A stretch of 61,972 bases of DNA, filler included, from Platydemus manokwari (taxonomy: Eukaryota), in NCBI GenBank assembly GCA_037951405.1. It is 5 parts of 5 records of this genome, joined end to end, with 100 filler letters (N's around TTAATTAATTAA, not from the genome) between each part and the next. Parts side by side here need not be neighbours in the genome. Positions count along the whole stretch, not along the records: positions 1 to 16,654 come from JBBMOY011155882.1; positions 16,755 to 26,552 come from JBBMOY011203432.1; 3 more parts are not named here. The stretch is one strand, 5' to 3'. A program made the translations under genes and the position numbers. Shown piece by piece: positions 1 to 61,972 of this stretch. The notes below the pieces were generated by a model that did not search any database, was not told the DNA's origin, and saw only the letters and a list, made by a program, of their open reading frames with translations. Positions within the stretch are counted from its first letter, which is position 1; every line of letters begins with the position of its first letter.

Positions 1-213
1 ATATTTTCTTATGAGTTATGCTTCTTCAAATATGTGCATGAAAATCGGACATTTCATATGGGACAACCTAATAAATTTCTAATTTAGAATAACGAACAAA
101 TAAACAACATGTTAAATTCAATTTCGAAAAACTACTTTATTATTATTATTATTATTATTTTTATTTTATTATTATTTATTCTCGTTCCTATAAATTGAGT
201 GAAGAGGAAAAGG

Positions 214-452
214 GATTGGTATTCGAAGTTGGCATATCTCGTCGATATCTTTCAGGAACTAAACCTCTTGAACAATAGCATGCAGGGCAGGAACGAAAAT
301 ATCTTGTTTTCTGAACATAAATACTTTTATTTCATTTTAAAAAATAGTTGATGTTTTCTGCATAAAGCAATTCAATCATTGCACAGTGGTTCCTCGAGCC
401 TGAGGCATGTTTCCATGGAGTTCTTCTTCAACAAAAAGGTTGAAAACCACTA
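214..452 (+). mobile_element. hAT (Charlie/ZBED5-like) transposon 3' relic
   Basis: 214-320 translates as DWYSKLAYLVDIFQELNLLNNSMQGRNENIL, matching the W..LAYL.DIF..LN.LN.S.QG motif of Charlie-type transposases. 433-452 (aaaaaggttgaaaaccacta) resembles the reverse complement of a Charlie TIR. Confidence 0.7.
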
Positions 453-1149
453 CTTTAATATACCAGATAATATTTATTAGTGACCATGAAATTAAGGTTT
501 TAAGTTCAAAGCTAAACTTCTCAACAATATTACGTGTGACCCAAACGGATTATTTATTAACTCTTGTTTTATATAGTTTCAATACATAAAATAAGGAACT
601 GGAATCATTATTTATACCGGAAATTTATTGTAAATCAAGGCATCGAATCAGTTTCATTCTTGGCACTAAAAGTTACTTAAAAATTTATACAGCAACTCAT
701 GTACATCATTTTTTAATAAATGACAGTCAAGTATTTGTGTATTAAATAAACTTAGATCGAAAAATAAATCATTAATTAGTTGGTTGTTATGACAATAATT
801 ATGACAGCTGAACTAAACAATCAATGTGATTTTATAATGACTCCTATGAGGGTAATAATCTGTTTTAAATATGATTCCGCAAAAAGTTCAACCAATTAAT
901 CATGATTAAAAATTCATTCTTTTATTTACACAAAATCATCCTCAACAATGGGCAGCTACGTAGATTGTCTGAGATTGAAATGTCACTTTTTGCTTTACGA
1001 TTTTCTAATATAAAAACTATAATTTCATCTATGATATAGTAATATTTGGCTCGGTTGAAACATTTAATTTGAAGTCAGGTTCTCGTTGATTTATGCCATC
1101 ATTCTCTTTTACAAGATTTACCACCTTTTCCTTCATGATTTCATCAAAC

Positions 1150-1503
1150 AGTCTTCCTGATCACAAGTGGATAAGTTTCCAGTTTCTTCAAACTTCTGTT
1201 TCCAGTTTTGAACTACTGTCCTAGCTAGAGGTGCACGCTTGAAATGTTGTTGAAATTCTTGGCAAGCTTTGGCACTACTCTGGCCCACTATCGCATGAAA
1301 CTATAAACACTATTTAACATCACCAGCTGCTTCCGCCATGTTGTAATAATGCAACTGATTAATAAGAAATAAGAAATAAAGTACATTAATCAGTGAATAA
1401 TAATTAATATCAATGAGTATAAATATGTAAGTATAAATTATATTGTGTTTTGTTGGTTTATTTTAATTTTAGAGACGGCGACTTATGAATTGGACGGTAT
1501 ATA
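1150..1503 (-). mobile_element. Decayed Tc1/mariner (DUF4817-type HTH) transposase 5' part
   Basis: Minus strand reads SAKACQEFQQHFKRAPLARTVVQNWKQKFEETGNL with upstream stops, typical of the N-terminal HTH (..KF.ETG). Possible TIR ending in TA near 1475-1503. Confidence 0.6.
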
Positions 1504-3553
1504 TAATGTCAACCTCTTAAATTATAGAACTGGCATAAAAGAGCTACGATTTGAAAGATAAATCTGAGAGTATTTTCCATGCATTGGAAAATAACATTTT
1601 TACAAATTTTAGTTCTAAATCATGTGATACTTAATGTATTAAGTATATTATATATGTATTTGTATGGCTCCATAAATCATAATTATTAAACATTTAAGAT
1701 TCCAATACTTAATTCAATTTCATAAAGTATTGGGAGGTATTTATTGAAATATCTTGTGTTTTCCATTGAGTCAGTAGTATCTAAATATAATATTTTTAAC
1801 TTCTATCCACTACGTATATATTTATTGAACCATATGATTATCAAATGCACTGCTGAAGTAAGATTAAAGTCATATTAACTTTCGACAAGTAGGCTTTTCG
1901 TAATTTTAGACCCGCAATTTTAAAAAATTCAATTAAAATGAATCCAATGCATATTTAAAATGGTGTATTAAATTTTTTACCTGCACTAGTACAACTATAT
2001 ACACCAGAACAATATAATAATAACAAGTCATTTTAATTACTTCCAAAATAAAATCCTTGATTTATCAAAAATGTTTCATTATTACCTTTTTAATTAAATC
2101 CATTCATAAATTTAGTTTTTCGGTAATTTTCAAGTACTGCGATCTATAATTGTCAACTTTTTAACAAATCAAACAACAATTCGCCGAACTTTCCCATATC
2201 TAACTATATATATTTGTTTATCTAAATAACTAAATAAATATAAAGTAAATCCCGCACATTTTCATAATATTAATAAATTATCATTATTTATCTTTTGGAT
2301 TTTGGAATAAATTTGACACTTTTGAATGGTGGGTGATCATGTGTGACATTTTTCATTTGGAATATTTATCGGTTAGAATCAATAAATAATGATGAAATGT
2401 GAAAAAAGATAATCGAAATGCCACAAGTCAATGGTAAGATGAAGATATTATTCAGAAATTTTGTTTCCAATTATTAGAATATCGTGACGTGTCGACGTCT
2501 ATATTACAAGAAATGACACTTCAAATATATGATTCAACAAAACACACACGAAATAATAATTATTTTATAATTGATGTTACTATTCTGTGTGCTAGTATTA
2601 AAAATTGAAAAATATTTTCTCTCCAATCATTGAAATCAATCTTATGAAATAGAAAGTGTATTGATTCAAGTTTAATTAAAGTGAAAAACAATATTATATC
2701 GACCACAAAGTTTAAATAATTTTCAAGTGATTAGACAATAATAATATTTTATGCATCCCAGGTTTTTAAGAATAATCTTGAAAAGCTAACGAAGAATTTA
2801 AATAAGTCAGCCCGTGTTAAAAACTAATAATTTGAATTGAATTTGATATTCTAATGGTATTAATTCTATTACTACTAATAATAATATCAATTATACTTCT
2901 ATTGTTATCTTGCTCATTCACATTATTGGTAATCTTTAAGTTAACCATATCTCATTTTAAAATGTCTCAAAGTGCTATCAATGAAACAATTGGTTTAAAT
3001 AAAAAGGCTAAAATCAAAGCTCTGAAATTTTCTATTAAATTTATTAAATTAAAGATGACATTCAGTATTTAATATACTTCAAGATTTATTTCCAATTAAA
3101 ATCCTAATTGTAAAAATCGATCTCATGGTTCCATAATAGTTCTTATGGTGTTTAATGCAGGCTACTGGACCTAATAAACCTCATATAACTTATCGATTCT
3201 ATAATTCTTGTGATTTTAGCTTATTTCCTTTGATTGTCACAAAACCTTGTAAGATTTACTTCAAATAAAATTTATGAGTACGATGACAAGTATCCCATTG
3301 GCTTTGAACATTCGTGCTTACTGGTCTTCGTTCAATACATTATTTCAGAACGTTTCTAGAAAAACGGTATAAGGTACTTGATATTAGTTACATAATATGA
3401 GGACAAAAAAATATAATATGTGAATGTGCTGTAATGACCTAATCAATATTTACCTATAAACAAACGTAGTACACTTCAGATTAGTCCTGCGATCATTGAT
3501 GGGTGTCACTTTTACACATCGAATAATATTTTGATTATTCTTAATTTTAGATA

Positions 3554-3992
3554 GGTCACAAAAACAACCAAAGTATTTACGGAAACCATGCAAATAACCC
3601 TCAAAGAGTTAATGCACACAGATTCCACAAGTGTACATTCAATATTAAGAACTCGATAATCAATTGGCGCATATCAACAACTGGCAACAAATATCGAGAT
3701 TCGAGAAAAACAAGAAAATTTTCCAACTGACCGACGTGTGAAAAGTGATGCTCTGAGACATCAAGTGCACACACACAAAAAGCCTATAAAGGAAGTTGAA
3801 TTTTACTAGCAACTGTCAGTCTTTTTGGTCGGTAATTTGTGTTCTGTGTGACTTACTTGATTATTTCGACAATCCGTCTTTGTGGTTGTCTTCTATTTTG
3901 TCATTTGGCTTTCAGATGCTGATCTCACCGTGTTGATTAAGATTGATTTTGACCGTATTTAGTGATATTCGGGTCTTGTTGTCTGTCGTGAT
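3554..3992 (+). mobile_element. Dispersed repeat, probable solo LTR (copy 1)
   Basis: Colinear similarity to 43600-44072 (e.g. tgagacatcaagtg, aagcctat..a.gaagttg, ctttgtggttg). Ends resemble TGTCAC...GTGACA; internal cctataaa TATA-like motif. Confidence 0.45.
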
Positions 3993-6900
3993 TTATAACT
4001 AAAATGTTCACCATTCAGCATCAGATGATATCATTAGCACTTATAATGTGTCAACAATTCGATACATCACTCAAATCTTGTGTCCCAATTTCAATAATTG
4101 ACTTTAATGATTTTTAATAATTGGATATTCTATGAAAAAATACCCCTTGTATATGTGCTTATTTCCAACTTATTTTTCGGTGTTTTTTCAATTTATTTTT
4201 GGATATTTGCAGTTTATCAAGAAAAAAATCTCAAAAGAATTCTTGGAATAATTATAATGATAATATTTTATTGCAAGCTAAATATTAAAGGAAATTATAA
4301 TATTAAGTCAAATATTAAAACAAAAATTAATCAAGAAATTATCAAATTGAAACAAATAGATTTATCAGAAATGATCAAAAGAAGTTAATAGAAAATAGTA
4401 ACTGCAAAAAAGAAACAAACAATTGAGGCACTTCAAACAAAACCAATAAAAATTTTCTTTACAAAACTTCCAAATCAAGCAAGTGCTTAACGAAATTAGA
4501 AGTTAAACTGAATGCAGCAGACTTATCATTAATCAAAGATAATAATTGGAATGGAGAGTAGACTTTCTATTTTTCTTATATAGTTTAACACTGAAACGAA
4601 TTGTATTTGCTCTTTAATCTACATGTATATCAGATATCAATAGGCTCTACCTAAATCGCAATGCATTATAAGTCCAATAAATGTAACGGAATTATTAATA
4701 TTGCTCGTTTAATGTTTATATAATAATCATCCATTATTATAATTATCCATCACACAACTCACTTCTTGAGTTTAAACAGTATCTCATAGGGATTATACAG
4801 CAACTCTATTACCTTCAATTTGTATCTTGTTATCCACATTATACCTAACTATCTCGAGCAATATAATTATCACAATTTATTCTTTTTCCATATATCTTGA
4901 AAATTCTACAATCTGGCAAATAAACAAGTATATCACTTGTGATGAATTAACTATTATAAGGGGAGCTTTCAAATTACTATTTCATATTAGTTAAACAAAA
5001 TAATAAATTAGAATTTATTTATCATGTCACAGTTGTTTTAGGGGTATATATAAAATTAATGATAATAATAATTAATAAGATCAATGTGTCGTAATAAATG
5101 TGATACCTGGAATGATAACAAAGTAATAAAATTATGGATGCTCACAATAACTATTAAGTGTTTTTTCATAAATTATATCACTTACTAAAAAGTTTTAAAA
5201 ACCAATTAAATTATTAAATTAATTTTACTAAAATATGGAGAGCTATATTTCCCATAAATACTCGTAGTATCAACGTCACAAAGCAAGATACGGAATTTTA
5301 TAACCCAGGCTTGATTTAATTTAAATTAAATTCCTAGGAATTTTCTCTGAATATAATCCCTCAACTTAAATCGACTAACAAAGCTATATATAATTATTCT
5401 ACGGCTTCTATCGTAACATAATCAGAATCAGTTGAATAAAGCGATAATTTTCGTGAGACTTCAAGATATTTCCATAAGTAATAACGACTGCTTGAAATTA
5501 AAAGGGCTCTGATATACGATAAAAATTTAAATAGGATTACTTACTGCCTATACTGATAAAAATGGATTAAATCTGAATCAAAAACTTGATGAAGAAACCA
5601 AATTAAAATTTTGTCTACATCATAGTGGTTAGCGTTTGAAAATTTTTTGGTTATGATTGCTTGGGTGGTACGTAAAACACCATGGTGTGTTGTGGTGTTC
5701 TTTGAAACTCAAATAAGTAGCTTTGTTGAATATTGAAAAACTATAACAGTGGAATAATAATTAATTATTGTGGAGAATCAAGTGCAGTCCTTTGTTTCAA
5801 TAGTGCTTAAGTATTGAAATTAATTTTCCTATTGTTGTGTTAGTGTTATTGGTCGATATCTCATTCAAAAATTCTAGTTGAGAATAACCAAAATAGCAGT
5901 ATGGATTTTGCTCATAACTGAATTCATTAGTCCAATTTAATTAACTTTTAATTGGAAAATATTTTTATTTTCAAGACTGCAGTCGCAGTTTGGATAAAAA
6001 GAATTGAAAGTAATTAAATTTATTAAAAATTCTTGAGAAAAATTCTCAAAAAAATGTGAAAGAAGAATAAAATTTGACAAAATTTATTTACAGACATCAA
6101 TATAAGTCACAGATCAAAATCAATCATTGATTAAGCATTAATAACACTAAAAATGGAAGGATTAGGATTTTAACTTAAAATGAACCTGACTTGAAGTGCT
6201 TATGTGTGGTTTCAAAGAGGTCTGAACAAAAATGATCTCATTGAGCAACCTGTTAGAAGAGATCATTATCTATAAAATCCTGAATGATGTGCAATGAACA
6301 AATTTGGATTGATTAATTCAATATTTGCTACAATCCTGCGCTAAAATATAATCCCAAAGAGAATAAATGTTTATTTGTTTAAGTAAAGATTTTCAAGGAA
6401 TCTGAGAATCAAACACAATGACCCAAAGGAGGAATTCCAAAAAGGCTTTTCAACCTAAAATTATAATAGATAATTTAAAACTTTTATTTTGTAAAAATAA
6501 CAATGGGATTATACTTTATATTATATAAAATCATTGTCAAAAATTACAAGAAAAAACCCAACAATGATTTAGGAATACAATTATTTTACTAACATTCAAG
6601 CTTGTTATTAATTGGTGTTTTAAAGCTGTAGTGATGAAAATTGTTCATCTATGTATTATCTCTTAGAAATTCATTTTCAATCTATCTGATTCCAGCGGCC
6701 ATTAGAAATCACACCTCAATCAACTGATGTTCATAAAACCAAATTACTTGAAAGGTTAAAAGATTTCTAAAAATTGATAATAATAAATATTAACCTATCA
6801 TTATGTTTATTATTTTATTACTTTATATGATAATTATATAACAAACAACCACAAGTATGTGATACATAGGTATAAACATGTAAAACATTCAAGAATAATT

Positions 6901-7298
6901 TTATTATAAGATACACATGCTTTTCGATCTATCTATTGTTGTTATTTCTGTAGCATTTTGCTCATCTTGCATTATTTAATATTATTATTAGTTGTACTTT
7001 TATGTATCGAAAATTTAAAATAAACCTTTGATGTTCATTACTTCACATTTTAAAATAATTTTTTACATATCTACCATGTAAATTAAAACAGAATTTCAAT
7101 TTATTAAAACCATAAAAAACTAATATTTGAATTTATTAAATTACCAAAAAGGTTTTAAAATTAAAAAAACTATCGATTGAAATTTGAAAGTTTTGTCTAT
7201 TTACACCTGAACAGCATACAAAACTCAAAATGAATTTTGTTTAACTATAATTCCAAAATTTATCAACCTTGAAATAATGTTTTTAATTTATCAATATA

Positions 7299-7764
7299 TG
7301 GCTTAAGTTAAGAAAAGGGGTCATTTGACCTGGTTTTGTAACAATGAATTTTCGCACATGATATAATTTTATAAATCTATTTTATATAAAATTGCGATGT
7401 TTGATTCATTCTTATAATTCACTTGATATTTCACCTTATATATATATAATAATAGGGACAAAACATAGTTTTAAAACCAATTTCCTATTCTAATCACAAC
7501 AGTTTTATATGATTATTATTATTTGAGTTTTTAAATTAAAATTTTTTAATTATAAATCAAATTAGTTAACTACAGACATGTTTGATAATATCATTGTTTA
7601 TTTTTACAAAATAATTGTAAAATTTGAAAGTATCTCAATTTGATTCCAATGTTAAACAAAGGGTCCTCGTTCATTTCCAACAAGTTGCAATTGCATCTGC
7701 CTTGGTCCTTTTTCAAATAATTAGATAAATTTTATTTTAGGACCACTTTTCTTAGCTTTAGCCG
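7299..7764. mobile_element. MITE family A, copy 1 (TA-flanked, Tc1/mariner type)
   Basis: Left end tggcttaagttaagaaaaggggtc and right end gaccacttttcttagctttagccg are imperfect inverted repeats, each next to TA. The interior aligns with 56156-56730 and 59836-60440. Confidence 0.75.
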
Positions 7765-8769
7765 TATATACAATTAAAAGAAAGATTTTGGTTGTTTGTA
7801 AATCTATGCCAAAGATGACTGAATAAAAGTTATATGTGCTCTTTAGAAAATATCATTAATTCTCGACTGTAATTAATAAATCATGTTTTGTGATTCAATG
7901 CTTGGATTATAGACATGTCTATAAACCGATTTATTTAAGATTTATGACAGTTGAGATAAAAGAAGCCACTAGTAAAGTTGTAGATGTGTTATTAAGAGCA
8001 AAAAATATTGTCGTTAAAGAATTTGAAACAAAAATATTTTTAATAAGCTAAAATAATTTGCGAAAATACACCAACAATAATATTAACAACTGGAAGTTGA
8101 TCTGATCCATTTTGTTATTCCAGTAAATTAAAAATATATCCAGCTTCACTTATTGCTATGCCATCATAACTTAGAGAAACGAAGGCCTGCTAAATTGAAA
8201 TTTTGTATTCAAAAACTTCAAAAATAAAACAATATCAAAAAATTAGTATAAATAAATTAGTATAATTATATTTGTTGTTATTATGATAATTATAATTTAA
8301 TATTCAATAATAATAATAATAATATTATTATTTATAATGTTATTATATTACTCAATTATTGCTGTAATTTTTACACTCATTTTTCTTTATAAATTGTTGG
8401 AGATTGATTTTGTGTTTCTGTAGAATATAAATATTAATTCAAATCGTCACAGCACACCATTTGTTTCATATCGACTGAATACTTGAAATTGAGATAAATT
8501 AATTTATGAATTTATATTTTGTTTTTTTATTTATATGAAAATGAATTTATCATAAAATTCACGAATTTCTCATGACAAAAGTTTTGATTCCATAACGAAA
8601 TATAATGGCATGAAAGTCAACTGATTTGATTCAGTAAAATCTGACCAATGAAAATGTGTAAAAGTTTCACTATTTCTATAGTGTTTGTTTCATATTTGGA
8701 TTTGAATTCCACAGAATAATTCCATAATAAAGTGTGAAAAACATTTTCATTTCTTGATGTCAAGATATT

Positions 8770-9374
8770 ATGTTGATCTGGTTTATTATCAGTTATTATT
8801 TATCATGTAAATCTTTGATGACCAAACAAATGAAAATCGACCATTGTGATGGGAATTTAAATCTTCCAGCAGCATCGGAGGAAATCTTTCCGATTTTTAA
8901 GTTAAGATTATTTGAAGATAAAAAGACTATACCAGTTCACAATCAATTTATAGAGACAGGCAAAAGCTATTCGTTCCATGCCATTTTCTTGGAACCGGCA
9001 ACGATACAAAATGTGATCATAATCGCATCACCAATATTCAATTCAACGAAAGACATTGATTTGGGATTTTTCGATGACAAATTGTACGACAATCAGAGAT
9101 TATGTTTTCCAAGCTTATTGTTCAGTCTTCACAAAGAAAGTTTGATGAGATTTGCTTTCAAATGGAAATCATCAGAAAAACCGAACACCCATTGCATTAG
9201 ATTCGATATTTATTTGCAATTCTTTATCTATCAAAACTTTAACAGGTGGCGAAAATTTAGGTTGGTTTCATTATAATATTTTACAAATTAAATTTATAGA
9301 TTTGTGTTGAAACCGGAGGGTTTTGCAAATATTTGAATGACTTCTATTGCAGGAATATTATGGAAATGTTTTGA
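8770..9374 (+). CDS. Secreted Reeler-domain-like protein (probably 2 exons; 3' splice uncertain)
   Basis: 168-aa ORF with a hydrophobic N-terminus and F.WKS...CIRF motif resembling the Reeler F.W.AP....CV.F. A putative 35-nt intron (9265-9299) adds ICVETGGFCKYLNDFYC... Confidence 0.45.
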
Positions 9375-12300
9375 AAAGATACTAAAATGATTTATATTTT
9401 ACTGACATTAAAAATATGATTCTAGAAATGAATAATTGTTTTAAAATATTACTTATCCAGTATTTCCATTGAAAATATAATTGAATCAATTGGTGTGATC
9501 ACTTAACGGAGCAGAGATATATAATAATCATCTTGTAAAGAAAGAATTAGTTAAGTTTATCATCAATCAGTTATTTTTCTTGTCATCTTTTGTGATGATC
9601 TTTGCGCAGAAAGTGTCCTTTGTGAATGGGAGCACAATTAATAAACTCTCTCTTTCTCACTTTCTCTTTCTCTCTCTACATATGTATTTGTATAACGAAA
9701 CTAAACATTAGTGTGAAAATTCATCTCCTAAAATCATCTCTTTTTCTTATTAGCAAATCAAAGCAATGCAAATAACTTTTAAAACTTTCTCGACTTTACA
9801 TTTTTTGTGCTTTGATGTTTATCTGATATGGTACTAAAATGTTACGAAGGACTGCAAAATCAGTTATATTCTCACAACTCATTATCCAGACATCGTGATA
9901 TAATAAAAGTTTTTTAATTTAAAATGATGTGTGGACTCAAAATACATAAACAATTCGATCAATAGGACCATTTTTAAAATTGATTTTCTTAATTATCTTA
10001 CTTTCAGTTAATTTAAGCAAACAACATGAGAATCTGATTTGTATTGACTTAATGGCCATCGGGATATTTTCACATAATTCTTGATTCTCTTGCTATAGAC
10101 ATACATGGAGAATAATTATCACTTCATTTCTTTTCATCGCCTTTACATTGATAAATCGTTAAACCAAAACCAAGAAGAAATTTTGTGTTTTAAACATCAT
10201 ATTGATATCCAAATTGATATTGATTCGTTCCGCCTATTCCAGTAAAATTTATCAATATTGGCCAGTTAGCGATAATTATACATTCCGCTATTCTGATTAA
10301 AATCAAAGGTATTTTGCAATCATGGACCGGTTATCTCATTAATTGCTTATAAACCTTTTACACCGAAATTCCTGTTATTGTATATTAACAGCAATTATTA
10401 CTGTTATTTCTTATGAACTTGGAATAACATTTATCTTTCTAGTTCATTGGTAATTAAAGTAGTTGGGTGTTATTCACTGTTTTCAATATTTCTTCAATAT
10501 TAATAAATTCCTTTGAAATATTTTGAAAAAATAAAATTTTAAAACAAAGCCCTCATTTTTATAAATTTTATTTCTCACTTAAGCTTTCATTGATTTTTAA
10601 AAAATTAAAAAATTAAAAGCTTTTTAAAATTTATTAAAAATATTTTTTAACAATTGTAAAATTAGCTTAATCTTGTCAACTATTAGAAAGTAATTTGTTC
10701 TCTTTTGTTTATTCCTTTAATTATGATGTCGATCATTGCACGTTCAACACAGGACCTGGCAAAAACTGTGCTCTACTGACTAAAGGAATGTTCACTATAA
10801 ACTATTAAGTATATAATTATAAATCGAATGATAATAGAGTAATTCGTGATAAGCTATTTCAGACTAAATGAGGAGATATTCAGAGCGAGCACTCATCTGA
10901 TATTCGTAATCGTTCCTTGTTTATTAATTTTGCTTCAGTCAAATATTATAACAGTAATTTTCAATAATTCAAAAGACATAGGAGTTAATGGCTTTATAGA
11001 GAAATTTATTTCCTCGACTCTAGCAAAGAAAACGAGACTTTATGTACAGCGTTGTTTTAAAAGTTGATAAAATTTTCTTCTTCTACTAATTGTAGCTATC
11101 ATGTTTCGAGTTTTTATTTTTATGGTACATAATTCATAATTGTCGAGAAAATAAATCTAGAATTTCAATAATTAAATCTCTTGGTCCTTGAATATTCAAA
11201 TTCAAGCCGTTAACTTATAGAAAATATCGTTTCGGAATGTTACTCCACCCACTAATTATCATCAATAAGCAATTTAAATCCACTATTTATTAAGTGAATA
11301 TTAAAAGACGAATAGAGTGATTACTTTTTCTTACGAAACCTATAATATTTTTCAATGTAATAGTAAATATTTAAATTATTAACCCATAATGTCATGAGAA
11401 CGCAATTCTACACGCAACAACACAGTTTAGCAGACACCGTAAATAGTGAGTGGAAATAAACGTTTTCTTTTACGTTCGATAAAAAAATTATTTCATTAAT
11501 TTTTACAATAGGAGTTAATGGTGCCTAATCAAAATATTCTCACCTAATACTGAATTGATTATCTGCACTAACACAAAACGTTATCAGTGTTGTGTGAATG
11601 AAACCAAATACATTAAAAAGATTTTAAAAATTTATCGTTTACTATTATTATTTAAAGTATTCTCCGATATTGAATATATCAGAAACTAAACTGTGTGGTG
11701 TGGGAGTTTATTAATCCACAAAGTGCTGCTCAGCGGTATCGAAACCAAGAATTAAATACATTTAATGAGAACTGATTTAAACTTTGACAATAATTGGATT
11801 CCTAGCGGCAGCAAGCCATATTTTCGACGTGTTTATAATAAAAAGTTTGCACATATTTTGAATGCTAAATTTTTATTAGCTGATCTCTTTCTCACAGTTG
11901 AAATAGGTTTATTGATTTATCATAACCGTTATAGGTCAATCCCTGTGTATACAGTAGGAGTTTCGCAGTGATGCATATTCCCTTATAAGATTATTCGCTT
12001 TATGTTGCTTCTGATTGATTGGTTATCATTCCTGTACAGCTGTGCATCAAAGTATCAAAATAGAGGTTCCACACTTCCTTGGGGGTCTTTTATACTCAGC
12101 ACTTATAAGGAACCAAAATATATTTATAACGGTCAAATGTTAAGTGAAAGTGAAGCTAAGTGAGATGGCCGTGGGTTTAATCCACAAATTGATGAATATT
12201 GAATTGAGAAATTTTGATGAGTGCAAGGAAATATATTAGTAGCTTTTTCAACGATTAAATTATCAAAGCTTTCTATCCACTTCAATTCTTACACACAGAT

Positions 12301-13960
12301 TACGTTAAAATCTACGACACCACTATAAATTGCAGAAAATCATAATAAATTATAAATCTCTAGGGGAGATCTAGATAATCATTTGTGTGCTTATCAAATT
12401 ACTACAATAATCTACTGTAGATGCCAAAGAAGCCATTCGATTTTGGAAAAATGATAATATAAGATTTTAAGAAAATAATAATAATAATAATAATAATAAT
12501 AATTATTATTATTATTATTTGGCATTTATCAATTTGATCAGAATTAATCTTAATTAGCTGTTATACATGAGCTGTCCCCAAGGCGATTTTTAACCGTTAT
12601 TGGCTAGGAGAGTGAAATTGTTTAATGAAATTATATGTCCCAAATTAAATATCTCTAAGATAATAAATATCATTCATAAACATTTCCACTATTTTTGTGT
12701 ATTTCTAAGAATTAATCAATCAAAATGTAAACAAATAGTTTTGATTCGCTTTGAGAGTTATTATTCACAAATAAAATCTTTTCCAAATCGAACGCATTTA
12801 AACAAAAACAAATTTTAGTGATCATAAAATTCATTTCATAAAAGTATTGAATTATTGGTATGGCTATTGAATATTTAATACTCTAGTGAAGTGCGTCACG
12901 GGATGATGATTTGAAAATCGATTTTATAGTTATCTTTCAATTTTCCACTCTACTAAAATCTGGTCTAAATATCAATCAATATGTTGATGTTTTGATTTTT
13001 CAATAAAATCCCTCAATTGCAGCAATTTTTTAAAAGTTAAAACATCTGTTTATGAAGAGTTCCGAATTTTATAAGTTGGTCTTTTGTACCAATGATCCGA
13101 TTCTTGTTATCTCTTAGATTGCATCAGCCAAAAGATATCATTTTTAAGTATGAATATCGAGAATTTTTAGTAATTTAATAATATAATTACTTAAATAATT
13201 CAAATAATTCGAATTAATAATTTTATGGTGAGATAATTTTGATGAAATGTTTCATAATAAGTTATCTTTCAGTTTTTGAATGGTAAGATCCATTTCAATC
13301 AATTATTATCATTACACATCCAAAAGATTCCCTCATTGTGATGATATTTATAAAACAGCAACAAATTATGATGATATTTTACAAATCGTTGAAAATAATA
13401 TGCGATAGACGTGTTTATTCCACTCGAAATGAATAAAATGTCTAAGCTAAATTTCCAACGAATACTAAGAACAAAACTGATCAATGTTATACCTGATATA
13501 GTTATGGAAATTATGATGCATAAATCATATGGTCACCGAACTATAAATCTGAGTTTTTTATTTAATGTTTTTTTTATTATAAATTATGAAGTGTTATTTT
13601 TTGCCAGCAGTTCGCCTAAAAACATAAAATTGTTGAAAAATAGTGACATAAATGAATAATTTATTCTTGCCTTTTTATTTTAGCTATAGAAAGTTGGTAA
13701 TATATATAATAGGCCATCCATCGAGCATATTCTTAGATAAACATGATTCTAATAGGAAATCTTTTATTAAAAATCTCAAATTAAAGGTTGTTAAATCTTA
13801 TTTGTCTGTCATTACAGTTTTTAAAATCTAAATCAGAATTTAATACAGAAATTCAAACCAGGAAACTAAATCACGTAGTCGATGAAACAATTTAACTGCC
13901 AATGCTTGGGCAAAAATGATGAAATTGGTGAACTTATTATTAAATATTTGATGTAAATAT

Positions 13961-14150
13961 TGTAAGCCACTACTATTTTTATACCGAATGCATCGAATTG
14001 AAAAGGCACGACATCAAATTCTATTTAAATACAATTATTTAAAAAAATAATTATAATTTTAAATCAAATTAAATTTAATATAAAATTAAATTCAATATAA
14101 AATTAAATTCAATATAAAATTAAATTAATTATTTAAGTGTTGAATATCAA
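13961..14150 (-). mobile_element. Solo/partial LTR of the TRIM-like family
   Basis: Begins tgtaagccactactatt and shares gaaaaggcacgacatcaaatt with the LTRs at 14911 and 25359. Contains about 3 copies of a 17-nt unit (aattaaattcaatataa). Confidence 0.6.
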
Positions 14151-14910
14151 ATAGACTTGAAGATAAAAATATTTATTGATTAAACACAAGTTCCCACTAA
14201 TACAAATATCAAATAACATAAACACCGTTTGCTTCTATGGGCTTCAACTGGCTTCGATTATCAATCACCTGCACAATACAAAAACTAATAAATAATATTA
14301 TTTTTGCTGTCTTCTACTGACCAGCAGTAATGCAAGCTGAGACAATTACATTCAATAGTATTGCTTGTTTTCTATTTAATGTTTTGATTTCCAAGATCAA
14401 TTGGGATTGGTCAATTCCTGTGTTTGTATCATCCAATAGGCAAGAATTTTGTAGAATTTAAATCTTCGTTCTTTATTGATCTTGATTGATAGGTGATCGT
14501 GCCTGTATGACTGTGCAGCTATTTACGTATGCGAAATGTCATTATTTGAGATTCCTCTACACAAAACACAATTTTACGAAAATAAATAAATTCCTAATTG
14601 AGCAACATGAATTTCAGAAAGAGCTATTAAAAGTTTGATGTTCAAAGATATTTTTGTATTCTTCTGGTCTTCGAATTCTATTAAAATAAATAAAGGAAAA
14701 AATCATTTATTTGAAAATTTATGTTGACCAAGCTGGTTTTTGCGCGGTTGTCTTTAATAGTTTTGAATCATGGGAACCCGATAAATGTCGATTTCGACTT
14801 GTTGATAAGGACCCGTAACCAGGTACAATGAATAAATTTATTAAACTAAATCCATAAATAGTTATTTATTCTAAATATTACACTGAATCAATAATTCTGA
14901 TCAGTTCACT

Positions 14911-15407
14911 TGCAAGTTACTACTATTTGACTCACGTTTTGAAATAAATGAAAAGTCACGACATCAAATTATATTTTGATTGCAATCATTGAAACAAATT
15001 TAGTTTTATAAGAATATGATTTTCAAATTTTAGTTTATCATAAATCCTCACATTTTCCTTTCTTTAAAATCTTTGATTTGCTCTTATTTCTTAACTATTC
15101 CTCTCGTTTATATTTTCTTTATATATATCTTCTTTATATCTGCACTTTTTCTTATCTATATCTTCCTTGCGTCTTTTCATATCTTCCTTCTTTAATTCTA
15201 TATTTCTATACAATAAAAATTCTCAGAATCGAATCCTAACCCATGGTTGCCAAGGAAGTTGTTACTATTAGACTCACGCTCTAGAATCTAGCTGAAAGGT
15301 CACGTCATCAAAATATATTTTAATCACAATCATTCAAATAAATAAAAATTCTATAAAAATCTGATTGAAAAATTGATCAAATTTCCGTTTTATTATAAAT
15401 CCTCACA
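14911..15407 (-). mobile_element. TRIM-like miniature LTR retroelement, copy 1
   Basis: Direct repeats 14911-15052 and 15253-15407, both ending aaatcctcaca. On the minus strand the 5' LTR is followed by TGGCAACCATGG...GGATTCGA (PBS-like) and the 3' LTR is preceded by aaagaaaggaaaa (PPT-like). The ~200-nt core is non-coding. Confidence 0.7.
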
Positions 15408-16654
15408 CTACTAAAATATCATCTGGAAATTCTTTAAAAATTTATGAAGCGTATTTTTCAAGAAATTTATACTCTTCAAATTGGTTTATCTAATCATCAC
15501 GATGCCTTGTATATCATTTGAAAATCAATACAACCGAATGTAATGAATTGTCGACATTTTTTTTTAAATATTTATGTACGAGTGGTTTGAAAAACAACTT
15601 GTGCTTATATTTCTAACGATTCTTGATTAGAATTTCAAAGTACTCTTCCTTCAAATTTGACAAATGAATAAAGCAGTTATTGTCATTTCATCGTTTCATA
15701 ACTGATTTTACTAATCCGACAGATTTACTGAATTTTCTTTTAATCATGGTATTGATTTCCCAAACAAATTTCCTATCATTTGTAGTATTCCGATAAATTT
15801 CCTTCTTCAGTAAATAATTTTCCAATTTTACTTGAATATTAGGAAACAACATTATTAGCTTTATCTTCATCGACATCTGGTTTTTTCACTGTTAACCAAT
15901 AATAATTATAATGATTATTAAAACAAAATACATTTTTCAAATTAATTCAATATATTACCATGTTTTCATCAAATTTAATGAAATCTCATCAAAAAGTGCA
16001 CATTTTTATTGTTTTTTAAACGAAAGATTACCTTAATTTGCACAGCAATTTGACTTTCATTGGTTAAAAATGACTGAAAAATACGTTCACCGCTTTTATA
16101 TTTTTCAATATTATATTCACTTATTATTGGAGAATCAAGTTCAACACTAGTTAAACGAAAACTCTAAAATATTATATTGTTTCGAAACAATTATCGAATA
16201 AGATTTAGAAGCTTTTGTATTAATTTGATATTTGAAAAATGATTCGACTCATTGATTGCGACTCTGCAGTCTTGGTAACAATTTTATTCTCCAACAGGTA
16301 CTCAAATAATAAAAATATATGATTTATAATTTTGCTGAAAAGATATGATTTACTGGATATGGATGACAAACGGGTTCATATGGCAGAACTTTAGAGCAAT
16401 ATAAATGACTGAGATTTGCATAGCATAGGGAAAACTGAAATCCAATGTGTAACAAAATGAAGATTAAAATATTAAAGCTATAATGATAATGATAATGATA
16501 GTGTTAATAATAATACTTGTAATAATGATTAATATTTAATAATAAAATTTTAATGTATTTAATCTTGGGTTATACTGTTATTGGGTGTATAACCTTAAAA
16601 TTTCGATTTGATAAAAGATGTCGCTGGGAGTATTGCTTGCATATAATGTCGTAT

Positions 16655-16754
16655 NNNNNNNNNNNNNNNNNNNNNNNNNNNNNNNNNNNNNNNNNNNNTT
16701 AATTAATTAANNNNNNNNNNNNNNNNNNNNNNNNNNNNNNNNNNNNNNNNNNNN
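16655..16754. other. Assembly gap spacer (44 N + TTAATTAATTAA + 44 N)
   Basis: Identical 100-nt construct seen four times; the 12-mer gives stops in all six frames. Confidence 0.97.
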
Positions 16755-19149
16755 CATATAATGAACGAATAAGCAGGTTTTGTAGTCTACTTTATCAATA
16801 GAATTATTTAAAACTATTTTCTTAATAAAAATTAATAATAAACTATATAAGTATTATGTTTCGTCTCTTTAATAATGCTAATATTTCAATATTAGACAAT
16901 AATAAATAATGAATCTAAAAGCTATGAAAACATTTATGATCTCATTTACATTTAATAATAGATTGACTCTAATTCAAAGATTTTTAATCGGATAAATTAA
17001 TCCCATAAACATTAATAAAAATATTGTAAGAATCTTTCATAAAATAACCACACCTAATTACCTACAATTTTTATCAAACTAATATTCATGTCTTTTCATT
17101 AAAATATCAATTCAACGTCAACAAATTTCATTAAATTTCAACAAATAATAAGTATTTACTTTCGCCATCTTTTATTTCATTTCTTTTTCAGCTGATATGG
17201 AAAATTACTGATTTATTATTGTTAAAATCGATTAATTCAAAAGCGATAACATCTCATTTTAACGCTGCATACAAATTGTTGCGATTTAAACAACATAATT
17301 ATACTATTTAATATAATGAATATAATTAAATATTATAAATTTATACAGGGAAGATTATATGATCAATTTGGCATTAGTAGAGATAAGTTACAGTATATCA
17401 TAATAAAGTAAATTTAACATTGATGTATTAAAGTATATTGAGCACAGAGTAATGAACAACAGTGATAAATCTCTCAATTTCTTAACTACAATAATAAGAG
17501 TTTCAAATGAAGCTTGTTGTTGAACTATAGATATTAAAATCTATGAAACCATTATAAATAAATCTTATTCAAGAAAAGAATATTAAAATCTTTATAGACA
17601 ACGTAATTTTGGAAATTTAATTGAATGTTTGAACCCATATTGTATAATAAAAAACATTTATTTAACTGAACTATTAAAATTAATCATATTTTAAATTAAA
17701 TTATAATTATATATTGAATTTAAATTTATGAGAAATATATAATGAAAAACACACGATGATGAGCAGCTTTGTAAATGGCAGAGAATATATGAAACAAAAT
17801 ATGCTACACTGAAGTGGATATTGAATTTAATGAAAGACGATGTAAATATGCATCATTATAATTTATTCTGAACATTTATTATTTGGAAATTGTTGAGATC
17901 TATTATAAATTAAAACCAAAGTTCCGCAAACACTTGATTATTAATACCAGTGACCATATATTTGTGGCATATGTTAACAACAATTACCTGACAATGCCTG
18001 ATTATAAATGGTAAAGCATGTTATTGATAACCAATTATAAACCACGTTATTTATTAATGTTTATAATGTTTACTTCCTTAAATTCTAAATAACTAAATTA
18101 TATTTAAAAATAAAAGTAAAATAATCTAAATAATTTAATTAAACCTTTCTCGCTGTATAAATTCCATAATTTCGGTATTTTTTACTAGCAGCAAATAATG
18201 TGTTTAGAATTTTCAATATCATTCAAATTCTTGATTATTTATGTATGATATACAAGATATTATGTAACAAAATTACCATTAAAACATATTCTCCATCCGC
18301 AAACAGGCAAATAGTAATTAGGTTAAATAAAGATGACCTGAGTTGGAATACATTAAACAATACATTTTAAATTCGAGTTCATGAGTAAACTGATGAGTAT
18401 CACGATGCACGTATATCGATTGATTGTCTCTTGAAATGGTGGATTTTTCGATCGGAAAATTCTCATAATTTTTGCACTTCATATTACTTAAAAGTATTTT
18501 AGAACTCAAATCCACAGGACATTACTTAAATATATGTGTAATTAGATATAAAATACCACCCACGCACCAAAAACGACAAATATGCTTTTGTCTCAGCAAA
18601 AATTACAGGAATTATAATAGTGAAATTTAATCCCGTGAAATCAATTCAAGTAACACATGGAATTGTTCCAGTTCCATTTAATTAGTGGCACCTAATTTTA
18701 GATTTCTAAATTATACCGTTAATATTTATTCTTTGCTGTTCTATTAAAACAATAATCAAATTATAATCCTAATAAACGATTTGTCACTGGTTGTCACTTC
18801 AGTAATGTCTAAACAATTCAATTACTGCTGTGATGTCACTTGAAATTAAAATTAAAATTTTATATATGAAATACAAAAAACAAAAAAACTAATATTTATT
18901 AATAAATATTGGATAAGTGGTTAGCCAGGTATCACGTGACTTATAATTATACATTTTGTCTTTCGATTGACTCTAATATCACATTAGCTTCTTTACATGG
19001 TCTCGTCCAGTTTACATTGTTACGTCCGGTAAATTGTCATCGTCCTATGAGTCGTAGTCTATTTGTATTCACTCGTCATTGTTCATTATCACTGGTTGGT
19101 GGTTCTCTGCATTCTTTTGTTCCGTGTGGAATTGCCCTTGGAGGAACGA

Positions 19150-19660
19150 TGCATTAGTGTTTGAATTAATACAATTCATCGCAATTTTATTGATAATTTG
19201 CTGCGTCATCCGAGTTTTCTAAAGATTATATCATTTGAATTCATTCATGTTCCGAGAGCTGTGTATTTTGGCCTATTCTATTTGAAATCATTTCGAAGAT
19301 TGGCATACTTTTATAGATTTTTCTTATTGGTCTCTTATTTCAGTCTCGGCTTGACCATGGGGAATTTCACATCGATCAGCATAATTGCTGATTATTTTTT
19401 CGTTGATCATCTGCAGATCGATTCGAAGATTAAAATCAGAGAACTAGCACTTCTTACAGATATATATTTTGTATTCAATGTTATTGACTGCCCAATTTAC
19501 TGCTATGTTCATAATTTGGTTATGCCAAAACAACTTGTAGGAGTTTGACGATTTACAAATAGTGAATATATGTGCTTGCGATTCTGTTGAATAGAGTCAT
19601 TTGCTGTAGGCAATTGCGTTTACAATTTAGCAAGTTATTTCGAATAATTTCCATTTGATT
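19150..19660 (-). mobile_element. NeSL/R2-type non-LTR retrotransposon 3' fragment (CCHC + restriction-like endonuclease)
   Basis: Minus strand, across frameshifts: CKRNC...ESQAHIFTIC...WHNQI...LRIDLQMINEK...IMLIDVKFP...KYANL...ALGT...NDIIFRKLG. This is the CCHC / RHN / PD..D / KY / GALG.W pattern of RLE domains. Confidence 0.7.
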
Positions 19661-20127
19661 TCATAAAACAAAAGAAAAGTTAAAAATATTACAATGCTGA
19701 TTAAAACAATGGAATTTGAAAATGGACGAAAACTTTACAAAAACAAACCAACTTTTATTTATTGTCTGGACCCAATAGTCAATAGTGCTGATTCGACTGT
19801 AACTAATAATTCTACGACAGCTCCGATTTTACTGTCCTGCTTTTGGTTTTAGTTTAGAATTAGAATTATATATAGATAGTATCAATCTTAATGAAGCATA
19901 GTTATAACAACCATTCCCACTTTATCGTACATCTCACAAAAAATATTTTGTACTTTATCAACGCATATATATATTAGAAGTAAAAGATTAAATTCAGATT
20001 TTTATTTGTTAAAAATACAGCAAATTTTTTCACACACCAAAAAATAAAATAAATAAATTCTAATCTTGTATTTTTAAAATTCAATGAATTAAAGCATTCT
20101 GATAAATGAAAATGTGGAATTGTTTTA

Positions 20128-20621
20128 TCATTCAAATAAATATGTAATTAAAAGAATCAATAGAGATTGTAATATCATTGTACAAGCTGGTCCTGTCCAT
20201 AAGAAGGGATGATTTTTCGGCCTTTTATATATACAAACAACCACCAAGCAAGCTCCTGAATAAAAATAATGATAAATACTTGCTTTATATAAATAAAAAT
20301 AACCAGAACCTGTTAGTATCAATAGAATTGTTGATAATGTTTTCAAGAAAGCATTATGTCTCAATGTTTCCACGAAATTTGTTAGGAATTCGAAAAGCAC
20401 CACAATTATCAATGAGAATATAGCTACTGATAATAAATACGTGAATGCAATATCTCTCGGAACACCTTAATCATATTTGATAGGAAACTGGAAAATCTAT
20501 GTCATAAATTATTACTAGATTTCGGCTGCTCTTGACTGTCTTGAATGAGAGCGACAATACTAAAACTCAAAGCAATGCAGAATACAGATGTAAGAATTCG
20601 TTTAGTAATGATTGAAACCAT
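20128..20621 (-). CDS. Small four-TM protein, paralog C (129 aa, 3 exons)
   Basis: Exons 20621-20516, 20465-20310, 20255-20128 with GT-AG introns, both phase 1. Open frame MVSIITKRILTSVFCIALSFSIVALIQ...LLILLITYLFE with four hydrophobic segments. Confidence 0.75.
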
Positions 20622-23366
20622 AGTAGTTATTTAGAAATGGGTGAATTTATTACATATTTATTTCTTTTTAACGTTTTGTTGTTTGTTTTATAATCAATTT
20701 TATTGGCTGATTGGTTAATACGTCAACCGTATATCGATCAATCAGTAAGGTATTTTGCAAAAAAAGGTATATATTATTGATTGGAAAATAAACTTAACAA
20801 TTGTTCGCATTAATTTATTTATAAATACTAAATGATTCATTATGAAAACCAATCAAATTAAAGGAGTTTTAACAGAGTAACTCCAGAGTGATCTGTTATA
20901 CATGACATTGAAACCAATGCGAATTTTTGAAAATTTATAATTATTTCTAATTTATTTGATGTTAGACAAAGTCATTATAAATTTCTTCAATGGTCGTTAT
21001 ATCATAAATATAAATCTTATAATAAAACTGTATAACATGTTTCAACTCCCAGATTATCGGTTCTAGAGTTAAATTATTAGACACAATTCCGGTAAAACTA
21101 ATCGTGATTAATAATAACAAACTGATCATAATTGCAGCGGTTTATTTTAACTATATTTCGAATTTGATTTAACGTATAAAATATTTTCAAAGATAACACA
21201 AACTCATTGCGAATCATGCACATGATGAGTAGTTAACACTCATCTGAAGTTGTTGAAGTTATTTCAAATCAATTTTACCAAAGATCAATTAATTATTATA
21301 ACAAAAATTTACCAACTTTAGAATCGGTTATACATTTTAATTCATATAAGAATTTGATTTGAAATTATTATTTTATAAAATTAAAAATTAATTTTTGACT
21401 AAAATCAAGAACTGGAACTGTTAAAGAGTCTGTTTAAATGCAAAATAGAACTTTATCAAAAATAAAATTATAATTATACTTCAATTTCTGATTAAAGTTT
21501 TTAATTAAAATTTAAAATTGTTAGATAAAGCGTCGTCAGTAAAAAATTCATATTAACATAAAATTGACGAATGGGTCCAATATTTCGTTTTAAAATTTTA
21601 ATTAAAAATTATTTTTCCAAGTAAATTTAGCTTGGAAATTTTTTTGTAGAATTATAAATAATAGTAGTTTATCAATAAAACATTAATAGTCAATCGATAA
21701 AACTTAAAATTTATCATTAGGATTAATAAGTGCGTGTTGGAAAAAATCATATTTCTAATCCTAACATCCAGTACGAAATAGCAATTTGCGAAACAAAATG
21801 AAAATATTTTGATGTAGAAATGAAATCGATGAAATATTTTTATTGAGCTATTTGACTGCTTTTCAAAACTTATGCAAATATGTAGCTAAATATTGTTACA
21901 TTTTTTCCAAATTTGTCTCTAAAAGCATTAATCTAATCGGTGACTTTTCTAGAATCGTTAATTGAAATTCATATCTTCATATTTCTATTGCAAAGATTTT
22001 ATGGTTCAATCATAGAATCAATGTTCTCCGTCGAGCAACAAAACCATTATAATTATTTCTTTTAATACCATCTCGTTGAATTCTAAAACATGTTAGGATT
22101 TTTTTTGATGAAATCTTTAGTAGTACTTACACATTTTAAAGTTCTATTGGCTGGATTGACGAAAAAAAGACTAAATATATATAATAAAAAAAATCTGTAA
22201 ATAAATTAGAAAAACAATTAAAGAAATGATTTTAAGTTACTGCTTCACTAAATATGAATGGAAAAAAACAATCGTTTTCTAATCAGTGTATTACTTTAAA
22301 CTATAGTAAATACCATTGTTTTTTGGGATCGATGAAATAACTATAAGAGTTAGAGAGAACAAAATACAAATTTAAAAATAAATTTATTATTTATTTTATT
22401 TATATTATTTTATATAATTATAATATAAATTTTTGTAAAACTTGTCTATTTTTAACTTTTTCTGAAACTCACCTTATACCTGCTATATATATATAATTAT
22501 ATAATTATGCTAATAATGAGCAATAACTTGTAAATAATTCAATGTGATTTCAATATTAAACCCAAATATAAGAATACTGTATTGGGAAACATATATTACT
22601 ACTTTAATTAGATTTATGATATTTACTTTCTTAAACATATTTAAAAATCCCATGAAACTTACATCGCGCAAGTCAAATCTTACAGTTTTAATCTTTGAAG
22701 TATTTTTGGAGGCTGAATGGGCCATTAGTATTAGAAAACATCATCACAAAGAGAGAAATTAAACTTATTAGTAAATTAGTTAGATTATTTTGTATATTAA
22801 AAATATCTGGACGAAAATCTTTATGCAAATGGATAAATGAAGAACATACTTTTGAAATCCATTGAAATAATGGGATGCGATAAGTTGGACATTAAAGGGA
22901 TTATAGGAACGATAAAGGGTAGTTATTATCTTAATAATTAATTACCTTAATAATTAATTCTGTTTATAATTAATAATACATCATTTTATTCGACCTTAAC
23001 GAGTATTTATTAATTGATTTAAAATTTATCTCTAAAATGATCAAGTAGTGATTGGTAAGAATAACATTTGTACCAGGAGTTTTTGATTTTTTTTTAATTG
23101 AAAAGTAAAAGTTAATAATTGCTGCAGTACAAAGAAATGGAAGAATTGTTTGAGTTGGTTCAATTTAAAATTTATTACCGCCGGAACTTATGTGTACCGT
23201 GGTTAGATGTGAAATGATTACCATATATTTGAATAACATACAAATTGATACTTATCAGAAAACCAATTTAAAATCACAATTTGAAGTTCTCATAACAAAT
23301 TATATATAGACGGTTTTTGCTTAACGATTAGAAGACATTGTAATTTAAAGATTCAACAGATTTAGC

Positions 23367-23907
23367 CTAATAATTAGCCTGATTGACTGGTGTTTCACTT
23401 GGAGGTTCGTCAACAAAATTCGAATAAGTTGAATGATAAAGTACAAGTGCTTCAATCGTCAAAGTAGTTGCGACAGTATGCCAATTTGCAAAAGTTGAAT
23501 GTTGGAAACTTAATGATAGAACCAAGAAAAAAACTAAAAACAATATTCATTTCATTGAAAATTTAACAATTCATGACTTACTCAGGACAATTAGTAATGC
23601 GTATCTCGAATATTTTAAAACGTTATTATCTTTCAATTGAGAAATTTTATTTTCCAAAACCAAAGACACAATAGCTATAATCATCAATATCAATGAAATA
23701 ATGATAAAAACTCCTGTTGCCGTAGGATAATTGGCTAAAGATATTAATTAAAATCATTGGTATTTAACTAAATAGTTAGATATAAACATATAACTTACTA
23801 AATGTGTAGTCCCATGGAAATTGAATAAGGGAAATAAATACACAAAACAACGCCACACCGAAAACCAATATGACAAAGTTTTCCCAACTTACTGAAATAG
23901 TAAGCAT
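23367..23907 (-). CDS. Small four-TM protein, paralog B (142 aa, 3 exons)
   Basis: Exons 23907-23799, 23734-23582, 23533-23367; gtaagt donors, both introns phase 1. MLTISVSWENFVILVFGVALFCVFISLIQFPW...PVNQANY. Not in the ORF track. Confidence 0.8.
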
Positions 23908-24528
23908 TATTATTAATAACACTTAATTCATTTATTTCACATTATATATTCAACAGTCTCAGTATCGGTCCGAAAGTTCATTAGTCAAGTACGATCATAT
24001 GTAATTCTCTAACGTAAGCACGAATATCAAAACTAAAATAATTTGTAAATATATAATACTGAAACTGTGAATCGAGACTATAAGTCACTACGAAGAGTTC
24101 AGAAAAATAATTAAAATAATTTAAGATAGATAATTGTTTTATTTTATTAGATTATTTAACAAAATTATTTATTTATTTTTAATATTCACTCAAATATTCT
24201 AAACATCCAATTTATATAAACCAGTCCAAAGTTCAATAAATTGCAATTACATAAAATAAAATTTGTTTGTCTTTTACACGAAAACTTATTACAAACAATC
24301 CGAATAAAATTTCAAAAATAGCTAGAATTTTGAAATTTAACATGTAAAGATTTCTTATTTCAATCCAAAAGATGATTTATGATTGACATTAAACATATTA
24401 GTTTTAATAATATTTCCAACAAATCAAGTCGAATTAAGATCCAACTGAACAATAATTTTAAAATATTTATAAGCTTTAATTAGCACACGATTTATTATTT
24501 CAACAATCCATTACGTGAAGCCCGATAA

Positions 24529-25054
24529 TTAGTTCGAAATTTCACGATTATTATCATCATGGTGATTTCGATAAGTTGAAATATAAATTGTCAAGGCGGC
24601 AACAAGCATAATGGTACTGTAAAGATGATATTGACTGAATCCTGAATATCTCAATCTCGATGATATAATCAGTGTTGCTACTAAACAAATAAATTTTAAA
24701 AAATATTTTTAGAACCAATCATTCCATCACTTACACAGGACTGATAGTAATATCTTTTTACCAATTTTGAATATCCTATCATTCTTGAATCGATCTATTT
24801 TCTCTTCTAAAACACAGGCTACAACACCTAAAATCATTAAAATCAACGAAATAATGAGAAAGGCTTCTGCAAGCACAGGGTGATTGGCTAGATATGAATT
24901 AATTTTTTACTAAATATTTGATTTATATTTCAATTAATAACGTACTATATGGTGGTTCCCATCGAAATTTTATAAAAGAAATAAATGCACAAAACAATCC
25001 CAAACTATATACGTAAGTAACAAATCTTTCCCAGCTTATTGAAATAATAAACAT
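24529..25054 (-). CDS. Small four-TM protein, paralog A (137 aa, 3 exons)
   Basis: Exons 25054-24946, 24887-24735, 24680-24529. Exons 1 and 2 have the same lengths as in paralog B (109, 153 nt). MFIISISWERFVTYVYSLGLFCAFISFIKFRW... In-frame upstream ATGs (to 25126) are alternative starts. Confidence 0.8.
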
Positions 25055-25358
25055 AATTATTAATCCAAAAACCATCCACATTGCATAATATATATACATG
25101 TTTTCCTTTGTCAGTTCGAAGTTCATCAAACTACGTTAACCATAATCGTTTGGATTTAAAGATATGTTTACAAATATATCAACTCTACAATCTCTACATT
25201 TAAAGCGATGTAAAATCAAATAGTAAATATTAGTAATCATAACTGAATAAAGACACAAATATTTACTGTAATAAAATTTAAATTAATGAATTTATTAGAT
25301 TATTGTGAGGAAATTTCTATTTTTATTTGCTAATTATAATCTAGAAAATCGTTATATT

Positions 25359-25962
25359 TGTAAGCCACTGGTATTTCATAAATGACACATCGAAAATGAA
25401 CTGAAAAAACATGATACCAAATTATAATTAAATACAATTATTTAAGCAAATTAATTTATTATTATGCAAAAGAAATTAAATTTTATATAAAATCCAATTT
25501 TATACAAAATTAAACCTTTAAACAATTTTAATTAAATTTAAATAAAATCTTTGATTTTCTTGTATTCTTATTGGTTTTGTATCGAATGCTCACATATTTA
25601 ACTACATAATAATCTCTAGTTCTTCTATCTGTGTTATATCTTCTCTAAACCTTCTTTATAACTTCTCTACATCTTCTTTATACATTATCTATGTAGTCTC
25701 AACATCTTTCTCCTTCTGTTCCATTATTTTCAGTAATTGATCTACTCAGAATCGAATCCTGATATGTGGTCGCCTTATAAGTCACTACTATTTTAAAAAC
25801 AACAGATTAAAAACGAACTGAAAAGACAAGTCACCAAATTATATTTAAATACACTTATTTAAGGAAATAAATTTGATTTTATACAGAATTAAAGTTTATA
25901 TGAAATAAAATTTTATGCCAAATTAAATTTTTAATATTTTAATTCAATTTAAAATGCTCACA
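25359..25962 (-). mobile_element. TRIM-like miniature LTR retroelement, copy 2
   Basis: Repeats start tgtaagccact (25359) and tataagtcact (25776); the second ends aaatgctcaca (25962). Shares ctcagaatcgaatcct...tggt.gcc and the CT-rich core with copy 1. The inner end of the left LTR and the PPT appear deleted. Confidence 0.65.
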
Positions 25963-26552
25963 ATATACAAATACTCGAAAATCTTCACACTAACCAAATT
26001 AAGTTAATTTAATACTTCATACAAAGAAAAAATTTCGATATAAATTATTTATTTATATATTTATTCCGGCTTATAAATTAATAATTGAGTTTATTTATGA
26101 ACTTTAACGAATATATTTTTGTTGTCGAAAATAACTTAGACCGATTAATAGATTTTTAATGAAATAAATCCATCGCCGAAAAATAAACTATGTAACACCG
26201 GAACATAAACTTCGTTGCAGGTCATGATGAATCCATGATGAATCACAGATTCAACCCACGTTTAAATTATAAACATCAATAACGTAAAAATGGTATTGTT
26301 GATGTAAAATAATTGTTTACTAAAAAATAATTCGTATTTTACAAAATAACAAATCATAATTGGAAATGCAATGAAACAAAACTGTAAATATTTTAGTACT
26401 AGCTAAATTTATTTTTAATTGAAGTAAAATTGAAAAAAAATATTTGGCGGGTTTTATGAAATTAAATCTCGCCGATAAAAATATTAATAATAATAACTGG
26501 AATAATAATAATTGCAGTAAACGTTGAGGTAAGATAAATAGTAATAATCATT

Positions 26553-26652
26553 NNNNNNNNNNNNNNNNNNNNNNNNNNNNNNNNNNNNNNNNNNNNTTAA
26601 TTAATTAANNNNNNNNNNNNNNNNNNNNNNNNNNNNNNNNNNNNNNNNNNNN
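26553..26652. other. Assembly gap spacer
   Basis: 44 N + TTAATTAATTAA + 44 N. Confidence 0.97.
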
Positions 26653-28429
26653 AGAAATTATTAAAAATTAATAGTAACTAAGTAGTAAAGGTGGAAAACA
26701 CAGAGTCATTAATAAATATAACACAATTCATCCCAAGGAGTGAAGCTCGGGAATTAATATATAAAGAATGACAAAACAGTGTTGTTTGCTATTTCAAGAA
26801 AATTATAAAAAGATAAAAATGATATTTACTGTTTGTACGGCAAGCCTTAATAGCTAATATTTTAGAAGTAGGCATTATATATTATATCGAATAAACTGAA
26901 ATCATTTTGATAATAACCATATTAGGTCTAGTTAAAACAGTCAGAAATTGATTTTGTGCTGCTAGCCAAAGTTTGTATCAGGAAGAAGTCCTAATTTGTG
27001 ATAATTAAATTTTGACAAAATCTTGTTAAAGCGGCTTAACCGTTGCTTCGAACTGCTCATATATTCATTTTTTACAGAACCTACAAAATGTTTTGACTTA
27101 GTTGACAACCTAAATTAGAAGTTGAGTCAGATTATAAGATAGGAACTGAGTACACTCTGGCTTTAAAGCTTATTTAAATTTTTATGTATTTCACTAGATT
27201 ATGAATCACAAGAAAATCATGAGAATCGTATCCTCAAAAGCTTAGTGGAAAAAGATTAGGAACTAGAATCAGAGCAATTGAGTAGACTTCAAAAAAATAA
27301 ACAATAAAGTCAATCTAAATCACGATCCCTAAAATTCAAATTCTAAACATCGAAGCCGAATATACAATTCCGATTCTAATTCGAAAAAGCAATCATGTGA
27401 TTTCGTGACAATATTTTTGCTAATAATTCAATAAAATTTTCTGACAATATTTGTGATTTTATGATTAACATTGATTCATATTTCTTCGATTAATTTGATT
27501 TTCATGTTTTTATTGTAATTTCACAAAATATATTTATAGTATTTATATTAGACAAAATTTTAATAATAATAATGGACTTTAAAGTTAGATAATATATAAA
27601 ACAAATACAATATATGAATAATCTACGTTAAAAATATAAAATTACGTGAATAAAAATCATCAAAAATTATGATTATGGCTGAAATTTTGCTGCAAATATA
27701 AAGCGCAGTAAAGCTTATTATTATGAAATGGGTAATGAATAATAGGAAGCTAATAAATAACTATCTAGCAGATTCATCTCTTTAGGATCTATATTAATTT
27801 ATATTTAAAAATTTACATTTTTGAATTATCCGAAAACAATACTTGTACTTGCGACTCTACAAGTTAACACTATCTAATATTTTGAAAAATTAAATTTGAT
27901 CGGGATAAAGTTGGTGTGCAAAATTGTAAATGTTTATATTCATAGGTAAAGATTGTCATTTAAATTGTGTTTTATAATTTGTGAAGGTAAAAGGTTACTT
28001 ACACATTCATTCTTACATAACTCAAGCTGGTGAGTTTGACAATAGCACTAATCAACACAAACCCAACATCAAATAGAACCATCATTAGCTCAGAAAACCA
28101 GTATCATTAATAACCAAATTAACCCCACATGGCAATGCATATTTGGATGTGAATAACCTAACAGGTAAGTTTAGTGGGTCTTTAAATTAACTGCTTTTAA
28201 TATAGAAAAAATATACGCATAAATACTTTTAATAAACTTCACATATTCAAAAGCACTAAATAACGTATCAATATTTTACAGTTATTTAAATAAAAATGAC
28301 GTAAGATCCGAGTATACCAACTATTCGAAAGTCTAAAGTTAATTGATATAAGCTTTATGATATTATATGTATTTCTAAAACAAGTAATTCACTCAGCTTT
28401 CGTGTAAACTTCAACAATTTGAACTACTT

Positions 28430-31340
28430 CACAAAACATGGAATTTAAACAGTTCTAATATATTTCCACAATATGAAAATTCTCCCAGGGTTTCTCAAAA
28501 TTTTCTCTTAAAGGATCCCGTTAGAACAATAGCATGTCGGAATTTCTCTCTTCTTGGACTTACTGATTAAATTGGCCTTAATAAACTCCTTTTGTCCTAT
28601 TATTTTTCACAACGTCCACGAAGGCTGGAGGAGAATACACTACGCCCAAACCTGAGTGCTCTAAATTATTTTGCAACTTTGATCAAACAGGTTGGTTCAC
28701 TGATCAGGACTTCAACAATATTGTACAACTGATTGTCTGTGGGCCTCAATTCAGTTATGTGAATTCGTTGTTTGTATCACGCATAATTGCTGACAAAGTT
28801 ATCGATCCAAACTTTTCCAACACTCATTCTGGCTCTACAATGATTTTCATTCCAGTTAAAATCATCAATAAACACTGAGATCTATTTATCTCTGATAAAT
28901 CCAAGAACCTCAACTACTGGATTGATCCAATTGAAGACATTTATGAACTAAATAAATCTCTCGTGATATGCATCAACTTGCGTTTTCAAGTCAATAAACT
29001 CCTCAATACGAAACATGATTTAAAATGTCCCCTCTCTGAGATGTTCGTTTCAAAAACAACGGATGCGACTGTGGGCCAATGGTATGCTTCTATATTCATC
29101 GAATTGTCAATAGGCAAAGTTTATCCGACACCAGTCTATCATTATTAGAATTTAGACACCTGTTCCATCAATATCATTTAAAGAACAATGATGAACGATA
29201 TTTTCTCAAATTGACTGGAGAAGGAACAACGATTATAAATATCAAATCATTTACTGCCAATATGATAATTTCAATTAAATATCTATTCCGAGAATTTCGA
29301 GATATATTTGTTCTTGATTATGAACTCATTATCAATATTCTAGAAGGAAACTGCGAATATATACTCGAAAATGTTCGTTTTAGCATGTTTCAGAATATTG
29401 AACATTGGCATCACATGCCAAAGCAATGAGCCATACCTAATAGTGTATAGTTACAAAGGGAATACTGGCCAAATGTACAATATGCTTGAGAAATCAATTT
29501 CATATGATGACCTGAATGATGGAATGATTCTAATTAAACTATCGAATTCTTTATTTGTGGATGGATCAGCCACATTGATACCAAGAAGCAATGATTTTAT
29601 TGAATACTCAATCATTTCTGACCTGACAGCAACCTTACGTGTCATTGCTAACATCTTCTCCGAAAAGTTAAACAAGACTATTCCATTTTCTTCAAATCTC
29701 ATGATGGAAATAGCAACAGAACAAGAACTAAATATAAAAGAAAATACTCGAATGATAAAAGTCAAAATTAATTCTGAATCAATTATTCAATTTGTGAGAT
29801 CACTAAACCTAGATAGTAATTTCTCAATACTTGATCCTACAAGTAGTATGTCATTATTTGAAGAAAACTGACAATATCTCACAACATATCATGATATACC
29901 AACTCTGAAAAAATCATGAATGATATTTTGCCTAACATTCTCATCGGCCTTCCATCTATGCCTGATTATTGTGGACATTGAAATGTGGGAATATTATATT
30001 TTCAATTCAACATCGTTAAAAGCTAATCAGGACATGACACTGTATGCATCGACTGTCGTAGAACGTTTTCTAGAATTTCTTTTGGAAGAAACAGTCCCAA
30101 TTAAAGAAAATAAATGTCCATATCAAGTGAAGGGATCTGGCCTTTACAGTAAATTGTTGATCTGTGGATAGCTCGAGCACTTTGTTCTGGATTAATATCG
30201 CGAAAATATTGATTTGAATTCAACTGCTAGTAGAATAAACTCAACAATGAAATTGGTCAACAACTCCACTCTAACTAGTATCAAAACACCTGCATACACT
30301 GCCAAGCTTCCAACCTACAAAGAACTGGTTGAAAAATGAGACAAAACCATCGAATCTATTAAAGATCTATCACCAGAAGAAATCAACAATGATCTCATCA
30401 AAGAAGATCAAATAATTCATTGGTGAAGAATATTGATTCAAAAAACTAAAAAAAATTCCATCGGGTCCTGATGGGATAAATTAAAGTTATATTATTCACT
30501 TGAGTACACAATGTAAATTTCTATGCCTCTTCTTCAACAAAATCATTCAAAGAGGAACGTCACCAACAAAGTGAAAAACCTTTCAGACAACTTTGATTCC
30601 GAAGCCAAACAAATCTGATTTCAGAGATGTCTCAAACTGTCGACCAATTGCTTTGTCCAATTTGACTTACAAAATATTCACATCAATCCTAACTGATCGC
30701 TTAACATCGTGGTTAGAAGCCAATAATATCCTGCACCCGGGACAAAAAGTAAAACGACATTAGAAGGATGCATTGAACACAATGCTATTCTTTCGACAAC
30801 TTTTGAATTCATCAAATGTATCAATAAAACTGGATTAGCGAGAAGGGCGGCGATTGCATTTCTAGATATGAAAAGTGCATTTCCCTCTGTTCCACATAAA
30901 TACTTTTGGGGAAATCTAAAATCAATTGGAGTGAAAAAGAATTTCAAATGTAGACAAATTATCATTCCATAATTACCAATAAATGTTGGTGTGAAGCAAG
31001 GGTGTCCATTGTCAATTATCTTGTTCGCTCCCGCCATTAATCAAGTTCTCAATTCTACGGAAAATGTAGGTCACAGTAAATTCAAAATGTTTGGCAAAGA
31101 GTTTCGAGTTCTATCTTACGCTGATGACGTTGCAATTATTGCCAACTCGTGCAAAGATTTCCAATACTTTATCGATATTACATCAACAGCATCACAATGC
31201 AATGTACACTTTCAACCAAACAAATATTTTTAGTTTATTATTATGAATGAGTTAATTGTTAATACGAAATTAGTCAACAGCACTTTTGAGATTCCATCAC
31301 AATGGTACACTGCGATCACAATTAAAAATGAAATACTCGA
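28430..31340 (+). mobile_element. Decayed NeSL-clade non-LTR retrotransposon (Ulp1-like protease + reverse transcriptase)
   Basis: RT motifs across frameshifts: SGPDGI, LIPKPNK..RPIAL..LTYKIFTSIL, EGCIEHN, AIAFLDMKSAFPSVPH, GVKQGCPLS, SYADD. Upstream are C48-like motifs IFIPV..NKH*, YWIDP and NNGCDCGPMVC. Confidence 0.88.
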
Positions 31341-34300
31341 AAATTGCTTGACCTATTGAATGATTTTGACTATCTTATTTAGATTTTAATATTGAGATTT
31401 TAGAGATATTTAACAGTGAAAATATTCAATAGACGATATTTTGCATTTGACAAGTCTTTGATGGAAGCGAATCCAAGTACATATTAAAATACAAAAATAA
31501 TAATAAAAAAATTCCATGTTAACAAAAACCTTCATTAAAATAGTGCTTAATATTAATTCCACATATTTTGCCATACATGAGCTAAAGTTCAAATCGAGCG
31601 GAGAAAATAAAAATAAGAATAGTAATAGCTCCTAGTGGTTCACACAAGACAAAAAAAGAAAACGCAAAGAACAACAGAAGGTCTCACATTACATTGTAAA
31701 CCGATAGATTAATCAATCAACACGGTAAAAATTCATAAAACTTCATACACACATTATCTTATGTCAAGTTATTGTCTTTCTACAAAAAGTCTGCTTGTCG
31801 AAATATTGACAAACTCAATTTATCATAGCAATTACAGAACAAAAACTTCGACTCCAATTACCCCAGAGATAACCCTTGGAAGTTGGATTATAATAGAAGC
31901 AACCTAATATGACTAAATTTTATAACATAATTAAAATTAAAACCTTTGACTATTTATATAGTCTTATAATTTATTAAAATACCACAAGACATTTTATAAT
32001 GTACCTATGTTCTGTTTTTGATTTGAAAGGGTGTCCAGCGATGTCAAGTAGTAAATTTGATATTTTACAATGAAGAGACTTTTCTCCAACAATATAATAA
32101 CATTGTTCTAAACTATTCTAAACTATTATATATAATTTCAAGTTTTTTATAAGAAAACGTTCAGAAAACACATTATTTATAATTAAAAAAAGAGATAAAC
32201 TAAATTAATATTGTTCAAATGTAGTAGTTAATGAAATCGTTTATCTTACAATTAATGAACGTAAAGACCGAAATAATTATAAATGTACTTATTCTTAAAC
32301 TATATTTACCAACCATTTAAATACACAAATAATGTAATAAAATGATGAATATACTCATTTGATGGAAACTTGTTTTATTTTGTAATTTTTATCAAAATTA
32401 AATTCATTATTTTCACAAAATTTTAAAAATTTCCAAACTAAGCTCTTAACGACCCAAAAATATAAATCATCACCACCTTAGATAAATTATAGATTTAGCA
32501 ATTATCAAAATTCCTCAGAAAAATATATAGAAGAGCTGCTGGCACTATACAATTAGTATATCTTTTTCTGTAAATGTTTTTTTCAAAAATTTAATAATTT
32601 TGTATATTTATAAAAATAATAGATTAAGCCGATAAGTATTTTTTAAATAAATTAATATAAACATTTCAAACATTTTACCATCAATTTTTAAAAAATCTTA
32701 TAAATGAAATAATTTTATTAAAGGTCAATTTTTAAATAGGGTTGAACTCGGTTAATATCATGTCACTTAATATCATATTAATGGAAAATCCATTCAACAT
32801 TAACTAACGATTATTTTTAAATCTGCACAAGAAAGAAAATTTATCCAAGATTTAGTCAAGATTTATTAACATAAGGAAATCATTGTTTAAATAAATAAAA
32901 ACAAAAATAAACCTAATTAAATAATAACCTTCAGATAATTTCAAAGGTAATTAAAACAAAACAGCTTTTGACGTATAGATTAATAATTGCTATGAAATTA
33001 GAAACTGAAAAAATATTTTAAAACTAAAGAATAAATTACCTATAAAATTGTAATATTTAAAATTTTAAAGATAATAAAATAAATCAATATTTCTATAAGA
33101 CACTAATTTTATAAGACAAAAGCTTACAATCAATATAAATTATCACAACATTTTGTATAATTTAACTGCAAATCAGGTATTGATAAAAATTATGCTTTTC
33201 ATTCTCTTAATTACTCTAACATAATATCTTTCCTATTTCATTAATCGTACAATGAAAATCATATTTATATTATCTGAATTCATTGATTGCATAATTTATT
33301 TGTGTCACGAACAGGACAAAATTAGCAATGCTATTTCGTGCTGAAAAAACTTCGACTGGGAAAACATCACTAAGCAGTTAAAAAAGATTGCTACAAATCT
33401 GGACAATGGAAAACCGAACTACGGATAGTATTTAATAAAACAGATTATACTCATGATATTTCGTAAAAATCGATGTTGAAAGTAAATAATCTTGTTTAAA
33501 ATGTAATAATCTTTATGCATATTTGAAAATAAGAGACAAAATAAATAAAATGAACGTTATCCGACGTTAATTCAATAAACAAAAACAGAATTCAAAATGG
33601 AAAGCAGAGAAATGTAGAGCAAAGTTTGAATTATATTTAAAATAGTCGAATTTAACAACTGCTATGTTTATACACATGTGTATTTGTTTGAATAGTGTCA
33701 CGTAATTAAACTGTTTTTGTTGTGTTGGTAAATAGAACATAAGGTTGAATAACTGATTAATAAATTAATTAACTTTATCCAAGCAATGTTATCTACTATA
33801 GAAACTCAACAAATTTCATTTGTATATCGACCAGATTTTTATTTTAATTGATAATTTCGGTGTTTACTTTTGATTAGTCCAGAATAACAAAAGAAATGTA
33901 TAAAAAAATAGATATTAAAGCATAAACTTAAAAACTCGTAGCAATTTGACATTACGGATATATTAATTATTGAGACATTAATTACTGTTGCAACTATATA
34001 AAATAAGAAACTAATTCCGTTAAAACAAGAAATAGCACCAAAATTACCAAACCAGAAATCATTGCTTAATAAAATACCCTTATAAAATAATAAATATTAA
34101 TATATACATAATTGATTAAACAAATGATAATCGATATAATCAAAGATTTTCAAAATAAACAATTAATAAATTCATTAAAATAGAATTATTTATTTATTTA
34201 GTAATAATTATCACAATGTGCTAAGAATTGCACGTGACAAATATTGGTTATTGAGGATCTAAATGATATTTAAAGAATGGCAATACTTTTAAATTTGCCA

Positions 34301-36773
34301 TTTCAAAAAGAAGACTACCCAAATAAGCAAAAATAATTTTTATTACAATAGGTACCTTTACATCTAGTACGGTTGTAGGGAGTTAAAGTACAGTAAAGTG
34401 GCTTATTTTATCTTTGATATTATTAATGTGAATTTCCCGTCGTTAATGTCCACATTTGTTAAGGAGAGTTAGTTAGACAATCAGAAGGAGTTTATGAGCT
34501 GGTATTTCCATATCAAGTATCGGGATTAAATCCTCGTTTGAACATTATTAATAAGAATTATTAAAAGCCAGGTACCATATTGAACTTTAGTATAACATAC
34601 AATTATAAATATATTTTATTAAGCTGAAGAGATTGTTATTAAATATCCTGAAAAGTAGAAAGGAATCAGATACAGTATTCGAGCCGGTTTCCTTCGACCA
34701 CTTTTAGTCTTAACACTATTGCGATTTTAGCCATGGAAAAATATGGGAAAAAATAACAAGACAATAGAACAAGGGAACTTAATTATACTAAATTAATTGA
34801 GTTCAATGGCTGATAACTTAGTTTAATAGTAGCAAAAAATCAAACAATTAATAAAGGTAATAAAAAATAGTTATTTTTCGAAATAAAATGAATTCAAATC
34901 GTCCGATGTAAAATGTGGATTAAACAATAAGCACTATTGACCATTGTAAATCTAAATAAACTATGCATGAGCTAGTAACAACAAGCATTAACATATGATA
35001 TTTGACATTCAAATCCGGATATTACTCTGGTATATAACTCGGCATGGATTACCAATGACAACAGGTGTTTTATAATCAATCTAAAGGATATTATTCAGAT
35101 TAGATTTTAGCTAAAGTATATCTACAAATTTAAATCAAAAAATTTAAAAGCTGATCGAATAGTCATCTTCATTGTCTCCTTTTTTATCTCTTTCAATCGG
35201 GCGGTCTGGTTTCAGTGCATTATCTACACATGCGATTTACTCCTCTTCATTTACCCCCTCTTATTCTCATTTATTACCTTGTGGTCATGTAATCCATCAA
35301 ACCTCTGACTATTCGATCCATATTCAAGTTAAAAAATATATGATATAATAAAAATTATCTAGTATTACAAATAAATCAACATGAAATCCGGTAGGATACC
35401 TACACTTCATTACAATAACCACAAATCATTGAAGTTTAGAGTAGTGAAGAGTACTCAATACATATTTTTTTGACAATTAGATCCTAAAAGAAATTGATCC
35501 AACTGTTCCTAACTAGAAAAAATAAAGACGATAGGCTTCAAAGAAGTCTCTCTGAGACCTTATGTAAACACCAAATTACTGATTATTGTCGCTGGAATCG
35601 TAGATAATTTGAATTGGAAATATATAACATGCTGTTAAAAATATTCAGATAAATTTAATTTCAGAGATTAATTAATCTTGAAATGTTTAAGGATTAAGTA
35701 AAATAGATTTTTGAATAAAACTTAGTGATATCAAGTGCCTGGAAAATTCTTGCCTTTAAAAATTCTTTCCTTACTGCTTCTTAAATTCTTATGTTAATAG
35801 TTCTTGCTTACATACTATTTTATAGGCCTAGATTCATCTAATAATCCGTCACGCTGCTCTTTTTAAATTATTCTTGGTTACTTATATTAGTACTTCTAAT
35901 GTGTTCATCACTATTTTTAGTTACATTAGTTATTTATAGTATCTTTTGTTGCTGATCTATTTTAGTGAGGTAGTTACAATTTATGGATTTGGACTTCAAT
36001 TCGCTATCATATCCTTAAAATTCTCTATGACCCTGAATTCGATTAAACAAAAAGAATTTGATGCATTTAAACAAAAAATTTATGTAATTTAAAATAATTT
36101 AATTTTAGTTCTAGAATATATTATCTTTTGGTAATTTTTATTCAATTAATAACAATTTTGTAATCAGATTAAATAAGAATGAATGAAATATCGCGAAAAA
36201 TCCGAATTAGCTTAATAAATTTAATTAAAAAAATATTTTACTCAGAAATTTTATGAATAATCTCTTAAGCTACATCAAATATAGATTAACGTAGACAAAG
36301 AAATAAATCAAACTGATTTAAATATTTAAACAAATTCAGTTTTTAAAGAATTAAAGGTTTTAGCTTGGTTTAGCTTGTACCACATAATGGAAATTGAATT
36401 ATCAAAATTTTTAATTATAATCATTTTTTTAAAATAATTTTAAATTTGATGATAAATAAAGATTTTATTTTTGTTCAAAATTCATTATAATGATACCAAC
36501 ACGATAGATTAAAATCCTGTATTAATTACTAACACAACTTCACATAATTACTTGCTTATAAGCTTTCCAAACTATTGATTTTGAATTAAATGTTTTTGAA
36601 GAAATAGCTTATATGCTTCAAAAACAATATTTTAATTCAATTAATTGTTATATTATATCTTTAACAAGAAATTTTGCATCTTACATTTTTTCATTTATTT
36701 AATTGGTATGTTAAAGGAGTATCTTCTAAAACATCAAATTTATTTACTAATTAATAAAAGAAAAATATGAGGC

Positions 36774-36873
36774 NNNNNNNNNNNNNNNNNNNNNNNNNNN
36801 NNNNNNNNNNNNNNNNNTTAATTAATTAANNNNNNNNNNNNNNNNNNNNNNNNNNNNNNNNNNNNNNNNNNNN
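36774..36873. other. Assembly gap spacer
   Basis: 44 N + TTAATTAATTAA + 44 N. Confidence 0.97.
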
Positions 36874-36965
36874 TCTATATATTTTTGAATAAATGTCTAT
36901 ATATTTTTGAATAAATGTCTATATATTTTTGAATAAATGTCTATATATTTATGCATAACCCTGTA
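36874..36965. repeat. 22-nt tandem repeat (3+ copies) ending in a mariner-like TIR
   Basis: tctatatatttttgaataaatg x3 plus a partial copy, running into the gap, then gcataaccctgta (reverse complement TACAGGGT..., a typical Tc1/mariner end). Confidence 0.65.
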
Positions 36966-38749
36966 ATATTGTTTCATTGTGATAAATATTTATGTTGATT
37001 TTGTTATTGTATTTTAATAATAAATTTGTTATCTCTTTAAATTGTTTAACCATCTTTTATATTCAAATTATCAGCTAATTTCAATAAATAACATTATTTG
37101 AACAATAAGATAAAATTTCTTCAGCCCTACCCCATTCCGCCCCCATACATTAACCAATCATCATTTATCCAATCATGTAAAATCTATACAATAATTACAG
37201 AACATTTAATCATTTGTTTATGTTAAAATAAATCCGAGGTCATTTCCTTCAGAAGAGATCAAATAAGACAGATTTCATCAGCTTTATCCCACTTTGTTAT
37301 AATTTTATTATGAGAATGGTATTTGAATTTAATCGTCTTATAATATAATCGATATAAGCTAATTTTCTAATAGGAAAAGTGTCTGATTACTGTTTGTGAT
37401 CTCATTACATACTCTCAATGATCCATTTCTTAACTTATTTTGCTCGAGCCTTCTATTTTGAAAGTGGTCTCAATCCATTTGTCTGAAACAATCAAGCAAG
37501 TTATTTTAATATTTGTATTTCAACGTTATATTTTTATCTTGAAAAAAATCACATCTGATATATTTGAAATCACAAAATTTAAAAAAAGAAAATTAACTGG
37601 TCAATAAAATAATAAAATTTTAATAATAATATGCTGCAAATCCACAGGATTTACAAAATCGAACACTAAGTTGACGCAAGTTAATTGTCAAAAATAGAAA
37701 AGAATCCCACAATAGATTGATTTATCGGCTCAAAAACTACTTCCGGTCGTTATAACAAAATTCCATGACATATATGGTTGTAAAGATACTGTGTACAAAG
37801 TCTGATAAATGATACTTCATAATAGCAATCATAATAACTTACATTTCTGTTATAAGAAAATTCATTATTTTGCCTTTCATTACTGAAATTTGAGCCTACA
37901 ACATCTAAAGATGCATTCTGGTGTAAATTCATATTATATTAAATTTAATAATATTATTATTTCTAATTACTGGATATTTACTTTAATTTTCCCAAAATAT
38001 TTCTTACTTGATATTTAATAATTTTCAATGTTTATTTAGAGTTATTTATTTCCTATTTCATTTATAAGCTATGTTTGCTACTAATTATTGATTTCACTTA
38101 ATTTCTAAAGAAATTTTGTCATGAGTTCATTGACTTTTATATCAATTATTGACGTTATTCATTCATATTATCATTTATTTTATTAAGTGCTTTCATTGAT
38201 TTCAATGCTAATAATTATAAATATGTTCTAAAATCTCTAAAAACGAGGTGGCATAAAACCATATTTGATAACTGTGTCGCAAGGAATTTCTAAATCGACA
38301 AATTTGATAATAAATAAAACCAAACAATTATTGTAAATATATAATTTATTATCGGAATCATACATGAAATATATTGTAAAAATAAGATTTCATTTCATAG
38401 AAATAATCACAATGAACTCGAGTGTTTCGAGTCGATCAATTCTAAAATTTGCATAGCGCACGATATGAATTCCTACAAATGTAGACAATTATGTCAATAA
38501 ATACAAATAAAATCGTGGAAACATAATAAGATATATAATTTTTAAGAAAATAATAAATAATTTGTGACGAAATTTCAAAACAAAATAGATGACAAAAGGA
38601 GCTAATTTTAAAACAGTTTGAAAATTTAAAATAGATTAAAAGACATTTTTTTGCCAACAAGAGTTCTTCATGCAACAGAGGCCGGCTTATACCAGTATCA
38701 CAATTTTGTTTTACATTTTATCAGTCTTTTCTTTTGATCTTCTTTTTTT

Positions 38750-39460
38750 TGGTTTTTCTTCATCGTCGTCTTAAGTTTCATGATGATTTTATTGATTGTG
38801 ATTTTCATTGATCTTTGATTTCTTCCGAGTTAATCTTTGAATCCAGAATCCATCATAGTACTATCATTGGGCTTATTTCTATTTGATGTTTGAAGTTACT
38901 GAATATTCGGAAAATTTTCTGATTTGATTATGTTTCATATAGATTTCTAAAAGATGTTATCATTGTTCGTTACCAGGCTTCCGAGGTATCCAATAACGAT
39001 AGTTCCAAGGAATACTGACCATTTTGGTAGTTTGACGGCAATTTCTTTCTTTGGGGTTTGAATAATTAAGAGTGTGCATTGTGTTGGCAAATTTCATGTT
39101 CTTTGAAGTATCAAAAGGGAACACAATGTCAATGAGGAAGATTTTCGTTTCTGTTTGAATAAACATTTGCAAGTCAGTACAAGCTGTTGATGTTCACAGC
39201 TCACATTATTTTTTGAGATGGATCACCATTTCTGGAATATTTGAGGGTTCAATCTTTGATAATTTTTATGACTTTATCAAGGTTTGTGATCCAGAATGTT
39301 TTGGAATTTCTTTAGGTAATAGAATTGTGTTCATGTCTATTATCTTCTGTCCTACGATTTCTTCAAAATATAAAATTTGGATATGAACGTTTGTTGACGT
39401 ATAGAGTAAAGCTTTGGATTTATTGATACAATAAAACATGGTTGTAGTGAACATCCCATC
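38750..39460 (-). mobile_element. NeSL/R2-type retroelement 3' fragment (restriction-like endonuclease)
   Basis: TDLQMFIQTETKIFLIDIVFPFD, then (frameshifted) TIVIGYLGS. Same DLQM...LID..FP signature as the 19150-19660 fragment. Confidence 0.65.
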
Positions 39461-39479
39461 GAAAAATTACCCAGTTGAT

Positions 39480-39850
39480 AGTTAAAACTTCAAACTTACC
39501 AAAAAGATTGAAAAACTTGAAATCGTAAAGGTCATTTCAAAGAAATAAGATTATGGTTGATAAATGAAATCTATGAAATAGGTAAGTTTGCCTAATTACT
39601 TATATTGAATGTGAAAGAATCCATTACTCTTTACCAGGAATTGTCTGCACTTCAGCCATCAGATATGTGACAACAGTTCTTTCAAATACAGGAGTAGACT
39701 AATTATCATTATCATCATCCTTGAAAATTGCTAAAACAAGTAATCAACGCATTTTATTAAATGATTTCTGCTCCGATGCTGTTTTCAAATCTTTAATAAT
39801 TTCTTTATAAATAGATTATTTACAGCCATCCCCACCAACAAAAATCTGAA
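39480..39850 (-). pseudogene. Possible cadherin-repeat pseudo-exons
   Basis: AG/GT-bounded blocks encode DDNDN*STPVFERTVVTYLMAEVQTIPG and GKLTYFI..P*SYFFEM, resembling cadherin DxNDN.P.F and G.LTY.I motifs, with in-frame stops. Confidence 0.35.
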
Positions 39851-39929
39851 GAAATTCATTGAATATTTAAAAATGACATTTGTAATATCTCAATAAGTTC
39901 TATGAACTTAAAAATTAAAATTCTTTTGA

Positions 39930-40795
39930 TTTTTGATTGCTAGATTAGTGTGTGCCTATTCAATTTCAATCACGCTGCGACATAAAAATACCAAAGAGCG
40001 TGCCTATATTGTAAATAATTTTTACCAAATTTCAAATTGTCACAAGACTAATCAATTTCTTCTTGAATTGAGAGATTTAAATCACACTACAAACTTAGTA
40101 ATAATAATTCGCTGTGAATGAAATGCTAAATATTTTCTTCTTACGAAAAGCATCTAAAAATCTTAATATTTTAAAATCTTCGGTTCGTTGCATTGGTAAT
40201 ATGAGTTTGGGTCTCAAAAGAAATTGCTTTTATGGTTCATGAGTTTAATAAAGATGACCCTAATCAAATGCTGAGCTTATGTGAATATTTCATCTTATTA
40301 ATACAACAAAATCCTCAACCAATGGAGAAAACAATTCGGACAATTAATCATCACGTCAATGTTTATTGATCTAATAAAACCCAGAATCGTCTTCATACAA
40401 ACTCGATGAAACATTTAGCGAGCTTTTGGCACATGAAGTTACTGTACCTTAAGTCCCCAGGTGAGCTATGAACCGTGAAAATTATCCTTACACGAATCCA
40501 GAGGATTAGGACTTCAGACGTTCATACATCAATTACTTGAACCATATACTTTTTCAAACCATTGGTGGTCGTCGAAAAATATGATCGACTTAACATTATG
40601 AAATTTCTCCATTTGGGGTCAGATAAAAGAAATGGTGTATCAAAGTCATCTTCTAACCTCGGATGAATTTAAAATCAGAATTGCAATGCACTCCATGATG
40701 TTGATTAAAAGCTGTTTAGAGTGGTATTATCTAGAGTTGCTTAGAAACGAATTCGTCTTCATATTTATGAAAATGACCGACATCTTGAAAATTAA
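39930..40795 (+). mobile_element. Decayed Tc1/mariner transposase
   Basis: C-terminal motifs DLTL*NFSIWGQIKEMVY..LTSDEFKIRI and KRIRLHIYENDRHLEN* match PDL.P.DF.LWG..K..VY and R...CI...G.HFE. Confidence 0.6.
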
Positions 40796-41612
40796 AGTTA
40801 AAAATATACATCTAATTTCATCTAATCCGGAGCATAATGGTTGTCATATTAAATTAGATGCTAAGAGTATAACAACGGGTTAGATCTTACAACCTAGTTA
40901 CCTAGATACACACATTTCAAAATAATACAATAAATTGATCAATTTCATATTTTTTAATGGCATCAACCACGACCAACACAAACATTATGAAAATAAACAA
41001 ATATATTAATTTTTGTCTTTAGCTTTGATTTTACTAGAACCACTTGTCTCAAATGATAATCAAACGAGGTAAAAACAAATGTTTAATCAAAATATCAGCT
41101 AACATCAGTTATAGAAATATCATATAAAAATAATAATAAATAAAATATCGTAATATAATAACCTCAATTCTCATAAATTTCATATCTGGATCTAGATTCT
41201 AAAAAACAAAAAACCTTCAAAGTTTTTCATTGAAAAAATCATTATTTCTATAAATTATTTTATTGGTCTTCATTTTAATCTACGCTTTCTTTTCACTCAC
41301 TAAACTAGGAAAATTTCATTTATAAATTTACTAAAAATAAACTAAAAGAATGATCAACATAAAAAGCGACATAGCAGTGAACTGGCCAATTGAAATGGCT
41401 AATTATTAGATGTCGAATTTCTCGCAACTCTTACAATGGTAGGTATTTAAATAATTTCACCGTAAATCGTCTGTTATAAACTGAAAGTCGATTTTGGATA
41501 ACGAAATCAGATGAAATGAGATCAAAACAATTTCAAATATCAATATTGTGACTATTATCAAGAATATTCTTGAGTTCATACACAATGCTAATATTAAAGT
41601 CAATATATTAAG

Positions 41613-42952
41613 TTATTCGGAATTAATTAAGTTAATTTCCATTAAAGACTTTATCAACCAGTTGTTCGGAAAATAAATTAATAATGGCAGACACTGAAAT
41701 ATCACAGGCCTAGATGCCAGATTATGGCTGATTATAAATATTATTACCAACATCCCACAACACACAAAACCAACCAGAATCCTTGGAATCAAATTGAGTT
41801 CTAATTCACAGGAAAAACCTTTTTCAAGTATTTGAAAAGCTTTGTTGGTGACATTATTAATTCCTAGCAATAAAATGCCCAAGGTGTGCAGTTTATATCG
41901 GAGGATATTATATTCATCAGAATAATTTGTCTGTTTCAAACTAAGATCGTTTTGTAAATTCAATAATTGGTTGTTCATTTTGGGAAAAATTAGACTCTGA
42001 TGAGACTGTAAAGAGCTCATTTGTGCATAACAAACATCGAGATCATTCATAAGTTTCCTGAGCTGAATTGTAAAATATTATCAACATCTTGACTTCTCTT
42101 CAACAAATACCAAAGCTGATGATTTGTTGAGATCTTCATAAAGAATATGATTCATGAAGAACAATGATTTACACCTTCTCAACAAAGCACTCATACTATT
42201 TTCCTTTAATCCCTTTACATAATCTGAAAATATTATTGAATAGCAAAATTTTAATGCTAGAACGAAAGAAAGGGAGTAATTTACCCTTTGGTAAGATATT
42301 CAATACTTCCAGTAGAAAATTTTCATAATTTTTCAGCTGTTTATTGGCTAGAAGAAAGAAATTTTTCCTGCCAAAAAAACAATGATTTACAAAATATACC
42401 AACAAAAAACTTGTGCAATAAAATTTCTATTTCGTTGTTAATCTCTTGAAGTTCCATGGATTTGATTTTCGTCATTCTGGAATCATCTCTAATAAACTCC
42501 AGTGTTTTCTGATATCGATAATTGTTCTCCTCTATAAATGGGATTGATTGTTGAAACTTTTCTTTCAATGCTAATTTTCGCATATCTAATTTTCTTTTAT
42601 TTTCTTCCACGTTAATGATTTTGGCCTTCAAACAAACATATGAAACAAATCTAACTCAATGACGTCATCTTACTTGAAATTCGTAATATTTTTCCAACGC
42701 AATCTCTTTGAGTTCGGAAAAGATTTCTTTGCGAAAATTCGTTTTACACGTGATGGATCGATCGAGATATCTTCTGGATCTCATGTCTCTTGCAACATTG
42801 CCATAGATAAGATTATAAACTAATGATTTATCTTTGAAAGTTTTCTCACTTGAATGTTAATAAAATTATCCATAAAATTTATTGAAAAAATCTTATTACA
42901 TTGTGGCATTGTTTTTCCTCAAATACAGAGTTTGAAATTCGCTAGCTGCCAT
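41613..42952 (-). CDS. CCDC42/CFAP73/CCDC197-like (DUF4200) coiled-coil protein, multi-exon; 3' end uncertain
   Basis: Spliced frame from ATG 42952: MAASEFQTLYLRKNNATI/EKTF...KYYEFQ/AKII...LKEKFQQSIPFIEENNYRYQK...LHK/KNFF..LKNYENFLLEVLNILPK/DYV..LLRRCKSL../LRKLMND...LGILLLGINN. Fits the family motifs FI.EN, Y..FL..V, I.RY.TL, LG.I..A..N. Confidence 0.7.
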
Positions 42953-43131
42953 TTTCAGTACAAATAATCAAATAATTGATTTTATTATGATATTGATTTT
43001 TATTAGATGAGAGCTATTGGATGAGACTGACTTGTTGGATTGAATGAATTTGTTGAGATCGAATAATTCAAAACAATGACAATAGAGACAAATAGAATAA
43101 AGACGAATTCAAGCCAAAGATTATTTGTTGA

Positions 43132-43145
43132 GTTGCTTTGGTAAT
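43132..43145. promoter_or_regulatory. Candidate RFX X-box upstream of the CCDC42-like gene
   Basis: GTTGCTTTGGTAAT, close to GTTRCCATGGYAAC, about 180 nt upstream of the ATG; extra tagcaac half-site near 43160. Confidence 0.4.
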
Positions 43146-43599
43146 ACAAACATAAATTAGCAACAAATAAACAATTAAAACAACAATGGGTCAAAAAATG
43201 TGTAAGAATTCAAATGGTTATGCCGATCCAAGATTGTGATTGTCTTTCAACTCTCATAATATTTCCATAAGTTTGAGTCCAGTGATAATTAATACTGATG
43301 TTAGTACTTATATCATTTTTAGATGTGCCATGAAAAAGACATATTGAATCTTCTTAGCACAAAATATTTGACGAGTTTTTATTGATTTATGAAAGAACCT
43401 TGCCGGATATGATCTTGCAAACGGTTTTCGAAATGGTTTTCGATTTTGGACACCGTTTTGTTTCGCATGCAATATTAGTCTCATATTGTGATATCATTTT
43501 GGTTCATAATCAATGAACACGTTATGATATTTACTAAAATCGAATCACAGAAGAATATAATTTGCAAATAACAATTCATACAAGTTCGATAAAATTGTC

Positions 43600-44072
43600 G
43601 ATCCACAACACTCAAGAATCACGAAAATATTTAGTATGCTATAAAAACCAGGGAAAAACCCTCAATAGCCAATCAACTGTTTTCTAAACATTAACCCACG
43701 TATAGAAATCGATAATCAGTTGTCCCACACTAACAATAGGCAAGAACACTCAGATACACCAATAGCACGAATGATACATAGAAATTTGCTAATAAAACGA
43801 TGCGTGAACAGTCCTATCAAATGAAAAGTTAAGCTTTGAGACATCAAGTGAACACTTATGATAAGCCTATTCAAGAAGTTGCACCTCACATCACATCTAA
43901 CGGTCTTTCTTAATTGGTAACTATTATCTATGTGACTTTTGTTGTTTTCTAACAACTAATCTTTATGGTTGTTATCTTTGTGATTTTTTATTTTTTGATT
44001 TGTGATACTGCTGTTCATTTATTATTGATTTGACTATTGAGAGTGTGATTCCGGACTGTGATTATTTGTCTA
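43600..44072 (+). mobile_element. Dispersed repeat, probable solo LTR (copy 2)
   Basis: Colinear with 3554-3992 over about 450 nt. Confidence 0.45.
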
Positions 44073-45027
44073 TTTTATTTTCTGTAAAAGATTGTGATAG
44101 CTAATTATATTTTTGATATTATGCGTTAGTGAATATTAGTAACAAAAATGAAGTTGCTCAAAGAAACAAATGTCAATATCAGAACGAGTTCAATACCAAA
44201 AAAATACTTAATAATAAAATTGATCCACCAAGAGAACTGGCAGTTGTCATCGAGGATAGACTTCTTTATATTCTTGTCCTGTGCATTGATCTGTTGACTT
44301 GCGACCTTGCTTTTCATTTGTTAGAACCGTTTGAAGGTTAGCCTATTAACAAATTTCCTTATATATATTGTGTTATTAGTTCATCGCCTGCTGTTGATAT
44401 ATGTCAATTGAAAATCGAAATCTAATAAGAAATTGATAATTTGAATTCAAATAATTAGCTTCTAACAACTGTTTGAAAGCTGTTTCCGTGGTTTCAGTAG
44501 GTATTTCGGTCAGTTAAAGTTACATATTTCACAGTCACAATACATACTTATTTAGTATTGCTTGTAAACTAATATTTATTTTTATTTTTCAAGTAAGATA
44601 ATTTAAAACTGTTCTTATTCTTTCAGTAACAAAAGTTATATTCTAATTCTGTGAAGAGAAATGAGTATCCTTATCATTTCTTTTAATCACTCCTCACTCC
44701 ATCTCAACATCTGGCATGAAAATGAAAAATTAAACAAAAAATTTAAATAATAAAAAATATATTTTAGGTGACTTGAACAGATGAATTTGCTTAACAAAAA
44801 ATATCAGATGACAGAGTTTTTATAACCTGGAGCTCACGTGATGGAAACTACGACAATGAATTCAAAATAATTAAAACTATTTTTTTACCAGTTCAAATTT
44901 ATTATTCAATAAAATTGCATTTAAAATTAATCTCGATCTTTCTCATTTGTTTTAAAAACCAATTGGTCATTATATATTAGTTTCCGTGGTTTGATTAATC
45001 GAATTTATTTAATTAATCGAATTTAAT

Positions 45028-47170
45028 ATGGCTCACCATATTCCGAAAGCTCCTGGCTATTATTCTATGCTCAAAGATGGCGCTAGAGTAAATATCGATT
45101 GACAAAGATTTATTGGTCATATTTTATCTGCTAGTATTTCCAAGGATTGGAGGAATCGGTTATCAGAAATATTCACGCATGTAAAGCTCTTGGCAAAACC
45201 GTGTCATCGAGTTTTGGTCCAATGGGAATGAATAAAATGGTCATCAATCATATCGAAAAGAAATTTGTAACCAAAGATGCAGCAACGATTTTACGGGAAC
45301 TCGAGGTGGCTCATCCAGCTGCTAAAATAATGGTTCTAGCAGCGCAGCAACAGGAACAAGAATGTGGCGAAGGCACCAATTATGTCATTTTATTGATCAC
45401 ATCTCTGTTGGAGAAAGCTGAAGAGCTATTAGAAATGGTGAATGTCATAAAAATAACTATTAACTATGACTTGGCATTCAGGGTTTGTCAGTAGTCAGTA
45501 TCACGGAAGGGTACGAATTAGCGACAAGGAAAACTTTATCGTATTTGAAAGGTTATCAAAAGTGTATTTCGAATTGAAAATAATGACATCTCGATATTAT
45601 TAGATATGATCTTGGAAAAGATAGATATAATGGACAGAGAGAAGATTCGTCAAGTGCTACATTGTGTCATTCAATCAAAGGTTGCCGATGAAGGTCAAAC
45701 ATTGGCAAAATTAGTCGCCAACGGTTGTGGTATGTCCCATAAGTGAAATATATTTCGAATTAATTCATACACTTTCAGTGGGTATCATGAAAGATAAGAA
45801 GAATTTTGATACTGATAATATGAGGATTGTGAAAATTTTGGTGAGAAATAGTTTGAGCTGAAATCGTTCCACCATACATTATCACCATGATCTGACAGCT
45901 TCGTTTATAATATTCTTTTCTAATCCATTTCAAATGAGATTGATATGTGTTAATTTTATATTTCCAGGGTGGTGGTGTGTATAATTCTCAGCTAGTCAAA
46001 GGAATGGTTTTCTGTAGAGATACTCAAGGCAATGTAAAAGAAGCTATCAATGCTAAAGTTGTTATTTATTCTTGTCCATTTGATATTGTTCAAACTGAAA
46101 CGAAAGGAACAATATTGATTAATACTGCCGCCGAACTGACAGCTTTCAGTAATGAAGAAGAAGAGGATGTTGAATCGAAAATTAAAGGTCTCATAAGTTG
46201 TGGTATCAAAGTAAATATTTTCAAACATGGTGATGAAGGATTTCGATTGTGACAAATTAGGTTGTGATTTCTGGTGGAAAAGTCGGAGACTTACTACTTC
46301 ATTATGCAAATAAGTATAAATTACTTGTGGTGAAGATCAACAGTAAATTTGATCTTCGTCGATTGAGCACTGTGACAGGAGCAACAATTTTATCGAGTTT
46401 GATAATTCCTTGCAACCAAGAAATTGGGCATATCGATCATGTCTATACCGATGAAATAGGAAAACGAGTCGTTGTGGTTTTTGAACAAAGTAGGAATAGT
46501 GATAAATAAAGGAAATATTTGTAATTTTGTTATAGAAGGCCAAAGTGGTAATATCGCAAGCATTGTTGTTCGAGGAAGTATGGATGGGCTTCTTGATGAA
46601 GCTGAGAGAGCTGTGGAGGATGCCATAAATACTTATAAATGTCTAACAAAGGAAAACGCTGTTGTTCCTGGAGGAGGAGCAACTGAAATAGAGTTGTGTG
46701 AAAAACTGTCTGAAGATGCTGACAAGTGCCCTGACCTCAAACAATATGCCATGAGACAGTTTGCACAAAGTTTCGATTTGGTAGTGAAGGCTCTTATTCA
46801 AAATACTGGAATGAAGGTAAAATATTTGTATGGGAAATATATTTTAGGAATATATTGAAGGCTGTTGATGCAATCACAGATCTCCATCAATCACACAACC
46901 AGGGCAACAAGCATCAAGGTCTCATATGTGGTGATGATGGTACAAAATTAGGCAATGTGGTTGAGGCAAATATATTTGATTTATATTCTGTTCGACACTG
47001 GGGCATAAAATTTGCTGCCGATGCCGCCATTTCAATTTTAAAAGTTGACCAAGTTGATTTGTAGAATTTTTATTATAGATGAAATTGATTTTGTCTAATA
47101 GGTTATTATGGCTAGACCAGCTGGAGGAGTTGCTAAACCTAAGCAACCAGGAGCTCCGAATGAGGATTGA
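45028..47170 (+). CDS. CCT8: T-complex protein 1 subunit theta (chaperonin CCT), 10 exons
   Basis: Exons 45028-45087, 45135-45437, 45482-45551, 45604-45729, 45779-45840, 45968-46210, 46261-46489, 46536-46816, 46861-47052, 47102-47170, all GT-AG. MAHHIPKAPGYYSMLKDGARYFQGLEESVIRNI, TKDAATILRELEV.HPAAK, SKFDLRRL, PGGGATEIEL and VDQVIMARPAGG are theta-type motifs. Confidence 0.97.
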
Positions 47171-48079
47171 ATTTATTTTGTTATGGTTTTGTCTGTTTGA
47201 ACTGTTTATTTTTCAATGAAAATTATTGTCGGGGATCATTAAATAATCATTAAATAAATCAATTAAATAACGAGTTGACATTCATAAATATACCGTCATG
47301 TAAAATGATGTTTTAAACTTTAACTTTTTATATTATTTTTTTATATTTATTTTTTATATTTATACATTGAATTTTATTGGATTTATTTATAAAATTTTTT
47401 ATGGGACTTACTAAAGACATTTATTTCTATTAATAGATTTATCAATCTTATTGATTTTGAATTCTTTTATTTTTGTCCTTATTAAATTTTTATTGGTAAA
47501 TACTTCAGATTTGCTTTTTTATTCAGCATTCTTCAGGTTTGAAACTCTAAAATTGGTATGAAATACCATCCATTCACTACCCTATAAGGGTATGTTGCCA
47601 AAAGCTAACTATACCTACTTATGACATACTGGTTTATGTGCATTGACAAACATTAAACTTTCAGTCCGTAACGTTTGTGTTAGATTTTTGATAAGATACT
47701 GAAAATGTGTGTATCTCACCTGTACGTACGCTTTTCAATAAGGTATATCATAGTTTTTATCGTTATCTGGATTTGAAAAATAAACAAACTAATAGAAATG
47801 TAAATGTATATCATTATCCATTAATGTCTTTTCTTTCAATTATTAATTTTATCCGAATTTTTCTTTACAGCAATTTGATTGACCTCATAAACAAAAATTG
47901 CTCATAAAATTATTTTACCCACTTAATGTGAGAAGAGCATTCGTCTATTAAACATTTAATGAAGAAATTTCGATTTTGTTGAATATTTACAAATCTAAAG
48001 GATTAAAAATCATAAAATGTAGTAGATTTTATTCATAAATATTTTTAAATATTCAAAGAATAAACAATTATAATTTATT

Positions 48080-48880
48080 TGAATCGATAAATTGTTACCA
48101 CAATTCATTAACGAGTCGATTAACTAAATGATTGCCACAACCTTTCTTCATCATTCTCAACACAAAAAGCCATCCGTTCGTAAATATTGATCGATAAAAT
48201 TAGTAATTCGTAATGATTATATTTGTTTGATTGATGCGGAGAGGTATTAGTTGATAAAATTAAGTGTATGTCGTCATGACATTGATGAGTCATGACATCA
48301 AATTAATAACATTGCATAATGCTAGAATAATGAAAAGAGGTTGTAAAAGAATGAAGAGCTTTTCATTTACGAGATTTACAGACATGATGCAATTAATGCT
48401 GTAACTATTGTACGATCTCAACACAACGACATTGGGAACAAATTCCACATCAGATCTTGAATATTTCGTGTTGTTCGATTCATTAATTGAAGAGAATATT
48501 TGAAATCAATTGGATAATCGCAATTGAATGTCGAATATTGATGTGATGATGATTACTTGTATGAAACACATGGCAACTGTAGCGGATTTGAATGCAATAT
48601 GGCGAGAACTCATCCAATTTCGAAGATTTCTAGAAAATCCCATATAACTAAGTTTTGTTTGAAACCACACTGTGACGTTGCGGAAACAATGGTTATTGTT
48701 GATGTGGCTTTTATTGATAAGAGAAATGAAATTACTGGACTTTGTTGCTTCAGAATTATTATTATTGTTATTATCATTACTATAATTTTCTTTACTCGAA
48801 CTGTTTTCTAAGTCCCTTTGTGAAGTTATATAATCAATATCGTTGCTATATTCATTTACACTATTGCCTTTACGATTCTA
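48080..48880 (-). pseudogene. Innexin pseudogene (C-terminal half, intronless)
   Basis: Minus frame: NWMSSRHIAFKSATVAMCFIQVIIITSIF...FVPNVV...YSINCIMSVNLVNEKLFILL...FIDQYLRTDGF/VLRMMKKGCGNHLVNRLVNELW. Matches innexin TM3, FP.V..C...N..NEK.F, YL..DG.F.LR and LW motifs; contains stops and frameshifts. Confidence 0.8.
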
Positions 48881-49936
48881 GATGCATATACTTATTATAC
48901 CTAATAATTCACTTTATCTAAACGACTCAATTTTCAATTAGATTTATCTGATACTGAACTTATTCTATTGACGTACAATTTATGCTTTTTAGTTATTATA
49001 AAATTTGATAGTTTAGGGATCCAATATGTCGAATTTATCGCGAAATCAACGCTTAATACGGAAAGCTTAAATGCGGAATAACTATCTCACAATTCAATTG
49101 ATCAAATTGCAACTCACAGTCCTTTAAGGATTCAGTCAATTCCAATTTGGAATTTTTTAGACTTCTTATATTCTTATTTTTCAAAACTTTAAATTAGCAC
49201 TTTGGCTCAAATTCAACCTGTTATTTTGCAATTCTAATTTAGAATTCTCAAACTAATACAATTTACGAATTTTCGATTTATCCCTTTCTTACAGCTTATA
49301 AATTTTAAATTGTCTCGGGGTACCAATTGGTAATAATTTATCAAATTTTGAACTATCATCTATCGGATATCAGAATCTTTAACAAATTTTAGATATAATT
49401 CTTCATTACTTCACTTATCAAATATTATTTTTTAGTATCATTTGATGTTTTATTTTATTTCTTACTTTGAATACTACCAACATTATCATACGACGTAATT
49501 AATCTACGGTGTTATGATGACCCTGGGTAAAATAATAAACCCTTCTTTTGTATATCTCTTGGCTTGTTCTACTTCGATCACTTCAATACTGGTATGAAGA
49601 CGAAATGCGTGGCTATTAAACTCCTTAAAGTGTTGTTAAACACCTTATGTTTTATAAATATTATGATCATTACTACTCCAATTGTCTCTTTATAATTTAT
49701 TATTATTAAACCCTTTCCGACTCTACCAATAAAAGACAATGAAGTGACAATAATGTAATGCTTTAGAACAAATGAGTGATAATTTATTAGTAATTTATAA
49801 GTAATTTATAAGTGATAATTTAAACAATTGTTATACCAAAAATATTCATTCCAAAATTAAATAATATTAGGCTGAGTCAAAAGTTATTCATGTTTTTTAG
49901 TTGTTTAAAGTTTTTGTTTTACCAAATCATTTAAAC

Positions 49937-50036
49937 NNNNNNNNNNNNNNNNNNNNNNNNNNNNNNNNNNNNNNNNNNNNTTAATTAATTAANNNNNNNN
50001 NNNNNNNNNNNNNNNNNNNNNNNNNNNNNNNNNNNN
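49937..50036. other. Assembly gap spacer
   Basis: 44 N + TTAATTAATTAA + 44 N. Confidence 0.97.
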
Positions 50037-50147
50037 TGATTTTACTAATAAAGCCGTATTAAAATGTAACACAATATTTTTAGTATTTTTCTCTTGTTCA
50101 ATGATCTTAATATGGAATATATATTATTATTATTATTTTCTTTACAG

Positions 50148-50276
50148 ACTGTCAAAAACGAAAAGATTTCTGCTCTGTGGAAAGGTTTCGTACCGACTTG
50201 GTATCGGATTGGTCCTTGGAATATCATATTTTTCTTAACATATGAGCAGATCAAGAAATTCAATTTTATTATATGA
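50148..50276 (+). CDS. Terminal exon of a mitochondrial carrier (SLC25A14/SLC25A30, BMCP1/KMCP1-like)
   Basis: After the tttacag acceptor: [37 protein letters not shown]; [12 protein letters not shown] is characteristic of this subfamily. Upstream exons not found and probably lie in the gap. Confidence 0.85.
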
Positions 50277-50511
50277 ATATTTTTATTTTTGCCATCATCC
50301 CGGTTTGAACAGTTCCGTTTTGTAAAAGCTATGTTTAGAGATTCACATAACAAAAGAGAGATCTATAAATTGGCATATTTTGTTTATTCGCATTAGAATA
50401 AATTATTTGGTTAAGAACTTTTTATTTGGATAAATTTATTTGATACGGTGGAAGATAAATTTCTAAGAAATCTTATATAATAAACAGCAAATAAAAAAAT
50501 ATATCAATCTT

Positions 50512-53500
50512 TTAAGAATTTTCCACTTGTTGAATTTTTCGCTCTATTTGTTTCAAGAATTTTTCGGAAATTCCAGCATTTCTAGAAACAAATTATAACA
50601 TTTCATTATATAGAAAAATACAAACCGTAATTCTTCGAGTTTTCTGTTTTTGGCTTCTTCTATTCGTATTCTTCTGAATCGCTTTTCTTCCTCCAATTTT
50701 TCACCCTCTTTAAAGAAAGCGTTTCTTTCTGCAATTTTTGCTTCTTCGTTTTTTCTTATTTGATTCCTGATTTCTTTTGAATATTCAGAACTCTTGGACT
50801 TATTGATTTCTTCCATTTGTTTCTCGCGCTCCATTAATTCTTTTTGAACCCTATGTTTATATTAAATAAGTATTAATTTATAATGGTTACCGAATGGTTC
50901 TCTCGAATTCTGCTCTATCTCTGGCAGCTTGAATGGCCAAGAAATGTTCTTTCATTTCTGCCTGTTCAGCTCTGGCATTTTTAAGATCATCTTCGATTTC
51001 CTTTTTCTTGATTTCGTGTTCTATCTCTTTTCTTCTCCATTCTCTTTCTGCTTCTTCCTGAAATTTAAAAATGTAAAGATATTTATAAAACTAAATCTCA
51101 CCATAGCTCTTCTGGCCCGAAGTTCATCTCTTTCAGATTGTTCATCTCGAGCTCTTTCTTGTAGACCTCTTAAACGTTGAACTTCATGTTCTTTTTCTGC
51201 TTTTATTCGCAAAATCTCCGCTTCATGTTCAGCTTCTCTTAATGCTTTTTCTTTTTGAATTTCAAGGACTCGAAGGTCAAGTAATTGTTCTAATTCTTTT
51301 TCTTTTATTTTTCTTTCCAACATTTCTTCATTGGATTTATTTAAATCGTGTCGCAGTTTCTCTTGGTTGGCTTTGATTTTCAAACGTTTTTCAATTTCCT
51401 CCTTCATAAGAATAGCAATTCTGTCTTTTTCCAATTTGTTTTCTTGGTCCTTTCTTTCCAATTCAATCAATCTCTCTTGTTCGTTTTGTTCGATTTGTTG
51501 AATAATTGATGAAGCTGCAATGAGTTCCTATAAAACAAATACTAATCATAAAAACAAAATGGTAATAGATGAGATTATAATTTCTAGTATTAGTGAAAAT
51601 TTTAATATCCAAAACTTAGTTGGATTAGGTAATAATAATAATATTATTATTTTTTCATAAACGTTCAATCTGAAATTTAGATGAAATAAATAATTACGTT
51701 AAAATTATCATGAATATTGGAAATTAATCTTGAATATCTTTTTCATCACAATTGGAATCAATCACATATTGTACAAAAACTATGGGTGTAAAATATAGCT
51801 TTTATTTGGAACATTAAGATTTATTTTGTTTAAATTAATGTTGATGATGTCTTTGTATTATATTTATGAATTGAATTAATTGAAACTCATTAATTATTAA
51901 AATAAATGTTAAAATAAATTTGAGTGTCAATTCTAATATTACGTTAATCCAACTTATAAATCAACCTCTTCTTTGCGCTTCAATTCAATTTCCGATTGGA
52001 GTTTTAAGGCATTCACCCTGTCGATTTCCATCATTTTATCCAATCGTAATTCTTCTTCCAAATTTTCCTTTTTGATAATTTCTTTCTCAAGTATTTGTGC
52101 ATCACGAATGGCTTGTATTTTAGCATTCAATATCAACTCATTCAATTTCTTAATTTCATCTTCTTGTTCTTGTCTTTGTTCCATGGCTTTCTTTAATAAC
52201 ACTTGAGCCTTTAGATATGCCTCTTCTTCCAGGTCAGTCATTTTGTCATTCTTTTGTCGCATTATGTCGTATCTTTTCATTTCTTGACGTCGTTCTTGTG
52301 ATGTCAACTAAATAGTGAAAATATTAATATAGATAAGTAATAATTATATTTAATTATATAATTAATATGTAATGAATTTTGTAATACTCGATTATACTAT
52401 TATTATTATTATTATTATCATTTTTTCATTTATTAATAAAAGGAACCTTATTATAAAGTCGTCGAGGATTTTTATAAATTTGAAAAATATTATTTAAAAA
52501 ATTAAACACAAAGAAAATGTACTGCTAAAAAATTATAATTGCCTCAATTTGTCTATGCTTACGCACACACACACACACATTTATATAGGGTGGCCCAAAA
52601 GTAGGTTTGCAGTTATTAAAGTGTGTGTGTGTCAGAACGTGCTGGAGAGATTTGAAGAATGTTCAAGTAGGATATTTTGAGCATCTGAGAGATTACATTG
52701 TTTTTGTTAACAGGTATAACGTATTTCCCACTGTTATAGTGCCGAATTTTCAAATAAATAGTCTCTATTATAACTGTAAACCTACTTTTGGGCCACCGTG
52801 TATATATAATAAATTCTTTTTCTTTCTTTACCAATGAACTTCATTTTATAATTTAAAATCAAATAAGTATCAAATGGTATTTAAATAGCAAACCATCACT
52901 AGCTTATCGTCTACAAGTCTACATATGGGTCTTGCTTTACATAATTTAAGCTGTAAGAAAGATAATAATCCAGACATTAAATAAGTTTGGAAACATTTTC
53001 TTTCAGGTTTCAAGTAAATAACTTGATGTCATTTGTATTTTTCTGGAACTTACAATCTTGATTATTACTGATAGCCACGAGAGATATCAATCCTTTGAAA
53101 GATATTTGCATAGTTTATAATGAAATGCAAGTACAATCCCCCATTACTCATCCACATTTTATCAATAATGAGACTGTATACGACCGAACAGTCATAAAGA
53201 AATGTTGTGCAGAATTCGTTTTAATTTTTTTTTAAATAGAACTTCTGATTAAGCATGCTGATTTCATGGATATGCATTTGAATTGATTTGTTTCTAATTG
53301 CAAAAAAGAAATATTTGGTTCTTAATAAAAAAAAGGAGAACTTTAGAATTCCATATTTAAATCATTTAACAATTCTGATATTATCACGATTTATTAAATA
53401 AAATAATTAATTTATTGATTTGTGTGTATTTAAGATGATATTATCGATTTTTTCTATATAAAATAAATTCAATTGATTTATCCAAGTAAACTAATAAATA

Positions 53501-54150
53501 TCGACAAATTGAAACATGATTATAAATAAAATTAAAAGAAAAATATTCAAACCATTTCTTCATCTTTTTGATGTTTTATGTATTCTTCTCGTTTCAATTT
53601 TTCTTCTTGCGTCATCACTTTAGCTCGATTTCGAAGCCTAGAATAATCTGAAATATCGAGAACCATTGATTTCAACGATGGATCTTCTCGAGGAACTCTT
53701 AAGATAATAAATATTTCCATCCAAACTTAGATCGATGTTATCTACCTTAAATTTCGAACCATGTCTTTGCTGATAATTCGAATTGTCTCTTCTTTAGCAG
53801 TTTGCTTGTTTTCAATTAGATTTCTGACACCTCCATACGTGATGATGTGCTCAGGTTCTTCTCGATTGATTTCACAATTGGATGAGGTCTAGTTTTCAGA
53901 ATAGAAATGATTTGTTTTATTCATATCCGATAATTAACCTTTCTTAATTTCAAATGATTTGGTTCCCCAAAAAGATTTTCCTCGACATGAGAAACTCGAC
54001 TAATTGTTCGGTAAGAATTTCCCTTTGATCTCCTTGAACCACTTGAACTATGGCTTTGAATCCCTTGGCTTTGGGAACTACAGATACTTCCAGCAGACTT
54101 AACAATAAAACATTTACAAACAAAATACTAAGCCTATATTTACATACCAT
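50512..54150 (-). CDS. CFAP45: Cilia- and flagella-associated protein 45 (CCDC19)
   Basis: ATG 54150-54148, then intron, SAGSICSS...YRTISRVSHVEENLFG, ETIRIISKDMVRNLRVPREDPS, EQEDEIKKLNELILNAKIQAIRDAQILEK, EVQRLRGLQERARDEQSERDELRARR, ERNAFFKEG; stop at 50512. Trichohyalin-plectin-homology-type coiled coil. Confidence 0.92.
52586..52800 (+). mobile_element. Internally deleted Tc1/mariner element (MITE B) in a CFAP45 intron
   Basis: ~30-nt TIRs (tagggtggcccaaaagtaggtttgcagtta / taactgtaaacctacttttgggccaccgtg) with TA on both sides. The interior keeps the transposase tail VCQNVLERFEEC../GYFEHL. Confidence 0.88.
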
Positions 54151-54177
54151 AATTATTATTCAAATAAATTCTGAACT

Positions 54178-54191
54178 ATCACTATGGTTAC
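54178..54191 (-). promoter_or_regulatory. Candidate RFX X-box upstream of CFAP45
   Basis: Minus strand GTAACCATAGTGAT fits GTNRCCATRGNNA(C/T), about 28 nt upstream of the ATG of a motile-cilia gene. Confidence 0.45.
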
Positions 54192-54649
54192 ATAACTAGT
54201 TTGATCAAACAAACAAAATGTTTTCAATGAAATTATTTTTTCGATATGAATAATTAACTTTAAAGTTTATTATTCAGATACATAATCATCAAAAATTAAC
54301 TTTTTCTCTAAAACAAGATTTCAGTATATTATTGTTATAATTTTAGGTCATCAAAAATTATTACCATAGATATAGATAAACTTTGAAAATTTTATCTCTC
54401 AGTGCACTCAACAAAGAAGAAAGTTTTTTGTATCCTGGAAAACAATAAATATTTCATCTATTGTAACAATGATGCATCAACAGCTAGAAATTCATAGACT
54501 ACCATCAATTTCTGTTGTTTTAGATTCCTAAAATAATGTTATTGTTTAAGCTACCAATTGCTGTATTGAAATTTCCATTAATAAGGCCAAATAATTTATT
54601 TTAATTTCCTATTAGTATTTCTGAAATCGAAATATATCTTTTCAGCAAC

Positions 54650-57600
54650 ATGAAATATTCATGTAAAGATATTTGTCGATATATTTTACATTGCTTGATA
54701 AGCCATTTGGGAACTTTGGTTTTGATTATACTCTACCTCATCGGTGGCGGCTTTTTATTTCAGCTTTTGGAATTACAGAATGAACTAAACGCATGTACTA
54801 CATCTTTTGGTCTACTCACCCAAAAACTCAATGACACAACTTATCGAGGAATGGCGATTGGAGCTGCCGGCTATAATTCAACGGTATATTATCAACAGCT
54901 CTATGCAATGCTTTTTAATTTCTCGAAAGATGTTTTTACCTTAAATGTTTCTCCAAACAAGGATTGTTCTACATTAGGCCAACCTGGCAATATTCCGAAT
55001 TGGAATTTGGCGAATTCCATATTCTTCTGCGCTACAATTGTAACAACTATTGGTTGCGAATATTTTAATATTTAATGACCAGTTTTAATAATATATTAAG
55101 GATATGGTAACTTATACCCCTCCACTATGTGGGGAAGAGTCGTTTGTATTATTTATGCTTTTGTCGGAATACCGCTGATGTTACTTTTCTTGGGAAATTT
55201 TGGTGAAGTTTTGGCAAGTGCTTTTAGATCGGTTTATCTGAATATGTGCTGCTTTCAATGCTTTGTAAAACGAAAATTAACCAATGTTTTGAAGACAAGG
55301 GATACAGAGGAAATTGATGATTACAATATGCAATTGGTGAGTTATGATTTTAGATATATTTAATTAGGTACTTTCGTCGATCAAAGGAGAAATTTTGATT
55401 TGAAATAACTTCGACTACTCTTTTAAACCATTAAATTGATATAATAATATTTTTGAATCTGAAGAAACTCGATTCCATTAATAGTTACATATACACTCAT
55501 GAAATATCAAAATCAATGATGAAACTACTATTAGATGTTTAAGAATTTTAAAAATTCTAGAGAAAATGTTGAAATAATAATTAAATACTAATTTTCTTAA
55601 AATTACTTTTTGTCATATTATTATATAAAAATCCTCGACTTTCAATTGTTACCAAGAGACGGATTAAATCGTAATTCATAATATAAATATCAATAAACAT
55701 GAAAAATTAAGAGAATAAGTTTAATAGATCGCGATTAAAATCTGTAAATCTTGTTGCCTTAATTGTTCATTCAATCGCTGTCTGATAATGTTTGATTGGA
55801 TTTTAATCTGAACTTTGAAACTAAAATAAAGCTCTGAGTGTCGAAATAATGAAGAAAGTGTTAAATAGAACTGTCACGTGAATTGATATAAGGTCTCATT
55901 TAAATATTTAATCGTGGCACTTAATATAATATACGCAATCCTATATCACATTTCATTGTCGATAAATCCGTAATTTTTCATCTAGAAATATTTTAATACG
56001 AATTAAATTTTATTCTAAGATCATTTAATGTGGAAACCTTTACTCAATGAGCAATATTCAGAAGAACTCCAACGAATTCGCGCATAATGTTTTGTTTGAA
56101 TTTAATTGAATTATTCTTAAACTATTGTGGAATTCCAAAAAAAAATTTGAATACCGGGCTTCAGTTAAGAAAGAGTCCTTTGACCTACTTTCGTTATAAT
56201 AAAACTTCGAACATGAGATAATTTTATAACTTAATTTTATAAATAACAGATATCTCCGATGGATTCGTTTAATTCAATTAATATCTCACTTTTTAAGATG
56301 TCTAATAGTCTAAACATAGTTTTAAAACCAATTTCCCATTCTAATCACAACAATTATGTATGATTATTTGAGTTTTTAAATTTTAATTACAGACTTGTTT
56401 AATAATATCATTGCTTATTTTATAAAATAATTTTAAAAATTGAGAATATTTCTCGATTTGCTTCTGATGTTATAAAAGGGTCCTAGCTAATTTTCAATGA
56501 AGTGCAATTCGAACTACTTTTCATTTTTTCAAATAACCAAATTTTAGGAAATTTTTAAGCTCCAGTGTATTTAATATTTGATTTCAAAGAACTAAAATTC
56601 TTCTTAAGTGCTTAAATAAAAAATTCAAAATGTTTTTAAGGATTTAATTAAATAAACTAGATAGATTTTTGTAATACTCAACAAATTTAAAATTTCATTT
56701 TAAGACCCCTTTTTTAAACTTTAGTCGAATACCGTAATTTTCTCTATTAAAAGTCAGGTTGTGGTACACTTGATAATCATTGGGTTTTGATTACATCTTT
56801 TGTAACACGTTTTGAATATTGAATATTAAGAATCCATTGAGATAAAAAAATACTTGTTTTGCGGATTAAAATTCCTTTCCAGTAACATTCCATAAAATGT
56901 ATTGTGAAAATCCATAAATAAGGAAAACCGACGATGCGAAAATGTTTTAGTTCGATTATTGATAAACCAATTGAAAAATTTATAATGAAAGAGTTGAAGA
57001 TGAAAGCGATTTTCAAACGACATGGAAATATCTAACAACGAAAATGTATTTTTGACTTTACCATTAATACATGCATCAATTGTAATTAAATTAGACTATG
57101 GGAAAATAATATAATTACCGCATCTGTGAGATATTAGATAGGAATAAAATTACCACACCACATATTCAGTCATTCACTGAAATGTAAATAGTAATTTTTA
57201 AAACAATTCTCCATTTGGTACTGACGAATTGAAATGATTAAGAAATTCCTTTGCAGTAAATGATACACAGATATTTCATCAGTATTTTTTTCATATTTCT
57301 TTCTTAGGAAATTGTCGACAAATTATTGAATGGCATATGCAATTATATTAGGTTTAATGCCATTATGAATTTTTAGTTCAAATTTAAATTAATTCAATAA
57401 TAATAAACAATAATTATTGATTCTTTATAATTAATAATACATTATGTTCAGTTATTAAGTGAAATTTATTAAGAAAGTTTTAATAAATACGTTATTAAAA
57501 ATACATTAAATTTGTTTTCAAATTTTAGGATAAAAATTGTCAGGACAACCAACTGTTGACAGAAAAATAAGTACTGAGTTAATTGAAATCGATTTTTTTG

Positions 57601-59460
57601 TTAAAATTGAGGGTTTGAATATTATATATTTAATGAATGTATAATGATATCGATTAAATACTAAGTGACGAAGACCTAGTAATATTTCGTTGGTTGCATA
57701 TATCTAACATCAATTTCTAAAATTTCGACTTTCAAACAAAAATTCTTAATCTAACATCAAAGTAGTATTTAGTGTATTATTGTATGCCAAATGGACCAGT
57801 TGGGGAAATTTAGCTGATCTGTCATCACATTTGTCACCAAAGTTTTAGAGTTTTCAAAATAGTGAAGCAAAAAAAATTATTATTATCATTACAAATATTA
57901 TTTGTAATTATTATTATATTCATATTTTAACTTCAATACAGGAGGATAATGGCAGCCAATTCAATACGAAATCAAATCCACCTCCTAAAGTAAGATGAAT
58001 TTTTAAATCCTATCAACTTTATATCTTGTACTATCATTAAATTAAACGATTAAATTAGATGGTGGTTGCCACAAACTCAGAATTAGTAGAAATCGATGAA
58101 GATGACCGAAATACCGAAATGACAATTCCACTTACAATTGTCACATCATTTTTATTATTTTACATGTACTTGGGAGCACTTTTATTTAGAATTTGGGAGG
58201 TGAATTTTGAATTATTTGTTTGTAAATCTCTATAATTATTCAACTTAGTCATGGGATTTGGTTGCTGCAATTTACTTTTCATTTATTACTGTTTCTACAA
58301 TTGGTTTTGGGGATCTTTACCCAGCAAAGGATACTATTGGATCGGTGAATTTGTTATCTACGTTTATCATAAATTACATCGTTATATCCTATTATAATAT
58401 TTTCAGATGCCTTGATAGTTCTTAATAATTTCGAGGGAAAAACAATTATATTTCGTCTACTTTATTTTCAATAACATAGATAAAAGTATAATTCGAAACT
58501 TAAGATAATATAGAAAACTCCTATGAAAAGATAAAAATTTCTTGAATTTTCTTTTTATAATACTTTAAAGTTTTAATAATTTCTAATTCATCTGATGCTT
58601 ATGAATCATTGGAATAAAATATTAAATCACATTATCAAGTCACGGTCTCCTATCTTCGAAGTATACGAAGAAAGTAAAGAATCAAGATGAAGTAAATATC
58701 TTATTAAAACTCAAATATTGAATAATTCCCATAACTTATTTTTCGATCGCTGTTTCGTTTTAAAAAGAAATCAGATAGTCCAGTAAAATAAGTCTGAATT
58801 AGATTTGGAGTTGACTAATTTTCTAAGCTACACCTTAAAGTTGTTACTTCTATACAAACTCTTCCACAGCATATAAAGATGCGTAAAGAAATTATCTGAA
58901 AAAATTCTCTCCTAGACTTTTTCAACGAATGATTAATTGTCGAATTTTGCGATATGTATGATCGTATTATTCGTTATGTTTGCTGTTTTCGAACTCCAAT
59001 ATCTTTGACTTCTTTTTATTCTTTTATTATTATAATCTTTACTTTGTAACTTTATTCGATGATGTGAAGTCTATATGTCAGTTATTTAAATTTCGTATAA
59101 TATAAAGTCAATTGTTTATTTTAATATTCATGCCCAAATTATTATGAATTTTAGAGTGCTGCTACTGTAGAACTCATAGCTGGAGCTGTTTATTGTGTGG
59201 TTGGACTGGCAATTCTCTCGATGTGTTTATCTTTAGTCAAAGATGAGATTGTCGGTAAATTTATTTGGCTTGGAGAGAAATTGGGCGTTATCAAACAACC
59301 GGATTTTAATACCAATGAAACGGAAGAATACAACCCATATGCTGAACAGAATGATGTAATTAAAATTTCAAGTTCAATAAGAATTGCCAGACACAGCAAC
59401 GAAGCCTTCGAGACAGATCCAGAACTAAATCATCTGAATTCAAAAATCAAATCAGCCTGA
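54650..59460 (+). CDS. Two-pore-domain (K2P/TWiK family) potassium channel, about 409 aa
   Basis: Exons 54650-55052, 55101-55336, 57942-57989, 58059-58199, 58249-58344, 59155-59460 give an open frame with P1 TTIGYGN, P2 STIGFGD and four TM helices. Confidence 0.93.
56156..56730. mobile_element. MITE family A, copy 2 (in K2P intron 2)
   Basis: Ends ggcttcagttaagaaagagtc / gacccctttttt aaactttagtcg; closely similar to 59836-60440 throughout. Confidence 0.75.
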
Positions 59461-59835
59461 TGGATTATTTCTTATCATGACTTATAATTTCATAATTTTT
59501 CTATTCTCTTAAACTTTAGTATATGACTCAGTTTAATAGAATATCATTATTTTAGAGGTTTCTATTGTCTTATAAAAATATAGTTGTGTTGGGAGATGAG
59601 TATGATCAAGGTATTACTTCCAACACCAACTCTACGAAGTGAATCAAATATTATAACTGTAAATTTTATAAAAGTTATATTAGAATTATAACTCAGAACA
59701 TAGAATAAGTTAAATTTGAACTGATTAATTCCAATTTATGTAAAATATTATTTAAAATGAACAAATAAAAATTAAAACCAATCTCAGCTCAAATAAGCCC
59801 TAATTCTCCTTTTGAGCCCAACAAAAATCAAATTA

Positions 59836-60440
59836 AGCCTTAAGTTAAGAAAGAGGGTCTTTTGACCTACTTTCGTTATAATAAATTTTCGCGCATGAGA
59901 TAATTTTATAACTTAATTTTATATATAACTACTATCTCTGATTGATTCGTTTAATTCCGTTAATATCTCACTTTTTAGGATGTCTAACAGTGACAAAACA
60001 TTGTTTTAAAACCAAGTCCCGATTATAATCAAAACACTTCTATATAATTATTTGAGTTTTTAAATTTAAATTTTTATAATTATAAATCGAGTTAGTTAAT
60101 TACAGACATGTTTAATAATATCATTGCTTATTTTTATAAAATAATTGTAAAAGTTAAGAATATCTCTCAATTTGCTGATAATGTTAAAAAAGTGGTCCTC
60201 GCTAATTTTCAATAAATTGCAATTCAACTTGCTTTTTTCTTTTTTCTTAAAATCAAATTTTCGGAGATTTTTAAGCTCTAGTTTTTTAATATTTAATTTC
60301 AAACAACTAAAATTCTTCTTAGGTACTTAAATAAAAAATTCAAAATGTTTTAAATATAATTAGATAAACTATATAGATTTTTGCAATACACTCAACAAAT
60401 TTAAAATTTTATTTTAGGACCCTTTTTATTAACTTAAACC
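59836..60440. mobile_element. MITE family A, copy 3
   Basis: Ends cttaagttaagaaagagggtc / gaccctttttattaacttaa are inverted repeats; interior matches copies 1 and 2. Confidence 0.75.
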
Positions 60441-61972
60441 AAAAATATTATTGATTCTACCAAAAGAGTTGGTCAAATAATTTTCCATCTACAAACATGG
60501 AACAGTAAATTTCGTCAGAAAAACTAATGAATCGAAAATATTGTTGAAACATGATTCCAAAAATGTAAATTTATCTACATCTGTCAATCAATCCGTTGTC
60601 ATGACTACAGGAATAATAAATCAATTTCTAATAAATCATTACATAAAATTGCAAACGAGCTTGTGTTTTGTCCCAATGAAATTTATGAATGCCGTTCTGA
60701 AAGAAATTTTTTTTGATGAATTCTATGTTGGAAATTAAAATAATTCGACAAAATTCAATTTTCTTATGAAGGAATTTATCGATAATTTGATAGATGCTTA
60801 ACTGAAGTTTTATGTAAACAAGGGGAAAAGATAAGTATTTTTGAAGCAAATAAATGCATAATGAGAAATAATTTTCTCTCTATTTATATTTATGTTTATA
60901 TTTATGTATAATTATTCGATAAAAACGTTGAAAAGAATTTTTCAAAAATCAACCTCTGTTTTTCTTGTGTTTTCGTGTTGATTATGCTTTCTTGAATGTA
61001 ACGAATTTACTTCGATAATCATCATATTAAATTATGATTATCCATCAGTAAGAAACCAATATAAAGTTTTAAATTGTTTTTGTGAAACTTGTTATTATGT
61101 GTATATTGGTTTCTATAAAATATAAAATATACCATCGAATGGATTGGTTTGTATTCCAAGTTTATTTGTATGTTTTGTGTTTGAGTGGTGGTATAATCGT
61201 GTGGATTTTATATTGAGAGATTATGGAATCGAAATACAGGAAAAGAAAGCTAACTAACAATTATCAATTGATTTTATATATATCATCAAATATAAAAATG
61301 GAATAGAAAGTTGTTTACTATCTGTTACCAGTAATATTCCATGTTCATCGCTTATAATGTTGGGATAATATATTCGAAATGGAAAATAACTTTACTTTCT
61401 AAATGTCAAACCACGTGTTTTCTGTTTTAAGTTTTTAATGATGAATGGAAAAAATTTATAGTAATTTAATGAGTGTTTGTTTTTGGAAATAGAGACGTTT
61501 TATGACTATTTCTCTCTTTGGAGCCATTATTTATTGATATCATTAACTTTCCCAAATCTTTTTTGCATTTGCAGATAATTCAAAACTGATTTATCGAGTA
61601 GGAAATATCTTTAATCTCAGGAGTATTGTTAAAAAGTTATATTTACTAAAAAATGTTGTTCCTGATTCATTATCGCTAATTCTCAGAGGTGATGTAAAAG
61701 CTATGGTAATCAAAATGCTTTTATCCACAAGGATTTCAAAATATTGATTGGTCTTGAGTATGGTGATGAAATCAGAAATTTTTTTGACTTTGATTAGTTG
61801 TATCAATTATTAATTTCATTAACGAAACGATTTTAATTAATGTATAATTTGTCTAATGTTGAAAATCGTTGCATAAACCCGATGATTTTCCATTAAAATA
61901 TAATATAAAATATCTTCGCACATTGCTTTAATTAAATGTTGACTTCAATTACCAATAGTCATTTCTTTTTAG

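What the first reader, a model, noticed from the sequence alone, without database searches (positions are those of the whole stretch)
13961..25962. TRIM-like miniature LTR retroelement family with a tRNA-Arg-like primer site
Seen: two 0.5-0.6 kb elements (14911-15407, 25359-25962) and a solo LTR (13961) with 140-190 nt direct repeats of consensus TG...CA, a non-coding core, a TGG-initiated PBS next to one LTR and, in copy 1, a purine tract next to the other. Knowledge: this is the architecture of terminal-repeat retrotransposons in miniature, best documented in plants and less often in animals. The plus-strand PBS (TCGAATCCT...TGGT(T/C)GCC) resembles the 3' end of metazoan tRNA-Arg(TCG). Inference: a non-autonomous family mobilised by an Arg-primed LTR element, abundant enough to occur three times in 12 kb. 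LTR pairs are visibly diverged, so these copies are old.
Basis: partly seen in the sequence, partly recalled or inferred. Interest (0 to 1): 0.72.

Follow-up and report, generated by a model that had tools for sequence, protein, structure and literature searches.

The report
Miniature retrotransposon cut from Gypsy element
These are old copies of a very small jumping element, likely present in thousands of copies in this genome, that kept only the ends of a larger Gypsy-type retrotransposon and likely borrowed its enzymes; the kind is well known, but here the parent lineage can be read from leftover scraps of two genes.

Summary
Real, and a TRIM. The family is LTR (about 150-200 nt), core (about 200-260 nt), LTR, read on the window's minus strand, with TG...CA ends, a purine tract and 5-bp target duplications (12 of 34 and 8 of 29 exact; shuffles 0.7 and 1.0). 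At least 334 junctions exist, likely thousands. LTR pairs are about 81% identical, so most copies are old. Corrections: 'three in 12 kb' is a packing artefact (two contigs); the primer site is 12 nt and matches a host tRNA-Arg(ACG), not TCG; the longer 'tRNA-like' stretch is mainly the start of gag. New here: the same genome holds Ty3/Gypsy families with the same LTR tips, primer site, purine tract and 5-bp duplications. Their Gag reading frame runs across the LTR end and primer site, and Pol runs through the purine tract. The mini element keeps about 20 gag codons and 15 integrase codons, so it is likely an internal-deletion derivative of that lineage. Its LTR body matches neither family, so the direct parent was not found. 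Repbase/Dfam could not be checked. The scan had not noted this before.

The parts
13961..14142 (-). Solo LTR of the family (closer to copy 2: 77-82% than to copy 1: 73%); its 5' end is decayed; AATAT on both sides
   Evidence: right boundary inferred from alignment and the flanking 5-mer
14911..15052 (-). Copy 1, 3' LTR (142 nt, TG...CA)
15053..15074 (-). Copy 1, purine tract and last codons of the integrase relic, abutting the 3' LTR
15053..15252 (-). Copy 1, non-coding core (200 nt): gag-start relic, purine-rich filler, integrase-end relic
15241..15252 (-). Copy 1, primer binding site (9 of 12 bases match tRNA-Arg(ACG) plus CCA), directly after the 5' LTR
15253..15407 (-). Copy 1, 5' LTR (155 nt; starts TG, 3' end decayed)
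25359..25545 (-). Copy 2, 3' LTR (ends CA; its first bases and the purine tract are deleted)
25546..25775 (-). Copy 2, non-coding core (230 nt) with gag-start relic
25764..25775 (-). Copy 2, primer binding site (9 of 12 bases match; first base mutated)
25776..25962 (-). Copy 2, 5' LTR (187 nt; starts TG, ends TA); flanks match 4 of 5

Best explanation
A TRIM (miniature non-autonomous LTR retrotransposon) that likely arose by a large internal deletion of a Ty3/Gypsy element and was likely copied by the enzymes of that Gypsy lineage. Shown: two LTRs, a 12-nt site complementary to tRNA-Arg(ACG) abutting the 5' LTR, a purine tract abutting the 3' LTR, 5-bp target duplications, many dispersed copies, and homology of the core's two ends to the start of gag and the end of integrase of Gypsy families in the same genome. 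Inferred: RNA made from the 5' LTR would be packaged by helper Gag, primed by tRNA-Arg, reverse-transcribed and inserted by the helper integrase; solo LTRs and tandem arrays would come from recombination between LTRs. Because the parent's Gag frame crosses the primer site and its Pol frame crosses the purine tract, keeping these signals meant keeping gene scraps. The window's copies are decayed and likely immobile.
For: TSD: 12 of 34 exact at 5 bp (shuffle 0.72; 0 at 3, 4, 6, 7 bp) and 8 of 29 in an independent pattern-picked sample (shuffle 0.96). tRNA: L033. Helper families A and B: gag with zinc knuckle, then protease-like, RT, RNase H on one strand (L198, L199); integrase, purine tract, LTR in L228; RT relatives carry only Gypsy-type Pfam sets. 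Helper A LTR 361 nt with the same first 10 bases and ...ACA end; solo LTRs with 5-bp TSD in 11 of 26 (shuffle 0.31). Same 12-nt primer site with no spacer in 23 of 32 gag loci. Gag relic: score 24.5 against 16.4 shuffled for codons 5-19, 22.2 against 18.2 for 15-29 (122 cores). Integrase relic: 26.6 against 17.5 shuffled, and 0 of 71 other Pol windows reach it (40 cores). Mini versus helper identity is highest at second codon positions (0.78 against 0.54 and 0.55), mini versus mini is not: divergence under coding in the ancestors, neutral decay since. A piece of helper A sits inside a mini copy (L409), so both were in the genome together.
Against: LTR bodies do not match: local score 37.4 against helper A versus 34.4 and 34.1 for reversed and complemented controls, 31.7 against helper B, 74.1 among minis. 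No gag-bearing element with a mini-type LTR was found: 0 of 30, 0 of 28 (the two gag-bearing loci had helper LTR ends), 0 of 80. So the direct parent is missing and the pairing with A or B rests on short signals. Helper A LTRs look younger (85-93% among the best 40) than minis (72-82%). A second Gypsy group uses the same tRNA (351 exact 13-mers), so the primer site alone does not name the helper. The codon-position test rests on 7-8 sites per class. Signal beyond gag codon 29 is no better than background. The tRNA locus is a partial gene that ARAGORN did not call.
Confidence: 0.88

Rival explanations
1. A TRIM of independent origin that only converged on the helper's tips, primer site and purine tract; the stretch after the primer site would be a copy of the tRNA's T arm made by read-through of the primer.
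For: With a 2-base offset, bases 15-24 after the LTR match the T-arm complement at 0.71. Such read-through copies exist in the other Arg-primed group: L031 has 38 exact bases, L081 34 of 39. LTR bodies are unrelated to helpers.
Against: The tRNA match needs a 2-base insertion and a 10-base deletion; the gag match is gap-free over 36 bases and more, has a coding signature, and is paired with an integrase relic at the other end.
Confidence: 0.07
2. An RNA polymerase III-driven TRIM (Cassandra, Helenus, Ajax type) or a retrozyme.
For: A B-box-like word lies next to the primer site on the antisense strand.
Against: No Rfam match at E up to 1 in 11 loci; no tRNA in the window; a B box in 1 of 29 LTRs; the word lies in the core, not the LTR, and is explained by gag codons.
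Confidence: 0.02
3. A satellite monomer or a chance pair of direct repeats.
For: Some loci are head-to-tail arrays sharing LTRs (L006, L013, L038, L097, L108).
Against: Arrays are 6 of 40 and 1 of 30; the rest are single insertions on different contigs with 5-bp duplications. Such arrays are common among plant TRIMs (PMC4717578, passages).
Confidence: 0.01

Closest known systems
ta-TRIM of taeniid tapeworms and its proposed helper lennie (Koziol et al. 2015, PMC4558846; passages read)
   Same: Animal TRIM, about 200-bp TG...CA LTRs, non-coding core; helper proposed from shared LTR tip, tRNA and TSD length; many decayed copies and solo LTRs.
   Different: ta-TRIM: tRNA-Leu, 4-base gap before the primer site, 590-bp core with no protein similarity, 142 full copies. 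Here: tRNA-Arg, no gap, 200-260-bp core with gag and integrase relics, 5-bp TSD, likely thousands of copies; expression unknown.
PbTRIM of the red harvester ant (PMC3532108; passages read)
   Same: 480-781 bp, LTRs 152-184 bp, AT-rich target duplications, solo LTRs.
   Different: tRNA-Leu, 4-bp TSD, young copies, 264 loci, no helper found.
Plant TRIMs with autonomous partners, e.g. OsajRetroS10 and OsajLTRA10 (Gao et al. 2016, PMC4717578; passages read)
   Same: Under 1 kb, 5-bp TSD, tandem arrays, origin by internal deletion of a full element.
   Different: There the parent is Copia and 94-98% identical, LTR included; here the lineage is Gypsy and the LTR body has no match.
Helenus, Ajax, Cassandra (Kojima 2024, PMC10886601; abstract, introduction and passages read)
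   Same: Animal TRIMs whose primer region resembles Gypsy elements; some use tRNA-Arg; LTR homology to the helper is not needed.
   Different: They carry a tRNA- or 5S-derived promoter in the LTR; this family does not.
Ty1 of yeast, primer site inside GAG with extra boxes pairing to the tRNA T and D arms (PMC4974528; passages read)
   Same: The helper lineage also has its primer site inside the Gag frame; a second box is possible.
   Different: Ty1 is Copia-type and uses tRNA-iMet; the extra boxes are shown there, only predicted here.

Membership tests
TRIM | Shorter than 1000 bp | tested here: met
   407-698 bp (34 elements); 404-741 bp (29)
TRIM | Two direct terminal repeats with TG...CA ends | tested here: met
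   147-203 nt, median identity 0.82 in 29 well-aligned pairs; ends decayed in single copies
TRIM | Primer binding site complementary to a host tRNA next to the 5' LTR | tested here: met
   12 nt against L033, a partial tRNA-Arg(ACG) gene, plus CCA; mean identity 0.89 over 102 junctions
TRIM | Polypurine tract before the 3' LTR | tested here: met
   found with usable flanks at 40 of 105 junctions; present in window copy 1, deleted in copy 2
TRIM | 4-6 bp target site duplication | tested here: met
   5 bp: 12 of 34 and 8 of 29 exact against about 1 in shuffles
TRIM | No coding capacity for mobility proteins | tested here: met
   frame from the junction ATG closes after 5-55 codons in 80 of 80; only short relics
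TRIM | Movement in trans by an autonomous element | not testable with these tools
   inferred from shared signals
Cassandra / Helenus / Ajax | tRNA- or 5S-derived sequence inside the LTR | tested here: not met
Retrozyme | Hammerhead ribozyme | tested here: not met
   no Rfam match at E up to 1 in 11 loci
Ty3/Gypsy (helper families) | gag then PR-RT-RH-INT order, Gypsy-type RT | tested here: met
   pieced from several broken copies in this genome, whole in relative L276
BEL/Pao (helper families) | Pao peptidase and BEL gag domains | tested here: not met
   none in helper ORFs or in the 120 listed RT relatives
A named Gypsy clade (e.g. Mag) | Placement on an RT tree with reference elements | not tested
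   no reference set was at hand; Mag elements of Culex have 5-bp TSDs and rarely tRNA-Arg (PMC3286476, passages), a lead only
A catalogued Repbase/Dfam family | Match to a library entry | not testable with these tools
   no repeat library is offered

The most novel reading that the evidence does not exclude
The mini element turned a gag scrap into a second primer-binding box: bases 15-24 after the LTR pair with the T arm of tRNA-Arg better than the helper's own sequence does, giving the parasite a stronger grip on the shared primer (a Ty1-like split primer site in a Gypsy parasite) and helping it outnumber its helper. Its helper belongs to a widespread, possibly undescribed Gypsy lineage in which the LTR end and primer site are translated as the Gag motif N-M-A-T-T.
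Probability: 0.2. Interest if true: 0.55.

Novelty: new member of a known kind. Interest (0 to 1): 0.33.

Why it matters
TRIMs outside plants were listed for only a few animal groups (PMC10886601, introduction), and their helpers were either not found (ant) or proposed from LTR tips, tRNA and TSD length alone (tapeworm). Here the parent lineage is written into the core as gag and integrase scraps, which supports the internal-deletion model for a likely animal, Gypsy-dependent TRIM and marks the smallest set of signals that this lineage needs. At a few thousand copies it would make up roughly 0.1-1% of the assembly (arithmetic) and is easy to miss in annotation. It changes no textbook claim.

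Tried and rejected
Expression: no RNA holder listed; no verdict. Direct parent with mini-type LTR: not found in 30, 28 and 80 sampled junction loci nor among gag loci whose LTR ends were read; only 150 candidates are scored per search. The other Arg-primed Gypsy group (L126-L137; LTR ends in ...AC/T, sequence after the primer site unrelated) was rejected as parent. tRNA-Arg(TCG): not found; the one tight pattern gave 6 hits, one Arg(ACG) gene piece, one reverse-transcribed copy of it, four tRNA-like repeats; another isoacceptor with the same 3' end is not excluded. Second primer box: predicted duplex gain over shuffles is about 9 kcal/mol in minis, 5 in helpers, 4 in L276; shuffles as good 2 and 5 of 1000 for two minis, 64, 47 and 172 for helpers A, B and L276; but L276 lacks the box and only 6 of 43 distant Gag relatives have Asp at that codon, and NCG codons are not rare in helper frames (11-27%), so it is not lineage-wide and may be chance. 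A conserved micro-peptide: rejected, stop positions scatter and there is no codon signature among minis. Host group: a search with one window exon gave nothing; intron-split chaperonin, TPH-domain and channel exons suggest a eukaryote, likely an animal; not pursued. Metagenome scan: 1 of 79 loci was a close relative. Literature: seven searches showed no paper on this family or on a Gypsy primer site translated as the Gag start; subscription papers, repeat databases and supplements were not seen. Earlier scan notes were unrelated.
Full report
Observation. The window is a pack of five stretches. The solo LTR (13961-14142) and copy 1 (14911-15407) lie on contig C1155882, copy 2 (25359-25962) on C1203432, so the density of three in 12 kb is an artefact. 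The repeats themselves are real: both LTR pairs are 80% identical. The element reads on the minus strand: 5' LTR, primer site, core, purine tract, 3' LTR. The window copies are decayed: 9 of 12 primer-site bases match in each, both 5' LTRs have lost the terminal CA, and copy 2 has lost its purine tract.

Family. Each copy pulled 40 of 40 scored matches from 4418 and 1619 first-look candidates. An 18-base pattern at the junction has 334 exact matches and none for the reversed control; 79 of 80 sampled matches align to the window copies, and 48 of the 69 with enough sequence have a second LTR end within 700 bases. Only 4 of 57 BLAST-picked junctions carry the exact pattern, which scales to about 4800 copies (roughly 2000-17000; the sample leans to old copies, so this may be high). 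Elements are 404-741 bp. LTR pairs have median identity 0.82 (29 of 40 pairs that aligned well, range 0.77-0.95, K2P median 0.20) and 0.81 in the second sample (28 pairs, 0.68-0.96). Target duplications are 5 bp: 12 of 34 exact, mean identity 0.74 against 0.37 in shuffles, none at other lengths (34 are the non-tandem elements with both ends found among 105 junctions); 8 of 29 in the independent sample. Tandem arrays that share LTRs occur in a minority (6 of 40, 1 of 30).

Primer. A pattern search found a partial tRNA gene, L033, whose anticodon loop reads ACG (read by eye, ARAGORN did not call the fragment). Its 3' end plus CCA pairs with the first 12 bases after the LTR, with no spacer (mean identity 0.89 over 102 junctions). 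No RNA family matches the element, and 1 of 29 LTRs has a B box, so it is not of the Cassandra, Helenus, Ajax or retrozyme type.

Helper lineage. Asking for other elements with CA directly before this primer site gave two gag-bearing loci among 28. Their gag finds two families, A and B, each with many broken copies (about 35-45% identical to each other). In 23 of 32 loci the same junction stands at the gag start. Order is gag with zinc knuckle, protease-like region, RT, RNase H (L198, L199) and integrase, purine tract, LTR (L228); RT relatives have Gypsy-type domain sets, no BEL domains. The family A LTR is 361 nt, starts with the same 10 bases as the mini LTR and ends in ACA; its solo LTRs have 5-bp duplications in 11 of 26 (shuffle 0.31). 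An intact relative from a metagenome, L276, shows the plan whole: the Gag frame begins inside the LTR, the last A of the LTR and the primer site spell M-A-T-T, and Pol runs through the purine tract into the 3' LTR; no envelope frame. Among 61 distant Gag relatives, 43 have M-[A/S]-[T/S] in the first 45 residues, 32 of them after Asn, as an LTR ending in AACA would give. I found no paper describing this, but repeat databases were not available.

Origin of the core. The first 36 bases of the mini core align without gaps to the gag start of family A; copy L410 reads MATTHLDSILKRSTTENY against MATTHMDAILSRLVPEKY in L170. Scores over 122 cores are 24.5 against 16.4 for codons 5-19 and 22.2 against 18.2 for 15-29; beyond that the signal equals background. 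The last 54 bases before the purine tract match the integrase tail: 26.6 against 17.5, above all 71 decoy windows of the same Pol. Differences between mini and helper fall on first and third codon positions, differences among minis do not (few sites). So the parent diverged from A and B while coding, then lost everything between gag codon 20-30 and the last integrase codons. Against this: the LTR bodies do not match A or B beyond AT-rich background, no gag-bearing element with the mini LTR turned up in 138 sampled junction loci, and family A looks younger than the minis. The likeliest reading is an extinct or unassembled sister family as parent, with A, B or that sister as helper. L409, a mini with a helper A LTR and gag piece inside its core, shows they coexisted. 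The terminal identities are inflated because elements were picked with a mini-derived motif.

Mechanism (inferred from the established LTR cycle): transcription from the 5' LTR, packaging by helper Gag, priming by tRNA-Arg(ACG), plus-strand priming at the purine tract, insertion by the helper integrase with a 5-bp stagger; solo LTRs and arrays by LTR recombination. Nothing here shows transcription or present activity.

Bases 15-24 do match the T-arm complement with a 2-base offset (0.71), and predicted pairing is better in minis than in helpers. It could serve as a second box, as in Ty1 (PMC4974528, passages). But it is collinear with gag, absent in L276 and not kept across the lineage. I give it 0.2.

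Comparison. All testable TRIM features are met (PMC4717578, PMC10886601). Closest cases are ta-TRIM with lennie (PMC4558846) and PbTRIM (PMC3532108); internal-deletion origin is already shown for plant TRIMs. Of these papers I read passages, and for PMC10886601 also abstract and introduction; passages of PMC3286476, PMC12471100 and PMC10965091 gave no match to this lineage. No supplements were seen; they may list such families. Verdict: a new member of a known kind, well supported, with an unusually readable pedigree; interest 0.33.

Noticed in passing
window 7294-7769, 56159-56721, 59840-60437: A second repeat family, 0.45-0.6 kb, 72-82% identical, with 20-29 nt terminal inverted repeats and TTAA at the ends: MITE-like DNA transposon.
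   Followed up: partly
window 23572-23917 and 24725-25064: Tandem paralogous exons (69% identical) of a small hydrophobic protein gene on the minus strand, no Pfam family; copy 2 lies about 220 bases upstream of them, perhaps in an intron.
   Followed up: no
L030, L032, L034, L035: Four short contigs with related tRNA-like heads (B box, no tRNA call): likely a tRNA-derived SINE family.
   Followed up: no
L031 774-786 and L081: In the second Arg-primed Gypsy group, the sequence after the LTR is replaced by a 38-39 base complement of the tRNA 3' half (38 exact in L031, 34 of 39 in L081): likely the primer copied past its usual stop up to the anticodon stem.
   Followed up: partly
L126-L137: A second, abundant Gypsy group with LTR ends in ...AC/T and the same tRNA-Arg primer site (351 exact 13-mers); many copies have only 1.4-3.3 kb between LTRs.
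   Followed up: partly
L409: A mini element carrying a helper A LTR, primer site and about 300 bases of gag inside its core: nested insertion followed by deletion.
   Followed up: partly
L276 and proteins P0121-P0182: A widespread Gypsy lineage in environmental data whose Gag begins inside the LTR and carries N-M-A-T-T at the LTR end and primer site.
   Followed up: partly
window 25585-25600: The core of copy 2-type elements holds a second copy of the LTR's first 10 bases about 60 bases before the purine tract; unexplained.
   Followed up: no
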